64,000 nucleotides of DNA from the NCBI GenBank assembly GCA_041688155.1, contig JBDNIW010000003.1, positions 95,397 to 159,396 of the forward strand, read 5' to 3'. The notes beneath the pieces were generated by a model that ran no database searches, was not told the origin of the DNA, and saw only the letters and a list, made by a program, of their open reading frames with translations. Shown in pieces: positions 1-64,000 of this stretch. Position numbers and translations under genes: made by a program. The DNA comes from Minisyncoccota bacterium (GTDB lineage: Bacteria; Patescibacteriota; Minisyncoccia; Phycocordibacterales; UBA918). The first letter of the stretch is position 1. Each line of letters begins with the position of its first letter.

Positions 1-700
1 CAGGGTCCTCTGATTCGATCATGGCTTTGATCTCGGCTGTCAGCGACGCGTCAGCGGTGATCTCGGTTAATGCTGTGACGTATTCCTCATCGGTGATTTT
101 GTCTTTGCGGTCATTGAGGCGAGTTATCGCCGTGACAGTACCAGCGTCAGTCACACCAAGCGCGGCGTAGGCGTGGTTCATAGTCGCTCGGTTATTGATG
201 AGGATTTCGAACATGTCTTCGGTGGCCCCAAAATCAAGAAAAATCTGGTGGGCAAGTTGGATGATTTCGACGTCGCTGGTGCAGTCGCTGGCGCCAAACA
301 TATCGACGTTCAGTTGCCAGTGTTCACGCAAACGTCCACGCTGCGCGCGTTCGTAGCGAAACAGGTTGGGGATAGAGTACCAACGCGCTGGCCACGCTAG
401 TTCTTTTGCTTTGCCAGCAATCATTCGCGCCACGGTCGGCGTCATCTCAGGCCTTAGGGTCACCTCGCGGTCACCCCGGTCGATAAAGGTATACGTCTGG
501 TCGTTGACCATTTCGGCATTTTCAGCGCCTTTGGCTTTGTACAGCGCTGCTGGTTCTAGCACCGAAGCATCGTACCGCTCATAGCCAAACCGCTCCGCGG
601 TCTCGCTCCAGGTATCAAATATATATTGCTGCACCGCCATAGAGGCCGGGTAAAAGTCGCGGACGCCTTTGTATGATTGGGTAGATAGTGGTTCTGACAT
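1..700 (-). CDS. hisS: histidyl-tRNA synthetase, N-terminal portion; gene runs off window start
   Basis: Minus-strand translation from ATG at 698-700 reads MSEPLSTQSYKGVRDFYP...VTLRPEMTPTVARM, class II HisRS N-terminal motifs. Absent from ORF track because it is truncated by the window edge. Confidence 0.85.
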   Translation of the reverse strand, partial: MSEPLSTQSYKGVRDFYPASMAVQQYIFDTWSETAERFGYERYDASVLEPAALYKAKGAENAEMVNDQTYTFIDRGDREVTLRPEMTPTVARMIAGKAKELAWPARWYSIPNLFRYERAQRGRLREHWQLNVDMFGASDCTSDVEIIQLAHQIFLDFGATEDMFEILINNRATMNHAYAALGVTDAGTVTAITRLNDRKDKITDEEYVTALTEITADASLTAEIKAMIESEDP

Positions 701-760
701 AGAGGTGATTGTACGGGAATAGTGCCGGCGCAGCAAGAAAACCCCCGAGCGGATTTTGTA

Positions 761-1330
761 TTAACCATTGAGCTCGTCCGGCATGGCGTGCAGCTTTTCC
801 ATTCGCCTGTCCATGGCTTTTTGAATGGTAGCTTGCAGCCCGCGCGGGTCGGGGAGGCCAGTGGAATTGAAGTTGCTCTCGTGGGCGCCTGCGGTCTGGG
901 CTTTGAGCGTACCGAAATTAAGCAAGGTGGGGATGATGCCGGTGATTTTGAATTCGATATCTTGCATTCGCTCGAGGCGAAACACACTCACGTTGCGACT
1001 AAAAAAATGCACCTGGTCGACCAGTATAATCCGGCGGTCAGTCACCACCCATAGATCGAGGTAGTAGTGCGTCCAAATAGTGAATCCTCCCAGTAGCGAC
1101 AATAGTAGCCAAGCCGCCACTCCAAACCCAATCACGTTAGCGTATTCCAAGATGTTGAAATTAAGGGTAGAAAAGAAACCCTGGAACACCGCGAACCCAA
1201 TCAGCGCTATAAACGGCAGCAATACTAGAATAAATACTCCAAACAACTCAGCCATGATGACAAACCAGTGCTTACGGACCATGATGAGCACCTCTTCGTC
1301 TGGATCAAGTTGGATTTTTTCGAACAACAT
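761..1330 (-). CDS. membrane protein with bacterial PH (bPH_2/YdbT-like) domain
   Basis: 189 aa; two predicted TM helices followed by a YYLDLWVVTDRRII-type bPH motif. Confidence 0.6.
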   Translation of the reverse strand: MLFEKIQLDPDEEVLIMVRKHWFVIMAELFGVFILVLLPFIALIGFAVFQGFFSTLNFNILEYANVIGFGVAAWLLLSLLGGFTIWTHYYLDLWVVTDRRIILVDQVHFFSRNVSVFRLERMQDIEFKITGIIPTLLNFGTLKAQTAGAHESNFNSTGLPDPRGLQATIQKAMDRRMEKLHAMPDELNG

Positions 1331-1333
1331 ATA

Positions 1334-1576
1334 TTAGAAAGTAAGCGTCAGACCTGCCATGACGAGAAACAGTGGGAGTGTCGTCGCGGCGTAAGTGACA
1401 AACGTGATCCAAGTCACGGCAGTGTTGACGCCGTATTGTTGCCAGTGATAATAAAAAATCGCCGAGTAGATGACATAGATCCCGGTTGCGAGCAGGAACA
1501 GCAGTAGCATCACGTCAGGCAGTGACATAAATTCACCCAGTGTCTCGGTGAGGTTGATGGTCGGCTCGGTCGGCAT
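1334..1576 (-). CDS. small hydrophobic membrane protein, hypothetical
   Basis: 80-aa ORF, mostly hydrophobic, packed tightly between prmC and the PH-domain gene. Confidence 0.45.
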   Translation of the reverse strand: MPTEPTINLTETLGEFMSLPDVMLLLFLLATGIYVIYSAIFYYHWQQYGVNTAVTWITFVTYAATTLPLFLVMAGLTLTF

Positions 1577-1580
1577 GAGA

Positions 1581-2390
1581 TTATTGTACCACTAGAATGG
1601 AATAACGAAGGACGCCGTACTGGTCAGCGTGGCTCGTGCAATTGAATCCGCTATCAGCGGCTAGTTTATTGATGTGGTTGACTTGCTCTGGTTCGTGCTC
1701 AATCCACAGCTGGCCCGTTGGAGTGAGGTGGTCCTTGGCGGTTGCGATTATCTGCCCAATTATTTCCAGGCCGTCCACACCACCATAGAGCGCCAGGTGC
1801 GGTTCGTGTGATTTGACCGACTCGGTTGCGCGGTCAACCTCCGGGTCGATGTATGGTGGGTTGCTGAGGATAAAATCGTATCTGGCGTCGGTTGGGATGC
1901 CGGCAAACAAATTGGAATGATAGATATGGTAGCGCGATTGTTCGATGTGATTTTCGAGACAATTCTTGTTGATAGTGGGAATGAGTCGTACGCTGAGTTC
2001 GACAAAATCCACTTGGACTGCAGGCAAAGCCTTGGCCACAGCGACCCCGATGCAGCCACTGCCAGCACAAAGGTCGAGGATGCTGGTGGTAGGGTGAGGG
2101 TCAGTCAGCTGCACAGCAGCTGACTGACCCTCACCAGCAGACAAAGCCGGTTGGACTGCTTGGTGTTCCTTGATTGCCACAACCGCTTGTTCCACCCAAT
2201 ACTCAGTCTCCACCCGCGGCACCAACGGCTGAGCGTCTAGCCAAATAGTACAATCCAAAAACGGCACCTGCCCAATCAGGTACCCCAGCGGCGTCCCCAG
2301 CGCCAAAGCCTTGCAGTCAGCATAAAACTCCGCAGTTTTCACACTGCCGTATTTCTCCGCAAGCAACCACTGTTCTTCTTGACTTTTCAT
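1581..2390 (-). CDS. prmC: release factor glutamine methyltransferase PrmC/HemK
   Basis: 269 aa; class I SAM methyltransferase with NPPY motif (FILSNPPYI) and LDLCAGSGCIG. Confidence 0.85.
   Translation of the reverse strand: MKSQEEQWLLAEKYGSVKTAEFYADCKALALGTPLGYLIGQVPFLDCTIWLDAQPLVPRVETEYWVEQAVVAIKEHQAVQPALSAGEGQSAAVQLTDPHPTTSILDLCAGSGCIGVAVAKALPAVQVDFVELSVRLIPTINKNCLENHIEQSRYHIYHSNLFAGIPTDARYDFILSNPPYIDPEVDRATESVKSHEPHLALYGGVDGLEIIGQIIATAKDHLTPTGQLWIEHEPEQVNHINKLAADSGFNCTSHADQYGVLRYSILVVQ
2366..2390. repeat. 24-nt direct repeat copy 1 (prmC start, CCACTGTTCTTCTTGACTTTTCAT)
   Basis: Identical 24-mer recurs at 3290-3313, bracketing a low-GC segment that carries a RelE/ParD cassette. Confidence 0.8.
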
Positions 2391-2404
2391 AGAATTACTG
2401 CAAT

Positions 2405-2707
2405 ATGAGCGAGAATAGAAGTTCTGTCAAGCTTGAAGGGAAAGGTTGTGAAAAACATTACTATGAACGAAATTCACTCCGCATTAGCTGGGCAGAACAT
2501 CGTACATTCAAAGAGGCTGCTCAATCTCTTTCAGTTTCACCTCCGTGTTTTACTCGATGTATAAAAGATGCGGACCAAAAACTAGGATTGAACCTATTTA
2601 TAATGTCGCCTCTGCCAGTAAGTCTGAATCCAGATTACGAGCATGTTTTCCAATTGTTTAAAGAAATTGATCAAGCGTACGTTAAACTTAATCAACTGTC
2701 GAAATAA
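2405..2707 (+). CDS. hypothetical protein (low-GC cassette ORF)
   Basis: 100-aa ORF in an AT-rich segment, followed by a GC-clamp terminator; no recognisable motif. Confidence 0.35.
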   Translation: MSENRSSVKLEGKGCEKHYYERNSLRISWAEHRTFKEAAQSLSVSPPCFTRCIKDADQKLGLNLFIMSPLPVSLNPDYEHVFQLFKEIDQAYVKLNQLSK

Positions 2708-2713
2708 TTACAT

Positions 2714-2743
2714 TCGCGCGGCATCCATCGCGCGGCTTTTTTT
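2714..2743 (+). terminator. intrinsic terminator (CGCGCG stem + T7)
   Basis: tCGCGCGgcatccatCGCGCGgcttttttt; self-complementary GC stem then T-run. Confidence 0.55.
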
Positions 2744-2760
2744 GTTTGGCTCACTTGTCC

Positions 2761-3027
2761 CTACAAATACACATCATGATCGCCAACCGCAATCAGCCGG
2801 ACTGTCTGATCATCAACATACGCAAATATAACTCGGTGCGAGTAGGTGACGGAAAAACTATTTAAACCCTTGAGACTACCTTTGAGTTTGTGGACACGTA
2901 AACGTTCGTGGTTGGCTGGGTCGCGGAACAGCTCGATTTTCTCCAGCGCCTCAATGATCACCACCACCGGCAACTTCTTGAGCTCCCGCACAAAAGACGG
3001 TTTGTATTTAAAGCTGAGCTTAGTCAA
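2761..3027 (-). CDS. type II toxin, RelE/ParE family
   Basis: 88 aa; family-like C-terminus YSHRVIFAYVDDQTVRLIAVGDHD; overlaps the upstream antitoxin gene by 8 nt. Confidence 0.7.
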   Translation of the reverse strand: MTKLSFKYKPSFVRELKKLPVVVIIEALEKIELFRDPANHERLRVHKLKGSLKGLNSFSVTYSHRVIFAYVDDQTVRLIAVGDHDVYL

Positions 3028-3226
3028 TTTGCTTCATTAACTCTCGCAAATCACCAGTCAGATCAGGTTCCTGCATCGCGCGCAAGATGTCTGCGACAGC
3101 CTTGTCTTCACGGTACTTTTTCAGTGCTTGGCGCATAATGTCAGCCTTGGAAAGCCCACTTTCAGCCGCATGTTCAACGACAAATTTTTCAAGTTCAGGG
3201 GTGAGGGGAACAGAGAGGGTAGACAT
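3020..3226 (-). CDS. type II antitoxin, ParD/RHH (CopG-like) family
   Basis: 68 aa; ribbon-helix-helix-like N-terminus; gene order and overlap typical of a TA operon. Confidence 0.65.
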   Translation of the reverse strand: MSTLSVPLTPELEKFVVEHAAESGLSKADIMRQALKKYREDKAVADILRAMQEPDLTGDLRELMKQID

Positions 3227-3289
3227 ACAAATACCTATGATAATTTAATATGTCTTTATCATATCATAGTGGTAGGAGGTGGCAAGAAG

Positions 3290-3313
3290 CCACTGTTCTT
3301 CTTGACTTTTCAT
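3290..3313. repeat. 24-nt direct repeat copy 2 (duplicated prmC start plus 21-codon remnant ORF)
   Basis: Minus-strand ATGAAAAGTCAAGAAGAACAGTGG (MKSQEEQW) is identical to the prmC start, then diverges and stops after 21 codons. Confidence 0.8.
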
Positions 3314-3482
3314 CATCAAGTTGTATTTGGTTCGCAGCATTATTGTTTGGCGTTGTTGGTATAAAAGGTGCTTTCTTGATTGAACGTATTGTAACCCTGT
3401 TGCAGGGTGACATAATTGTTGTTGGAAATATGGGGCAGTGGGGACCCTCCAGTCGTATCACAGAAACGTACAGATAGTTTAG

Positions 3483-3519
3483 TCGCGCGGTTGATCTTTT
3501 TCAATCGCGCGGCTTTTTT
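3483..3519 (+). terminator. second GC-clamp terminator-like hairpin (same CGCGCG stem)
   Basis: tCGCGCGgttgatctttttcaatCGCGCGgctttttt; same stem as 2714-2743 with a different loop. Confidence 0.45.
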
Positions 3520-3636
3520 AAATGAAAAAACGAGCGTAGCGACTATTTTGAATTTATGTCCCAATTCTGGCTTTTGACCCAGACAGAATTGCTGGACCTT
3601 TTTTCTTACTTACTATCGGGTGTATACTGCAAACCT

Positions 3637-4392
3637 ATGTCTACACCGATGCTGGAGATCAAAAACCTCACCAAGGTTTATGGAAAGGGGAAAGATGCCA
3701 AGACCGCAGTCCGTGACCTGTCGCTGACGGTCAAGCGGGGGGCGTTTTATGGGCTGCTTGGGCCTAACGGGGCGGGGAAGTCGACGGTGATCCATTGCAT
3801 CACGGGGATTGCGCAGCCAACCAACGGAACCATTACCGTTGATGGCATCGATGTAGTAAAGGACTATCGGCAAGCGCGGACCAAAGTTGGCCTGTCACCG
3901 CAAGAGTTCAACGTCGATATATTTGCGACGCCGGCCCAACTGATGGATTATATGGGTGGCTATTACAAAATCCCTGCGGCAGTGCGAGCCGAGCGGATCG
4001 AACGGTTGATCGAACGGTTTGATTTGCAGGAGCACCGCGATGTGAAATTCCAGAAATTATCCGGTGGACTCAAACGCCGGGCGATGCTCGGGCGGGCGCT
4101 GATTCACACCCCAGACCTATTGATCCTCGACGAGCCAACCGCTGGGGTAGATGTCGAGCAGCGCAAAGACCTGTGGGCGTACCTCAAAGAGATGAACGAA
4201 CGTGGCAAAACCATCATCCTCACCTCGCACTACCTCGAAGAAATCGAATATCTCTGCAAAGAAATTGCGATTATCAACCACGGGAAAATTGTCGCGCAAG
4301 GGACTAAAGCTGAGTTTATGAAAGGAGGCAAGTCGGTGGAGGAGGCGTATCTAGAGATTACGAGAGCCGATAATGACCAAGCTGCTACGTAA
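3637..4392 (+). CDS. ABC transporter ATP-binding protein (ABC-2 exporter type)
   Basis: Walker A GLLGPNGAGKST, signature LSGGLKRR, Walker B LILDEPTAGVD; start chosen at internal ATG 3637 (MSTPMLEIKNL). Confidence 0.85.
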   Translation: MSTPMLEIKNLTKVYGKGKDAKTAVRDLSLTVKRGAFYGLLGPNGAGKSTVIHCITGIAQPTNGTITVDGIDVVKDYRQARTKVGLSPQEFNVDIFATPAQLMDYMGGYYKIPAAVRAERIERLIERFDLQEHRDVKFQKLSGGLKRRAMLGRALIHTPDLLILDEPTAGVDVEQRKDLWAYLKEMNERGKTIILTSHYLEEIEYLCKEIAIINHGKIVAQGTKAEFMKGGKSVEEAYLEITRADNDQAAT

Positions 4393-4505
4393 TTTTTAGG
4401 GGCGCTCGAGGCCGCTAGGCCATGATGTACCCCTAAAAATCACGCACCAGCTTACTCACTATCTGTTACCATGTGTTGCAAGATCAGCACCCTAACTATT
4501 TTTAT

Positions 4506-5267
4506 ATGAACACAATTGGACTCTACACAATGTTTCGCCGCGAGGTACAGCGGACTATGCGGGTGGCGATACAGACGCTAATCGCGCCGGTGGTAGCCGC
4601 GGCGCTGTACATATTTATTTTTGGGTCAGTCATCGGAACCAAGATTGATGACTTTGCTGGCGTGCCGTACATCTCGTTCGTGTTCCCGGGGATTTTGATG
4701 CTGTCGATAATTAACGCCTCGTTTGCGAGTGCGTCTTCCAGTCTCTATTTTATGCGCTTTACCCGCGGGATTGAAGAAATCCTCATCTCACCGTTTTCGT
4801 ACTTGGAAATGCTGCTGGGGTTTGTGGGTGGCGCTATCGTGCGGGCGCTGATGGTGGCAGGGTTGGTTCTGGGGGTTGGGTTGGCGTTTGGGGCGGTGCA
4901 GTTGCAGCACCCGCTGGCATTTGTGGGGTATGTGTCGATGATTGCGGCGATTTTTGCCATGCTGGGGATTATTGTGGCGCTGTGGGCCGAAGGGTTCGAG
5001 CAGTTGCAGTCGCTCAATACGTTTGTGATTACACCGCTCACGTACCTCGGGGGGATTTTCTACAGCATCACCATGCTGCCGTCGCTGGCGGCTAGTATCA
5101 CTATGTACAATCCATTTTTCTATTTTGCCGATGGTATCCGCAGCAGCATGATTGGGTATAGCGAAGCTAATTCGGCCGTGGGGCTAGCGGTCACGCTGGG
5201 GTTAGTGCTGGCACTTGGGTTACTTGTCATCCGTCTTTTCCAAACAGGGTGGAAAATTCGGTCGTAA
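4506..5267 (+). CDS. ABC-2 family transporter permease
   Basis: About six TM segments, partner of the upstream ATPase; start chosen at MNTIGLYTMFRREV. Confidence 0.75.
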   Translation: MNTIGLYTMFRREVQRTMRVAIQTLIAPVVAAALYIFIFGSVIGTKIDDFAGVPYISFVFPGILMLSIINASFASASSSLYFMRFTRGIEEILISPFSYLEMLLGFVGGAIVRALMVAGLVLGVGLAFGAVQLQHPLAFVGYVSMIAAIFAMLGIIVALWAEGFEQLQSLNTFVITPLTYLGGIFYSITMLPSLAASITMYNPFFYFADGIRSSMIGYSEANSAVGLAVTLGLVLALGLLVIRLFQTGWKIRS

Positions 5268-5290
5268 TAAATTACACCACCTCATCCACA

Positions 5291-5330
5291 CAGCCCGCTG
5301 AGTTTTGCTCGGCGGGCTGTTATTATTCAG
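5291..5330 (+). terminator. intrinsic terminator after the permease gene
   Basis: cagcccgctgag-tttg-ctcggcgggctg then ttattatt. Confidence 0.5.
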
Positions 5331-5332
5331 GT

Positions 5333-6334
5333 ATGAAAAACAATACTAAATTATACGAAACTGCCGCGGCGCTGTTGGCTAGCGGTAAGGGGATTTTAGC
5401 AGCGGACGAAAGTGACGGGACGGCTGGCAAGCGGCTAGAGCGAGTGCACCTTGAGAATACGCCCGAGAACCGGCAGGATTTCCGCGAGATATTATTTACC
5501 GCCGACGGCATTGAGCAGTACATCTCAGGGGTGATCATGTACGACTCGTCAATCCGCAACACTACCGACGACGGCACACCGTTCCCGGACGTGCTCGTAG
5601 CCAAGGGTATCATCCCGGGGATCAAAGTCGACACTGGCGTCAACGACCACCAAGGGTTCAAAGGGGAAGTTATCACCCAGGGTCTCGATGATCTCGCCGA
5701 CCGACTGGCTGAGTATTACTCGATGGGGGCGCGGTTTGCCAAATGGCGGATGGTAGTCGACATTGACGGCGACGACACTCCGACCTACGAGACGGTCAAA
5801 ATGAACTGTATCCAGATGACCCGCTACGCGCAGCTGTGTCAGGCTGCCGGCATCGTCCCGATTGTCGAGCCGGAAGTCATCCACGCTGGTGACCACTCGC
5901 TCCAGAAAGCGGAAATCGAAACCACTCGCACCCTGCAGATCCTTTTCCAGACCCTACAAGAATACCGCGTGGACCTCGCCGGACTGATCCTCAAATCATC
6001 AATGGTCCTCGCTGGAGACAAATACGCCGAGCAAACGTCAGCCCAAGAAGTGGCGCAAGCCACTCTGCGCACCTTCCACATGAGCGTGCCACATGAGACA
6101 GCCGGGATTGTGTTCCTATCAGGTGGACAGTCACCCGAACGGTCAGCAGAAAACCTTGATGCAATAGCAAAAATGGGACAGCAACCATGGCCAGTCACGT
6201 TTTCATTCTCTCGCGCGCTTGAGCAACCGGTACTCGATGCCTGGGGCGGTAAACCAGAGAACGTCGATGCGGCCAAAGCCTCCATGCTCGAAGTGGTCAA
6301 GCGAAACAGCGCCGCCAGCCTCGGACAGCTCTAA
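5333..6334 (+). CDS. fba: fructose-bisphosphate aldolase, class I
   Basis: GILAADESDGTAGKRL...ILKSSMV, class I (Schiff-base) FBA motifs; start at internal ATG 5333 (MKNNTKLYETAAALL). Confidence 0.85.
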   Translation: MKNNTKLYETAAALLASGKGILAADESDGTAGKRLERVHLENTPENRQDFREILFTADGIEQYISGVIMYDSSIRNTTDDGTPFPDVLVAKGIIPGIKVDTGVNDHQGFKGEVITQGLDDLADRLAEYYSMGARFAKWRMVVDIDGDDTPTYETVKMNCIQMTRYAQLCQAAGIVPIVEPEVIHAGDHSLQKAEIETTRTLQILFQTLQEYRVDLAGLILKSSMVLAGDKYAEQTSAQEVAQATLRTFHMSVPHETAGIVFLSGGQSPERSAENLDAIAKMGQQPWPVTFSFSRALEQPVLDAWGGKPENVDAAKASMLEVVKRNSAASLGQL

Positions 6335-6339
6335 ACAGG

Positions 6340-6378
6340 CCTAATCCCGCAGATTACCCGGCAATCTGCGGGATTAGG
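6340..6378. repeat. hairpin with 16-bp stem CCTAATCCCGCAGATT/AATCTGCGGGATTAGG (copy 1)
   Basis: Stem identical to the hairpin at 33405-33443; the 7-nt loops differ. Lies 6 nt after the fba stop. Confidence 0.8.
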
Positions 6379-6438
6379 TACTCTAGGTATACCGTAAAAT
6401 CGCTCTAACCCTAGGGTCGGACACGTACAGGAGAGATA

Positions 6439-6472
6439 AACCAAAACCGCACCCTAGGGTGCGGTTTTGGTT
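6439..6472. terminator. 34-nt perfect palindrome, probable terminator for rpmG and/or fba
   Basis: aaccaaaaccgcaccc-tag-ggtgcggttttggtt. Confidence 0.5.
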
Positions 6473-6482
6473 GGTCTGGTCT

Positions 6483-6662
6483 TTATTTCTTCTGAACGTA
6501 CAGACAGTGCTTTTGGGCTACTGGGTTGAATTTGGTTTCTTGGTGCTTTTTGCTTGGGTCTTTTTTGTTTTTGTTGTTAAACCGCGTGTAGTACACGTGA
6601 CCCTTACCGATGCCGGTCGCATCGCCTTTTGAAACCATCTTGATGAGTAAATCTTGTGACAT
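6483..6662 (-). CDS. rpmG: 50S ribosomal protein L33
   Basis: 59 aa, MSQDLLIKMVSKGDATGIGKGHVYYTRFNNKNKKDPSKKHQETKFNPVAQKHCLYVQKK, L33 pattern Y.T.KNK...KxE.KKxxPvaxKHxlY. Missed by the track (under 60 aa), which lists a spurious out-of-frame ORF here instead. Confidence 0.8.
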   Translation of the reverse strand: MSQDLLIKMVSKGDATGIGKGHVYYTRFNNKNKKDPSKKHQETKFNPVAQKHCLYVQKK

Positions 6663-6821
6663 AGTGGGCTAATACTAGCAAACCGCTGAAAAATGTCAAT
6701 CAGACTACTTGCGTCTAAAGGCAATCAACAGTATTTGATGGCTTTACAAAGGTTGGCTTTTGCATCGTGCTAGTATGAAGGCATTGTCGGACTTTCAGGT
6801 AGATTGCTGATCCGATAACTT

Positions 6822-8054
6822 TTGATAATGAAAGTTCTTACCTTCAGTTGGGAGTATCCTCCAGCCAAAAACGGCGGCCTTGGAGTCGCCTGCTTTGGTT
6901 TAACGCGCGAACTACTACACGACGGTGTGGAGGTGACCTTGGTGTTACCGAAAACCCAAGTCATTAAGGGTGACGTGCGGGTGTTGTTTGCGGATACTGA
7001 ACGCCTGGTGCGGATGAGTGAATATGAGCAGTCGTTCCCTGGACCCTATCACCACGCTACAACGATGGTTGACTCAGTTATCGGGTACGATGCTACCGGC
7101 AAACCAATTCTCCGGTCACGAACGATTCTCGAAGAAGCCCATCGCTTTGCCCACCAAGCAGCCGTCATTGCTCGTATGGAGCAGTTTGACGTGATACACG
7201 CTCACGACTGGACTTCGTATCTGGCTGGAGTTGCAGCCAAGATTGCTAGTGGTAAGCCATTGGTATTGCACGTACATGCCACATCATTTGATCAGGCGGC
7301 TGGTGACAACGTCGATCCGAGCATGCATCAAATTGAGCTCGAAGGGTTCGCCATGGCCGACCGGGTAGTGGCGGTAAGTAATTTCACCCGCAACATGCTG
7401 ATCAACAAACACGGCGTGCAGCCCGACAAAATCGAGGTGGTACACAACGGCTGCGATGCGGAAGAGGTAATCGTGCTTGAGCCAACCCTCCAAGCGCTAC
7501 GCGACCAAGGCAAGAAAATCGTTCTCTATCACGGCCGCATTAGTATCCAAAAAGGGGTTGATTATTTTGTGCATGCCGCCAGACGGGTGGTCGATGTCGA
7601 CCCGAACGTGGTGTTTGTTATCTCAGGCTGGGGCGACATGATAAAACAGGTTATCCACCAAGTGGGTGAGATGGGACTATCAGAACATGTCCGGTTCGCC
7701 GGGGCCACTTGGGAGCAGGAGCGTGACCGGCTGTATCAGAGTGTTGATTTGTTTGTGATGCCGTCGGTGTCGGAGCCATTTGGGTTGGTGCCGCTCGAAG
7801 CGCTGCAGCACGGGACCCCTTCAATCATTACCAAACAGTCCGGCGTGGCCGAAGTCCTCACCCACGCCCTCAAAGTTGATTTTTGGGATGTGGACCAGAT
7901 GGCCAACCAAATCTTGTCCGCGTTGCGCTACCCAGTTATGGGCGAGCAGATTGTCAAAGAAGGTAGGTTGCAGCTGTTGGGTCTGTCGTGGCAAAAAGCC
8001 GCCGCCAAGATGGCTGCTCTCTATCGTAATCTGCTACAATACGCAACATCATAA
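6822..8054 (+). CDS. GT4-type glycosyltransferase, glycogen/starch-synthase-like
   Basis: 410 aa; N-terminal KVLTFSWEYPPAKNGGLGVA and C-terminal EPFGLVPLEALQHGTP retaining-GT motif. Confidence 0.75.
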   Translation: MIMKVLTFSWEYPPAKNGGLGVACFGLTRELLHDGVEVTLVLPKTQVIKGDVRVLFADTERLVRMSEYEQSFPGPYHHATTMVDSVIGYDATGKPILRSRTILEEAHRFAHQAAVIARMEQFDVIHAHDWTSYLAGVAAKIASGKPLVLHVHATSFDQAAGDNVDPSMHQIELEGFAMADRVVAVSNFTRNMLINKHGVQPDKIEVVHNGCDAEEVIVLEPTLQALRDQGKKIVLYHGRISIQKGVDYFVHAARRVVDVDPNVVFVISGWGDMIKQVIHQVGEMGLSEHVRFAGATWEQERDRLYQSVDLFVMPSVSEPFGLVPLEALQHGTPSIITKQSGVAEVLTHALKVDFWDVDQMANQILSALRYPVMGEQIVKEGRLQLLGLSWQKAAAKMAALYRNLLQYATS

Positions 8055-8056
8055 CT

Positions 8057-9511
8057 ATGCTTACTGTTTGCCCTTATTTCCATGTCCACCAACCGTACCG
8101 GATCAAAAAATACCGGGTGTTTGATATCGGGACTGACACTGAGTATTTTAACGATGACTCAGAAACTGATTTGAATAACCGACGGATTGTCGAAAAAGTC
8201 GCCAATAAGTCATACCGGCCAACCAACAAAATCCTCAAGGAGCTACTCGACCAGCACCCAGAATTCCGGTTCAACCTGTCGTTCTCGGGTACTGCGCTCG
8301 ATCAGTTCGAAGCCTACGCCCCTGACGTATTAGAGTCATTTCAAGAACTGGTCGCAACCGGTCGGGTTGAGATCCTCGCTGACACGTATCATCACTCACT
8401 GGCATTCTTCTACTCGGTGCCAGAATTCAAACGCCAAGTGCAGAAGCACGAACGACGGATCAAACAATTGTTCGGGGTCAAGCCGCGCGTGTTCCGGAAC
8501 ACTGAGCTGTCGTACCGCAACGACCTGGCTAAATGGTGTGAGGATAACGGCTACCTCGGGATCATGGCCGAAGGTTGGGAAAAGTACCTTGGGTGGCGGA
8601 GTCCCAATTTTCTCTACCATCCACCAGGCTGCTCCAAAATTAAAATTCTTCTCAAGAACTACAAGCTGTCGGACGACATTGCGTTTCGGTTTGGGAACAA
8701 ACAGTGGTCGAGTTGGCCGCTGTCGGCCGACACCTACGCCGGCTGGATTCACTCCAACCACGGGGATGGCGAGACAGTGAACTTGTTTATGGACTACGAG
8801 AGTTTTGGTGAACACCAGTGGGCTGATACTGGGATTTTTGATTTTCTGCGAGCGCTCCCAGAGACGCTTCTGCGTCACCCTGACACCAGTTTCAAAACCG
8901 CGACCGAGACCGTGCAAGCATACGACGCCAAGGGTGAGTACGATGTGCCAGACGTACTGACTTGGGCTGACACCGACCGCGACTTGACCGCTTGGAACGG
9001 CAACGACATCCAGCGCGATGCGCTCGCGGCGACGTACCGAATGGAAGAGAATGTGATGAAGACGGGGAAGCGTGACTTGATCGAGAAGTGGCGCAAACTA
9101 CAGACGTCAGACCACTTCTATTACATGTGTACCAAGTGGTCTAACGACGGAGACGTGCACGCGTATTTCTCTCCGTACGAATCCCCGTACGATGCATACA
9201 TCGCGTTTATGAATGCGTTGTCTGATCTCAAGTTGCGAGTTGATCATGTGGTGAACGAGCAGGTTGCTAAGCAAGCCGCCGAGAGTGAGGTTGTCAGTCA
9301 GGCCAGCGGCAGTCCCGATTTTGTCCCACTTGCACCGCCGAGCGTGAACCCTCCCAGCAATAGCCGTGACGACGCTGAGTCTGGCCGCGTCTCGCACGAT
9401 AACCAAACCATCAAGCCAGAAGAAAAACAGCGACTACATCCTCTACAAAACATCTGGAACCGGTTCAAGTCAATCTTCCCAGTTGTCCCTCGCAGTAACC
9501 AGTCCACGTGA
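8057..9511 (+). CDS. glycoside hydrolase family 57 (alpha-glucan processing)
   Basis: N-terminal CPYFHVHQPYR GH57 signature; ends with TGA. Confidence 0.75.
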   Translation: MLTVCPYFHVHQPYRIKKYRVFDIGTDTEYFNDDSETDLNNRRIVEKVANKSYRPTNKILKELLDQHPEFRFNLSFSGTALDQFEAYAPDVLESFQELVATGRVEILADTYHHSLAFFYSVPEFKRQVQKHERRIKQLFGVKPRVFRNTELSYRNDLAKWCEDNGYLGIMAEGWEKYLGWRSPNFLYHPPGCSKIKILLKNYKLSDDIAFRFGNKQWSSWPLSADTYAGWIHSNHGDGETVNLFMDYESFGEHQWADTGIFDFLRALPETLLRHPDTSFKTATETVQAYDAKGEYDVPDVLTWADTDRDLTAWNGNDIQRDALAATYRMEENVMKTGKRDLIEKWRKLQTSDHFYYMCTKWSNDGDVHAYFSPYESPYDAYIAFMNALSDLKLRVDHVVNEQVAKQAAESEVVSQASGSPDFVPLAPPSVNPPSNSRDDAESGRVSHDNQTIKPEEKQRLHPLQNIWNRFKSIFPVVPRSNQST

Positions 9512-9551
9512 TAGACTATAGTCATTACTACTCAATTGTTCTTACGTTCTT

Positions 9552-9995
9552 ATGCCTACCAAAAAACCCGTCACCAAAAAAAGTGTCAAGACAATCGCTA
9601 AAAAAGCGACTGTGAAAAAAAAGCCAGTGGCTAAAAAAACCACCGTTAAGAAAAAAGTAACCGCTAAGAAAACCACCACCAAGAAAGCCAACAAAACTCC
9701 CAAGGCGACTGCGATGAAAAAACCGGTCAAAGACTTGGTATTTGCGTCTGACCAAGAATCATTCTGGGTCCAGAACGGTGAGGTTCTCAACAGTCTGATG
9801 GCTCTCAACGACGCGTTTGCTAACATGGACAAAGACATTTACCAGTTCCATGCCCATGGCGACCGCAACGACTTTTCTATTTGGGTGGACACGGTGCTGA
9901 GCGACGCTGCATGTGCAGCTGATTTGAAGAAAGCCAAAACGCAAAAAAGTGCCCGGACAATCGTGGTGAAACATCTTAAACTGTATTCAATCTAG
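9552..9995 (+). CDS. lysine-rich histone H1-like / HU-tail protein with unknown C-terminal domain
   Basis: N-terminal ~55 aa of KK(A/T)(T/V) repeats, then a ~90-aa globular domain; A7-A8 homopolymer runs in the coding sequence. Confidence 0.55.
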   Translation: MPTKKPVTKKSVKTIAKKATVKKKPVAKKTTVKKKVTAKKTTTKKANKTPKATAMKKPVKDLVFASDQESFWVQNGEVLNSLMALNDAFANMDKDIYQFHAHGDRNDFSIWVDTVLSDAACAADLKKAKTQKSARTIVVKHLKLYSI

Positions 9996-9998
9996 CAT

Positions 9999-11981
9999 AT
10001 GGCTCGGTCGGTCACGGTCGGAAATGGCAATGTGCTCGTTGGATTAGATAACCGCGGGCAGGTTCGTGACTTGTACTATCCGTTTGTTGGAGAAGCAAAC
10101 CACGTCAGTGGCGCGAGCGGGAATTATGTCCATCGCGTTGGGGTGTTTGTTGATGGCAAGATGTCGTGGCTTGACGACCCAGCCTGGCGGGTGACCATTG
10201 GTGGTGAGGAGCATACCTGCGTCGGGTCTATGTTCGCGGAGAATCGCGAGCTGGGGATTACGCTCGCTAGTCGAGACACGGTGCACAATGAGCATGATGT
10301 GTTTTTGCGACACTTTACTATCACCAACAGTGGCGACCGCACGCGCGAAGTGAAACTGTTTCTCGCTCAACAATTTAGAATCTATGAATCCAGACGCGGT
10401 GACACCGGGTACTTTGACCCGCGTGTAGGGGCGATAGTGCACTACAAAGGCGAGACGACGCTCCTGGTCAACGCCTACGCTAACGGTAAGCAATTTAAAG
10501 AATACAACATCGGTCTGTTTGGAATCGAAGGTAAAGAGGGGACGTGGCTCGATGCTGAAGATGGTCGACTTGAAAGTAATCCAATTGAGCACGGGTCGGT
10601 TGATTCCGTTTTGGCGCTGACCTTTAATCTGGAGGCTGGTGAATCTAATCAGGCCCACTACTGGATTGTCTGTGCCAAATCTGTGTCGGAGGCTCACACT
10701 CTCGATGAACTCGTTTTGGATGAGACCCCTGACGCGTTGATTACTTCAACTGATGCATACTGGACAGCGTGGTTAGGTAAAGACAATCGTGACATGACCG
10801 CCCTGCCGGCTTCATTGCGGACGCTCTACAAGCGTTCTTTGATGATTATGCGGGTGCACACGGATAACCGTGGCGGCACCATTGCCAGTAGCGACACTGA
10901 CATGTTGCACCATGGGCGCGATACCTACAGCTACGTCTGGCCGCGCGATGGCGCAATGATCAGTTTGGCTTTTGATAGGGCTGGGTACCGTGATGTGACG
11001 CGGAGATTTTTTGAATTCATGGCTCGATGTCAGGAACCAGGTGGGTACCTGATGCACAAGTACCGCACTGATGGCGTGCTCGGCAGTAGTTGGCACCCCT
11101 GGATTATTAATGGAGAAGCACAGCTACCCATCCAAGAAGACGAGACCGCTTCGATTCTGTTTGCATTGTGGAAACACTACGAGCAATACAAAGACATTGA
11201 GTTCATCGAGAGTCTGTATAACAGCTTTATCGAACCAGCAGCAGAATTCATGTGTGAGTACATCGAGTCGACAACTGGGCTCCCGCAGGCGTCATTTGAT
11301 CTCTGGGAGGAGAAGTACGGTACTTCAACTTATACTGCTGCCAGTACCTACGCTGGCCTGATGGCGGCGGCTAAATTCGCCCAGTTGCTCGGCAAAGCTG
11401 GTCCCGCCCGTACGTTCGAAGCGGTCGCCGGCCGGATCAAAACTGCGATTGGTGATGTATTATTTGATAAAAAAACCGGCACGTTTGTAAAACATGTGCT
11501 GCACGTTGACGATGAACTCCAGTACGATCGAGTAATCGACACGAGTAGTCTGTATGGATTACAACTGTTTGAAGTATTTGATCTCGATGATGAACGGATG
11601 GTCAGTATGGTCAAAGCCGTAGAAGCAAAACTTCAGGTCCACGGCGCAGCCAAAGGGTTCATCCGCTACGAAGGTGACACCTATTACACCCAGCAATCAG
11701 CCGGCAGCCCCAACCCGTGGGTCATCTGTACGCTCTGGATTGCCCGGTACTACATAGAAATTGCCAAAACCAAGGAGGACCTCGCATACCCGTTAGAAAT
11801 CCTAGAGTGGACCTGCAGTCACGCCAGCACCAGCGGAACCCTGTCAGAACAAATGCAGCCAGATACTAGAGAGCACCTCAGCGCCTCACCCCTAGTCTGG
11901 AGCCACGCCGAGTTCGTCTTAGCAGCACTAGCCTATGTAGAAAAGGCGGAGGAGTTGGAAGGGGAGACACTATCAAAGTAA
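9999..11981 (+). CDS. GH15-type glucoamylase/glucodextranase-like hydrolase
   Basis: 660 aa; GH15 (alpha/alpha)6-barrel motif WPRDGAMISLAF; archaeal-type N-terminal beta domain. Confidence 0.7.
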   Translation: MARSVTVGNGNVLVGLDNRGQVRDLYYPFVGEANHVSGASGNYVHRVGVFVDGKMSWLDDPAWRVTIGGEEHTCVGSMFAENRELGITLASRDTVHNEHDVFLRHFTITNSGDRTREVKLFLAQQFRIYESRRGDTGYFDPRVGAIVHYKGETTLLVNAYANGKQFKEYNIGLFGIEGKEGTWLDAEDGRLESNPIEHGSVDSVLALTFNLEAGESNQAHYWIVCAKSVSEAHTLDELVLDETPDALITSTDAYWTAWLGKDNRDMTALPASLRTLYKRSLMIMRVHTDNRGGTIASSDTDMLHHGRDTYSYVWPRDGAMISLAFDRAGYRDVTRRFFEFMARCQEPGGYLMHKYRTDGVLGSSWHPWIINGEAQLPIQEDETASILFALWKHYEQYKDIEFIESLYNSFIEPAAEFMCEYIESTTGLPQASFDLWEEKYGTSTYTAASTYAGLMAAAKFAQLLGKAGPARTFEAVAGRIKTAIGDVLFDKKTGTFVKHVLHVDDELQYDRVIDTSSLYGLQLFEVFDLDDERMVSMVKAVEAKLQVHGAAKGFIRYEGDTYYTQQSAGSPNPWVICTLWIARYYIEIAKTKEDLAYPLEILEWTCSHASTSGTLSEQMQPDTREHLSASPLVWSHAEFVLAALAYVEKAEELEGETLSK

Positions 11982-11987
11982 ACCGCG

Positions 11988-12857
11988 TCAAAACTCTTTC
12001 CTCCAGCGTTGGGTTTCGGTATTAAATTCTCCAATCTGGGTGCGGTGGATTGACCAGGCTAGACTAGAGGTTGGTGCGACTAGTTGCTTACCGATCAGTT
12101 TTGCTAACGTGCGCATATAAGTGCCGCTGCTGGCGGTGCAGGTGAAATGGGCGATGGTATATTCATCAGGAAGTGACAACTGGCCGACATCCGATGTCCA
12201 ACGGTTGTTTTTGATTTGGTCCCAGTCTTGGCGCACATCTATCCGGCGGAAGTCGTTGCCGAGGGTTTTACTAGCTTCGGTTACTTCTGGGATAGTGTCG
12301 ATTTTGGCTCGAGCTTCGGCGCAGACAGCTGTTCGAGTTTTGGTTTCGATATTGTCCAGTTGCAAGGAATAGATAGTTGAGGCTTTGGTTGGGATGGAGA
12401 TCTCATGGAGGCGGCCTTTGAGCGTCCACGTATGTAATGGTTTGCCTTGTACGGTTTTGGATGAAAAGTGGGGGTACGGGAGTTCGATGTCTCCAGTGAG
12501 ATTGGCACAAATGTTCCTAAGCTGAGTTTCAATAGCTGGCACGCCCTCAGGCGGCGGGTTGGTTTCATAGGATGACTCTACGTGCAGCCGCCCCAACACA
12601 TCATGCGTATCAGACCCAATCCCAAACAACACCGAAAACTGGTAGGTTTTGTCAAGTGCGAGATACTGCTCTTTGCGTTTGCACTCTTCGCCAATGAGCA
12701 CGAGTAACTTACCTGACGCCATTGGGTCGAGGCGACCGGCGTAGGTCAGCGGGAGGCTGGCATACTCGGACGGCTGCGTCTGGCGCCACACCTCCATAGA
12801 CTGCAGCGGCGTTTGTCCGACCGCTTTGTCCAGTACTACATAAGAGGGGAGTTCCAT
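11988..12857 (-). CDS. truB: tRNA pseudouridine synthase, TruB family
   Basis: AGRLDPMASGKLLVLIGEECK...DKTYQFSVLFGIGSDTHDVLG matches TruB catalytic-Asp and TDT motifs; start taken at internal MELPSYVVLDKA. Confidence 0.65.
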   Translation of the reverse strand: MELPSYVVLDKAVGQTPLQSMEVWRQTQPSEYASLPLTYAGRLDPMASGKLLVLIGEECKRKEQYLALDKTYQFSVLFGIGSDTHDVLGRLHVESSYETNPPPEGVPAIETQLRNICANLTGDIELPYPHFSSKTVQGKPLHTWTLKGRLHEISIPTKASTIYSLQLDNIETKTRTAVCAEARAKIDTIPEVTEASKTLGNDFRRIDVRQDWDQIKNNRWTSDVGQLSLPDEYTIAHFTCTASSGTYMRTLAKLIGKQLVAPTSSLAWSIHRTQIGEFNTETQRWRKEF

Positions 12858-12884
12858 AAATGTGAGCCTACCATAATTCCAAAG

Positions 12885-12905
12885 TGTCCAACACCGAGTG
12901 TCGGA
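12885..12905. promoter_or_regulatory. imperfect palindrome motif copy 1 (GTCCAACACCGAGTGTCGGAC)
   Basis: Similar motif at 12974-12994 (ATCCAACACTCGATGTTGGAT); both in the truB / V-ATPase divergent region. Confidence 0.45.
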
Positions 12906-12994
12906 CAAATCAAAATATAACTGACTGATGGTAACTGATCACGTATATATAATTAGTTATTTTTCGATTCCTTATCCAACACTCGATGTTGGAT

Positions 12995-13036
12995 AAAAAA
13001 TGTCTATGTATCATATATGATACATAGACATTTTTT
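12995..13036. promoter_or_regulatory. 42-bp perfect palindrome A6-N30-T6
   Basis: aaaaaatgtctatgtatcatatatgatacatagacatttttt; RC-identical over 42 bp. Confidence 0.8.
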
Positions 13037-13267
13037 AGGTTTTAACCTAGTGGATCACCTCCGAGGAACGAATTAATAATCAAAAGCAAGACAAACCCAC
13101 CAATCGCCAGCAAGATAAATTTCATTGGTTTAGTATAGCAGTGAGGTGGGTAACTTGGTGCCGGTAGAACGTGTGGCCAGGGGGTTACTTATTCAGGCTG
13201 CCAACTTGACTACTGGTCTCAGAAGAGTATTATGCTAACGCCTAAATTATTGAATTTTTCTCATTAT

Positions 13268-13570
13268 ATGACTGTTTTAGATCACGTGTTGCAAGCCGAA
13301 CAGGATGCTGCCACCAAGGTTGCGACGGCTACAGCTGCAGCCACCCAACAGATTGCCGATGCTAAAAACGTCTCAGCCGCTGCTATTGCTGCAGAAAAAA
13401 TGCGTCTGGCGGCACACGAAACAGTGACACTGGCTGAACACACGAACACAGTAGAACTCAACTCCAAAACAATCACTACCCAAGCTACCAAAGACGCCGC
13501 TGCAATCAGCGCAGCGTTTGCTGAAAAAAAGACCGAACTAGAACGAAAGATTAACGAGGCTCTTTCGTAA
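13268..13570 (+). CDS. atpH: V/A-type ATPase subunit H (G/H stalk)
   Basis: 100 aa, Ala/Gln-rich coiled coil; first gene of the operon. Confidence 0.6.
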   Translation: MTVLDHVLQAEQDAATKVATATAAATQQIADAKNVSAAAIAAEKMRLAAHETVTLAEHTNTVELNSKTITTQATKDAAAISAAFAEKKTELERKINEALS

Positions 13571-13578
13571 TACATTTT

Positions 13579-15552
13579 ATGGCTGTTGTTACAATGCAAA
13601 AAGTTCAGATTGTCGTCCACCGTACTGATACGGAGACCCTTCTGCAAACCTTGCAACGAGCGGGAGTAATGGAGTTTACTGAAATCGACGCCTCCAAAAT
13701 CACCCCGGCAACTGCTGAGTTCCCGCACGCCCAGCTCCTCCCGCGACTACAGCACGCGGTCGGGTTCCTGGCGCCCTACGAAGTAAAAAAAAGTCTCTGG
13801 CGAACTCTACGCGACGGCACCACCACTGACCTGACCGAAGTGGCGGTAAAGAAATACACCACTGATACTGACGCTGTGTCACTAATCGTGGTGGACCAAG
13901 AGACACTCCAAGTTGAGTTGGCCGAAAAAACCAATGCTGTTCGACTGCTCACCGAGCAAGTGGCCTTATTGCAGATCTGGAAAGTGGTTCCACTTAAATT
14001 GTCTCACCTCAAAACTGCTACCACCTACACAATCCTCGTCACCCGACCAAAAGACGCACCCAAAAACCCCAAACCGCTCGAGGCATTCCTAACTGGTTTC
14101 CTTACAACCAACGACATAACTGCACAGCTAACCACCGTTGAAAAGAACCCTAATCTGTGTGCTGTCACGGTGGCAGCCGATACCATCACAGCGACCGACC
14201 TACAAAAGCAGTTAGAAGCTAAACAACTGCAAATCATCACTGCACCGGAAGGGTTTGAATCTGCCGAAATTGAACTGGTTGCTACCGAAGAGAAATTGGC
14301 GGCGGGGAACGGAGAGTTGGGGGTTGTGCACGACCAGGCGGAGCATTTTGCCCACACCCATCTGCGGCAGCTGCGGATTGCAGCTGAGGTACTCTCGTGG
14401 CAGCGCGATCGGTTCGCGACTATTGCGGTGGCTGGAGCGACCGCTAGTAGTGTGGTATTTGAGGGGTGGATGAATGCATCCATGCAAACTGCCGTGGAAG
14501 CCGAATTTGCGAAGCAACACATCGCAGCGCTCGTCAGCGAACTTGATTTGACTGAGGGTGAGGAGCCGCCGGTTGATATTGTTAACAACTCTTTCATCCA
14601 GCCGTTTGAAGTCGTGACCCGATTGTATGGTATGCCTGGTCACCGTGACCTCGATCCAACGTTATTCTTGGCGGGATTCTTTTTCCTGTTTTTTGGTCTG
14701 TCACTGACCGACGTTGGATACGGGATTTTCTTGATGGCAGTCGCGACGATCATCCTGACGTTGTTCAAAGTCGCCCCCATCGTGCGGACGTTTGCCAAAC
14801 TGCTGCTCTTTATGGGGTTGGGGTCGGCGCTGGTCGGTTTACTATTTGGGGGGTACCTCGGTATCGCGGCTGAATCACTGCCGTCTTGGTTGCGTGCCAT
14901 CCAGGTGTTTGATCCGATTGGCAACCCCCTACCGGTGTTCTACCTAGCGCTTGGGTTGGGGGTATTCCAGGTGATGGTGGGGATGCTACTCAAGATCTAC
15001 AGTGATGCCCGCAACGGAGAACTGACGAACGGTATTTTGGACCAAGGTCCGTGGCTGTTTGTGTTTTGTGTCGCGATTGCGTATCTTGGTGTCTTCACTG
15101 GATACGTTGATTTTGCGACCCCAGAACAGTTAATCAATTTGATTTACGTTGGGTTGATTGCAGTTGTGCTTGCCAGTGGTCGCAAGGGTCAGACTATCCT
15201 CGAGAAAGTGCAGTCCGCTGCACTGAGTCTGTACGCCAGTATCGGATATTTTTCTGACATTCTGTCGTACTCACGTCTCTTGGCCCTTGGTCTTGCGACC
15301 ACTGCGCTGGCATTTGCCGTCAATCTCATTGCTGAGATTGTCAGTGGGACACCGTACGTTGGTCCGGTGCTCGCTATCGTAGTGTTGGTGATAGGTCACC
15401 TCTTTACCTTGGCCGTAAACACGTTGGGTGCCTTCATCCATAGTGCTCGGCTGCAGTTTGTAGAGTTTTTTGGCAAGTTTATTGCTGGAACCGGTCGGGA
15501 GTTTAAACCTCTGAAACGTACGGCGCTACACGTGGTGGTGTCAGATGAATAG
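13579..15552 (+). CDS. atpI: V/A-type ATPase subunit I (a, 116-kDa)
   Basis: 657 aa; soluble N-terminal half and a C-terminal half with ~7 TM segments. Confidence 0.8.
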   Translation: MAVVTMQKVQIVVHRTDTETLLQTLQRAGVMEFTEIDASKITPATAEFPHAQLLPRLQHAVGFLAPYEVKKSLWRTLRDGTTTDLTEVAVKKYTTDTDAVSLIVVDQETLQVELAEKTNAVRLLTEQVALLQIWKVVPLKLSHLKTATTYTILVTRPKDAPKNPKPLEAFLTGFLTTNDITAQLTTVEKNPNLCAVTVAADTITATDLQKQLEAKQLQIITAPEGFESAEIELVATEEKLAAGNGELGVVHDQAEHFAHTHLRQLRIAAEVLSWQRDRFATIAVAGATASSVVFEGWMNASMQTAVEAEFAKQHIAALVSELDLTEGEEPPVDIVNNSFIQPFEVVTRLYGMPGHRDLDPTLFLAGFFFLFFGLSLTDVGYGIFLMAVATIILTLFKVAPIVRTFAKLLLFMGLGSALVGLLFGGYLGIAAESLPSWLRAIQVFDPIGNPLPVFYLALGLGVFQVMVGMLLKIYSDARNGELTNGILDQGPWLFVFCVAIAYLGVFTGYVDFATPEQLINLIYVGLIAVVLASGRKGQTILEKVQSAALSLYASIGYFSDILSYSRLLALGLATTALAFAVNLIAEIVSGTPYVGPVLAIVVLVIGHLFTLAVNTLGAFIHSARLQFVEFFGKFIAGTGREFKPLKRTALHVVVSDE

Positions 15553-15578
15553 AGGTTTGAATAATTAATAAACAATAA

Positions 15579-16070
<492 letters not shown>

Positions 16071-16078
16071 GTATCAGT

Positions 16079-16642
16079 ATGACAAATTCGCTCACCACCA
16101 AAATCACCAATGATGCCGACGCGCAAATCGCTACCATTGTGGCAGCTGTCGCTGTGTCTGTGGCTGCCGTTGAGACCGAGACGAAACGTGTCATCACCGA
16201 CCTACAACGTGACGCCGAGGTACAGCTGACCAAGAAAAAAGCGCACCAAGAACTAGTTGCCACCGCCAAAGCCAATCAATCGGCCAAGATTGCCTTGGCT
16301 GCAGCCAAGCGCACCGCGATTGATGGATTGTTCGAACAGGTAGCGACAACGGTGCTCGCAGAATCTGGAGCCGAGTACGTCGCGCGGTACACCAAACGAG
16401 TACAAGCAGTGTTGCCAGCCGGAGTGGAAGTGTTCTCGGTGCAGTCGCCAGCGGATAAGGCTGACGAGACCAAAGACATCCTAACTGCGCTGGGCATACA
16501 AGCCGAAGTAATCCCGAGCCCAGCGGTGCGAGCGGGACTCATCGTCGTCGCCCGTGACGGCGTGTACGATGCTTCGTTTGATCGCACTTTGTCAGAGGTG
16601 CGACCAAACCTCGAAATGGAACTAATACAAACATCTTCATAA
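16079..16642 (+). CDS. atpE: V/A-type ATPase subunit E
   Basis: 187 aa; position and coiled-coil N-terminus typical of E. Confidence 0.65.
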   Translation: MTNSLTTKITNDADAQIATIVAAVAVSVAAVETETKRVITDLQRDAEVQLTKKKAHQELVATAKANQSAKIALAAAKRTAIDGLFEQVATTVLAESGAEYVARYTKRVQAVLPAGVEVFSVQSPADKADETKDILTALGIQAEVIPSPAVRAGLIVVARDGVYDASFDRTLSEVRPNLEMELIQTSS

Positions 16643-16644
16643 CC

Positions 16645-17625
16645 ATGCAAACGCAGTATATCTACAGTGCGAGCCGAGCGAACACACTCGCGCAATATCT
16701 ACTCACTAAAACCGACATTGATCGTTTGTTAGTAGCGGACGCTGGAGATGATTTGCAGTCTGCTCTGAAAGAAACCTACTTGGCGCCGTACGTGTTGCAG
16801 GACGCTGATATTGCAGTCGCAATCGAAGCCACCCTGATCGAAGCGAAAAAGCTCCTACACCGGATTGCCCCAGACGGTGATATGTTGCGAGTGTTGTGGT
16901 TGCAGTACGACGTCCACAACTTGCGCGTATTTGCCAAAGCCCAAGCCATCGGCAAAGGGTTCGCCGACGTGGCTCAGTTTGTGTCCGCGCGCGGGATTTA
17001 TGATCCGGCGTACTTGTACGCCATGGCCGATCGCAGTGAACTCAACCGGCTGCAAATGAGCTGGCAAGAGTCGTACACCGAGGCGGTGCGTCATGCAACT
17101 GTGGGCGACATTGACCAGGTTGATGGCGTGTTTGATCAGCTGTTCTTTGCGACAGCGACCAGGATAGCGGAGCGGTTCAAAGACCCGTTCATTAGGAAAT
17201 ATGTCCGCGCTATCGTCGACCTGTACAATCTCAAAGCCCGCCTGCGCGCTGCAACGTATGACCAAATCAAATTCAGTCCGGTGTTCATTACCGGCGGCAC
17301 GTTTGCCGAGCGTGAAATCGAGACCAAAGAACAAGTGCTGGTAGCGTTTGCTCAGCTTGGCGGTGAAGCTTTCTGGCGTATCGCCATCGAGCAGTTTGCG
17401 GCCACTGGGAACACCACCCACATCGATGCACGAGCGGACGAGTATCTGGTTGATATGTCAAAACAAGCTAGTTTCGACATGTTCAGTTCAGCCTCACTGG
17501 TGTTATTCTACTTGCAATCAAGACAGTCAGCTGCCAACGTCCGCACTATCGTTGTGGGCAAAAACAGTGGTATGAGTGAGGCTGCTATTCGATCTAATTT
17601 ACGCCTGGCCTATGTCAACAACTAA
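16645..17625 (+). CDS. atpC: V/A-type ATPase subunit C
   Basis: 326 aa; position in the operon. Confidence 0.65.
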   Translation: MQTQYIYSASRANTLAQYLLTKTDIDRLLVADAGDDLQSALKETYLAPYVLQDADIAVAIEATLIEAKKLLHRIAPDGDMLRVLWLQYDVHNLRVFAKAQAIGKGFADVAQFVSARGIYDPAYLYAMADRSELNRLQMSWQESYTEAVRHATVGDIDQVDGVFDQLFFATATRIAERFKDPFIRKYVRAIVDLYNLKARLRAATYDQIKFSPVFITGGTFAEREIETKEQVLVAFAQLGGEAFWRIAIEQFAATGNTTHIDARADEYLVDMSKQASFDMFSSASLVLFYLQSRQSAANVRTIVVGKNSGMSEAAIRSNLRLAYVNN

Positions 17626-17968
17626 CCCTAATCAGTACAAAATAGCTATTGTTGGTCCAACTGATATGGTGTCAGGGTTCCGGGCGTTGGGGGTAGAGGC
17701 GATTGATGCTCAGACCGGCGAAGCCGCGCTTGAAGAATTACGACGCATCAAAAAACTCACCCTGGATCCAGCCAGCGACGTCAAATACGCCGTTGTGTGT
17801 GTGATCGAGGATTTACTCACGAACATCGACCCCGCCGAATACGCTAAGGTAGTCAGTGGCCCCCTCCCGGCCGTCATTGTCTTACCGGGCCCAGAGGGAA
17901 GTAAAGGAGTAGCGATTGCCCGCCTCCGTCGATTAGCCGAACAGGCTGTCGGAAGCGCAATTATTTAA
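17612..17968 (+). CDS. atpF: V/A-type ATPase subunit F
   Basis: ~118 aa, KIAIVGPTDMVSGFRALGVE; start at internal ATG 17612, overlapping atpC by 14 nt. Confidence 0.7.
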   Translation: MSTTNPNQYKIAIVGPTDMVSGFRALGVEAIDAQTGEAALEELRRIKKLTLDPASDVKYAVVCVIEDLLTNIDPAEYAKVVSGPLPAVIVLPGPEGSKGVAIARLRRLAEQAVGSAII

Positions 17969-17994
17969 TCAGTCACAATTTTAATAACAGTACT

Positions 17995-19776
17995 ATGGAA
18001 ACAACAACAGACTTCACAAAAGCAGCCGGCGTCATCAAACGAGTGACCGGACCATTGGTGCGGGCAACGGGTATGAGTGAAGCTAAACTCTACGAGGTTG
18101 TTCGGGTGTCAGACGAAAAACTGATGGGTGAAATCATCGAGCTCCACGGCGATGAGGCGGCGATTCAGGTGTATGAGGAAACCGCTGGTATTGCACCAGG
18201 AGACCCGGTATACCGCACTGGTCGCGTGATGTCTGTTGCTCTAGCTCCAGGATTACTAGAATCTATTTACGACGGTGTCCAACGTCCGCTCAAAACCATC
18301 GAAGCAGTAGCGGGTAACCAATACATCAAACGAGGGATCGAAGCCGACCCGATAGATATGGCAAAAAAGTGGCCCTTCACGGCTGTAGCTAAAGTGGGAG
18401 ATGTCGTGTCAGGTGGAGACGTGCTGGGCGAGGTGCAAGAAACGTCCGTCATCGTGCACAAAGTGATGGTGCCGCCAGCGATGTCAGGTACAATCGAAGC
18501 CATCAATAGTGGCGATTTCACCGTGACTGATGAAGTAGCTACCCTACAGACTGAAAATGGTTCACAATCAGTCGCCATGCTGCAGTACTGGCCGATTCGA
18601 GTAGCGCGGCCCAAAACCGCCAAGATATTTCCAACTGAACCACTGCGAACCGGTGGCCGTTCAATTGATACATTTTTCCCCATCGCCAAGGGTGGAGCCG
18701 GGTCAATCCCGGGTCCATTTGGAGCGGGCAAAACAGTGACTCAACAGGGTATCGCCAAGTACTGTGACGCCGAGATTATCGTCTACATCGGTTGTGGTGA
18801 GCGCGGCAACGAGATGACCGAAGTACTATCAGAATTCCCGCACCTAGTTGACCCGAACACTGGCGAGAACTTGATGAAACGAACCATTCTGATTGCTAAC
18901 ACCTCAAACATGCCGGTAGCAGCGCGTGAGGCCAGTGTCTACACCGGAATCACCATCGCCGAGTATTATCGTGATATGGGCTACAACGTGGCGCTAATGG
19001 CCGACTCAACCTCACGGTGGGCTGAAGCCATGCGTGAGATTTCTGGTCGCCTAGAAGAGATGCCGGGTGAAGAAGGGTACCCAGCGTATTTGTCATCACG
19101 AACCGCTGAATTCTACGAGCGCGCTGGTATTGTTACTGCCCTGGGGAGTGAGGGACGAATCGGCTCACTGACGGTGATTGGAGCGGTGTCGCCTCCAGGT
19201 GGAGACTTGTCCGAACCAGTGTCACAAGCGACGCTACGCGTTACCAAAACGTTCTGGTCACTCGACTCAGGACTGGCGTACAAAAAACACTTCCCATCCA
19301 TCAACTGGCTAACGTCGTACTCGCTCTACGCCCCAAACTTCAAAGACTTCTGGGCGCGTGAAGTGGCACCTGATTTCTCTGACTACCGAGACGCTGCCCT
19401 CAAACTACTCGGAGAAGAATCAAAACTAATCGAAATCGTTCGACTAGTTGGGATGGAGTCACTCTCAGCTAACGATCGCTTGATCCTCGAAGTAGCGCGG
19501 ATGATGCGAGAAGATTACCTGTTCCAGGACGCCTTCTCACCAGACGATGCGTACACACCACTGAAACGTCAGTACGGTATGTTGAAATCAATCATGACGT
19601 TCTATGATGCTGGACTACCAGTAGTGACTCTGCCTGACTTTGAATTCAAAAAATTCACCAGCCTGAAATGTATCGCGCAAGTAGCGACCCTCAAAGAGCA
19701 GCTCGATTGGGAGATCAAAGACTTCGAAGCCTACCAAACCATCATCAAGGACGAAATTAATAGCCTGGTAAACTAA
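17995..19776 (+). CDS. atpA: V/A-type ATPase catalytic subunit A
   Basis: 593 aa; P-loop GPFGAGKTV and A-subunit non-homologous insert. Confidence 0.9.
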
Positions 19777-19781
19777 TTTGT

Positions 19782-21188
19782 ATGAGTAATAAAGAATACA
19801 CAAACATCGTAGATATCGCCGGACCACTACTCGTCATTGACGGAGTGGAGGGGGCACAATACGAAGAACTCGTCGAAGTAAACGTACCAGGAGAAAAAGC
19901 TCCCCGGTATGGCAAGGTGCTCGATACCAGTAAAGGTACAGCCGTGGTACAGATGTTTGCTTCAACCGCTGGCATGACCGCAGCGGGTACCCGCGCCCGG
20001 TTCAAAGGCGAAACTCTCAAACTCGGTGTCAGTGAAGACATGCTGGGGCGAGTGTTCAACGGCTCAGGTGAGACCATCGACGGTGGTCCAGCCCTCGTGC
20101 CAGAGAAACGACTGCCAATTTCCGGTGACCCAATCAACCCCTACTCACGAGAATTCCCCAATGACTTTATCCAAACGGGTATTGGTTCAATCGACGTGAT
20201 GAACACGTTGGTGCGCGGACAAAAACTCCCGATTTTCTCTGGTGCTGGACTACCGCACGCTCGGCTCGCAGCCCAGATTGCTCGCCAAGCGTCGGTAAAA
20301 GACGGCGGGGAATTCGCCATCGTGTTCGCGACCCTCGGAGTGTCATTCGAGGAAGCAGAATACTTCCGTCGTGAATTTGAAGAAGCGGGAGCGCTCGGCC
20401 GATCAGTCCTATTTATGAACACTGCGGCTGACCCAGTGGTGGAGCGTATCTCTATCCCACGCATGGCGCTGACAACCGCTGAGTACCTGGCGTTTGAAAA
20501 AGGCAAGCACGTGTTAGTGATTATGACCGACCTCACTAACTACTGTGAAGCTTTGCGCGAAGTGTCGGCTGCCCGCAAAGAAGTCCCGGGACGACGCGGC
20601 TACCCAGGGTACCTCTACACCGACCTCTCCACCCTCTACGAGCGAGCGGGAGCCATCAAAGGTAAGAAGGGGACAATCACGCAGATTCCCATCCTTACTA
20701 TGCCAGATGATGACAAGACCCACCCCGTACCTGATCTCACCGGCTACATCACCGAAGGACAGTTTGTGATTTCGCGCGACCTTTCAAACCGGGGCATCTT
20801 TCCGCCGGTAGATGTACAAGGCTCACTTTCACGTCTCTGGTCAGCTGGAGTAGGCGAAGGCAAAACCCGTGGTGACCACAAAAACCTTAAAGACCAACTG
20901 TTTGCGTCGTATGCCACCGGCCGCGAAGTGCGCGACTTGGCAGTTGTGCTCGGTGAAGCCTCACTCGATGACACCGACCGCGCCCACCTACGCTTCGCCG
21001 AAGCGTTTGAAACCAAATTCGTCGGTCAAGGTGAGTACGAAAACCGCTCAGTAGAAGAGTCACTCGATATCGGTTGGGAGTTGCTCCGCCTACTACCACG
21101 AACGTCACTCAAGCGAGTCAAGGCGGCTGAAATCGAGCAGTACCTAGGCGTCGAAAGCAAAGCAGACGATAACAAACCAACAAAGTAA
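19782..21188 (+). CDS. atpB: V/A-type ATPase subunit B
   Basis: 468 aa regulatory B subunit. Confidence 0.9.
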
Positions 21189-21199
21189 AAAACCCCCAC

Positions 21200-21237
21200 C
21201 CACCTAACTTAAGTCATCGATGACTTAAGTTAGGTGG
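21200..21237. repeat. 38-bp perfect palindrome between atpB and atpD
   Basis: ccacctaacttaagtcatc|gatgacttaagttaggtgg, preceded by aaaaaaccccc. Confidence 0.8.
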
Positions 21238-21315
21238 CTCGAGGCAAATTCCTGGAACACCCAAGTCAAACGCTCACCTGTACAATAGAAGTCAACCAGT
21301 TAATTTTATCTACCC

Positions 21316-21951
21316 ATGATTCTAAAAGTAAGCCCCACCCGAGTATCGCTGCTCACGCTCAAAAAAGAGCTGAAACTAGCGCAAAAGGGTCACAAACTAC
21401 TCAAAGACAAGCGAGATGGTCTCGTGAAGAAATTCATGGCGGTTATTTATGAAGCCAAGGCGTTGCGCGAGTCCGTCGAGGTGCGGCTAGGTTCGGCGTT
21501 TGACTCGTACACGCGTGCGAGTGCGATGACTGCGTCCGCGGCGCTGGACACGGCCTTTATGGCCCCTAACGCTAAAATTGACCTAGACGTCAAAATCCAG
21601 AGCGTCATGTCAGTCAAAATCCCCGAATTCACTGTTACCAAAACCGGTTCAGCGTTCTCCTACGGCATGCTCGAAACCACCGGCGACCTCGACAACGCCA
21701 TCGTCAAGTTCGACGAAGTGTTTGTCGACATCCTCCGGTTAGCTGAGCTAGAGAAAACCGCCGAGATGCTGGCTGAAGAAATCGAGAAAACTCGCCGGCG
21801 GGTGTCAGCGCTTGAGAACGTCCGCATCCCCAACCTCCAAGACACGATTAAATTCATCACCATGCAGCTCGATGAGCGCAACCGAGACGCGGTGGTCTCG
21901 ACCATGCGGGTGAAAGCCATGATTCTAGCTAAAGAGGCCGAAACAGCCTAA
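21316..21951 (+). CDS. atpD: V/A-type ATPase subunit D
   Basis: 211 aa coiled-coil central stalk; last gene of the operon. Confidence 0.8.
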   Translation: MILKVSPTRVSLLTLKKELKLAQKGHKLLKDKRDGLVKKFMAVIYEAKALRESVEVRLGSAFDSYTRASAMTASAALDTAFMAPNAKIDLDVKIQSVMSVKIPEFTVTKTGSAFSYGMLETTGDLDNAIVKFDEVFVDILRLAELEKTAEMLAEEIEKTRRRVSALENVRIPNLQDTIKFITMQLDERNRDAVVSTMRVKAMILAKEAETA

Positions 21952-21988
21952 ACTGGCGAATCTACGACTGTTTCGCGTAGTGTGATCG

Positions 21989-22010
21989 TCACCGTACACT
22001 TGTATGGCTC
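21989..22010. repeat. 22-nt hairpin motif TCACCGTACACTTGTATGGCTC (copy 1)
   Basis: Near-identical 22-mer at 43831-43852; both lie ~35 nt after an operon-final stop codon. Mini-hairpin CCGTAC-actt-GTAYGG. Confidence 0.75.
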
Positions 22011-22086
22011 CTCACACACCACCCTCCAACAGTCGCACCTTCATCCAGTTTATACTGTTTCGGGGCGAGAAATACCGATTATAGGA

Positions 22087-22170
22087 CAGCCCAAGTGAAG
22101 TTAGAGACAGAACGTCTTGCAGCTTGTAGCGCAACTGCAATATTGCTCTAACTTCACTTGGGCTGTTTTT
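22087..22170 (+). terminator. long-stem hairpin (20-bp perfect stem, 39-nt branched loop) + T5; terminator or small RNA
   Basis: cagcccaagtgaagttagag ... ctctaacttcacttgggctg ttttt; inner sub-hairpin ttgcag..ctgcaa. Confidence 0.5.
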
Positions 22171-22240
22171 GTATATCCTCCTCCAGATAATACAGCAGAG
22201 TAGCTTGCAATATATAGACATTGTAATACAATGTAAGCAT

Positions 22241-22516
22241 ATGAAAACATCCCCGTATACTATTCGCCTAGCTGACGACGTTCGCGCTGCGCTCGAACTT
22301 GAAGCCAAACGTGAGGATCGTTCTGCGGCTCAGTTAGCTACCCAGGCGATTAAAACTATGTTGGCTCAGAAAACTGTGTATCACGCGGCGATTGACACTG
22401 CACTGGAGGAAACTACCAAAGGAAGATTCATCTCTCAGGCAGCCATGCATGAGTGGATCGATAGTTGGGGTGCCGATAGTGAACAAGCAGCACCGACAAT
22501 AGACATCATCCGCTAG
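22241..22516 (+). CDS. type II antitoxin, ParD/RHH (CopG-like)
   Basis: 91 aa from internal ATG; ribbon-helix-helix-like N-terminus (YTIRLADDVRAALE), partner of the downstream ParE-like toxin. Confidence 0.65.
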   Translation: MKTSPYTIRLADDVRAALELEAKREDRSAAQLATQAIKTMLAQKTVYHAAIDTALEETTKGRFISQAAMHEWIDSWGADSEQAAPTIDIIR

Positions 22517-22518
22517 TC

Positions 22519-22800
22519 ATGCAGTTGGTTTATCTACCAAGTACTGAGTCGGACTTACGGTGGTTGCGACAGTACTATGAACAAGTGTTCGTAGCAGGGT
22601 TACAGGCTGCCCGGCAGCATATCTACGCCACCGAGGCGGCGTTACTTGCTAACCCATACTTGGGCCGTCAGGGGAGCGATAACACTAACGTGCGATCGTT
22701 GCCGATCAGTCGGACGCCCTTTGTATTTGTCTACCGAGTAAACAATAATGAAATACAAATTCTGCGCGTCTGGGACACGCGACGTGATAGTGGAGACTGA
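22519..22800 (+). CDS. type II toxin, ParE/RelE family
   Basis: 93 aa; family-like C-terminus FVFVYRVNNNEIQILRVWDTRRD; 2-nt gap from the antitoxin. Confidence 0.7.
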   Translation: MQLVYLPSTESDLRWLRQYYEQVFVAGLQAARQHIYATEAALLANPYLGRQGSDNTNVRSLPISRTPFVFVYRVNNNEIQILRVWDTRRDSGD

Positions 22801-22815
22801 CCCCTGAACAACCAA

Positions 22816-22846
22816 AGCGCTGCCAATCGGCAGCGCTGGTCGGTAC
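22816..22846. terminator. bidirectional terminator hairpin between convergent genes
   Basis: aaagcgctgcc-aatc-ggcagcgct. Confidence 0.45.
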
Positions 22847-22861
22847 TCTTTGGTGTGGTGA

Positions 22862-23611
22862 TTAGTTTGCCAGCTGTACATCAGCTTCGGTTGATACTTC
22901 GGCTTCGACTGGGTTGGTAGTGGCTGGTTCAGTTTCATCTGTCGGGGCAGCTACTACTGGCTCTTCGGGTACTTCCGTCTCGGCTGGTTCTTCTGCAGTG
23001 CTGGTCGCCTCTGGTGTGGTTTCTTCTACCGGTACTTCTGCTGCCTGGTCTGCTGCTACCTGAGCTTCAGTTTGTTCGACTACAGTGTCGATCTGGGTAT
23101 CAAGCTCGATGTTAGCCTCGTAGTCCTGGACTGAGTCAGCAACGGTGGCTTCTAGGTCCTGTATGGTGTCGGCTACTACTAGGTTGAGGTGTTTGCTGCG
23201 GTTATATGACCCGCCGCGACGTGCTAGTTCAGCTTGCACGTTGGTCTCGTTCGCGCTTGATTCGACGTTGTTGAGCGTACCTTGGTGCGCTATCAGGATG
23301 TTTTTGAGAAGTTCGAGACCAGCTACCAGCTGTGCCCGCTGCGCCGCTGTCAGTTGTAGTTGTTCCGATGCGGTGGCGGCTTGGTTGATCGAGTTGAGTC
23401 GAGTGACGATGCGCACCTTGGCCTTTGTGGCCGCTTCAGTTGTTAGTGATCCAGCCAATACTTGTGCGTCAAGTGCAACTAGTTCCGCTGCTAGCTCGGT
23501 GATTTCGGTGTCGACTGTCGCCACGTAGTCAAACTCGTTTGATGCTGTCAGCACAAACCAGCCAGCAATCAACGCGGCCAAGACCAGGAGGGCGATAATT
23601 ATTTTATTCAT
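22862..23611 (-). CDS. membrane-anchored/secreted acidic low-complexity protein, hypothetical
   Basis: 249 aa; N-terminal TM/signal anchor, coiled-coil middle, E/T/P/A-rich acidic tail. Confidence 0.5.
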   Translation of the reverse strand: MNKIIIALLVLAALIAGWFVLTASNEFDYVATVDTEITELAAELVALDAQVLAGSLTTEAATKAKVRIVTRLNSINQAATASEQLQLTAAQRAQLVAGLELLKNILIAHQGTLNNVESSANETNVQAELARRGGSYNRSKHLNLVVADTIQDLEATVADSVQDYEANIELDTQIDTVVEQTEAQVAADQAAEVPVEETTPEATSTAEEPAETEVPEEPVVAAPTDETEPATTNPVEAEVSTEADVQLAN

Positions 23612-23746
23612 AATTATATATATGGGTTAACGGTGGGTGATTAAGTAAACCTCTGTTTCTACTATACCCTGGGTGAACTAGTGTCTGTCTGATTGGAGTG
23701 ACTATGTCTGCTGTCTATGACGCTGAGTGTAACCCAATCTTACGGA

Positions 23747-24622
23747 CTAACTGGAGAAATTTTTGGTAGATTTCAGTTGTTCTGATTGAGCGTTAAACTG
23801 AGCGACCGCTAGTCGCTCTGTTTTGACCAGCTGCTCAATCTGGTGCTGGTTCATCATCAGGGCGGCGGTGGCAAACGCGTCTGCGTCCGCGGTAGTAGCA
23901 GCCTTGATAAACGTCGCGTCAGCGGTGAGGTTGTCAGAGACGATGTGGGTGTGGGTGCCGGTGCTGTTCTCCCACACTCGTCGATGGGGGCTGGAGGCGG
24001 CAAACCCATTATTATAAAGCGTGGTGTTGGCAATCATGACGCCGGGTTTGGTTGGGTGTTCGAGGTGGATGGTAATTGGTTGATTATTTTTGTGGGTGGC
24101 ATACATGTCGCCACCGCCGTTAATCAAAAACTGCTCGATGCGGTGCGTATGCTGTAGTTGCCTAGCGAGCAGGTCGACGAGGTAGCCTTTGCCAAATCCC
24201 CCGAGGTCAAGGTTAGCGTCACCTGTCAACCTGATCTGATCAGGACTGATCTGTAAATCAATCACAGGGTTACCTGGTCCGACTGCCGGTCCACTGGCGG
24301 TAAAGGTGTAATCTGCGTCGTAGCCTTTGGATTCCAGTATATGCCCAGTCAAAAGGTTGAAGTGGGTATCTGAGCGCAGGTACAGCCGCTTGCCGTACTC
24401 AAGTAGCTGGACGAATTCTGGCGTGGGGTTGACTACCGTTCGGTCACGGTTAAGGGTCGACACCAGCGAATCTGGCTGGAAGCGGGAGTAGTTCTGCTCG
24501 TAGATCGACACGTACGAGGTAATAAAGTCTTTGACCTCGTCACTTCGCTGCGCTACTAGCTCGCCGAATATCTCTATCCACCACTGCGTCCCGAGTGCTT
24601 GGAAAGAATACTTCATCCGCAA
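23747..24622 (-). CDS. apbE: FAD:protein FMN transferase ApbE
   Basis: 291 aa; DLGGFGKGYLVD and INGGGD ApbE motifs; no obvious signal peptide. Confidence 0.8.
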   Translation of the reverse strand: MRMKYSFQALGTQWWIEIFGELVAQRSDEVKDFITSYVSIYEQNYSRFQPDSLVSTLNRDRTVVNPTPEFVQLLEYGKRLYLRSDTHFNLLTGHILESKGYDADYTFTASGPAVGPGNPVIDLQISPDQIRLTGDANLDLGGFGKGYLVDLLARQLQHTHRIEQFLINGGGDMYATHKNNQPITIHLEHPTKPGVMIANTTLYNNGFAASSPHRRVWENSTGTHTHIVSDNLTADATFIKAATTADADAFATAALMMNQHQIEQLVKTERLAVAQFNAQSEQLKSTKNFSS

Positions 24623-25207
24623 TTAGAGTTGGGCGCGAATCTCCGCGACCCCTTGGTTGAACGCGACTGATGTCAGTGACGCGCCACCCACCCGTGATAG
24701 TTCGACGTTGTTGATGTTTTGTCCGATAACTGCGGCTCCATACGCTCCATCAAACCCAGAGTGGGCCGGTGTGACAGCTGGTCCACCGTCATAGGTAATA
24801 TTTGCGTCAATGATAGTTGTGCCGTCTAGTTCCAGAGTAATCACCATGTCGTGCTTGGTCCGGCGGGGGGTGAAATATGACGCTTTAGCGACGAACTGTT
24901 GAGTGGTTGCGGCCGCCGCATCTGCAGTGGCTGCTGGCGCGCTATCAATCTCAGCTGCGGGTCCAGCCGCGGCTGCTCCACCGTTAATCTCAGCTGTGGG
25001 TTCAGTTGCCGCTGCTTCGTCAACCGGGTTCATGGTTGGAGGTGGTTCGGTTGGTGGGGTGAATCCTTCGGGGAAGTTATTGGCTTGCTCGACCGGCTCT
25101 CCAGGAATTTCTTCGACCATTGAAACGGGAACCTCGGCTGGTTGTCGGAACAGCAAGAGTGCGCCCGCAGCGACAATAATAATAACAAAAGCGATGATAT
25201 ACGGCAT
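24623..25207 (-). CDS. membrane-anchored FMN-binding-domain protein (NqrC/RnfG-like), likely ApbE substrate
   Basis: 194 aa; N-terminal TM, Pro/Ala/Glu linker, C-terminal FMN_bind-like domain with GGASLTS (compare NqrC SGATLTS); stop abuts the apbE start. Confidence 0.65.
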   Translation of the reverse strand: MPYIIAFVIIIVAAGALLLFRQPAEVPVSMVEEIPGEPVEQANNFPEGFTPPTEPPPTMNPVDEAAATEPTAEINGGAAAAGPAAEIDSAPAATADAAAATTQQFVAKASYFTPRRTKHDMVITLELDGTTIIDANITYDGGPAVTPAHSGFDGAYGAAVIGQNINNVELSRVGGASLTSVAFNQGVAEIRAQL

Positions 25208-25232
25208 ACAGAAAGATTTAAATTTAAAGTAG

Positions 25233-25248
25233 TTTATACTAGTATAAA
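25233..25248. promoter_or_regulatory. 16-bp perfect palindrome TTTATACTAGTATAAA abutting the start codon at 25251
   Basis: Lies in the 43-bp region between the divergent flavin-module genes. Confidence 0.5.
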
Positions 25249-25250
25249 GT

Positions 25251-26840
25251 ATGACGCGTTACATTTCCAGGTTTATTTCTAGCGTACTAGCAATTCCTAA
25301 CCGGCTGACCGACAAAATCGGGATGTATCGGTTGGTGTCTTTGTCATTGTGGGCGCTGGTGGTTTGCTCATTACTAGCTAGTGCATTTGGCCTACTGGTA
25401 TACAGCATCGGGGCTCAGTTGACGGCAGTGGTGCTTGCGGTTGCCACGGCACTCATCCTCAACGTCGTCTGTGCCAAACTCTGGCGCGTACACGCCAACC
25501 ACGAGTCATCGGTGATCACGGCACTCATCCTGTTTTTCATGATGGTGCCCTACGAAGGCATTGTGACCAACTGGGCATTGCTGTCGGCAGTCGCACTAGG
25601 GACTGTCTCGAAATACGTCATTACCTACCGCCAGCAGCACATATTCAACGCCGCGGCGCTGGGTGCCGTGCTACTGGTGGTCGGGATTGGTGGGTATAAC
25701 CTCTTGACCGGACACAGCTACAACACCGATATATTCCAGTGGTGGGTCGCGAACCCGATTTTGTTCTGGCCGGTAGTACTACTCGGGGTCCTAATTGTGG
25801 CTAAAGTGCGCCGCAGTGCGATGATTGGTGCGTTTATCGGTGTCGGCTTGCTAGTGTTCTTGATTGAGTCGGTCCGGTTTGGTCTGCCGTTGGTCGATTC
25901 TACTTTGGTCTATTTCATATCGTTCCCGACGCTATTTTTGGCATTTTTTATGCTGACCGAGCCGTTTACTATGCCGCCCAAACGAAGCCATCAGGTGTGG
26001 TACGGCGCATTGGTTGGGGCGCTTGCGAGCATGGCCATCTTGGCGCCAGTGTTTGCGATGACACCAGAACTAGCGTTAGTTCTAGGGAACGCGTTTAGCT
26101 ACGTGTTCCGCGTCAAGCGTAAACTATTCCTTAAACTCCAATCTAAACGCTTGATTGCGACCGACACTTGGGAGTTTACCTTTAGCAAACCAGCGGGGTT
26201 CAACTTTGAAGCTGGGCAATACGTCGAGTGGATGCTCCCACACGGGCAAACCGATATGCGTGGCACCCGCCGGTATTTCACCATCGCTTCAAGCCCAACC
26301 GAGTCGGTCGTCCGACTAGCACTCAAAGTGATGCCAGCGGGTCAGAAAGGCAGCACCTACAAATCCCGCTTACTGGATATGGATCACGGGGAAGTGGTGA
26401 TTGTCAGTCAACTAGCGGGGGATTTTGTCCTCCCTAAACACACCGACACCTCCCTTGGGTTCATCGCTGGCGGTATCGGTATAACGCCGTTTTCTAGCCA
26501 CCTCTCGTGGATGCAGGCGAGTGGTAAGCAGTACGACACGCACCTATACTACTGCGCCAACACCGTAGGCGAACTGGCGTACCACGATGAGTTTACCTCT
26601 ATGGGTACCACCATGCCGCTACTAACCATCCCTGTTATCTTCAAAGAAGAAGTGAATCCACCAAACGAACGAGGCTTTGTAACGAGCGAGATGCTAGCCA
26701 GACGAACGCCAGACTTTGCCGAGCGAACCTGGTACATCTCCGGCCCTCCAGGCATGGTCAACGCCTACGAAACGTTACTACAAGAATCAGGCGTCCCCCG
26801 CAAACAAATCAAAACCGATTTCTTCCCCGGTCTTGCGTAA
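25251..26840 (+). CDS. fusion protein: NqrB/RnfD-like polytopic membrane domain + FNR-like FAD/NAD(P)-binding reductase domain
   Basis: 529 aa; residues ~1-300 have ~8 TM and FFMLTEPFTMPP...QVWYGALVGA (compare NqrB FFMATDPVS...KWAYGILIGV); the C-terminus has RYFTIASSP (RxYS FAD motif) and GGIGITP (NAD motif). Confidence 0.7.
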   Translation: MTRYISRFISSVLAIPNRLTDKIGMYRLVSLSLWALVVCSLLASAFGLLVYSIGAQLTAVVLAVATALILNVVCAKLWRVHANHESSVITALILFFMMVPYEGIVTNWALLSAVALGTVSKYVITYRQQHIFNAAALGAVLLVVGIGGYNLLTGHSYNTDIFQWWVANPILFWPVVLLGVLIVAKVRRSAMIGAFIGVGLLVFLIESVRFGLPLVDSTLVYFISFPTLFLAFFMLTEPFTMPPKRSHQVWYGALVGALASMAILAPVFAMTPELALVLGNAFSYVFRVKRKLFLKLQSKRLIATDTWEFTFSKPAGFNFEAGQYVEWMLPHGQTDMRGTRRYFTIASSPTESVVRLALKVMPAGQKGSTYKSRLLDMDHGEVVIVSQLAGDFVLPKHTDTSLGFIAGGIGITPFSSHLSWMQASGKQYDTHLYYCANTVGELAYHDEFTSMGTTMPLLTIPVIFKEEVNPPNERGFVTSEMLARRTPDFAERTWYISGPPGMVNAYETLLQESGVPRKQIKTDFFPGLA

Positions 26841-26842
26841 CT

Positions 26843-26859
26843 TTGTACAAAATGTACAA
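26843..26859. promoter_or_regulatory. 17-bp palindrome TTGTACAAAATGTACAA upstream of phd/yefM-like gene, probable autoregulatory operator
   Basis: Perfect inverted 7-mers 10 nt upstream of the start codon. Confidence 0.4.
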
Positions 26860-26868
26860 TATAGAGAT

Positions 26869-27120
26869 ATGAAAACTCTTACTACAACAGTTGCTCGTAA
26901 AAACCTAGCTGAACTGATTGATACTATTAAATCAACCAATGAAATATTTGCTATTGGCAGGCGCAACAAACCCGAGGTGATTGTGATGAAATTTCCTGAA
27001 ACCTATAACCCAGCGTTCGATGAAATAACAAACCTCAATGCCATGTCTGGTAGTTTTGATTTCTTGGCAGACGAGCCTGATTTATATACGCTTGCTGATG
27101 CCAAAGAAGTCTATGTCTAA
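26869..27120 (+). CDS. type II antitoxin, Phd/YefM family
   Basis: 83 aa, MKTLTTTVARKNLAELIDTIKSTNEIFAIGRRNKPEVIVM. Confidence 0.7.
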   Translation: MKTLTTTVARKNLAELIDTIKSTNEIFAIGRRNKPEVIVMKFPETYNPAFDEITNLNAMSGSFDFLADEPDLYTLADAKEVYV

Positions 27121-27430
27121 GCTGTACGACATCATCCTTATACCGTTTCCATTGACTGATCTGGCTAGTCAAAAAATTCGACCTGCTTTACAGTTGTCGA
27201 GTATAACTGACAAAGATGTATTGCTGTGTGCTATTTCAACCAAGACTCACTCCAAGTTTGATATAAAAATTATGCCGACGTCAGAGAACGGTTTGAAGCA
27301 AATATCTTATGTCCGTACCAACAAAGTAGCTACTATAGACAGGAAGCTAGTGCTGGCTAAGTTAGGTGTACTTGAATCTGTTGCAGTAAAAAGTGTTAAA
27401 ACAAAACTGGCAAAGCTATTTGGTTTGTAA
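27113..27430 (+). CDS. type II toxin, MazF/PemK-like
   Basis: 105 aa, MSKLYDIILIPFPLTDLASQKIRPAL..., overlapping ATGTCTAA start/stop with the antitoxin. Confidence 0.6.
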   Translation: MSKLYDIILIPFPLTDLASQKIRPALQLSSITDKDVLLCAISTKTHSKFDIKIMPTSENGLKQISYVRTNKVATIDRKLVLAKLGVLESVAVKSVKTKLAKLFGL

Positions 27431-27435
27431 CTAGT

Positions 27436-28119
27436 TTACTGACTCCAAAGGATTTCTTTTTCGTCGTGATTTTTTAAATACTCATTAGCCTGTGAGAAAT
27501 GTTTGCACCCGAAAAATCCTCGGTGGGAGGACAGGGGAGATGGGTGTGGGGCGGTGAGGATGAGGTGTTTCTGCTCGTCGATTAGGCTACTCTTGGCCGC
27601 GGCGAATTTACCCCAGAGGATAAATACAACGTGGTCTTGTTCAACCGAGACTGTCTTAATGATTTGGTCGGTAAACTGCTCCCAGCCGCGACCTTGGTGG
27701 GCGCCTGCGTTGCCGGCCTCTACCGTCAGGGTAGCGTTGAGGAGCAGTACGCCTTGCTTGGCCCAGTGGGTGAGGTTGCCGCTAGTCGGGATTGGTTGGT
27801 CGAGGTCGTCCGCCAGCTCTTTGTAGATGTTTTGCAGTGAGGGCGGCACGTTGACCTTATTTGGTACCGAGAACGATAACCCCATGGCTTGTTTGGGTCC
27901 GTGGTAGGGGTCTTGGCCGAGGATGACCACTTTGACCGCGCTTGGTGGGCAGAGTTTAAGGGCGTTGAATACTAGCGGTGCTGAGGGATAGATTGGTGGC
28001 TCGTTGATCAAGTATGATGCGTTGATGTCTAGCGTGAGCGCATCCCAGTATGGCTTTGTAGTTTCGTCCGCCAAATAAGTTTTCCACGGGGTTGGCAAAT
28101 CGGGAATCATTACCGTCAT
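27436..28119 (-). CDS. ung: uracil-DNA glycosylase (family 1)
   Basis: GQDPYHGPKQAMGLSFSV and HPSPLS motifs. Confidence 0.9.
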   Translation of the reverse strand: MTVMIPDLPTPWKTYLADETTKPYWDALTLDINASYLINEPPIYPSAPLVFNALKLCPPSAVKVVILGQDPYHGPKQAMGLSFSVPNKVNVPPSLQNIYKELADDLDQPIPTSGNLTHWAKQGVLLLNATLTVEAGNAGAHQGRGWEQFTDQIIKTVSVEQDHVVFILWGKFAAAKSSLIDEQKHLILTAPHPSPLSSHRGFFGCKHFSQANEYLKNHDEKEILWSQ

Positions 28120-28140
28120 TATAGCGGTACACTTACATAT

Positions 28141-28362
28141 ATGCGAGAAGCTCGAATCCGAAGCATTGTCAAAGCCCTCACCTGGCGCGCGATCGCCACC
28201 AGTACCACCATGGCACTAGCCTACCTCGTGACCGGTGATCTCAAAGTAGCCGGTGCCATCGGCGCCGCCGACGTCGTGATCAAACTATTTTTCTACTACG
28301 TCCACGAACGAGCTTGGGGCCACGTCGGCTGGGGCAGGAACGTGCATTTTGGGAGGGAGTAA
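28141..28362 (+). CDS. DUF2061-like small membrane protein
   Basis: 73 aa, KALTWRAIATSTTMALAYLVTGD...YYVHERAW. Confidence 0.5.
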   Translation: MREARIRSIVKALTWRAIATSTTMALAYLVTGDLKVAGAIGAADVVIKLFFYYVHERAWGHVGWGRNVHFGRE

Positions 28363-28369
28363 ACATGTA

Positions 28370-28426
28370 TTCATTGACTTCATTGACTTCATTGGTTATT
28401 TGTGCTATATTTACTGACAGTAAATA
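28370..28426. promoter_or_regulatory. 3 x 9-bp tandem repeat (TTCATTGAC) plus 19-bp palindrome TATTTACTGACAGTAAATA upstream of the 28454 gene
   Basis: Directly readable; GGAGG RBS follows. Confidence 0.5.
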
Positions 28427-28453
28427 ACTCGCACATAATGCCTGGAGGCTAAA

Positions 28454-28912
28454 ATGTTTACCAAACCTGACCTGAACAACTTTCGTGCAGAAGTCACGAG
28501 CAATGTCACGGGGGAAAGTGTCAAAGCAGCTATCGCCAAAGATGCTGGGTTGATCAACCTGACATACCATCGGCAAGATGGTTCGTACCGCTTTTCTCTC
28601 GACCATTCGATAATGAAACAAGGTGCTGACTTTGTTCTGATGGTGACGAGTTACGTCGCCATGGAGACTGGTCCGTATGCCCCTGAGAATAATTCGTTAA
28701 GCAAGTGGGTCGTAAGCAAGAAAGGTGGTGAGGGTTCGTTCTTCTATAAGCGTCAGCTGATCCGCTGGTATATCGACGAATTCTCCCCAGGTCAGCTTTC
28801 GCTGTATGTGAAAATCGACCGGAGAAAATCGTGGATGCAACGCATAGGTTACGTTTTTACCTCCAAAAAACGACGGAAAATACATTCTGATTGGCGCAAG
28901 AATTTTGCGTAA
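28454..28912 (+). CDS. hypothetical protein
   Basis: 152-aa ORF with strong GGAGG RBS; no recognised motif. Confidence 0.5.
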   Translation: MFTKPDLNNFRAEVTSNVTGESVKAAIAKDAGLINLTYHRQDGSYRFSLDHSIMKQGADFVLMVTSYVAMETGPYAPENNSLSKWVVSKKGGEGSFFYKRQLIRWYIDEFSPGQLSLYVKIDRRKSWMQRIGYVFTSKKRRKIHSDWRKNFA

Positions 28913-37908: not shown

Positions 37909-38431
37909 GATTGGTTTTATACTCTTCAGGTTCGTTGCCTTTCTGCCAAGTTTTGATCGCGCGGTCGGGGAAGAGGATGCCGTCGAGGTGGTCGTATTCG
38001 TGCTGCATAATCTGGGCGAGGAGGCCACCAGCGCCGCGGCTGTATCGCTGACCACTGTCATCAGTAGCCTCGATGGTGACGTTTTTGTGACGAGCGACGA
38101 TGCCGTACGTGTCAGGGAGCGATAGGCAACCTTCACCCATTTCTTGCATTTTTTTGGACATTTTGGTGAAGCGGGGGTTGATGGCGATGATGGTCGGGAG
38201 GGCGCCCTCGCGGTCTTTGGATTGGTCTTCGATGATGAACACCCGTTTGCTGATGCCGATTTGGGGCGCGGCAATAGCCACCGCGGCATAGCCGTCGACA
38301 TCGTAGGTTTTGATCGCTTGCCTCAGGTCGCGGACGATTTTGGCGACCGTACCATCAGCAAATTCCTCAGCCGAGCATTCCTCCGCCATGGTATGCAAGG
38401 CAGGGTGGTTTTCTGGGACTAGTTTAGCCAT
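37898..38431 (-). CDS. def: peptide deformylase
   Basis: GCLSLP and QHEYDHLDG motifs; start at MAKLVPEN; overlaps fmt by 11 nt. Confidence 0.85.
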   Translation of the reverse strand: MAKLVPENHPALHTMAEECSAEEFADGTVAKIVRDLRQAIKTYDVDGYAAVAIAAPQIGISKRVFIIEDQSKDREGALPTIIAINPRFTKMSKKMQEMGEGCLSLPDTYGIVARHKNVTIEATDDSGQRYSRGAGGLLAQIMQHEYDHLDGILFPDRAIKTWQKGNEPEEYKTNHDK

Positions 38432-38570
38432 AGGTAATGTGTAAAATATACGGTAAAAGGCAGTCATCGTCCAGTAAATACAGGGGTCGAACCCCTGTAT
38501 TTCACCATAAAAGAAAAGGGCCGCGGGTGACGCTGTTTATTTACTGTGGTCAAAGTTAAAATTATACACC

Positions 38571-40466
38571 CTATACAATCCGCTCGGGGTTCACTTCGAT
38601 TTTTACGTATGGTGGTAATGTCCGTAGGCGGTCTAGGGTGGTGATGTACGATGGTTTGTCTTCAGGGTTCAGTCTGATCAGGCCGTGGCGCATGACTTTG
38701 GTCCCGTTGGAGTGGGGGTGGTTGTAGCACTGGATTTGCTCTGCGCGCAAGGCGTTAGTGATGAGTTCCTCGGTCGCGTTGCTGGAATGAATCGTGCCGG
38801 CCCAGGTGAGGAGGATAAATGTGCACACAGGTGGGTACTGCACCATCTGGCGCAAGGCAATCTCGTCGTCATAAAACCGCTCAATCGCCCCACGGGTGGC
38901 GTACTGCAGGAGGTTGTCCGTCTCGGTGCGGGTTTGGACCAAGACTTCTTGGCTGCTGTGCTCGCGCAGGGTCAGTAGCAGGCGAAACAGCGACTCGTCG
39001 GCGCGCCACGTCGGGATACTGCGGGCGGCGTCGAGCGACACTACTGCACTGACCGCGAGGCCTTGTTGCAGGTACGGCAGGACGACCTGGGTGCCGATCA
39101 GCACGCCAGATTGTTTCTTAAAAAACTCGTTGGTTAGTTTGTGGACGTCTTTAGCGGTTTTGGCGATGGACTGGTCGATGACGGTGACGTCGCTGTCGGG
39201 GTATTCGGCTTTCCATTCGTCTGCCACCTGCTGGATCCCAATCCCGCGCTCACGCAGGCGCCAGGAGCCACACTTGGGGCAGGTGTCAGCGGCTTTGACT
39301 TTGCGCCCAGAGGTGCCAGACACAAACCAGCGTTGCTCTTGTTGGTTATCGTCATAGGTCCGCAGCAGGGAATACGTCGTGCCAGAGTCCGGGCAGCGGA
39401 AGATGTGACTGCAGTCGATACAGGCGACGCAGGGCGCGAGTCCGCGCCGAGCCGCAAAGAGAAACACCCGCCCACGAGCTTCGAGCGCTCGTTCGACTGA
39501 TCGTTTGAGTTCTTTGGAAAACAGCACAAACGGCACGTCTGGTTTGGCTTTGTCTTGTTGGTAGATAATCGACAACGGCGCTGGGAATGCCATTCGTTTG
39601 GCGGGCTCATCGTAGGTGGTGTAGCTATCTTCACGGCGTTTATACTCGTCTTCGGTTGCTGGGACAGTGTCACCAAGGATTATCTGGCGGCCGCAGGCCT
39701 TCCCGAACGCTTTGAGTGCTTCGCGATGGTCAAGGTACGGTCGGGTGCGGGCCACATAGTGTGCACTGCCAGAGTGTTCAACAATAATTGTACTGCAGTC
39801 GGACCGCTCGATGTAGGCGTAGGCTGGGGTGGTAATGATTAGTATAGCGGTTGAGGTGTCTTCAATCGCAGTGTACGCCTTATCGCGGGCTGACTTGGTC
39901 ATCATGGGTGAGAGGGTGATAACGCGATTTTTGATGCCGTTGGACATGTGTTTGGCGCAGTTAGCGACGTAGGCGGCAGTGGGGACTACCAGTAATACGG
40001 AATGTTTCTTGGCAAACTGGCTGCGCACGAGCGTCTGGTACGTCAGGTGTCGTTCGTCGGTCCTGGCGGTTAGGAGTTGCGGTACAGTGTCCTCGTTCAT
40101 TTCGCTCGCGCCACTGTCCGGGTACGGGCGGTTGCCATTGCGCACATCAGGCGGTAGGAGTTGGTAGATTATTGATCCCGTGGTGGCTGGGTATTGGTGA
40201 GTGAGGGCTTCGGCCGCAGCTCGAAAAGACGCCGGGAGGGCCCGAGCACCTGGTTGCTGGGGGAGTTTACGTAGGGAAAACGTCGCGGCTTTGAGCGCTG
40301 TTTTGCTCGCATGGGCTGGCCGTACCGCTGTTACGATAGCCGATTGCGTCTTGCCTCTGATTGGTACTTGCACAAAACTCCCAATCGGGTACGGCAAACT
40401 CGAGAAATACGACAACGACTCCAGCATAGTCCCGCGGATGAGTGGAGTGACGATAATGACGTGCAT
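38571..40466 (-). CDS. priA: primosomal protein N-prime (replication restart helicase PriA)
   Basis: 631 aa; superfamily-2 helicase motifs and Cys4 zinc fingers (CVACIDCSH...CPKCGS). Confidence 0.8.
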   Translation of the reverse strand: MHVIIVTPLIRGTMLESLSYFSSLPYPIGSFVQVPIRGKTQSAIVTAVRPAHASKTALKAATFSLRKLPQQPGARALPASFRAAAEALTHQYPATTGSIIYQLLPPDVRNGNRPYPDSGASEMNEDTVPQLLTARTDERHLTYQTLVRSQFAKKHSVLLVVPTAAYVANCAKHMSNGIKNRVITLSPMMTKSARDKAYTAIEDTSTAILIITTPAYAYIERSDCSTIIVEHSGSAHYVARTRPYLDHREALKAFGKACGRQIILGDTVPATEDEYKRREDSYTTYDEPAKRMAFPAPLSIIYQQDKAKPDVPFVLFSKELKRSVERALEARGRVFLFAARRGLAPCVACIDCSHIFRCPDSGTTYSLLRTYDDNQQEQRWFVSGTSGRKVKAADTCPKCGSWRLRERGIGIQQVADEWKAEYPDSDVTVIDQSIAKTAKDVHKLTNEFFKKQSGVLIGTQVVLPYLQQGLAVSAVVSLDAARSIPTWRADESLFRLLLTLREHSSQEVLVQTRTETDNLLQYATRGAIERFYDDEIALRQMVQYPPVCTFILLTWAGTIHSSNATEELITNALRAEQIQCYNHPHSNGTKVMRHGLIRLNPEDKPSYITTLDRLRTLPPYVKIEVNPERIV

Positions 40467-40671
40467 GTTGGGTAGTATAGCAAACTAGAGAAATCTGGCT
40501 TTGTTGGGTGGTTCTGGTTGATTCTGAGTGGTTCGTTGAGCTGCGAAGGTGGGATAAGGAATAACGTGACGGTTTTTTCGGTGGCACACTATTGCAACAC
40601 TCAACTCCGCCGCACTCCTGCAAAACCATTTCCATACATCATTCGACGACCTGCAATAACTTTGGTATAGT

Positions 40672-40905
40672 TTGGTTATGAAAACTCAGACATTAACAGT
40701 CGAATATGACCGCGAGGCCGATGGGCGATGGATAGCAGAAATCCCTAGCGTTCCGGGAGCGATGGCGTATGGTGCCACCAAAGCACAAGCCAGACGACAG
40801 GCGTCGGCAATCGCTTTGCGCACCTTGGCTGACCAAGTTGAGTCTGGTCGCTCACCACGAGTGCTGGCCCACTTTTTTTCTCATGGGACAGTGGCGCACG
40901 GTTAA
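40672..40905 (+). CDS. hicB: type II antitoxin HicB-like (UPF0150 N-domain)
   Basis: 77 aa, LTVEYDREADGRWIAEIPSVPGAMAYGATKAQARRQA. Confidence 0.6.
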   Translation: MVMKTQTLTVEYDREADGRWIAEIPSVPGAMAYGATKAQARRQASAIALRTLADQVESGRSPRVLAHFFSHGTVAHG

Positions 40906-41095
40906 AGCTCGTGCGCTGTTACGTTTACTTGAGGGTATCGGCTGACAGGTTGTACGTCAGCGGGGTTCACACCGTATTTTGACTAGACCGGGCTACCCTA
41001 ATTACACGTTTGCTTTTCATGACAAAGACGAAATTGGTCCTAAAATGTTGTCTCGTGTAGCTAAACACACCGGCTTGCGGCCAGAGGATTTATAG
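40883..41095 (+). pseudogene. hicA: hicA toxin with in-frame TGA at the conserved Trp codon (40943-40945)
   Basis: One frame reads MGQWRTVKARALLRLLEGIG-TGA-QVVRQRGSHRILTRPGYPNYTFAFHDKDEIGPKMLSRVAKHTGLRPEDL; this aligns to HicA LLEkdGWxlvRqkGSH...IL+qaGL with the stop exactly at the W position. Confidence 0.65.
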
Positions 41096-42604
41096 TTAAA
41101 ACTCCTCCAGATAGTCAACTTTTGCTCCCAGGGTGGTTAGGCGCTCAACCAGCTTTTCGTAGCCGCGGTTGATGCTGTAGATGTTGCGCAGGATTGAGGT
41201 GCCGTTGGCGGCGAGCATCCCAATCAGGAGAATGGTGGCAGGGCGCAGCGCCGGTGGGCAGACCAGCTCGGTGGCGGTGAGTTTGGTTGGGCCGGTGATG
41301 TAGATGCGGTGCGGGTCGGCCAATACCGTTTCGCCACCCAGGCGGTCAAGCTCGGTAAAATAGATGGCGCGTTTCTCGTACATCCAGTCGTGGATGAGGG
41401 TTTGGCCGGCCGCCTGGGTGGCGATGACGGCAAAAAACGGCAGGTTATCGGCGTTGATACCAGGGTAGGGCCGGGAGTGGATTTTCTCTAGTGAGGCGGT
41501 GAGTTTGGACGGCATGATGGTGAGGTCGACTAACTTGGTCCGGCCGTTGTGACTGAGGTAGGGTTTGGTTTGTTTGTACTTGAGCCCCATTTTTTGGAGG
41601 ACCAGTAGCTCTAGTTCGAGGAACTCGATGGGGCAGCGTTCGATGGTGATTTTAGAATGAGTAGTTATCGCCGCTGCGATAAAAAACATACTGTCGGTTG
41701 GGTCTTCTGAGAGGGTGTATTCGATTGGTTGGTTGATTTCCTTGATGCCGTGCACGGTGAGGGTGGTGGTGCCGATACCGTCAATCCGTACACCGACGGC
41801 CTCTAGGAACGTGCATAACTCTTGCACCATGTAGTTGGCGCTGCAGTATTTGATAGTGGTCGCCCCGGGTGAAAGGGCGGCGGCGAGGAGGGCATTCTCG
41901 GTTACCGTGTCGCCAGACTCGTAGAGGATGATTTCGGCTGGTTTGCGCGCGGCGTAGGTGATTTTGTAAGCATCTTGCGTCACGTTGATGTCGACACCAA
42001 AATGCTCAAGCGCGTAAAAATGCGGCCGGACGGTCCGGGAGCCGAGTTTGCAACCACCTGACTGGGGCAAGGCAAATTTGTTGAGGTGGTGGATCAGCGG
42101 GCCGATAAACATCACGATGCTGCGGGTGCGCTTGGCCGCGGTTTCATTGATGGCTTTGAGGTCAAACTTTTTGGGTGGGGTGAGGCTGATGGTGCTGCCA
42201 GTCCACTCGATTTTGACCCCGATACTCTCAAGCACTTCGGTCAGGCGGTAGACTTCCTCGATGCGGGGCATCTTGTGGATGGTAGTTTTACCCTTGTTCA
42301 GGAGCGCTGCGCACAGTAGTCCTACGGCGCCGTTTTTACTGGTGTTGGTGACGACCGTGCCAGATAGCTTGTGGCCGCCCTCAATCTGCAGGTTCATGGT
42401 GCCAGGGGAGAGGGTGACGAGGTTTTTGCCCAGCGCCTTACTAATTCTAGCTAGCATTTCGGCTGAGACATTTTGCCGCCCAGACTCCATCCGCGCGACC
42501 GCGCTTTGTGTGCTTTTAATTTTTCCAGCCAAATCAGACTGGGTCAGGCCGGATGATTCACGCAAGTCAGCAATTCGTCCTCCGATGTTCGTTTCAGATT
42601 TCAT
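41096..42604 (-). CDS. murA: XRE-family HTH domain fused to UDP-N-acetylglucosamine 1-carboxyvinyltransferase (MurA)
   Basis: 502 aa; residues 8-60 are a Cro/C1-type HTH (LTQSDLAGKIKSTQSAVARMESG); from MNLQIEGGHKLSGTV onward a full-length MurA including the active Cys (GGCKLGSRTVRPH). Confidence 0.75.
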   Translation of the reverse strand: MKSETNIGGRIADLRESSGLTQSDLAGKIKSTQSAVARMESGRQNVSAEMLARISKALGKNLVTLSPGTMNLQIEGGHKLSGTVVTNTSKNGAVGLLCAALLNKGKTTIHKMPRIEEVYRLTEVLESIGVKIEWTGSTISLTPPKKFDLKAINETAAKRTRSIVMFIGPLIHHLNKFALPQSGGCKLGSRTVRPHFYALEHFGVDINVTQDAYKITYAARKPAEIILYESGDTVTENALLAAALSPGATTIKYCSANYMVQELCTFLEAVGVRIDGIGTTTLTVHGIKEINQPIEYTLSEDPTDSMFFIAAAITTHSKITIERCPIEFLELELLVLQKMGLKYKQTKPYLSHNGRTKLVDLTIMPSKLTASLEKIHSRPYPGINADNLPFFAVIATQAAGQTLIHDWMYEKRAIYFTELDRLGGETVLADPHRIYITGPTKLTATELVCPPALRPATILLIGMLAANGTSILRNIYSINRGYEKLVERLTTLGAKVDYLEEF

Positions 42605-42770
42605 GTGGGTAGTATAGCAGATGCGCTATGTGGGTAGAGGGTTATAAACATTGACAAACATTATTATTTACGTTTAGTTTCTGGGACTGCTTAAAATTTC
42701 AAGCAACTGCCTGGCACCCGAGTGGCTTCTTTTTTTACGTAAACTTGCTACACTGACACCACTTACTTGT

Positions 42771-43790
42771 ATGTCTTTTTTCTCTAACCTTACGCCCAAA
42801 ATCGGCATTGATCTGGGTACCACCAACATTCTGGTATTTGTGCCGGGGCAAGGGATTGTGCTCAACGAACCATCGGTGGTGGCGGTATCAGACGATAATC
42901 GGGTGCTGGCGGTGGGGACTGAGGCTAAACTGATGATTGGCCGGACGCCCGAGAGTATCCGGGCGTATCGGCCCATGCGCGACGGCGTGATTGCGGACTA
43001 CCGCGTGACCGAAGCGATGCTGCGGTACTTTTTGCGCAAATCGATGAGTAAATTTAGTCTGTTCCGGCCGGACGTGATGGTGTCAGTACCAGCCGGGGTC
43101 ACCTCAACCGAGCGTCGCGCCGTGGTTGAAGCCACTATGAAAGCCGGAGCCCGTAACGCGTTTGTGGTCAAGGAACCAATTCTGGCCGCAATTGGGGCTG
43201 GTGTGCCGATTTATGAACCGCAGGGACATATGATCATCGATATCGGTGGTGGCACGATTGACTGTGCGGTGATTAGTCTGGGGGGGATTGTGTCATCCAA
43301 CTCAGTCAAGTGCGCTGGGAACAAAATCGACGCGGCGATTATCGACTACGTCAAAAAGTCGCGGAACCTCGCTATCGGTGAGAAAACCGCTGAGGAAATC
43401 AAAATCGGCGTCGGGTCCGCGTTACCGCTTGAGGAGGAATTGTCGATGGAGATCAACGGGCGCGATATGATTAGTGGCTTGCCGCGGAGGGTGACTATTA
43501 CGAGTAACGAGGTGGTCAAAGCCATCAGCAAGGAATTAAAAGAAATGATTGCTGCCATCAAAACCGTGTTTCAAGAAACTCCACCCGAGCTGTCGTCCGA
43601 CATCATCGACGGTGGCATCATCATGACAGGTGGCACCAGCCAGCTGCGTAATTTTCCTGAGTTGATCCGCAGGCGCACCGGGGTAAAAGCCGCCGTGGCC
43701 GACCAAGCGTTGTTCTGCGTCGCCAAGGGCACCGGGATTGCGCTGGAGCACCTGGACGTCTACAAACGAGCGGTGTTGGCCAAGAAGTAG
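42771..43790 (+). CDS. MreB-like actin homolog (paralog 1)
   Basis: IGIDLGTTNILVFVPGQGIVLNEPSVVAV. Confidence 0.8.
   Translation: MSFFSNLTPKIGIDLGTTNILVFVPGQGIVLNEPSVVAVSDDNRVLAVGTEAKLMIGRTPESIRAYRPMRDGVIADYRVTEAMLRYFLRKSMSKFSLFRPDVMVSVPAGVTSTERRAVVEATMKAGARNAFVVKEPILAAIGAGVPIYEPQGHMIIDIGGGTIDCAVISLGGIVSSNSVKCAGNKIDAAIIDYVKKSRNLAIGEKTAEEIKIGVGSALPLEEELSMEINGRDMISGLPRRVTITSNEVVKAISKELKEMIAAIKTVFQETPPELSSDIIDGGIIMTGGTSQLRNFPELIRRRTGVKAAVADQALFCVAKGTGIALEHLDVYKRAVLAKK
43770..43790. repeat. 21-nt direct repeat copy 1 (end of mreB-like gene incl. stop)
   Basis: GCGGTGTTGGCCAAGAAGTAG repeated at 43942-43962, just before a ParE-like TA cassette. Confidence 0.75.
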
Positions 43791-43830
43791 ATTTTGGTCA
43801 ACTACTTTGTTGTCCGGCATAAAATATTGT

Positions 43831-43852
43831 TCACCGTACACTTGTACGGCTC
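43831..43852. repeat. 22-nt hairpin motif TCACCGTACACTTGTACGGCTC (copy 2)
   Basis: See copy 1 at 21989-22010. Confidence 0.75.
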
Positions 43853-43968
43853 ACATGATTTTACTTGTCCGCCGCGTATTTGAGACAAAATCTACTGCTT
43901 TGCTATCAGGGTAGGATATGTAGAGACTTGAGTCTAAGCGGGCGGTGTTGGCCAAGAAGTAGTTGTTA

Positions 43969-44253
43969 TTACACACGCTCTTGCGCTGTATGGTGAATCG
44001 TAATAATTACTACGGTTGGTTGCGGATCGGTGTCATCTACTCGATAGATGATTTGAAATGGACCAATAAAAACTCGCCGATATTGGTCGCGGAATTGCGC
44101 ACCTCGGTTTGGTAGTAGACTCAGAGACTCACACTTGGATTCTATGGCCTCAATCATTTTGACTGCAGCTGTTGGAGAATCTCCAGCGATGTAGTCGCCA
44201 ATCATAGTTAATTGCGATAGAGCGGCGGACGATAGAATTACTCTAGCGCGCAT
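43969..44253 (-). CDS. type II toxin, ParE/RelE family
   Basis: 94 aa; family-like IYRVDDTDPQPTVVIITIHHTAQ. Confidence 0.6.
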   Translation of the reverse strand: MRARVILSSAALSQLTMIGDYIAGDSPTAAVKMIEAIESKCESLSLLPNRGAQFRDQYRRVFIGPFQIIYRVDDTDPQPTVVIITIHHTAQERV

Positions 44254-44443
44254 AGCGCTGTTTCAGGATTGCAAAGGCTTCAGTTGCGTCTATTGCAGAG
44301 TCGTGTAATAGCGACGCTTCACCAGCGGCGATTTTGCGTTCGATAATCATGGCCTCAATCTGAATTGCGAGTTCTTGCTGGTCTGTTTCGGGTAAGTCAG
44401 CAGCGGAGGTGATGATGGCTGTGAGTTGGTGTTTCATGTCCAA
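44243..44443 (-). CDS. antitoxin (addiction-module component, TIGR02574-like)
   Basis: 66 aa, LPETDQQELAIQIEAMIIERK; overlaps the toxin gene by 11 nt. Confidence 0.5.
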   Translation of the reverse strand: MDMKHQLTAIITSAADLPETDQQELAIQIEAMIIERKIAAGEASLLHDSAIDATEAFAILKQRYAR

Positions 44444-44543
44444 ATTTTAGCATATATGCGCAATGGTTTCAGCTATGTTTGCGGTCGACGACTGACACTT
44501 ACTACTTGGTTTTGTTGTCGGGTGATGTTGTATACTTGCAGTA

Positions 44544-47288
44544 ATGGAAGGAACACCAAAACAATTTGCCAGTCCCCAAGAAGAGGTGGAGTTTTTGCGG
44601 GCGCAGTTGGCAGCGCGGGAGCGGGTAGTGTTGGCGCGGACGCCAGAGCTCGATCCGGCTGAGCGTGAATCGATGGGTCGACAGGAGCTACAGTCGTACA
44701 CCAGTTTTACCCCCAAACTAATTCTGCATCCTGAATACGAATTATCAGGGCAGGCAATGCATGAAGCCGTGGCGACGGTCGAGACAGCTTCTGACCCAGT
44801 GGAGGAGATTTTGCAGATAGCAAAAGAAAAGGGAATCAAAAACGCCTTATCGGTGCTGGCGAGCACTGCAGATGCTTACACCATTGACGAAGTTCATCGG
44901 CGATTGATTGAGCTGATCACTACCGGCGTCAACATCGCAGATATGAAAGAAGGGGTTCCGCCCTGGCACGTGTTGCACATGACGTTGTTTGAGGTCACGT
45001 TGCCAGCTAGTGCTAGCGATGCGCCGCCAGTCCCGCTAGCGGAGCTGGTCGGCACCATGGAGCAATTGCTCGCTGGGCTGCGGACGATTGGATCGATCAA
45101 AAGTGGTAACCACTTTGTGTTTGAAATTGCAGTCGCAAACAACACCGAAGATATCATTTTTTACGTCGCGGTCCCCAATGAATTCACGTCGTTGTTCGAG
45201 AAGCAAACGTTGTCACTATTCCCGCACGCTGAGTTGACCGTCCAGCCGCAGGACTACAACGTGTACATGGCAGACGGCGTGACCCAAATTGCCGAGCTGT
45301 CACTCAAAAAACACCCCATCTACCCGCTCAAAACCGTCGCTGCGTTTGCGACTGATCCACTTGAAGTCGTTCTCAATGCCTTTTCCAAAATCGGCCGTGC
45401 CGAAGGCGCGGCCGTGCAGTTTGCTATCCGCCACCCTCAGGGCAAGTACCTCAAAACCTACCAAGACATCATCAAGCAAGTAGAAAAAGGTCTCAAACCA
45501 AACGAAGCTATCGCGCGTAGTACCACCGGTGGTGCCATTATGGCGGAGGTTGGTGGACTATTTGCTAGCAAAAAATCAGCCGAGGCGCTCGCCAAACCGC
45601 TTGAGGTCGACACGGTCGCCATCGAACTGTTCCGCCAGAAAACCGCCCGCGAGATTGTTGAAGTGACCATCAGAATTGTGGTGTCAGCGGCGGATGCTGC
45701 CCGCGTGCAGCAAGTTTTGTCCGAGCTGGAGTCGGCCTGGCACCAGTTTGATACGGTTGAAGCCAACCAGTTTGTGTTTACCCGCCTCAAGGGCAACAAC
45801 CTCAAGTTGGCTGAGAAAGCGTTCTCTTTTCGTCAGTTTGACCAGCGGAACATCATACCGCTGGCGCTGGACGAACTCGCCACACTGGCTCATTTCCCAG
45901 CTAGTGGCGTGCAGTCAGCCCATCAGTTCAAGCAGTCATACTCACAGACTGTGCCAGCGCCATCAAACATGCCAGACAGTGGGACGCTATTGGGGATCAA
46001 TCGTCACCGCAACGTTGAGAAAGACGTATTCATCAGCGCTGAAGACCGACTGCGGCATTTCTACATCATCGGGCAAACCGGAACCGGTAAGACGACCCTG
46101 ATGAAAAACATGATTGTGCAAGACATCCAGCGTGGGGACGGGGTATGTATGATTGACCCGCACGGGACGGACATCGAGGATGTACTCGGGGCTGTTCCAC
46201 CCGAGCGAGCAGATGATGTGATTTATTTTGATCCGTCGAACCTTGACCACGTGGTGGGGCTCAATATGCTCGAGTATGACTACAGCAAACCCGAGCAAAA
46301 AACCTTTGTCGTCAACGAGTTGTTTTCCATCTTCCAAAAGCTATACGGAGCTAACCCAGAATCCATGGGGCCGATGTTTGAGCAGTATTTCCGCAACGCC
46401 ACCATGCTGGTGATGGAAGACCCAGACAGTGGTAACACCCTGATGGACATAGGTCGGGTACTGTCCGATGCTGCCTACCGCCGGCAGAAACTAGCCAAAG
46501 CGACCAATCCTGTCGTCATTCAGTTTTGGAAAGAGATCGCGGGCAAAGCCGGTGGGGACGCTGCGCTTGAAAACATTGTGCCGTACATCGTCTCCAAATT
46601 CGACGTGTTCACCGCCAACGACTACATGCGACCAATTATCGGCCAGCAGCACAGCGCGTTTGATTTCAGGCAAGTCATGGATCAGAAAAAAATCCTCCTG
46701 GTGAACCTGTCCAAGGGTCGCCTGGGGGAGATTAATGCCAACCTGATTGGGATGATTATCGTGGGCAAACTCCTGATGGCGGCGCTGTCACGGGTTGATG
46801 ATCCTACCAAATCATTCCCACCGTTCTACCTGCACATGGATGAGTTCCAGAACATCTCCACCAACTCTATCTCGGCGATACTGTCCGAGGCGCGCAAGTA
46901 CAAACTCGGTCTGACGATGGCGCACCAGTTCATCGCGCAGCTGCAGCCTGATATCAAAGATGCAGTGTTTGGCAACGTTGGGTCGATGGCGGCGTTCCGG
47001 GTCGGTCCGGAAGACGCGCAGTACCTGGAGCAGCAATACGCGCCGACCATCACCGCAACTGATCTGATGAACGTCCCTAACCGTAACGCATTTCTGCGCG
47101 TGCTCGCCAACGGTACCCCGACGCCACCGTTTAGTATCGGCACACTGGCACCGGCTGAGCCCGATCTGGCCCGAGTCCAGCACATGATCGCCATGAGTGC
47201 GCAAAGATACGGTACACCCCGAGCGCAAATCGAAGCGGACATCGCCGCTCGTTATCATAAACCACCCCGACCAACCATCACGTTATAG
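44544..47288 (+). CDS. VirD4/TraD/TraG-like coupling-protein P-loop ATPase with ~430-aa N-terminal domain of unknown function and no TM anchor
   Basis: 914 aa; Walker A GQTGTGKTT, CMIDPHGTD, Walker B/DEF region FYLHMDEFQN, and RKYKLGLTMAHQFIAQL typical of T4CP/FtsK-like ATPases; the N-terminus is hydrophilic. Confidence 0.65.
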   Translation: MEGTPKQFASPQEEVEFLRAQLAARERVVLARTPELDPAERESMGRQELQSYTSFTPKLILHPEYELSGQAMHEAVATVETASDPVEEILQIAKEKGIKNALSVLASTADAYTIDEVHRRLIELITTGVNIADMKEGVPPWHVLHMTLFEVTLPASASDAPPVPLAELVGTMEQLLAGLRTIGSIKSGNHFVFEIAVANNTEDIIFYVAVPNEFTSLFEKQTLSLFPHAELTVQPQDYNVYMADGVTQIAELSLKKHPIYPLKTVAAFATDPLEVVLNAFSKIGRAEGAAVQFAIRHPQGKYLKTYQDIIKQVEKGLKPNEAIARSTTGGAIMAEVGGLFASKKSAEALAKPLEVDTVAIELFRQKTAREIVEVTIRIVVSAADAARVQQVLSELESAWHQFDTVEANQFVFTRLKGNNLKLAEKAFSFRQFDQRNIIPLALDELATLAHFPASGVQSAHQFKQSYSQTVPAPSNMPDSGTLLGINRHRNVEKDVFISAEDRLRHFYIIGQTGTGKTTLMKNMIVQDIQRGDGVCMIDPHGTDIEDVLGAVPPERADDVIYFDPSNLDHVVGLNMLEYDYSKPEQKTFVVNELFSIFQKLYGANPESMGPMFEQYFRNATMLVMEDPDSGNTLMDIGRVLSDAAYRRQKLAKATNPVVIQFWKEIAGKAGGDAALENIVPYIVSKFDVFTANDYMRPIIGQQHSAFDFRQVMDQKKILLVNLSKGRLGEINANLIGMIIVGKLLMAALSRVDDPTKSFPPFYLHMDEFQNISTNSISAILSEARKYKLGLTMAHQFIAQLQPDIKDAVFGNVGSMAAFRVGPEDAQYLEQQYAPTITATDLMNVPNRNAFLRVLANGTPTPPFSIGTLAPAEPDLARVQHMIAMSAQRYGTPRAQIEADIAARYHKPPRPTITL

Positions 47289-47306
47289 TGGTATACTTTT
47301 TGCAAT

Positions 47307-48911
47307 ATGTCTTTTGAAGGGAATCATGGCAAGTATAAATATCAAACCGAGGTTTCTGTTGCCCAGCCAGAATCCGACCAGACACGCGTCGAAAACCCTG
47401 AGCTAGACGAAAACCAGGACGATGTGGCACTCGATTCAATCGAGGCGGTCGATGCATTCCACGCTGAGGTAGAAACGTCTGTTACTGAGCGGCTGCAGGC
47501 CGCTGACACGGCTATCGCCGAGCACTCAGTCCTGTCGGGTCAGCTGCAAGAATTTACCGAGTATCTCGAGAGTGTCAGGGTAAAGCTACGGGGCGGGTTT
47601 GCCTTGTCGGAATTGGATCAGGCCCACGTTCAAGAGATATACGAACGACTCATGGACGAGGTAGACGGTTTGACCGAGACAATTGAGGAACCACCGTTTG
47701 ACCCGGAATCGTACATCCACGAGCAGTTTGCTGAGCACCCTTACTTGACAGCTAGCAAACGTCAAAGTGCGTACTCTTTACTACGCGAGTACAAACGAGC
47801 TTTGAAAGAAACCGGTGACCAGGAGGCGCAAGAGTTGGCTGCACAACTAGCGCTTGAAATACAAGAGTTGGTCGACGAATTAGTCGGCAATGATTTGCTG
47901 CCAGAAGAAGGGCAGGGGTCAGATTTAACTAAAAGAAAGGTGGGAACTAAGTTAACCCTAACATCATTAGATGAGGAGCTGCCAACTGTGGCAAAGGAAC
48001 ATACATCTGAGACGACTAATGATCAAGACTCACAATCTATAGCTGGGCACGACTACGTTGACCTGCCGCAGGCTCAAGCAGAATCAGTGCAGCCAGCTTT
48101 AGAACCAGAACCTATAGCTGAAGTAGTTGCTATGCAACCAGCAAAGCAAGCTGAGGTAACACCTAAAAAACTTGGTTTCTTTAAAAAACTAACCAGCCGG
48201 TTTACCCGTAACCGAGAAGCTGACAATCCAAATTATAAACGTCATCTGGCCGAAGTCGCCCACGCTGCCGAGGTCGCGCAAGACGTCGCCGACCTGCGAG
48301 CCATGGCTGCCAGACGGGCAGAGGCGCAGCGACCGTCCCCGCTTATGTTGACGCAAGACATGAGACTACCAAATGAATTATCGCCAGAAGAGCAGCTGCA
48401 GCAAGTAATGGCAGAAAATGGTCAAGACTCGGTAGAATGGGTTGCTAACAAAGAAAATTTCGCACCATTTGAGCCACACAAAACTGAAACTACACCCCAA
48501 TTTACTCCAGCTTCAGTGCAAGAAAAATCCTGGTTGTCTCGAGCTGAACAAATCGATTCCCGACAAGCGCAGCTACAGCTGCTCCGGGCTGTTGGGAATG
48601 TTGAGGCTATCCCTACCGGGTGGTTTGCTTCCAACCTGGACGCTGGCCAAAGTCCATACCAAGTGTTGGGTAATGACAGTTTTGAAGATTTAGCAACCTA
48701 CGCTCAGTCAAATGAAACCCGCACGGAGTGTCGCGCTTGGCTCAAAAGTAATGGTATCGACGAACACGCTTTTTTCAATTGGATGGATCTGTTGCCTGAG
48801 ATGCAAGCCCGTGGAGTGCAAACAGATGGTCAGTCGTTTAAGCAAGTGATTGATACTTTGCTAGAGTTGCGGGCAGCTGAGCAACGTAATACACAGCCAA
48901 CCGCAGAGTAG
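47307..48911 (+). CDS. acidic coiled-coil protein, hypothetical
   Basis: 534 aa, D/E-rich, no recognised domain; 18-nt gap from the ATPase gene. Confidence 0.5.
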   Translation: MSFEGNHGKYKYQTEVSVAQPESDQTRVENPELDENQDDVALDSIEAVDAFHAEVETSVTERLQAADTAIAEHSVLSGQLQEFTEYLESVRVKLRGGFALSELDQAHVQEIYERLMDEVDGLTETIEEPPFDPESYIHEQFAEHPYLTASKRQSAYSLLREYKRALKETGDQEAQELAAQLALEIQELVDELVGNDLLPEEGQGSDLTKRKVGTKLTLTSLDEELPTVAKEHTSETTNDQDSQSIAGHDYVDLPQAQAESVQPALEPEPIAEVVAMQPAKQAEVTPKKLGFFKKLTSRFTRNREADNPNYKRHLAEVAHAAEVAQDVADLRAMAARRAEAQRPSPLMLTQDMRLPNELSPEEQLQQVMAENGQDSVEWVANKENFAPFEPHKTETTPQFTPASVQEKSWLSRAEQIDSRQAQLQLLRAVGNVEAIPTGWFASNLDAGQSPYQVLGNDSFEDLATYAQSNETRTECRAWLKSNGIDEHAFFNWMDLLPEMQARGVQTDGQSFKQVIDTLLELRAAEQRNTQPTAE

Positions 48912-48940
48912 TCAGCGATAAAGGTGGTAGTATAATACAC

Positions 48941-50380
48941 ATGTCTAGTTCTTTGGGTAGGGCGTTCTCATTTGATACACCGCAAGCGGTGATGCATGTT
49001 TTGGCGTCAGTGCGCCACAGCGACGTGTCAGCGCATGATAAAAACAATCTGCGAGATTTGATTTTGTCGTACACTAACGCGGGTAAGGATCCGTCACTCA
49101 AAATCCAGATCGAGCAGCAGCTAGCGCGCCTGGCTATCCAGCCAGCTCCAGTGGCTGCCCCAGTAGACCCAGCCGTACCATTGGAGTTTGGGTCGTATCG
49201 CAGTGCGCCGATTTTTGTCGCGCCGGCCGCCACCCCAGTAATAGCAAAACCAGCAGCTGCTCAGCCGATGGTACCCTCAGCGTATGCTACCCCGGTGGTA
49301 GTGGAAACTCCCCCAACCCCAACCCCAACCTCTGTGCCGGTAGCGGAACTAGTCTTGGCAGCAGAAGCGGTCCAACCAGAGCCCGCATCAATACCAAAAA
49401 CACTTCCAGTAGTAGAGCAAATCCCGATGCCGGTAGTAGACGCAACTGATAGTGTTGCTGCATTAGCTCGGGTCAGAGAAATTAAAGCCCTCGTCAACGA
49501 GAAAATCGGTAACCCAGTGAATCTGGTAGACATCGACAACCAAGTTGGTCGCGAGTACATGTCAGCGCTTTTAGATGCAATGAAAAAACTGAGTTCTGGA
49601 GGCAGCGACGCCGCTACGATTGAACGACTCGAGTTAGCCTACGCTGCCGTTGAGCGCGTATTGGTCAATACTCCAAATAAAGAGGTTGTGCCTCCAACAC
49701 CAACACCAACACCAACTCCAACTCCAACACCAACACCAACACCAACACCAACTTCTCCAGAGGTTAAGCTAGTGGTCCCTGTACCGCCAATGCCGGTCGC
49801 TCCAACACCTCCGCCTCGAGTAGAACCAGAGCCAGTTGTGGCTCCTGCAATTCCAACTAATAAAGTACCTGAACAACCACAAACAGTCCCACCTCAACCA
49901 GCAGTATCAACTCGTACAGCAGCGATACCGATGAAAGATGATCGTTGGCAAGCTGCTTCAGCAGCAATCAAACCAGCTCCAATTCGACCACTGTCAGAAT
50001 CAGTGCCACCACTCAAATCCATTAACGACGTCCCGACCCAGGATTCTTTGACCAACAAAACCGCTGATCCACTTATGGCAGCTGAAGTGACTGACGGTCT
50101 CAACCAACTCCTTACTGACTGGGTTCTATTCAAAAAAAGTGGACTGTTCGGCACCGGTCCCAAAGGCATTGAGCACGCACTTTATAAAAACATTAAAGAC
50201 CTACAGATTCCACTGCTACTGGCTGGTCGATTTGAAGGTGCTACCCAAGAAATCAAACAAAGCATCACTGACTACATGAATGGTTGGCGTTACGAACAAG
50301 GCATCATTTACGAACAAGGTGAGATATTTGATCATTACTTACGACGGGTGATTCGGCACATCCTTGATTTGCAAAAATAA
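48941..50380 (+). CDS. Pro/Thr-rich protein with (PT)9 hexanucleotide repeat linker, hypothetical
   Basis: 479 aa; CCAACA tandem repeats at ~49693-49752 encode PTPTPTPTPTPTPTPTPT. Confidence 0.5.
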   Translation: MSSSLGRAFSFDTPQAVMHVLASVRHSDVSAHDKNNLRDLILSYTNAGKDPSLKIQIEQQLARLAIQPAPVAAPVDPAVPLEFGSYRSAPIFVAPAATPVIAKPAAAQPMVPSAYATPVVVETPPTPTPTSVPVAELVLAAEAVQPEPASIPKTLPVVEQIPMPVVDATDSVAALARVREIKALVNEKIGNPVNLVDIDNQVGREYMSALLDAMKKLSSGGSDAATIERLELAYAAVERVLVNTPNKEVVPPTPTPTPTPTPTPTPTPTPTSPEVKLVVPVPPMPVAPTPPPRVEPEPVVAPAIPTNKVPEQPQTVPPQPAVSTRTAAIPMKDDRWQAASAAIKPAPIRPLSESVPPLKSINDVPTQDSLTNKTADPLMAAEVTDGLNQLLTDWVLFKKSGLFGTGPKGIEHALYKNIKDLQIPLLLAGRFEGATQEIKQSITDYMNGWRYEQGIIYEQGEIFDHYLRRVIRHILDLQK

Positions 50381-50403
50381 GTGACTAGTCGCACAATACT
50401 AAT

Positions 50404-50997
50404 ATGAATCACCACGCCACGCTGTTTCGCAGTTCTCGTCCCCTTGATTTTGGTTATGAGACTAACAGCTCAGTCAGCTTGTTTTCGTTTGAACGACTGG
50501 GTATTGATAATGCGCGGCAGATAGCCGCTGATGCGCAACTCAGGCCAGCGTCAGGCGTGGAGCAGGTGTTTGTGCTGCGAACCTTGTTTGTCACGCACGA
50601 AGCGCAAAACGCACTCCTCAAATTGTTTGAAGAGCCGCCAGCTGGGTTGTCTTTTGTCTTAGTGCTACCCCCAGCTGTACGATTGCTTCCAACATTATTG
50701 TCGCGCATTGGGCTAGAGGTGGTCGAACAACCTGATGTGGTTATTAACCAACCGTGGGTAGACTTTCTCGCCGCCGCTCCAGCTGATCGACTCACTCAGA
50801 TTGATCTCTGGCAAAAAACCAAGGAATCAAACTGGTTGCAAGCAATCACCGCTGGTGTGCATACCATTAGCTATGCCGAGGTGCCTGTAGGGGCTCTACC
50901 GGCGATACAGTTGGTCGGTGAACAACTGGCTACCAGAGGCGCCAGCAATAAAATGCTCCTGGAACATCTGGCGTTGATACTGCCCCTACGAAACTAG
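50404..50997 (+). CDS. holB: DNA polymerase III delta-prime subunit, short form
   Basis: EAQNALLKLFEEPP and LLPTLLSR clamp-loader motifs; only 197 aa. Confidence 0.6.
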   Translation: MNHHATLFRSSRPLDFGYETNSSVSLFSFERLGIDNARQIAADAQLRPASGVEQVFVLRTLFVTHEAQNALLKLFEEPPAGLSFVLVLPPAVRLLPTLLSRIGLEVVEQPDVVINQPWVDFLAAAPADRLTQIDLWQKTKESNWLQAITAGVHTISYAEVPVGALPAIQLVGEQLATRGASNKMLLEHLALILPLRN

Positions 50998-51024
50998 CGA
51001 GCAAAATGCTACACTACACTCATT

Positions 51025-51570
51025 ATGGATTTCAATCACGTTACAACTAAACTCGCAGAGACCCTTGACTGGCTTAAAAAAGAATTCGCTGCGATCCGCA
51101 GTGGGCAATCCTCACCGGCGTTACTCGACGGGGTAAAAGTAGAGAGCTACGGTATGTATATGCCGATGAATCAGGTCGCAACGGTCGGTGTCGAAGACGC
51201 CCGGACGTTGCGGATTTCACCGTTTGACAGCTCCCAAACCCCCGCTATCGAGAAAGCCATCCAGGAAGCCAACCTTGGGGTTTCGCTGGCGAGCGACTCT
51301 GGTGGGGTACGGGTTATTTTCCCTGAACTCACCGCTGATAGGCGAGGACAGCTACAGAAACTAGCCAAAGCCAAACTAGAGGATGCTCGCATCGCCGTGC
51401 GAGCTGTCCGTGACGACGCTATGAAAGCCATCGAAAAAGCCGAAAAATCTGGAGAGATTAGTGAGGACGACAAGTACACCCAAAAAGAACGAGTGCAAAA
51501 AAGTGTTGAATCAACCAACCAGACTCTGGAGTCTCTGTTTGCTACCAAAGAAACCGAACTAGCTGCTTAG
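51025..51570 (+). CDS. frr: ribosome recycling factor
   Basis: 181 aa; RRF family length and sequence. Confidence 0.85.
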   Translation: MDFNHVTTKLAETLDWLKKEFAAIRSGQSSPALLDGVKVESYGMYMPMNQVATVGVEDARTLRISPFDSSQTPAIEKAIQEANLGVSLASDSGGVRVIFPELTADRRGQLQKLAKAKLEDARIAVRAVRDDAMKAIEKAEKSGEISEDDKYTQKERVQKSVESTNQTLESLFATKETELAA

Positions 51571-51574
51571 TGGT

Positions 51575-52795
51575 ATGTCAATTCTACTTTTTTTCGCAGT
51601 TCTGTTTGTGCTGATTCTCGTCCATGAATGGGGACACTTTATTGTCGCCAAGAAAACCGGCATGCGGATAGATGAATTTGGAATTGGGTTTCCGCCCAAA
51701 CTTTTCGGCATCAAACGCGGCGAGACAGAGTACACATTTAATGCCATCCCCATCGGAGGGTTTGTCAGAATTTTCGGTGAAAATGGCGAGGAGCCGTTTT
51801 CTCCGGTCGAGGGCGAAGCGCTCGATCGCCGATCTGAGGCAAATGCCGAAGCAGGCGAAGATGAGGCGCGAGTCTCTACTCACGCTGTTGTCAATGGTGA
51901 TCGAAGTCATAAAGCTTCTACTGTCCGAAAAGGTGACCCGCGTGCTTTTAACAATAGGCCAAAGTGGGCGCAAGCACTGGTGCTCATTGCTGGTGTCGTG
52001 ATGAACATTTTGTTTGCCTGGCTACTATTTGTCATTACGTTTATGGTGGGGGTTCCAACGGCAGTCGATGAGACAACTGCTGGCCCTGAAGCGCAACTGA
52101 TGGTCGCGGGAACACTCGCCGACAGTCCAGCTAGTATGATTCCAGCTGGTGCGGTGGTTACTAACCTCTCAGCGTCGCTCGTGACTAGTGATGAAATCGT
52201 TTCCAATCCGACCCCGAGCACGTTTGCTGATTTTGTAAGCTCTGCTGCACCAGGTGAAGTGGTGATTACTTACGAATTTGACGGTAATCAAAATGAGGCT
52301 CTCGTTACCCCAGTCCAGGGTCTGATTATAGATAACCCCGAACGCTACGCAGTTGGAATTTCTCTAGCACTGATTGAAGTCCAGCGACAATCGTTTGGTG
52401 ATGCTGTTGTCACTGGGACACTAGCAACTGGCAACGGACTGGTGGCTATCACACATGGTTTGTTTACTTTGATTGGTCAGGCCTTCACTGGCACTGCCGA
52501 CTTTACTCAAGTAGCGGGCCCGATTGGTATCGTCGGGATGGTGGGGGACGCCGCAGCGTTTGGTCTGGCAGCACTGCTGACATTCACCGCCATCATTTCA
52601 CTCAACTTGGCTGTGATCAACTTGCTACCATTTCCCGCTCTTGACGGCGGTCGACTGGTGTTTGTTGCTATTGAGTCCATCACCGGCAAGGACATTCCAC
52701 CCGAGTGGGCCGGCCGGATCAACCTGGTTGGCTTTGCGCTATTGTTACTCTTGATGGTGGCAGTGACCTACAACGATATTATAAACCTCCTCTAA
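51575..52795 (+). CDS. rseP: RIP zinc metalloprotease RseP (site-2 protease)
   Basis: HEWGHF zinc motif in the first TM region; PDZ-like middle; C-terminal LDGG motif. Confidence 0.8.
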   Translation: MSILLFFAVLFVLILVHEWGHFIVAKKTGMRIDEFGIGFPPKLFGIKRGETEYTFNAIPIGGFVRIFGENGEEPFSPVEGEALDRRSEANAEAGEDEARVSTHAVVNGDRSHKASTVRKGDPRAFNNRPKWAQALVLIAGVVMNILFAWLLFVITFMVGVPTAVDETTAGPEAQLMVAGTLADSPASMIPAGAVVTNLSASLVTSDEIVSNPTPSTFADFVSSAAPGEVVITYEFDGNQNEALVTPVQGLIIDNPERYAVGISLALIEVQRQSFGDAVVTGTLATGNGLVAITHGLFTLIGQAFTGTADFTQVAGPIGIVGMVGDAAAFGLAALLTFTAIISLNLAVINLLPFPALDGGRLVFVAIESITGKDIPPEWAGRINLVGFALLLLLMVAVTYNDIINLL

Positions 52796-52804
52796 TTAAT
52801 CTAT

Positions 52805-54058
52805 ATGCGACAATCTCAATTATTTACCAAAACTCAAAAAGAGGCCCCAGCTGACGAGGTTGCTAAAAACGCGCAGCTCTTGATTCAGGCTGGCTATATC
52901 TATAAAAACATGGCGGGAGCGTACTCATTTTTACCACTTGGGTTACAAGTGCTTGAAAACATCAACACCATCATCCGGCAAGAAATGAATGCCATCGGTG
53001 GGCAAGAGCTCCATATGCCGTCGCTGCAAGAGGACCGACTGTGGAAACTGAGTGATCGTTGGGATGCTGACAAAGTAGACGTCTGGTTTAAAACCGAGTT
53101 GCAGGCTGGTGGTACTGTTGGGTTGGCCTGGACCCACGAAGAGGTCATCACTGATTTGATGCGCCAATACGTCTCGTCGTACAAAGATCTACCGTTCTCT
53201 GCCTACCAAATCCAAACCAAATTCCGCAACGAAATGCGGGCTAAAAGTGGCATCATGCGTACCCGAGAATTTTTGATGAAAGATTCCTACTCATTTTCAG
53301 CCACTCAAGAACAACACGATGCGTTTTATGAATCCTGCGCAGAGGCGTACATGAAAATCTTTACCCGCCTTGGGATAGGTGCTCAGACGTACAAAACCTT
53401 TGCCTCTGGTGGGGCTTTCTCAAAATTCAGCCACGAATTCCAAACTCTGGCCGAAGCAGGGGAAGACGTGGTGTATGTGAGTGAGGAAAAGGGAATTGCT
53501 GTTAATCAAGAGGTACTAGCCGAAGTCGACCTGGCTGAGTTGGGTGTTACCAAAGAAGAGTTGATAAAGCGAAAAAGTATTGAAGTCGGAAATATTTTCT
53601 CCCTTGGCACTAAGTTCTCCGAAGCAATCGGACTACAGTTCAATGATGAAACTGGCACCAAACAACCAGTCATCATGGGGTCATACGGCATTGGTCCGGC
53701 CCGAGCGATGGGAACAATTGTTGATCTATTGTCTGACGACAAAGGTATTGTCTGGCCGGCATCGGTTGCGCCGTACCAAGTACACTTGGTCGGACTCAAC
53801 ACCGACGACTCATCTATCGTCGATTGGGCTGATGGTATCTATACCGCCCTGAAATCAGCCGGCATCTCTGTTCTCTACGACGACCGAGACGCCCGTCCGG
53901 GAGAAAAGTTTGCCGACAGTGACCTGCTCGGGATGCCATATCGCGTGGTCGCCAGCAAGAAAGGAAAAGAAGCCGGTATGTTTGAAGTAGTCACTCGCGC
54001 TACTGGAGAGGTGCGCAGTCTGACCGAAGAAGAATTATTTGCAGACTTCTCTGTCTAA
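52805..54058 (+). CDS. proS: prolyl-tRNA synthetase, short form without editing insertion
   Basis: N-terminus MRQSQLFTKTQKEAPADEVAKNAQLLIQAGYI parallels E. coli ProS; class II motifs; 417 aa. Confidence 0.8.
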   Translation: MRQSQLFTKTQKEAPADEVAKNAQLLIQAGYIYKNMAGAYSFLPLGLQVLENINTIIRQEMNAIGGQELHMPSLQEDRLWKLSDRWDADKVDVWFKTELQAGGTVGLAWTHEEVITDLMRQYVSSYKDLPFSAYQIQTKFRNEMRAKSGIMRTREFLMKDSYSFSATQEQHDAFYESCAEAYMKIFTRLGIGAQTYKTFASGGAFSKFSHEFQTLAEAGEDVVYVSEEKGIAVNQEVLAEVDLAELGVTKEELIKRKSIEVGNIFSLGTKFSEAIGLQFNDETGTKQPVIMGSYGIGPARAMGTIVDLLSDDKGIVWPASVAPYQVHLVGLNTDDSSIVDWADGIYTALKSAGISVLYDDRDARPGEKFADSDLLGMPYRVVASKKGKEAGMFEVVTRATGEVRSLTEEELFADFSV

Positions 54059-54530
54059 CCGATATCCCTATGTACCGCAGGTTTAGTGCCGGACAATCCT
54101 CCGCCAGCGACCGCCATTGATAGCCCAACACCAGCAAAATACTCCAATCGATTGGAGTATTTTTGTGTTCGTGCTGGTAGGTGGGGTGGTCCTATGGCAA
54201 TAGTTTGGCAAGCCTTTTGGTCGCACGCTCGACTCGCTCTGCCTGCTTACCGTACAAACCAAAAGCTCGTCGTAGTGGTTTGATTCTAATGGTCCAACAG
54301 TTCGTTGATATTGATCAACCAGAACACTGACACTCAGTACAGAACTCTAGTACTGCCACAACGGTCGTTGTTGGCGTGTGCACGCAGAGATGTACGAGTC
54401 GAGTGTTTGGGCTCCAAGACCGTTAGGCTATTGATTACTCAGTCCAACAGCCTCACCCAACAAGCACCCCCAACACTGACAAAAGTACCGCTTTTTTGCT
54501 CCAAACTGTGGCTCGTAGTACAATGGCTTT

Positions 54531-55604
54531 ATGAAAAAAATGTCGCACTATATCAATCGTCTGCTTGCTACTGTGTCTACTGATGTGGCGATTGATCTAG
54601 GGACGGCTAACACGTTGGTGTACGTCAAAGGGAAGGGGATAGTGCTCAACGAACCAACTATTGTAGCCATCAACAAGAAAACTGGGCAGCTCGTGGCGGT
54701 TGGTAATGAGGCCAAAATGATGCAGGGCCGCACGCCACAACACATCGAGGTGATCAGGCCGCTTGTTGATGGAGTAATTTCTGACTTTGAAGTGGCCGAA
54801 GAGATGTTGTCGTACCTCATAAACAAAATCCGCAGCGACATGCGGTCGTTGATTGCACCGCGGATGCTGATTGGGGTGCCGTCTGGAATCACCAACGTAG
54901 AAATGCGGGCTGCCCAAGACGCCGCCAAAAATGCTGGAGCCAGAGAAGTGTTTCTGATTGAAGAGCCAGTTGCAGCCGCCATTGGCGCTAAACTGCCCAT
55001 CCATAAAGCCATCGGCAGCATGATTATTGACATTGGCGGCGGTACCACTGACATCGCGGTGTTGTCACTCAATGGCCTAGTGGTGTCACGGAACCTGCGT
55101 GTGGCGGGTGACCACCTCAACACTGCGATTATGGTATATATGAGGGACCAGTTCAAAATTCAAGTGGGGGAGAAAACTGCTGAGGATGCCAAAGTTGCTC
55201 TGGCGTCAATTGCGCACTCAGACGGTGGTAAAGAAATGGTAGCTCGCGGACGAGATGTGGTGACGGGATTGCCGCGCGAGGTGGTCATTACTGACGCTGA
55301 CGTGCGTGACGCGGTGGCGTCCAAACTAGAAACTATCGTTGACGCCGTGCGCGGTGTGCTCGAAGAAACGCCACCGGAAGTGATGGCTGATATCATGCAG
55401 CGAGGTATCCACTTGGCCGGTGGTGGAGCCTTGATACCAGGGCTTGCGTCATTGCTTGAGCACGCACTCGAGGTACCAGTTATTGTCGTGCCAGACCCTC
55501 TGCGCGCCGTAATTCGCGGGGCTGGGATAGTGGTTGAGGATCTGGAGTTATATAAAGATTTGTTAATTGATCATGCTGATACGTTCGCGCCGCATCTCGG
55601 ATAA
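54531..55604 (+). CDS. mreB: rod shape-determining protein MreB
   Basis: VAIDLGTANTLVYVKGKGIVLNEPTIVAI; followed by mreC, mreD, mrdA. Confidence 0.9.
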   Translation: MKKMSHYINRLLATVSTDVAIDLGTANTLVYVKGKGIVLNEPTIVAINKKTGQLVAVGNEAKMMQGRTPQHIEVIRPLVDGVISDFEVAEEMLSYLINKIRSDMRSLIAPRMLIGVPSGITNVEMRAAQDAAKNAGAREVFLIEEPVAAAIGAKLPIHKAIGSMIIDIGGGTTDIAVLSLNGLVVSRNLRVAGDHLNTAIMVYMRDQFKIQVGEKTAEDAKVALASIAHSDGGKEMVARGRDVVTGLPREVVITDADVRDAVASKLETIVDAVRGVLEETPPEVMADIMQRGIHLAGGGALIPGLASLLEHALEVPVIVVPDPLRAVIRGAGIVVEDLELYKDLLIDHADTFAPHLG

Positions 55605-56520
55605 TAAAAAAATCAAACTTATCCTGGCGGTCGTGGTCGGGCTGTTGGTGTTGGTGCTTATCGTCCCGTTGGCCGTGCGATTGGTTGCTGGGGTGGTGCT
55701 GTATCCGGTGATTCAGGTAGAAAACTGGTTTGCAAAATCGAACCAGGTGTTACCAGCGCTCTGGCGAGACAAAATAGCTATGCAGACCGAGTTGTCGTCG
55801 CTTGAGCAACTGCTTGCCTTAGCTGGCAAGCAGGACCTTACTCAACAGCGATTGCTAGAAGAAAATAACCGCTTGCGGGCGCTACTAGGTGCACCCCAAA
55901 CGAAGCGGACATTGGCGGTAGTTATCGGCAAGCCAGGTGAGTTGCCTTATGACCTGATCCAAATTGACCAGGGTACGACAGCCGGCATAGAAGTCGGTGC
56001 GCCGGTGTATATTGGAACTGACGCCGTGATTGGTATCGTTTCGGCTGTGCAGCGCAACAGTTCATTTGTGACCCTGTTTACCACGCCTGACTTCTTGGCG
56101 ACGGTCTATCTCTCTGGAGCCAATGTGACGGCGACGCTGGAGGGTATTGGTGGCGGCGTGGCGCGAGTCAAGGTGCCCCAGGGGGTGCTGCTGCAGGTGA
56201 ACGACCTGGTGCATATTCCAAGTGTGCAGCCTGGCGTGTACGGTCGAATCGCCTGGGTTGAGAGCGAGCCGACCCAGCCAGAACAGTTCGGCTACATTAC
56301 TCCTGAGATTCCCATCAGTAGTCTGTTCCAGGTATCTGTCGCAACATCAGACAACGTATTCACTGATCGAGATCAAGTTGAAAACAATATCCTCGAAATC
56401 CAAAGGCAACTGCTTGTCATCGAGAATCTCAGTCTCGCAACAACGACCGCAACTACGACTCTGAGGGAGGCTGCAACCACCACTGATAGCACCAACGACA
56501 TAACTATCGATTCACCGTGA
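55567..56520 (+). CDS. mreC: rod shape-determining protein MreC
   Basis: N-terminal TM, coiled coil, beta-rich C-terminal domain; position after mreB. Confidence 0.7.
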   Translation: MIMLIRSRRISDNKKIKLILAVVVGLLVLVLIVPLAVRLVAGVVLYPVIQVENWFAKSNQVLPALWRDKIAMQTELSSLEQLLALAGKQDLTQQRLLEENNRLRALLGAPQTKRTLAVVIGKPGELPYDLIQIDQGTTAGIEVGAPVYIGTDAVIGIVSAVQRNSSFVTLFTTPDFLATVYLSGANVTATLEGIGGGVARVKVPQGVLLQVNDLVHIPSVQPGVYGRIAWVESEPTQPEQFGYITPEIPISSLFQVSVATSDNVFTDRDQVENNILEIQRQLLVIENLSLATTTATTTLREAATTTDSTNDITIDSP

Positions 56521-56768
56521 TCCCCCTACTACTGTTGGTACTATTCGTCATTGCTATCCTCAACAGCTGGGCGTTCTTGATTGTCGGTGTTGCGACAGTG
56601 TTTGCCTATCGCTTCAATGCCGTATGGTTGTTTGTGGTTGGGGTGCTATGCGATGCGTATTTTGGAGCATTTGCTGCGGTTCCAGTCTATAGCCTGACGC
56701 TCGGAGCGTTTGCCTTGTTGGTCGAGGTACTCAAGTTGCGCCTAGTTGGGGTACAATCAACGGTATGA
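56517..56768 (+). CDS. mreD: rod shape-determining protein MreD (small)
   Basis: 83-aa polytopic membrane protein between mreC and mrdA. Confidence 0.55.
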   Translation: MIPLLLLVLFVIAILNSWAFLIVGVATVFAYRFNAVWLFVVGVLCDAYFGAFAAVPVYSLTLGAFALLVEVLKLRLVGVQSTV

Positions 56769-58510
56769 GTAAGCTACAAAAGCGCTATAGTAGCGACGTA
56801 TCGGTCGAAGAGGTTCTCCTTGATGCGTCAAACATCTCAGCGTTTAACCGAGAGCGGATGGAGGGTAAGCGCGAGTTGCGGATTAATAACCGCAGTTTGC
56901 TACTCGTATGGTGGATGTTCTTAGTGATTGCGGTGGTGTTTTTGTACCAGGTCATCCAGCTGCAGGTAGTTGCAGGTGCGACCTATCGGGCTATAGCTGA
57001 AAACAACCAAATCGACCAGTCGGTCATCATCGCCGAGCGTGGGGTGGTGACTGATCGCCGAGGCGAGCCGATGGTCTGGAACGAGGTCGACGATACCGGT
57101 GAGTATGATTTCCCCATCCGGGCGTATACTGACCGAGCGGGTCTGGGGCAGGTGTTGGGGTACGTTAGTTACCCCAAGCGTGACAGTTCGGGGGTATTTT
57201 TCCGGACTGAATATTTGGGTCGCAGCGGGGTCGAGTCGGCCTTTGATGTCAGCCTCAAAGGTGCCAACGGTAGTGCTATCATCGAAGTCGACGCCTTTGC
57301 CACCATCGTCAGTGAATTCGCTGTCAAAGAACCAATCTCTGGTGGTCAGCTGCAGCTCTCCATCGACGCCGAGTTGTCGGAGATCATGTACAACATAATC
57401 GCGACCTCAACCGAGCAGGCTGGGTTCCGCAGTGGCGCTGGAGCAATTATGAACATCCACACTGGAGAACTGATCGCCCTAACCAGTTTTCCGTCCTATG
57501 ACCCAGAGGTCATGGCTGATGGCGATGATGTGGCTCTGATTGAGCAGTATAATAACGACGATCGCTTGCCGTTTTTAAATAAAGTCATTGGCGGTGCGTA
57601 CACTCCTGGGTCTATCGTCAAACCGTTTGTCGCTTACGCTGCACTCGAGGAGGGTATCGTTACCGAAAACACCCGGATGTTTAGCAATGGAACGCTGCGC
57701 ATCCCTAACATCTATAACCCCAGCAATCCATCATTTTTCAATGACTGGCGCGCCCATGGCGAAATGACGGTACAGGAAGCCATCGCGTATTCATCGAACG
57801 TGTATTTCTACATCATCGGTGGTGGTTTGCCCGCCAACGCTGCGCCCCAGGCTGGTCTTGACAGCGCACTGCCTGGACTAGGTATCACCAAAATGGCCGA
57901 GTACTATCGGTTGTTTGGGATGGGGCAAGCCACCGGAATCAATATCGCACAAGAACAAATCGGTGTCGTACCAGATCCGGCTTGGAAAACTGAAGTGTTT
58001 GATGACGATTGGCGGCTTGGTGATACCTACTTTACCTCCATCGGACAGTTTGGGTTTTTAACCACGCCAATCCAGATGCTGCGCTCATTTGCAGCCCTGG
58101 CTAACGGTGGCTACCTCGTGACGCCACACGTGATGTCCGGACAGCAGAGCGAAAAAATAGACCTCGACCTCAACCCCAACTCGCTGCGGATTATCCACGA
58201 AGGGATGCGCAAAACGGTCAACTTTCCTGGCGGCACCGCGCGCTCGTTTGAGCGTAACGACGTCGCCATCGCCGCCAAATCAGGTACCGCCGAAATTGGC
58301 ACCGGTAACGCCTACGTCAACAGTTGGGCCGCCGGTTTCTGGCCATACGAAGACCCTGAGTATGCATTTATTCTCATGATGGACCGTGCTCCGCGCAGTA
58401 ATGCGCTGGGCGCCACCCGAATCATGGGCGACGTCGTGGAGTGGATGTCAGTCAACCGACCAGAGTATCTGGGGATTGAGGTTGCACAAGACGTAGTGGG
58501 TGAGCAATAG
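56765..58510 (+). CDS. mrdA: penicillin-binding protein 2 (peptidoglycan D,D-transpeptidase MrdA)
   Basis: 581 aa; transpeptidase motifs SxxK, SSN (AYSSNVY), KSGTA. Confidence 0.85.
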   Translation: MSKLQKRYSSDVSVEEVLLDASNISAFNRERMEGKRELRINNRSLLLVWWMFLVIAVVFLYQVIQLQVVAGATYRAIAENNQIDQSVIIAERGVVTDRRGEPMVWNEVDDTGEYDFPIRAYTDRAGLGQVLGYVSYPKRDSSGVFFRTEYLGRSGVESAFDVSLKGANGSAIIEVDAFATIVSEFAVKEPISGGQLQLSIDAELSEIMYNIIATSTEQAGFRSGAGAIMNIHTGELIALTSFPSYDPEVMADGDDVALIEQYNNDDRLPFLNKVIGGAYTPGSIVKPFVAYAALEEGIVTENTRMFSNGTLRIPNIYNPSNPSFFNDWRAHGEMTVQEAIAYSSNVYFYIIGGGLPANAAPQAGLDSALPGLGITKMAEYYRLFGMGQATGINIAQEQIGVVPDPAWKTEVFDDDWRLGDTYFTSIGQFGFLTTPIQMLRSFAALANGGYLVTPHVMSGQQSEKIDLDLNPNSLRIIHEGMRKTVNFPGGTARSFERNDVAIAAKSGTAEIGTGNAYVNSWAAGFWPYEDPEYAFILMMDRAPRSNALGATRIMGDVVEWMSVNRPEYLGIEVAQDVVGEQ

Positions 58511-58605
58511 CGTGAACCCAGAAAGCTCACAGACTAGTGCAACGCCTAACTCCATTGCGTCAGTCAGTGAACTATTAACAACCATTGCATTTTTTTATCC
58601 ACAAG

Positions 58606-58633
58606 TTGCATGTTGCATGTTGGCGCGTATAAT
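58606..58633 (+). promoter_or_regulatory. sigma70-like promoter for greA (TTGCAT-16-TATAAT), with tandem TTGCATG
   Basis: Hexamers at 58606 and 58628; ATG at 58663. Confidence 0.5.
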
Positions 58634-58662
58634 AGTGACAATTCATTAACCCATCGTAGATT

Positions 58663-59133
58663 ATGACTGAAGTACAATCGTTCTTGACCCCAGAAAAATT
58701 TACCGAACTCAAAAAAGAACTGGAGCACCTCAAAACGTTGCGGCGAAAAGAAATCGCTGAAGCGCTCGAATACGCTCGCAGCCTTGGCGATCTGTCCGAA
58801 AACGCTGAGTACCAAGAAGCCCGTGATATGCAGTCAGCTATCGAGGAGCGCATCACCTACCTAGAGAAAACCATCAAAGAAGCTAAAATCGTCGATGAGA
58901 AAAAGAAGGGTGACGTGGTTGGTCTTGGTTCACAAGTTTCTATCCAAAAAGACAAAGAAAAAGATAAAAAGGAATACACCATCGTTGGGTCAGACGAAGC
59001 CAACATCCACGATCGAAAACTGTCATACCTGTCACCCCTGGGGGAAGCGCTGATGGGCAAGAGTAAGGGCGATGAGTTCGAATTTGAAACGCCAGTCGGA
59101 CTACAAAAGTACAAAGTCCTCAAAGTAGCGTAG
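58663..59133 (+). CDS. greA: transcription elongation factor GreA
   Basis: 156 aa; GreA coiled-coil N-domain and FKBP-like C-domain; terminator hairpin ~59148-59190. Confidence 0.85.
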   Translation: MTEVQSFLTPEKFTELKKELEHLKTLRRKEIAEALEYARSLGDLSENAEYQEARDMQSAIEERITYLEKTIKEAKIVDEKKKGDVVGLGSQVSIQKDKEKDKKEYTIVGSDEANIHDRKLSYLSPLGEALMGKSKGDEFEFETPVGLQKYKVLKVA

Positions 59134-59214
59134 GTAACATCACAAATCAGAAAAGCCTTGTCCAGTTAGTGACGGGGCTTTTCTTTTAGTCGTTCTCACG
59201 CTAGGATAGTACAC

Positions 59215-60702
59215 ATGTCACAACAAGCAGATCTTCGCGCCGAGCGCGAACAAAAAATCACTGAACTGCGCGCTACTGGTAGCAATCCTTATCCGGCCAC
59301 TACCAACCAAACGCACACCATCAAAAAATTTGTGACCTACTTTGGCGATTTGCAAACCAAGGCGGTTTTGGTGACTCTGGTGGGTCGCGTGGTCGCCAAA
59401 CGTGAACATGGAGCATTGGCATTTTTAGATATTTCTGACGGCACTGGCAAAGTTCAGTCATTCTGTTCACGTGACGAAATGGGCGAAGCGTTATTTGATT
59501 CGTTGCTACATTTCGTGAGTACTGGCGACTTTGTAGAGTTGACTGGAACAGCGTTTATCACTAAACGTGAAATGGAAGCTCTCAAAGTAACAGGCTGGAG
59601 AGTTATTGGTAAAGCCACTCAAAACATCCCCACCGAGCACTTTGGGATCAAAGACGAAGATGAACGATTGCGCAAGCGCTACCTTGATATTCTCACCAAC
59701 CAAGAAGCTCGCGAGCTGTTTGACCTCAAGGCCAATTTCTGGAAAGCATCACGGCGGTTCCTCGAAGACAAAGGCTTTGCCGAAGTACACACCCCAACCC
59801 TCGAGACCACGACCGGTGGCGCCGAAGCTAACCCGTTTGTCACTCACCACGACGACTTCGACCTCGATGTATTTCTGCGGATCTCGGTTGGGGAATTGTG
59901 GCAAAAGCGCCTCATGGCTGCCGGCCTACCACGTACATTTGAAGTCGGTCGCGTGTATCGCAATGAAGGCTCCAGCCCTGACCATCTGCAAGAATTCACC
60001 AACATCGAATTCTACGCCTCGTACTTGAACTTTGACGACGGCTTGGCACTGCTTGAAGAACACATCATATACGTACTTGACGAAGCCTTTGCTGGCAAGC
60101 GACTATTTACCATCAAAGGCTTCGAGGTCGATTTCTCCAATCAGTTCGAGCGGATCGACTACGTCGACACTATCCTGGCAGCCACCGGGGTCAACGTTGT
60201 GACAGCCACCGATGAAGCAATCGAAGCTAAAGTCACCGAGCTTGGGATCGAGCACGAAGGCGACAACCGTGAGCGTCTGACGGACACTCTTTGGAAGTAT
60301 TGCCGCAAGCAGATCAGCGGCCCGGTCTGGCTTACCGGCCACCCTAAATTAGTCTCACCCCTGGCTAAGGAATCAGAGCAGGCCGACGGCACAGTACTGC
60401 GCGCGCAGCTCATCATGGCCGGAGCCGAGTTCAACAACTGTTTTGCCGAACTGAACGACCCCCAAGAACAGCGAGAGCGGTTTGAGGTCCAAGCCAAACT
60501 ACTCGCTGCTGGCGACAACGAAGCCATGATGCCCGACTGGGAATTCGTCGAAATGCTCGAATTTGGGATGCCACCGACATTTGGTGCCGCTACACTCGGA
60601 GAACGTTTCTTTGCTTATCTAGTAGACAAACCTATCCGAGAGACGCAATATTTTCCCCTTATGCGCCCAAAGACCAATGCTTCTGCTGAAGCTAATCATT
60701 AA
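59215..60702 (+). CDS. lysS: lysyl-tRNA synthetase, class II
   Basis: 495 aa; OB anticodon-binding domain plus class II catalytic motifs (FRNEG-like YRNEGSS). Confidence 0.9.
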   Translation: MSQQADLRAEREQKITELRATGSNPYPATTNQTHTIKKFVTYFGDLQTKAVLVTLVGRVVAKREHGALAFLDISDGTGKVQSFCSRDEMGEALFDSLLHFVSTGDFVELTGTAFITKREMEALKVTGWRVIGKATQNIPTEHFGIKDEDERLRKRYLDILTNQEARELFDLKANFWKASRRFLEDKGFAEVHTPTLETTTGGAEANPFVTHHDDFDLDVFLRISVGELWQKRLMAAGLPRTFEVGRVYRNEGSSPDHLQEFTNIEFYASYLNFDDGLALLEEHIIYVLDEAFAGKRLFTIKGFEVDFSNQFERIDYVDTILAATGVNVVTATDEAIEAKVTELGIEHEGDNRERLTDTLWKYCRKQISGPVWLTGHPKLVSPLAKESEQADGTVLRAQLIMAGAEFNNCFAELNDPQEQRERFEVQAKLLAAGDNEAMMPDWEFVEMLEFGMPPTFGAATLGERFFAYLVDKPIRETQYFPLMRPKTNASAEANH

Positions 60703-60989
60703 GAAGATGATAGCGGAATTCAAGATATCACCTTGAAGCTTGAGAGTCATGGAGATGAAAATATAAAACTAGAGCTAGTATTCAGCACAGATGGTGTTCG
60801 CGAAATAATCAAGGCACTTCAAGCTGCTCTTGATACAGAGAAAGCAAAATAAGTGTTTGAAAGCCCTGCTAACCAGTGGGGCTTTTTTAATTAGTGAGAA
60901 ATAGGGTGAAGATCTTTTTAGGAGCGTCGTCGAATCGTAAATTCCCTGAAGGCATCTCCCAAACGCCCGTCCCCGCTCGGTTGTGGCAG

Positions 60990-61064
60990 AGGGTGGGGAC
61001 AAGGTGGTTGTGGGTGGGTTGAGGTGGTATATAATGTACGAGTGGTGGGAGATAGTGGTATACT
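60990..61064 (+). promoter_or_regulatory. mraZ promoter region with helically phased GTGG/TGGG repeats (MraZ-box-like) and TATAAT / TATACT -10 elements
   Basis: GTGG/TGGG at ~60994, 61004, 61011-15, 61024, 61043-47, 61056 (about 10-bp period); TATAAT at 61030-61035. Confidence 0.55.
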
Positions 61065-61088
61065 AGATTTATTAGAAATTTAGAATGC

Positions 61089-61154
61089 TGAGTGAGTTTC
61101 CGCAGTCCATACCACTGTTCTCCACTAATGGTATGGACTGCGGAGGCTCACTCA
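61089..61154 (+). promoter_or_regulatory. 26-bp-stem hairpin (2 G-U) in the mraZ leader, ending 10 nt before the start codon
   Basis: tgagtgagtttccgcagtccatacca-ctgttctccactaa-tggtatggactgcggaggctcactca. Confidence 0.7.
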
Positions 61155-61163
61155 AATCAAGAT

Positions 61164-61598
61164 ATGTTAATCGGTGAATACAAACATACGTTGGACCCAA
61201 AGCGACGGCTGTCGCTTCCGTCAAAATGGCGGAAAGAGCTTGGGAAAAATCTTGTAATTACTCGTGGTCTTGATAATTGTCTCTTTGTATATCCTCTGAA
61301 GGAGTGGAAGCACATAACCGATAAGGTTGGACAGCTTCCACTTGGTCAGGCGGATACACGGAGTTTTAACCGCTTTTTTCTGTCAGGGGCAGTAGAAGTG
61401 GAGGTTGATTCAGTTGGACGTATTCTCGTGCCAGACTTCTTGAAAGATTTTGGGACGCTAGACACTAAAGTGGTGTTGGCGGGTATCCACAGTCGTATCG
61501 AGATTTGGGATGAGACACGCTGGGAGTCGTATAAGAAGGGAATCGAGTCACAGGCAGATGCCTTGGCAGAGAAACTCGGGAGTATAGGCGTCCTCTAA
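61164..61598 (+). CDS. mraZ: transcriptional regulator MraZ
   Basis: Start at internal ATG (MLIGEYKHTLDPKRRLSLP); two MraZ/SpoVT-AbrB-type halves. Confidence 0.85.
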   Translation: MLIGEYKHTLDPKRRLSLPSKWRKELGKNLVITRGLDNCLFVYPLKEWKHITDKVGQLPLGQADTRSFNRFFLSGAVEVEVDSVGRILVPDFLKDFGTLDTKVVLAGIHSRIEIWDETRWESYKKGIESQADALAEKLGSIGVL

Positions 61599-61621
61599 AT
61601 CAGTCGTAACTTTACAGATGT

Positions 61622-62515
61622 ATGAACCACGAAACAGTCTTGCTTAGCGAGGCAGTCGAAGCACTAGCAATCAGGCCGGACAGTACCATCGTCGATACGA
61701 CGTTTGGCGCAGGTGGCCACGCGACCCAGATAGTGTCGCAGTTAGATGCAACTGGTCAATACATTGGGATTGATACCGACCAAACAGCGCTACGTCATAA
61801 TTTGAATGAACTGGAAAACGTCACTCTGGTTCACGGTAATTTCCGTGACCTACACACATTGATGGGTTCTTTAGAAATTGAAAAAGTAGACGGTATCCTC
61901 GCTGATCTCGGGTGGCGGATGGAGCAGTTCTCTGGTAATGGGCGAGGGTTCTCGTTTCGTCACGACGAACCGCTCCTGATGACCCTCGGAGAGCCGAGTG
62001 ACTATCCGTTTACTGCTCGCGATATCGTCAACGAGTGGGACGAACATGTCCTAGCTGACATCATCTATGGCTACGGGGAAGAACGGTTCGCCCGACGCAT
62101 TGCCAAGCGAATCGTTGAGACCCGGGATGAGTCACCCATCGAGACGAGTAAGCAGCTATCAGACCTGATTGTCGGGGCGTATCCAGCGGTGGCTCGACAC
62201 GGACGCACACACGTTGCAACCAAAACCTTCCAAGCGTTGCGAATAGCTGTCAACGAAGAGTTGACTGCCGTTGAACAGCTGGTCGAACAGGGGATTGAAT
62301 TATTGGCACCAAACGGTCGACTAGTAATCATAACTTTTCACAGTATCGAAGATCGCGTAGTCAAACACGCTTTCAAAGCAGCCCAAGCGGCAGAACGCGG
62401 GAACGTTCTGACCAAAAAACCAATCACCCCCAGCAGCGAGGAGCTGGAACACAATCCAAGGGCGCGGAGTGCAAAACTCCGAATATTTGAAAAATCTAAT
62501 ATCTCCACAAAATGA
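61622..62515 (+). CDS. rsmH: 16S rRNA (cytosine1402-N4)-methyltransferase RsmH
   Basis: 297 aa; SAM-binding motifs; dcw cluster position. Confidence 0.85.
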   Translation: MNHETVLLSEAVEALAIRPDSTIVDTTFGAGGHATQIVSQLDATGQYIGIDTDQTALRHNLNELENVTLVHGNFRDLHTLMGSLEIEKVDGILADLGWRMEQFSGNGRGFSFRHDEPLLMTLGEPSDYPFTARDIVNEWDEHVLADIIYGYGEERFARRIAKRIVETRDESPIETSKQLSDLIVGAYPAVARHGRTHVATKTFQALRIAVNEELTAVEQLVEQGIELLAPNGRLVIITFHSIEDRVVKHAFKAAQAAERGNVLTKKPITPSSEELEHNPRARSAKLRIFEKSNISTK

Positions 62516-62817
62516 GTACCAGTCGCGAAATAATTTCATACTCACCATACACCCTTGGATTACTTGGTGTAATCGGGGCGACCTTAGTTGGTTACCTGTA
62601 TTTCCTTAATCTATCGGTGGTTCACGTGGTGATCCGTCAGGAAGCTGTACAGGACGTACAAAATACTAAAAACCAGATTGCTTTACTCGAAACCGAGTTT
62701 ATCTCGGCTCAACACACCATTGCTGCAAAAATGGCAACTGTGTCAGGATTTAACGAAGACCAAGCTAAGATTTTTGTGACCCGTAACGCCTCACCAAACC
62801 TCGTTCTGGGCCAATAG
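62512..62817 (+). CDS. ftsL: cell division protein FtsL-like
   Basis: 101 aa, single TM then coiled coil; position between rsmH and ftsI. Confidence 0.55.
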   Translation: MSTSREIISYSPYTLGLLGVIGATLVGYLYFLNLSVVHVVIRQEAVQDVQNTKNQIALLETEFISAQHTIAAKMATVSGFNEDQAKIFVTRNASPNLVLGQ

Positions 62818-62821
62818 ACCT

Positions 62822-64000
62822 ATGCGTCGAGAGCAACGAACATTTAGAATCAGAGCCGTGGCCGGAGTCATCTGTCTGGTCGCCCTTTCGCTGATTGTTC
62901 GGAGCTACGTAGTGCAGATTGCCCACGGCGAGCAGTACGCTGCTCAGGCAGCATCCCAATACATTCGCACCACCAGCGAGCTATATAATCGTGGCTCAAT
63001 TTTTTTTTCTACTCGTGACGGAGCTGATTTATCGGCGGCTGCTATAAAATCAGGTTATGTGCTTGCTCTTGATCCATCAAGAATTACTGAAGCAACCCTC
63101 GTGTGTGACGAGATTGTCAAAGTAATTGCAGTTGATCCTGAACTCTGCCTATTTCGGGCGACTTTACCCAACCGAACGTACGTCGAGTTTTCCAACGACA
63201 TTGATGAGGTTGCTGCGACAATGCTAGCAGAAAAACGACTCCTGGGAGTCTCTCTGCACCCTAACCAGTGGCGGTTTTATCCGGGTGGGTTGGTCGCTGC
63301 GCGTTCAATCGGGTTTGTCGGTTTTGCCGGTGATGGGACAGATTTGCGTGGTAAATATGGGTTAGAGCGTCAGTATGATGATGTGTTGTACCGAGAAGAT
63401 CAAGTGCGTTCGGTCAATTTTTTTGCTGAGTTGTTTAGTGACCTTGGTGGGTACGCAATTAACACCAAACAGCATAAGTCGGGCGACATTGTTACCACCC
63501 TCGAACCATCAGTCTCACGCATGCTTGACACTGTGTTGCAGGAAGCCAATGACTTATATGACAGTAAGCTAACCGGGGCTATTATTATGGACCCTAAAAC
63601 CGGTGAGATTATCGCTATGAACGCTGTACCAGGGTTTGACCTCAATGACCGCGGTGGAGCTACTATTGAGCAGTTTCGTAATCCATTGGTTGAGAACGTC
63701 TACGAGTTTGGTTCGACAATTAAAGCCCTGACGATGGCAGCTGGACTAGATAGTGGCGCAATTGTCCCTAGTACCACGTACTATGATAGTGGTGAGCTGT
63801 TGCTCAATACTTTTATCATTCGCAATTTCGACGGACGAGCACGAGGTACTGTTCCAATGCAAGAGATTCTTAACCAGTCACTCAATACCGGCGTGGCTTG
63901 GGTTGTGACTCAGATGGGCAAAGACAGCTTCCGTGAGTATTTTTTGAACTTTAAACTTGGCAGCGAAACCGGGATTGATTTGCCAAACGAATCTCACGGT
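62822..64000 (+). CDS. ftsI: penicillin-binding protein (FtsI/PBP3-like), 5-prime part; continues past window end
   Basis: ATG at 62822; N-terminal TM, PBP dimerisation domain, STIK (SxxK) motif near 63715; no stop before 64000. Confidence 0.8.
   Translation, partial: MRREQRTFRIRAVAGVICLVALSLIVRSYVVQIAHGEQYAAQAASQYIRTTSELYNRGSIFFSTRDGADLSAAAIKSGYVLALDPSRITEATLVCDEIVKVIAVDPELCLFRATLPNRTYVEFSNDIDEVAATMLAEKRLLGVSLHPNQWRFYPGGLVAARSIGFVGFAGDGTDLRGKYGLERQYDDVLYREDQVRSVNFFAELFSDLGGYAINTKQHKSGDIVTTLEPSVSRMLDTVLQEANDLYDSKLTGAIIMDPKTGEIIAMNAVPGFDLNDRGGATIEQFRNPLVENVYEFGSTIKALTMAAGLDSGAIVPSTTYYDSGELLLNTFIIRNFDGRARGTVPMQEILNQSLNTGVAWVVTQMGKDSFREYFLNFKLGSETGIDLPNESHG

What the first reader, a model, noticed from the sequence alone, without database searches (positions are those of the whole stretch)
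41096..42604. MurA fused in-frame to an N-terminal XRE-type HTH DNA-binding domain
A single 502-aa ORF. Residues ~8-60 are a canonical Cro/C1 HTH. After a 6-residue linker, a complete MurA follows, including the catalytic-Cys loop. This would link a DNA-binding module to the first committed peptidoglycan enzyme, possibly for autoregulation or localisation. It could also be a recent fusion by loss of a stop codon.
Basis: seen in the sequence. Interest (0 to 1): 0.55.

Follow-up and report, generated by a model that had tools for sequence, protein, structure and literature searches.

The report
Self-regulating MurA enzyme with DNA-binding head
The first enzyme of bacterial cell-wall synthesis (MurA) is here permanently fused to a DNA-binding domain, and a conserved palindrome sits on the gene's own promoter in hundreds of ultra-small (Patescibacteria/CPR) bacteria, so the enzyme most likely represses its own gene, something I found described in no paper.

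Summary
A 502-aa ORF on the minus strand (41096-42604) carries an XRE/Cro-C1 HTH (aa 7-65), a short linker and a complete MurA (aa 71-498) that keeps the catalytic residues.

It is not an assembly error or a recent stop-codon loss. The identical protein lies on 14 independent contigs. At least 591 species genomes encode the HTH joined in frame to the MurA N-terminus, and all 80 loci retrieved encode the full-length fusion. These are nearly all Patescibacteria, plus two cultured Knoellia (Actinobacteria).

New here: a 16-bp palindrome (window ATAGCGCATCTGCTAT, 42614-42629) lies 9-13 nt before the ATG and overlaps the -10 box of a near-leaderless promoter. A site occurs in the 30 nt before the ATG in 50 of 76 orthologous loci, 113-fold above background. 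Both arms switch together (ATAGC..GCTAT versus ATATC..GATAT), in step with recognition-helix residue 32 (Thr versus Ser).

Best reading: a bifunctional "trigger enzyme" of the BirA/NadR/PutA kind, meaning an active MurA that represses its own promoter as a dimer. Ligand control of DNA binding is inferred only. A degenerate, Cys-less branch of the family sits beside mur operons and keeps the operator.

The architecture is already in databases. I found no paper on it.

The parts
41096..42604 (-). HTH-MurA fusion gene (502 aa, stop codon included)
   Evidence: ORF list and sequence; both Pfam domains lie in one frame; the identical protein is on 14 contigs.
42410..42586 (-). XRE/Cro-C1 helix-turn-helix domain, aa 7-65 (five helices)
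   Evidence: Pfam HTH_3 at aa 11-63, E 8e-13. The AF2 model has helices 7-17, 22-28, 33-41, 48-58 and 62-65. 17 of 55 columns are at least 90% conserved over 82 orthologues, the same density as in the enzyme part.
42482..42511 (-). Recognition helix and the residue before it, aa 32-41 (T-QSAVARME); Q33, S34, A35, R38 and E40 are invariant
   Evidence: Conservation table. Residue 32 is Thr in the loci with ATAGC..GCTAT operators and Ser in those with ATATC..GATAT operators, with one hybrid-site exception, L017.
42395..42415 (-). Short linker, aa 64-70 (TLSPGTM), of nearly fixed length across the family
   Evidence: Alignment of 82 orthologues; pLDDT below 50 at aa 64-67.
41111..42394 (-). MurA (UDP-GlcNAc 1-carboxyvinyltransferase) body, aa 71-498
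   Evidence: NF006873 scores 312.9 bits, above its cutoff; matches to solved MurA structures. The residues equivalent to E. coli K22, N23, R91, C115, R120, D305, R331, R371 and R397 are present and invariant in 46 relatives. The E. coli reference sequence was verified as identical to 1uae_A.
42050..42052 (-). Codon of catalytic Cys185 (equivalent to E. coli Cys115)
   Evidence: Read from the sequence; alignments.
42614..42629 (.). 16-bp palindromic operator candidate (minus strand ATAGCGCATCTGCTAT), 9 nt upstream of the ATG
   Evidence: It is the only match with at most 1 mismatch in the 64-kb window. It is conserved at the same position in orthologous loci, with 113-fold enrichment.
42611..42616 (-). 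-10-like hexamer TATACT; its first three bases are the last three bases of the palindrome, and it ends 6 nt before the ATG (leaderless or near-leaderless mRNA)
   Evidence: The same register is found in 49 of 50 loci. The -10 hexamer matches at least 5 of 6 consensus bases in 35 of 50. The distance from the -10 to the ATG is 6-10 nt in 40 of 50.
42771..43790 (+). Divergently transcribed mreB (context; shares the 166-nt control region in this clade)
   Evidence: Pfam MreB_Mbl, E 1e-130. The divergent mreB/HTH-murA arrangement is kept in most of the closer relatives whose contigs reach upstream (about 60-77% identity). No operator copy lies nearer to mreB.

Best explanation
The gene encodes a bifunctional 'trigger enzyme': a catalytically competent MurA whose N-terminal XRE-type HTH binds, as a dimer, a 16-bp palindrome that overlaps the -10 box of its own near-leaderless promoter. 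Binding would block RNA polymerase, so the amount of the first committed peptidoglycan enzyme feeds back on its own transcription.

Shown by sequence and comparative evidence: the fusion, the catalytic residues, the conserved operator and its position, and the co-variation of helix and operator.

Inferred: repression rather than activation, dimer formation through the MurA body or the HTH, and modulation of DNA binding by the enzyme's ligand state (open/closed; UDP-GlcNAc, PEP or UDP-MurNAc).
For: 1. The fusion is real and old. The identical protein lies on 14 contigs. At least 591 species genomes carry the in-frame junction, and all 80 retrieved loci are full-length fusions at 51-77% identity. 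Fused relatives reach down to 31% identity.

2. The HTH is under the same constraint as the enzyme. 31% of HTH columns and 29% of MurA columns are at least 90% conserved, and the recognition helix residues Q33, S34, A35, R38 and E40 are invariant.

3. The enzyme residues are intact and invariant. No second murA lies in the 64 kb.

4. A palindrome of the form ATA(G/T)C-N6-G(C/A)TAT lies within the 30 nt before the ATG in 50 of 76 loci. Its rate there is 2.2e-2 per position against 2.0e-4 elsewhere in the same loci. About 14 more loci have it 47-265 nt upstream.

5. It overlaps the -10 hexamer in a fixed register, and the -10 ends 6-10 nt before the ATG.

6. Both arms change together (ATAGC..GCTAT versus ATATC..GATAT), as expected for a symmetric dimer. 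The change tracks residue 32: Thr in 14 of 15 ATAGC-type loci, with L017 a hybrid, and Ser in the ATATC-type loci. L020 (Ser/ATATC) is nested inside the Thr clade in a tree built from the MurA part alone.

7. Independent stand-alone XRE genes with an almost identical recognition helix (for example L139, GTTQSAIARFESG) have the identical palindrome at their own starts.

8. A degenerate branch that has lost the Cys loop keeps the HTH and the operator and sits divergently beside mur operons.

9. XRE regulators are generally autoregulatory dimers that bind palindromes (PMC12565409). Enzyme-repressor fusions such as BirA, NadR, PutA and RbkR are an established kind (PMC5397151).
Against: There is no experimental DNA-binding or activity data.

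Within the window, one operator match is what chance gives (expected 1.0), so the case rests on conservation across loci.

The Thr/Ser-G/T co-variation amounts to one or two evolutionary events on a neighbour-joining tree, so it is weak statistically.

About 15 of 82 loci show no site at the threshold used.

The palindrome is AT-rich and contains part of the -10 box, so some of its conservation could be promoter conservation.

MurA enzymes are, to my knowledge, usually monomers. The AF2 model does not fix the HTH relative to the enzyme body (linker pLDDT below 50), so the dimerisation route is unknown.

The E. coli Asp369 equivalent is Ala (PPALRP) in this whole subfamily, and the murA equivalog model is below its cutoff, so full MurA activity is likely but not proven.
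Confidence: 0.72

Rival explanations
1. The protein is mainly or only a transcription factor. The MurA-like body serves as a ligand sensor (UDP-GlcNAc, PEP or UDP-MurNAc) and catalysis is done by another MurA elsewhere in the genome.
For: A branch of the family has done this. P0132 and P0274 have lost the Cys loop, R91, R120 and R371. They sit next to a mur cluster that contains a separate unfused EPSP_synthase-family gene with a Cys loop. The murA equivalog model TIGR01072 is below its cutoff for the window protein. The Asp369 equivalent is Ala.
Against: In the window protein and 46 relatives every other catalytic or substrate-binding residue checked is invariant. The enzyme part is 52-78% identical across classes of Patescibacteria, which is typical of a housekeeping enzyme. 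No other murA lies in the 64 kb. The NF006873 MurA subfamily model is above its cutoff.
Confidence: 0.1
2. The HTH does not read the palindrome. The palindrome is a promoter feature or the site of another factor, and the HTH serves non-specific nucleoid tethering, localisation or protein-protein contacts.
For: The motif is AT-rich and overlaps the -10 box. The exact 16-mer also occurs in unrelated contexts in metagenomes, including a repeat element. The linker is predicted with low confidence.
Against: The motif is not a general promoter element. It is 113-fold enriched at this one promoter and near-absent elsewhere in 445 kb of flanking sequence. It occurs once in the 64-kb window. Both arms switch symmetrically together with recognition-helix residue 32. 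Unrelated stand-alone XRE proteins with the same helix have the same site. The DNA-reading residues are invariant.
Confidence: 0.1
3. Artefact: a sequencing or assembly error, or a very recent loss of a stop codon, joined a separate HTH gene to murA.
For: None found.
Against: The identical 502-aa protein lies on 14 contigs from different samples and assemblers. At least 591 species genomes have the in-frame junction. All 80 retrieved loci are full-length single ORFs. The linker length is conserved.
Confidence: 0.01
4. Two products from one gene: an internal start at Met70 yields free MurA in addition to the fused form.
For: In the window, codon 70 is ATG, exactly where canonical MurA proteins begin.
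Against: Across 82 orthologues this codon is ATG in 13 and GTG in 7; otherwise it is GTT, GTC, ATC and similar. The position is conserved as a hydrophobic residue, not as a start codon. No Shine-Dalgarno-like sequence precedes it (by eye).
Confidence: 0.05

Closest known systems
NadR (trifunctional NAD regulator/enzyme of Enterobacteria)
   Same: An N-terminal HTH is fused to biosynthetic enzyme domains and represses genes of its own pathway (PMC5397151). From my own knowledge, its HTH is also annotated as Cro/C1-type.
   Different: The enzyme folds and the pathway differ (NMN adenylyltransferase and ribosylnicotinamide kinase; NAD). NadR controls several operons. Here only the gene's own promoter is seen to carry the site, and the pathway is peptidoglycan.
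BirA (biotin protein ligase / bio repressor)
   Same: An enzyme with an N-terminal DNA-binding domain binds a palindromic operator at the promoter as a dimer. Dimerisation is driven by the enzyme's own reaction intermediate, which is the model for the ligand coupling proposed here (PMC5397151; mechanism from established knowledge).
   Different: BirA has a winged HTH rather than an XRE HTH, and the enzyme fold is unrelated. Ligand-dependent dimerisation is demonstrated for BirA and only inferred here.
PutA and archaeal RbkR (other trigger enzymes)
   Same: A DNA-binding domain is fused to an active metabolic enzyme that doubles as the sensor (PMC5397151).
   Different: Those authors state that all such proteins act in vitamin/cofactor or amino-acid metabolism. 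A cell-wall enzyme is not on that list.
Canonical MurA (E. coli 1uae, E. cloacae 1naw and others)
   Same: Same fold and catalytic set: K22, N23, R91, C115, R120, D305, R331, R371 and R397.
   Different: About 25% identity to E. coli MurA. This protein has an extra N-terminal HTH, an insertion around aa 349-366, and Ala in place of Asp369. Known MurA control is post-translational (for example ClpCP proteolysis in Firmicutes, from my own knowledge), not by a fused DNA-binding domain.
Autoregulatory XRE/antitoxin-type HTH proteins (434 repressor/Cro class)
   Same: A five-helix HTH_3 fold and a recognition helix beginning T-(T/S)-Q-S. The palindrome arms are centred about 11 bp apart and overlap the protein's own promoter (PMC12565409).
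   Different: Those are small proteins or carry peptidase or oligomerisation domains; none is joined to MurA.

Membership tests
MurA (UDP-N-acetylglucosamine 1-carboxyvinyltransferase) | EPSP-synthase/MurA fold over the full length | tested here: met
   PF00275 at aa 75-489 covers profile positions 2-417 of 417. Solved MurA chains match aa 61-501. The AF2 model has pLDDT 85 and pTM 0.82.
MurA (UDP-N-acetylglucosamine 1-carboxyvinyltransferase) | Curated family score cutoffs | tested here: inconclusive
   The subfamily model NF006873 scores 312.9 against a cutoff of 297 (passes). The equivalog models do not pass: TIGR01072 scores 300.6 against 392.7, and NF009470 scores 210 against 552.
MurA (UDP-N-acetylglucosamine 1-carboxyvinyltransferase) | Catalytic loop Cys115 with Arg120, plus Lys22, Asn23, Arg91, Asp305, Arg331, Arg371 and Arg397 (E. 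coli numbering) | tested here: met
   The equivalents are C185, R190, K90, N91, R161, D386, R412, R454 and R480, all invariant in 46 relatives. The reference sequence was verified as identical to 1uae_A.
MurA (UDP-N-acetylglucosamine 1-carboxyvinyltransferase) | Asp369 of the D-L-R motif | tested here: not met
   The window has A452-L453-R454 (PPALRP), as do all fused relatives that keep this motif and the closest unfused relatives. The functional weight of this residue was not established here.
MurA (UDP-N-acetylglucosamine 1-carboxyvinyltransferase) | Enolpyruvyl transfer from PEP to UDP-GlcNAc | not testable with these tools
   Needs an enzyme assay or complementation.
XRE / Cro-C1 HTH transcription regulators (PF01381) | HTH_3 domain above the curated cutoff, five-helix fold | tested here: met
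   48.7 bits against a cutoff of 23; five helices in the AF2 model.
XRE / Cro-C1 HTH transcription regulators (PF01381) | Palindromic site in the protein's own promoter (autoregulation) | tested here: met
   A conserved 16-bp palindrome overlaps the -10 box in 50 of 76 loci in the proximal window, and in about 64 of 76 within 270 nt.
XRE / Cro-C1 HTH transcription regulators (PF01381) | Sequence-specific DNA binding as a dimer | not testable with these tools
   Support is indirect only: symmetric arm changes and co-variation with helix residue 32.
Trigger enzymes with a fused DNA-binding domain (BirA/NadR/PutA/RbkR kind) | One polypeptide with a DNA-binding domain and a catalytically competent enzyme | tested here: met
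   Met at the sequence level only.
Trigger enzymes with a fused DNA-binding domain (BirA/NadR/PutA/RbkR kind) | Operator at genes of the same pathway | tested here: met
   The site is at the gene's own promoter. In the degenerate branch the site lies in the intergenic region shared with a murD...murB cluster. No further sites occur in the 64-kb window.
Trigger enzymes with a fused DNA-binding domain (BirA/NadR/PutA/RbkR kind) | DNA binding controlled by the enzyme's substrate, product or intermediate | not testable with these tools
   Inferred from the known open/closed transition of MurA. No data were obtained here.

The most novel reading that the evidence does not exclude
HTH-MurA is the sole MurA of most Patescibacteria and works as a metabolite-gated repressor. 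The ligand state of the enzyme (UDP-GlcNAc, PEP or UDP-MurNAc; open versus closed) sets how well the HTH pair binds the operator on a leaderless promoter. This would give these minimal genomes a one-protein homeostat for the committed step of cell-wall synthesis. In one branch the enzyme half decayed into a pure sensor that controls a whole mur operon. This would be the first trigger enzyme in peptidoglycan synthesis, and a superphylum-wide regulatory device in organisms with very few transcription factors.
Probability: 0.35. Interest if true: 0.78.

Novelty: new member of a known kind. Interest (0 to 1): 0.6.

Why it matters
MurA is the committed step of peptidoglycan synthesis and the target of fosfomycin. 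How its level is set is known only for a few model bacteria, where control is post-translational.

Here a fused DNA-binding domain, with a conserved operator on the gene's own promoter, is found across at least 591 species genomes, nearly all Patescibacteria. These organisms have tiny genomes and few regulators, and most are uncultured.

This gives a concrete, cheaply testable regulatory circuit with a defined protein, a defined 16-bp site and candidate ligands. It offers a natural specificity pair (Thr/Ser at residue 32 with G/T in the site). Cultured carriers exist (Knoellia type strains; the fusion also occurs in a Nanosynbacter metagenome-assembled genome). A degenerate branch shows an enzyme turning into a sensor-regulator.

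It also extends the list of trigger enzymes, so far confined to cofactor and amino-acid metabolism according to PMC5397151, to cell-wall synthesis.

Tried and rejected
1. Assembly artefact or recent stop-codon loss: rejected.

2. A conserved internal start at Met70 giving free MurA: rejected. The codon is ATG in 13 and GTG in 7 of 82 orthologues.

3. More operator copies in the window (a regulon): none. One site at up to 1 mismatch, and 19 sites at up to 2 mismatches against 19.1 expected by chance.

4. A metagenome-wide scan for the exact 16-mer ATAGCATATATGCTAT, meant to find regulon members, was uninformative for that purpose. About 50 belong to an unrelated repeat element and about 9 to another repeat family. 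It did reveal stand-alone XRE genes with the same helix and the same site.

5. AF2 monomer model: it did not define how the HTH sits on the enzyme (linker pLDDT below 50). A dimer or a DNA complex could not be modelled with these tools.

6. A second murA in the genome could be checked only within the 64 kb (none).

7. Literature: seven full-text searches found no paper on an HTH-MurA fusion. The hits that looked promising (PMC8066302; the Lipocone preprint) are unrelated.

8. The window-specific direct repeat CTACCCACAT x2 around the operator is not conserved in the other loci inspected, so it is treated as incidental.
Full report
**Observation.**

The window holds a single 502-aa ORF on the minus strand, 41096-42604, with an ATG start and a TAA stop.

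- Pfam places an HTH_3 (XRE/Cro-C1) domain at aa 11-63 (E 8e-13) and the EPSP-synthase/MurA fold at aa 75-489, covering the whole profile.
- NCBIfam's MurA subfamily model passes its curated cutoff (312.9 against 297). The stricter murA equivalog model does not (300.6 against 392.7).
- All strong matches among solved structures are MurA enzymes (best 5ujs, E 1.8e-53).
The protein keeps K22/N23 (K90/N91), R91 (R161), the catalytic C115 (C185 in GGCKLG), R120 (R190), D305 (D386), R331 (R412), R371 (R454) and R397 (R480).
- All of these are invariant in 46 relatives.
- One difference stands out: E. coli D369 is Ala here (PPALRP), as in the whole subfamily.

**Is the fusion real?**

- The identical 502-aa protein is encoded on 14 independent contigs from different samples and assemblers, including JGI 3300027832, JGI 3300007519 and Logan SRR5468155.
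- All 120 best relatives (74-91% identity) but one N-terminally truncated entry carry both Pfam domains and are about 489-540 aa long. Where named, they come from Kaiserbacteria, Parcubacteria, Nomurabacteria or Paceibacterota.
It found at least 591 genomes in which the HTH and the MurA N-terminus lie in one frame.
- All 80 retrieved loci encode a full-length fusion at 51-77% identity.
- The carriers span Paceibacteria, Kaiser-, Lipton-, Taylor-, Doudna-, Uhr-, Zambryski- and Nomurabacteria, and Saccharibacteria including Nanosynbacter. Two cultured Actinobacteria also carry it: Knoellia subterranea KCTC 19937 and K. sinensis KCTC 19936.
- A search without a word index found fused relatives down to 31% identity, and also some close unfused ones, for example P0122 at 59%.

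An assembly error or a recent stop-codon loss is excluded.

**Constraint on the HTH.**

- Over 82 orthologues, 17 of 55 HTH columns and 126 of 428 MurA columns are at least 90% conserved. That is 31% against 29%.
- R15, Q33, S34, A35, R38, E40, G42, Q44 and N45 are invariant. These lie in the recognition helix and the turn after it.
- The linker is short and of almost fixed length.
- AlphaFold2 gives a five-helix HTH and a confident MurA body (pLDDT 85, pTM 0.82). Confidence is low in the linker, so the relative orientation of the two parts is undefined.

**The operator.**

I aligned the regions upstream of the start codons. A 16-bp palindrome appears in otherwise unalignable intergenic DNA.

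- In the window the minus strand reads ...cacATAGCGCATCTGCTATACTacccacATG. The palindrome is at 42614-42629.
- In the Kaiserbacteria-like clade the consensus is ATAGCATATATGCTAT.
- A site matching at least 9 of the 10 specified positions of ATA(G/T)C-N6-G(C/A)TAT lies in the 30 nt before the ATG in 50 of 76 non-redundant loci.
- The rate there is 2.2e-2 per position, against 2.0e-4 in the remaining 445 kb of the same loci. That is 113-fold enrichment.
- About 14 further loci have the site 47-265 nt upstream.
- In 49 of 50 loci the last three bases of the palindrome (TAT) are the first three bases of a -10 hexamer TATAnT.
- That hexamer ends 6-10 nt before the ATG in 40 of 50 loci. The mRNA should therefore be leaderless or nearly so, and a protein bound to the palindrome would occlude the -10 box.
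- The window contains this site once at up to 1 mismatch. At 2 mismatches it contains only the number expected by chance, 19 against 19.1.

Within these 64 kb the only target is therefore the gene's own promoter.

**Does this HTH read this site?**

Two lines of evidence link the helix to the site.

- **Symmetric co-variation.** The two arms change together. They read ATAGC..GCTAT in the clade that includes the window, and ATATC..GATAT elsewhere. This symmetry is what a dimer imposes.
  - The change tracks the residue before the invariant QSA of the recognition helix. It is Thr32 in the ATAGC-type loci and Ser in the ATATC-type loci. L017 (Thr) has a hybrid site.
  - L020 (Ser/ATATC) is nested inside the Thr clade, in a neighbour-joining tree built from the MurA part alone.
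  - This amounts to one or two evolutionary events only, so it is supportive rather than conclusive.
- **Stand-alone XRE genes.** A metagenome scan for the exact 16-mer was uninformative about a regulon. It did turn up about ten stand-alone XRE genes of 90-106 aa that start right at the same palindrome.
  - Their recognition helices are nearly identical to the fusion's. For example, L139 has GTTQSAIARFESG, against TTQSAIARIESG in the fusion family.

XRE regulators are typically autoregulatory dimers that bind palindromes (PMC12565409).

**A degenerate branch.**

- Some distant fused relatives have lost the Cys loop, R91, R120 and R371. These include P0132, P0133, P0143, P0145, P0151, P0226 and P0230.
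- They keep the HTH better than the enzyme part: 40-62% identity against 28-40%.
- For two members of the branch whose contigs could be read (P0274 on L207, P0132 on L208), the gene lies divergently beside a peptidoglycan-precursor cluster. On L207 this is murD, two further Mur ligases, an unfused EPSP_synthase-family gene with a Cys loop, and murB. On L208 the part visible on the short contig holds a Mur ligase and the unfused EPSP_synthase-family gene. In both, another Mur ligase follows the fused gene.
- Both have ATATCATACATGATAT or ATATCATATATGATAT directly before the ATG.

This shows that the DNA-binding function is selected on its own. It also ties the family to the control of mur genes.

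**Mechanism proposed.**

- Shown: the fusion, the intact catalytic set, the conserved operator overlapping the -10 box, and its link to the recognition helix.
- Inferred: the protein binds as a dimer and represses its own leaderless promoter, so MurA abundance is self-limiting.
- Further inferred, from the well-known open/closed transition of MurA on UDP-GlcNAc binding and its tight binding of UDP-MurNAc (my own knowledge, not tested here): ligand state may alter dimer geometry and hence repression, as biotinoyl-AMP does for BirA.
- In the window's clade the promoter region is shared with a divergent mreB. No extra site lies near mreB, so co-regulation is only a possibility.

**Comparison and novelty.**

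- In kind, this is a trigger enzyme with a fused DNA-binding domain, like BirA, NadR, PutA and RbkR (PMC5397151). NadR is the nearest by architecture.
- It is a member of the XRE HTH family and, by sequence, of the MurA family. The Asp369 position is not conserved, and the equivalog score is below its cutoff.
- The architecture is present in public databases under automatic names such as 'UDP-N-acetylglucosamine 1-carboxyvinyltransferase' or 'helix-turn-helix domain-containing protein'.
- Seven full-text searches found no paper describing it, its operator or its distribution.
- I rate it a new member of a known kind, of moderate-to-high interest. It is widespread, unexplored and directly testable.

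Noticed in passing
L207 10001-11518 and L208 3498-5003 (not in the window): A degenerate HTH-'MurA' branch has lost the Cys loop, R91, R120 and R371. It lies divergently beside a mur cluster: on L207 murD, two Mur ligases, an unfused EPSP_synthase-family gene and murB; on L208 a Mur ligase and the unfused EPSP_synthase-family gene. It keeps the ATATC..GATAT palindrome right before its ATG. It looks like an enzyme turned into a dedicated mur-operon regulator.
   Followed up: partly
L054 2980-4515 and L068 (Knoellia subterranea and K. sinensis): Two cultured Actinobacteria carry a full HTH-MurA with an operator-like ATCTCATATCCGATAT 12 nt (L054) before the ATG. In a neighbour-joining tree they nest among Saccharibacteria, which are epibionts of Actinobacteria, suggesting horizontal transfer. 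The neighbouring genes are ordinary chromosomal genes (a FadB-like gene and a methyltransferase).
   Followed up: partly
L139, L155, L149, L160, L152, L174, L175, L189, L196, L118: Stand-alone XRE genes of about 90-106 aa (L118 is longer, about 166 aa) start directly at the identical palindrome ATAGCATATATGCTAT, often after a TTGACA -35 box. Their recognition helices are of the form GT(K/T)QS..R.ESG, which suggests a wider helix-site family from which the MurA-fused HTH may derive.
   Followed up: partly
about 50 metagenome loci, e.g. L089, L102, L106, L127 (samples Ga0056131 and Ga0056132): The same 16-mer is embedded in a highly repeated element (tttttagcgcgcg-site-agcgcgctatatgcc, followed by cgtc/cgtccgtc runs). 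This looks like a mobile or satellite repeat unrelated to murA.
   Followed up: no
window 54531-55604 (+): A second MreB paralogue, 42% identical to the mreB next to murA.
   Followed up: no
window 43969-44443 (-) and 44544-47288 (+): A ParE toxin gene with a 66-aa upstream partner is inserted between mreB and a 914-aa DUF87/TraG-like ATPase. The ATPase-mreB-murA order is kept in a Kaiserbacteria genome that lacks the ParE pair.
   Followed up: no
window 42603-42612 and 42628-42637: The direct repeat ATGTGGGTAG (minus strand CTACCCACAT) flanks the operator, and one copy covers the start codon. It is not conserved in the other loci inspected.
   Followed up: partly
window 38571-40466 (-): A 631-aa ORF downstream of murA has no Pfam hit at E <= 0.001, yet it is syntenic (murA, this ORF, def, fmt) in relatives. 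By eye it has PriA-like Cys-x2-Cys pairs.
   Followed up: no

Follow-up and report, generated by a model that had tools for sequence, protein, structure and literature searches.

The first gene of a three-gene chromosomal cluster encodes a 914-aa soluble ATPase which, with moderate confidence, we interpret as a VirB4/VirD4-branch member of the FtsK-HerA ATPases, domesticated in Paceibacteria as a translocase that docks through partner proteins; this function is one that we infer. If this is correct, a conjugation-type soluble motor ATPase is now a fixed chromosomal gene across a large group of CPR, the ultra-small bacteria. The window (the whole 64,000-nt stretch of DNA analyzed) carries the cluster as three co-directional ORFs on the + strand, at 44544-47288 (914 aa), 47307-48911 (534 aa), and 48941-50380 (479 aa), with intergenic gaps of 18 and 29 nt. 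A previous sequence-only reading had delineated the same tightly spaced trio at 44544-50380, and its coordinates and gaps held on checking.

A soluble ATPase with a predicted VirB4-like N-domain

The 914-aa protein (44544-47288, + strand) consists of a DUF8128 N-domain followed by a T4CP-like P-loop domain (aa 481-905; 45984-47258, + strand). Four T4CP/FtsK-type motifs named in the sequence-only reading were all located: GQTGTGKT (aa 510-517), MIDPHGTD (aa 536-543), HMDEFQN (aa 764-770), and RKYKLGLTMAHQF (aa 784-796). On the + strand, Walker A lies at 46071-46094, the Walker B DEFQ at 46833-46853, and the RK...HQ motif at 46893-46931. Their key residues are invariant in 51 homologues and, judged by sequence, the Walker A and B motifs are intact. 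By analogy with TrwB and VirB4, the ATPase is presumably a hexamer.

Family matches place the C-terminal half closest in sequence to coupling proteins (TrwB, TraD, CD1115). Pfam DUF87, TrwB_AAD_bind, and T4SS-DNA_transf (aa 503-801) all exceed their gathering cut-offs, TraG-D_C is also among the motor-domain matches, and NCBIfam contributes the CD1115 VirD4-like model (aa 487-821) and a TraD model, at scores far under the equivalog cut-offs. When the ATPase family profile was run against PDB sequences, it found TrwB and DotL and missed TrwK, and the protein matched neither Pfam CagE_TrbE_VirB nor AAA_10. Foldseek with the full-length AF2 model gave TrwK/VirB4 as the best match, over ~900 columns, then HerA and TrwB. 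Pfam, NCBIfam, and Foldseek thus agree with the earlier assignment to the T4CP/FtsK-HerA type.

The lack of a membrane anchor was likewise borne out. No N-terminal hydrophobic or TM segment was found in the ATPase by 19-residue Kyte-Doolittle averaging; the maximum mean, 1.84, falls at residue 730 within the ATPase fold, and RseP from the same window, used as a control, reaches 2.73. The N-domain had been described as soluble, novel, and unrecognized. Its solubility stands; as for novelty, the domain matches DUF8128 (PF26449), and its alpha/beta core (aa 146-448; 44979-45887, + strand) is predicted to adopt the VirB4 N-terminal-domain fold. This fold match derives from one full-length structure family, TrwK, and from models of moderate confidence (pLDDT 70 and 75). 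The N-domain did not turn out to be the all-alpha or TM region of a T4CP. Between Walker A and Walker B, where a T4CP has its all-alpha domain, the AF2 model shows a helical insertion (aa 575-705; 46266-46658, + strand), with pLDDT below 50 over aa 582-638 and 669-704. Ahead of the core is an N-terminal extension (aa 1-126; 44544-44921, + strand), helical in AF2 and conserved among the Patescibacteria members; alignments to the phage and plasmid relatives examined do not begin until approximately aa 190-200.

Relatives on phages and plasmids

The system had been proposed to be specific to its lineage, a view that the database matches overturn. Bacillus phages, and plasmids of Firmicutes, Actinobacteria, and archaea, carry homologues that cover both the N-domain core and the ATPase. 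The phage protein family phrog_5156 matches aa 186-901 of the ATPase (E 7e-77), and alignments with SPO1 gp27.4, phage G gp156, and the Shouchella clausii plasmid DUF87 protein WP_248290882 span aa 202-900, 193-879, and 197-871, respectively. IMG/VR viral contigs yielded no confirmed match to the ATPase. On the one Shouchella plasmid from which the plasmid neighborhood was read, the DUF87 gene is directly upstream of a Replic_Relax gene, and an AAA_10 VirB4 is encoded elsewhere. In 2012, a coupling ATPase without TM helices was described from phages, in a translocation operon that includes an MreB/actin-like gene; most such translocases lack these helices (PMC3357382). Homology over this length assigns the Patescibacteria ATPase to the family of TM-less coupling ATPases/translocases of monoderm plasmids and Bacillus phages.

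A conserved chromosomal position

The ATPase gene was found in at least 589 loci of Paceibacteria species-representative genomes. Identity ranges from 64% to 83% among the best 120 database matches, which are MAGs with various Parcubacteria-group labels, and from 48% to 82% across 80 fetched loci. The conserved order is murA<-|mreB->ATPase->...->holB-frr-rseP (context A), a position shared by approximately 55 of the 80 species loci. In roughly 10 more distant loci (context B), the order is secY-adk-map, ATPase, ndk, without the acidic and PT genes described below next to the ATPase. In three loci, the gene sits between recJ and the acidic partner, which is followed by a small acidic protein, RNase H, and comEC.

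No relaxase, VirB4, or VirB6 homologue was encoded within 8 kb of the ATPase in any of the 80 loci. None was recorded in the window either, among the genes checked (all ORFs of at least 200 aa, together with the genes called in 7995-29776 and 34544-57288), in agreement with the sequence-only reading. Because its usual place is between mreB and holB-frr-rseP, and neither relaxase nor T4SS genes are close by, the ATPase gene is not on an ICE. Housekeeping flanks had been noted before in this one genome, and the synteny survey extends them to a shared chromosomal position, with no sign of an enclosing conjugative element.

These data bear directly on whether the cluster belongs to a mobile element, be it an ICE or a plasmid remnant, or to a HerA-type anti-phage defense system. 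Such an origin would suit a family found on plasmids and phages, the ATPase's match to PADLOC mad8 of the MADS system (E 2.6e-12, with weaker HerA matches), and a ParE toxin-antitoxin pair directly upstream in the present genome. That pair (43969-44437, - strand), identified by Pfam ParE_toxin and gene calls, comprises the toxin (43969-44253) and, as its putative antitoxin, a small ORF (44243-44437); the pair is present in this genome only, and ParE had zero matches across the 80 other loci. Against such an origin are the recurrent position amid housekeeping genes, a cluster GC (0.51-0.53) equal to that of the flanks, the failure of viral contigs to return a confirmed match, and the absence of any integrase, relaxase, nuclease, or Sir2 partner from the window and the fetched loci. 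The identity among the best 120 matches is also typical of core genes, not of defense islands. We regard this explanation as close to refuted.

Neighboring genes and candidate partners

Directly upstream of the ATPase and co-directional with it is a canonical MreB paralogue, paralogue 1 (339 aa; 42771-43790, + strand; PDB MreB match, E 5e-107), an arrangement that occurs in 37 loci. It raises the prospect of a motor for chromosome segregation, division, or the nucleoid, working with MreB in an FtsK-like or plasmid-partition-like manner. The actin-like proteins SPO1 gp27.9 (ALP/Alp7A-like) and Shouchella ParM accompany relatives of the ATPase, the window neighborhood holds the cell-wall genes murA, mreB, mreC, and PBP2, and the strong conservation is compatible with a core cellular function. 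However, Pfam FtsK_SpoIIIE reaches 15.1 bits against a threshold of 24 and covers the Walker A region only, and the ATPase has neither a TM domain nor a gamma-type DNA-recognition domain. The gaps from mreB to the ATPase are comparatively long (median 88 nt), and in the window this gap is interrupted by the toxin-antitoxin pair on the opposite strand, with a terminator-like hairpin downstream of mreB. The mreB linkage is also missing from context B and from a third context, C. Such a motor is thus quite unlikely, and MreB paralogue 1 is a possible candidate for a partner of the ATPase.

The gene following the ATPase (47307-48911, + strand) encodes the 534-aa protein noted previously as highly acidic, an impression supported by its pI of 4.51 and 18.4% D+E. 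Acidic proteins occupy this slot in most loci, with a median gap of 11.5 nt from the ATPase to the next gene. An HMM of the conserved C-terminal domain (aa 406-530; 48522-48896, + strand) matched 31 additional loci, drawn from contexts A and C; the match falls in each case at the C-terminal end of an ORF that starts shortly after the ATPase gene and is almost always the next ORF along. Outside this domain the family is hypervariable, and confirmed members range from 268 to 1489 aa. Many of the long homologues (at least 600 aa) carry one or two Gly/Ala-rich hydrophobic segments, ~95-100 aa apart. The window's own protein lacks a TM segment, and this genome therefore offers no evident sign of a membrane-adaptor role. 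A pattern scan located in it the basic amphipathic motif KKLGFFKKL (aa 287-295; 48165-48191, + strand), which might form a peripheral membrane-binding helix; many of the long homologues have the hydrophobic segments instead.

The 479-aa PT protein (48941-50380, + strand) is the PTPTPT-linker protein of the sequence-only reading. Its (PT)10 run at aa 252-271 is encoded by a CCAACA microsatellite of 9.8 copies (49694-49752, + strand), and a (PT)3 run lies at aa 125-130. Matching no family in Pfam, NCBIfam, PADLOC, or PHROG, it has 794 homologues, and their conservation map defines a family of three conserved modules (aa 1-70, 175-240, and 376-479) joined by variable Pro-rich linkers. Its HMM was found in 49 of 83 fetched loci, a count in which the window's own contig figures three times; the phage and plasmid loci were outside this set.

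Co-transcription of the three genes had been suggested. Their tight linkage was confirmed, but it is not peculiar to them: the PT gene is equally tight to holB-frr-rseP, at 23 nt from the holB start here and a median of 10 nt across loci. The gene for the DNA polymerase III delta' subunit, holB (50404-50997, + strand; Pfam DNA_pol3_delta2), opens a set of housekeeping genes that prolongs the same gene string. Because CPR genomes are compact and the PT gene is equally close to holB, adjacency is weak evidence of partnership, and since in context B neither the acidic nor the PT gene adjoins the ATPase, the partnership is not universal.

In the ComB system of H. pylori and the Ced system of Sulfolobus, VirB4-type ATPases power the import of DNA. 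The ATPase might similarly be a T4SS-independent motor for nucleic-acid uptake or processing, drawing scavenged nucleic acid (DNA or RNA) through ComEC or a similar channel. The recJ/comEC gene string (loci L061, L063, and L078), the absence of nearby T4SS genes in all 80 loci, and a weak match to NCBIfam CedD, the Ced DNA-translocating ATPase, are consistent with this, and it is established that CPR bacteria, which lack nucleotide synthesis, rely on imported nucleic acids (e.g., bioRxiv 10.64898/2026.06.21.733656). Yet these surroundings occur in only 3 of 80 loci, which are related to each other, whereas the genes found in the main contexts serve the cell wall and ribosome recycling or encode ribosomal proteins. 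The CedD match is confined to the Walker A region and is far under its cut-off (22 vs. 600 bits), and the ATPase shows no sequence resemblance to ComFA-type uptake motors. We therefore consider an uptake motor unlikely.

Proposed mechanism and comparison with known systems

Under the reading that we favor, a domesticated, partner-docked translocase, the gene would be vertically inherited in Paceibacteria, where it is highly conserved and fixed among housekeeping genes. The anchorless ATPase would reach the membrane or a channel via protein partners. The chief docking candidate is the hypervariable acidic protein, acting through its conserved C-terminal domain, with the PT protein and the neighboring MreB paralogue as additional ones. 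Once docked, the ATPase would draw on ATP to translocate a macromolecule, with nucleic acid the most likely substrate. Its likeliest role would be that of the coupling-type ATPase of a relaxase-less chromosomal T4SS that Patescibacteria encode elsewhere.

Such a T4SS, of monoderm type, has been reported in Patescibacteria, together with a separate true VirB4 that commonly lies near dnaA/dnaN in Paceibacteria and most other classes (PMC12102498). According to the same study, T4CP homologues number 5,713 in 2,918 of 3,035 genomes, and only 148 are near virB4. Orphan T4CP homologues far from virB4 in nearly all Patescibacteria were already known (Quinonero-Coronel et al. 2025, PMC12102498), and a role other than conjugation was suggested for them. 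One was reported to be non-essential in the only Saccharimonadia species tested, and it is not necessarily an orthologue of the 914-aa ATPase. The window homologues fit this class as judged by their NCBI names, [quoted passage not shown] and "TraM recognition domain-containing protein." The N-domain, synteny, and partners found here are not described in that publication.

Coupling proteins (TrwB/VirD4/TraD/TraG; 1E9R) have the nearest motor-domain sequence, and their all-alpha domain position is the one filled by the helical insertion. Unlike them, the ATPase has the predicted VirB4-like N-domain in place of an N-terminal TM domain, scores far below the NCBIfam equivalogs, and has no relaxase partner. 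VirB4 (TrwK of R388; 7O42, 7O43, 8RTB, 8RTD) likewise joins an N-domain to a P-loop C-domain and itself lacks a TM anchor, and the full-length structural alignment with the ATPase model is collinear. In contrast to VirB4, the ATPase lacks the Pfam VirB4 signatures, its family profile misses TrwK, and genes for VirB3, VirB6, and VirB2 are not adjacent.

The phage and plasmid translocases (0305phi8-36 orf201, SPO1 gp27.4, phage G gp156, phrog_5156, and WP_248290882) share the same two-part architecture at a similar length (825-906 aa vs. 914 aa), with similarity spanning the N-domain core and the ATPase (the phrog match given above; BLASTP E 3e-22 and 1e-38). Like the window ATPase, they are without TM helices (PMC3357382) and have an actin-fold gene near. 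They adjoin a Replic_Relax/MobC-type relaxase gene, and in phage G and Shouchella genes resembling VirB6 or VirB4 are also close by, whereas the Patescibacteria gene has none of these in the window or within 8 kb in the 80 loci. The Patescibacteria proteins add the conserved 126-aa helical N-extension and have candidate partners of their own, namely the acidic protein, an acidic protein of ~100 aa, and the PT protein, and, unlike the phage and plasmid versions, they are encoded by chromosomal core genes.

Gene cluster and its genomic surroundings

The three open reading frames lie where the sequence-only reading had placed them, all on the forward strand: the ATPase at 44544-47288 (914 aa), the acidic protein at 47307-48911 (534 aa), and the PT protein, named for its Pro-Thr linker, at 48941-50380 (479 aa). 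The gaps between them, described as 18-30 nt, measured 18 and 29 nt, and a further 23 nt separate the end of the PT reading frame from holB. GC content was even throughout the cluster region, and a scan for promoters and terminators gave counts no greater than in shuffled sequence. The flanks had been called housekeeping, and the remaining genes of the window bear this out. Among them are murA, mreC, PBP2, and two mreB genes, the MraW methylase and a class II aminoacyl-tRNA synthetase, an aldolase, an ABC transporter, glycosyltransferases, GH57, and GH15, and also a V-type ATPase operon, TruB, fmt, def, UDG, Fpg, and toxin-antitoxin pairs.

Several of these neighbors have features of their own. 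The V/A-type ATPase operon of this CPR genome is complete (subunits I, c, AC39/d, F, A, B, and D; 13594-21951, +). MurA (502 aa; 41096-42604, -) carries a fused N-terminal XRE-type HTH (HTH_3/HTH_31 plus EPSP_synthase), and homologs of about 500 aa occupy the same slot in about 48 related loci, a likeness judged by length and position. Two bona fide MreB paralogs are present (42771-43790 and 54531-55604, both +), which share 42% identity and each match MreB in the PDB at E of about 1e-100. The first, MreB1 (pI 9.0), precedes the ATPase and is strongly conserved (median 81% identity), and the second heads mreC-PBP2. A gene for a ParE toxin and one for a small putative antitoxin (43969-44437, -) separate mreB1 from the ATPase, an insertion confined to this genome and its near-identical contigs; two more toxin-antitoxin pairs, RelB3/ParE and PhdYeFM/PemK, lie at 22205-22800 (+) and 26869-27430 (+). 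For a 631-aa protein (38571-40466, -), conserved across 43 loci, Pfam lists no match; from its CxxC clusters and its position, it may be a divergent PriA-like helicase.

A coupling-protein-type motor without a membrane anchor

The C-terminal half of the ATPase had been read as a motor of the type IV coupling protein (T4CP) kind, and Pfam, NCBIfam, and a profile search of PDB sequences all place it with the VirD4/TraD type. The four motifs on which that reading was based were found at aa 510-517 (Walker A, GQTGTGKT), aa 536-543 (MIDPHGTD), aa 764-770 (Walker B, HMDEFQN), and aa 784-796 (RKYKLGLTMAHQF), and their key residues are invariant across 51 homologs. Pfam scores exceeded the cut-offs for TrwB_AAD_bind (29.2 bits against 20.5, with the match limited to aa 502-545), T4SS-DNA_transf (25.2 against 20.1), and DUF87 (31.1 against 23.2). 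The NCBIfam TraD and CD1115 VirD4-like models also matched, with every NCBIfam T4CP equivalog far under its cut-off. Among PDB sequences, the ATPase family profile found TrwB and DotL and did not find the VirB4 protein TrwK; likewise, Pfam gave no match to CagE_TrbE_VirB or AAA_10, and the VirB4 model TIGR00929 reached 14.9 bits against a cut-off of 643. A segregation or division motor linked to MreB, acting in the manner of FtsK, seems quite unlikely: the match to FtsK_SpoIIIE (PF01580) is confined to the Walker A region and reaches 15.1 bits where the cut-off is 24, which does not qualify the protein as FtsK/SpoIIIE.

The absence of N-terminal transmembrane (TM) helices was also borne out, as a hydropathy scan showed no hydrophobic segment in aa 1-480. 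The highest 19-residue Kyte-Doolittle mean of the ATPase, 1.84 at aa 730, falls within the ATPase fold, and RseP, encoded in the same window, peaks at 2.73. A helical insertion at aa 575-705 sits where the all-alpha domain of T4CPs lies, with an AlphaFold2 pLDDT below 50 over most of its length.

A predicted VirB4-like fold in the N-domain

The N-domain had been regarded as unrecognized, but a precomputed match to DUF8128 (PF26449) exists for exactly this protein, and also for 119 of the 120 homologs listed (the best 120 of 668). We found nothing in the literature on DUF8128, or on DUF87 in Patescibacteria. The AlphaFold2 models show a soluble N-domain, helical and alpha/beta. With the whole ATPase as query (pLDDT 69.6), the best PDB matches by Foldseek were TrwK/VirB4 of R388, aligned over about 900 columns and both halves; HerA and TrwB ranked after TrwK, and TrwB spanned only about 460 columns. 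When the N-domain was modeled alone (aa 1-478; pLDDT 75.2, pTM 0.72), 14 TrwK chains were the sole matches with E below 1e-3. These models, of moderate confidence, and one solved full-length VirB4 family lead us to predict that DUF8128 adopts the fold of the VirB4 N-terminal domain. TcpC (VirB8-like, 3UB1) was considered as another relative of the N-domain on a weak profile match (E 0.022) and was set aside, as fold searches gave no support.

From fold and sequence together, we describe the ATPase as a VirB4-like N-domain joined to a T4CP-like motor: a soluble protein with intact motifs, in which the motor is assigned by sequence and the N-domain fold is predicted. VirB4 itself has no TM helices and is kept at the membrane by VirB3 (PMC12102498); the lack of an anchor is therefore normal for such an architecture and no anomaly.

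Distribution and synteny in Patescibacteria

The best 120 of 668 significant database matches to the ATPase were 64-83% identical to it, and those with a named source came from Paceibacteria, Parcubacteria, Kaiserbacteria, or Nomurabacteria. A scan with one genome per species confirmed at least 589 loci, and a search with just the N-domain gave 799 clusters at 50% identity. Ten distant members were looked up, and all three that carried an organism name belonged to Paceibacterota or the Parcubacteria group. The ATPase is a near-universal core gene over genomes labeled Parcubacteria or Paceibacteria.

Among 80 fetched loci, three gene neighborhoods were distinguished. In context A (about 55 loci), the minus-strand genes fmt-def-[631-aa PriA-like gene]-murA are followed on the plus strand by mreB, the ATPase, the acidic partner, in some cases a small acidic protein of about 100 aa, the PT gene, holB, frr, and rseP, and then by proS, mreB2, and mreC. 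The ATPase gene was separated from mreB by a median of 88 nt and from the next gene by a median of 11.5 nt, and the median gap from the PT gene to holB was 10 nt. Context B comprises about ten more distant loci (48-51% identity), in which the ATPase lies between secY-adk-map and ndk and the acidic and PT genes are absent nearby. Context C, in three related genomes (loci L061 at 6258-15330, L063, and L078), runs from recJ through the ATPase, acidic, and small acidic genes to RNase H and comEC, a neighborhood of nucleic-acid uptake and processing. The comEC/recJ setting of these three loci would suit a motor for nucleic-acid uptake that works independently of a type IV secretion system (T4SS), an alternative to which we give a small but real chance.

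No VirB4 or VirB6 was found by phmmer in the window or within 8 kb of the ATPase in the 80 loci, and genes for VirB3, VirB6, and VirB2 are absent beside the ATPase in the window and loci. Three Replic_Relax relaxase query proteins gave no phmmer match at E below 0.01 in either set, the genes checked in the 64-kb window include no relaxase or T4SS genes, and no nuclease or Sir2 partner of the HerA type was found near it. The suggestion that this is not an obvious integrative and conjugative element (ICE) was thus upheld, by the lack of a relaxase, VirB4, or VirB6 in the window or 80 loci and by synteny among housekeeping genes. The ATPase gene is a vertically inherited core gene of Paceibacteria, not an ICE, with no relaxase and with a conserved partner immediately downstream. 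That it should belong to a mobile element (ICE) or a defense system is very improbable, as this synteny effectively refutes such a reading.

These observations can be set beside a recent survey (Quinonero-Coronel et al. 2025; PMC12102498), which counted 5,713 T4CP homologs, spread over 2,918 of 3,035 Patescibacteria genomes; just 148 were encoded close to virB4. The cluster with the true virB4 is commonly located near dnaA/dnaN in Paceibacteria and in most of the other classes, and exaptation of the T4CP homologs was suggested as possible (PMC12102498). As a separate observation, one metagenome-assembled genome (JAYSUD01, GFS_12610) carries two differing ATPase cassettes, on the contigs L029 and L035, with 63% and 61% identity to the window protein, reflecting either a real duplication or a mixed bin.

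Partner proteins

The second protein is acidic, as had been claimed (pI 4.51, 18.4% D+E). It has no signal peptide or TM segment and no match in Pfam, NCBIfam, PADLOC, or PHROGs, and BLAST matched it in just one other locus. Its last ~125 residues, however, form a conserved domain, and an HMM of this domain matched in 31 further loci, in contexts A and C. The matches fall at the C-terminus of a reading frame that starts just after the ATPase, in almost every case the first one downstream. The partner thus accompanies the ATPase from one neighborhood to another, and this is better evidence of a functional link than mere adjacency.

Proteins in the slot after the ATPase are almost all acidic, and confirmed partners are 268 to 1,489 aa long. 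Among those with at least 600 aa, many have one or two Gly/Ala-rich hydrophobic segments, ~95-100 aa apart when there are two; the window protein has no such segment, only an amphipathic KKLGFFKKL motif. A likeness to LysM, noted by eye in long proteins of this slot, was dropped when Pfam gave no support. In 24 loci (e.g. locus L013, 14289-14588), a gene for a small, very acidic protein (92-128 aa, pI 4.1-4.9) stands between those for the long acidic partner and the PT protein; these small proteins have no Pfam or PHROG match, and the gene is absent from the window. The window acidic protein was also considered as a relative of the ~100-aa acidic proteins of other loci, and phmmer found no relation.

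The Pro-Thr linker reported for the third protein is a (PT)10 run at aa 252-271. Its DNA (49694-49752, +) is a near-perfect hexanucleotide microsatellite (CCAACA x 9.8, 96% matches), and linker length may therefore vary between strains through slippage. The PT family comprises at least 794 proteins, without annotation, and is built of modules at aa 1-70, 175-240, and 376-479, the last very conserved, with variable proline-rich linkers between them. The PT protein has no signal peptide or TM segment; its only match in Pfam, NCBIfam, PADLOC, or PHROGs was a sub-threshold one to DAHL, and the family profile returned only noise from PDB sequences.

Relatives on phages and plasmids

The proposal that the system is specific to this lineage did not survive, as the ATPase family also occurs outside CPR, on phages and plasmids. 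The ATPase matches phrog_5156 (E 6.9e-77, aa 186-901), gp156 of Bacillus phage G (aa 193-879), and SPO1 gp27.4 (aa 202-900, BLASTP E 3e-22), as well as 272 plasmid records from Bacillus, Streptomyces, Clostridium, Staphylococcus, and archaea. A scan of IMG/VR with the family alignment gave no confirmed relative.

A plasmid of Shouchella clausii encodes a homolog of 883 aa, a DUF87 protein (E 1e-38, aa 197-871 of the ATPase), whose gene has a primase gene on one side and a Replic_Relax relaxase gene on the other. A canonical VirB4 (AAA_10, E 1e-115) is encoded separately on this plasmid. On this one plasmid examined, the TM-less homolog occupies the position of a coupling protein beside the relaxase. 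In phage G, the gp156 gene comes after VirB6-like and VirB4-like genes, and the neighbors of gp27.4 in SPO1 are an actin-like gene, genes for three small hydrophobic proteins, and a Replic_Relax gene. In phage 0305phi8-36 and SPO1, Pathria et al. (2012; PMC3357382) described a "DNA translocation operon" that encodes a VirB6-like and an MreB-like protein together with a relaxase and a VirD4-like coupling ATPase devoid of TM helices; such helices are missing from about 75% of related translocases (PMC3357382).

The small SPO1 proteins gp27.7, gp27.6, and gp27.5 (locus L086, 3450-3953), encoded between the actin-like gp27.9 and gp27.4 and immediately upstream of the latter, are 48-73 aa long and strongly hydrophobic, and may be VirB2/VirB3-like membrane components. 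Separately, the nearest non-CPR relative of the motor domain is a 708-aa T4CP-like protein of Bradyrhizobium plasmid p131_1 (locus L089, 5101-7227; 34% identity over aa 475-870, E 2e-64); the genes on either side encode CHAT-domain and TPR proteins and are not conjugation genes.

Proposed role

Most plausibly, the ATPase would translocate a macromolecule, as the coupling-type ATPase of a relaxase-less chromosomal T4SS. By analogy with TrwB and VirB4, it would hexamerize, and partner proteins, rather than helices of its own, would recruit it to the membrane or a channel. The Patescibacteria T4SS is relaxase-less, chromosomal, and of monoderm type, and epibiotic growth requires it in the one species tested (PMC12102498).

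A bolder reading, which we hold to be improbable, is that in Paceibacteria an anchorless translocase derived from conjugation became a core cellular machine of a new kind. The motor would be tethered by partners, namely a hypervariable acidic adaptor with a membrane hairpin, the small acidic protein, and a scaffold of three modules joined by proline-rich linkers, perhaps with an MreB paralog as its base, and would move nucleic acid, by import or export, without a canonical T4SS; the family might be an evolutionary intermediate between VirB4 and anchored T4CPs that has survived.

The results place one of the abundant orphan T4CP-like proteins as a near-universal core gene with a predicted VirB4-type N-domain and as kin of the TM-less ATPases of phages and plasmids. 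Its conserved uncharacterized neighbors and this kinship provide concrete candidates for interaction and localization studies. If partner docking is true, it would show a coupling-type motor working without its own membrane anchor.

Comparison with known systems

The closest known entity to the Patescibacteria ATPase is the TM-less coupling ATPase of the DNA translocation operon of Bacillus phages and monoderm plasmids. Similarity to these translocases spans the core of the N-domain and the motor, whereas the Patescibacteria ATPase has no adjacent relaxase of the Replic_Relax/MobC type. With T4CPs, it shares the FtsK/HerA-type P-loop motor, but it has neither their TM anchor nor their association with a relaxase or T4SS; its mode of action would be T4CP-like. 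With VirB4, it shares the predicted fold of the N-domain, but it differs in sequence and neighborhood. Unlike FtsK/SpoIIIE, it has no TM segment, and its score against the motor model is under threshold. HerA structures are second-rank Foldseek matches to the ATPase, and the N-domain fold fits VirB4, not HerA. This does not amount to a new class of system. What appears to be new is the assignment of DUF8128 to the VirB4 N-terminal fold, as predicted from models of moderate confidence, together with the link between the orphan ATPase of Patescibacteria and the phage and plasmid family, the fixed housekeeping synteny of its gene, and the conserved acidic-partner domain and PT family.
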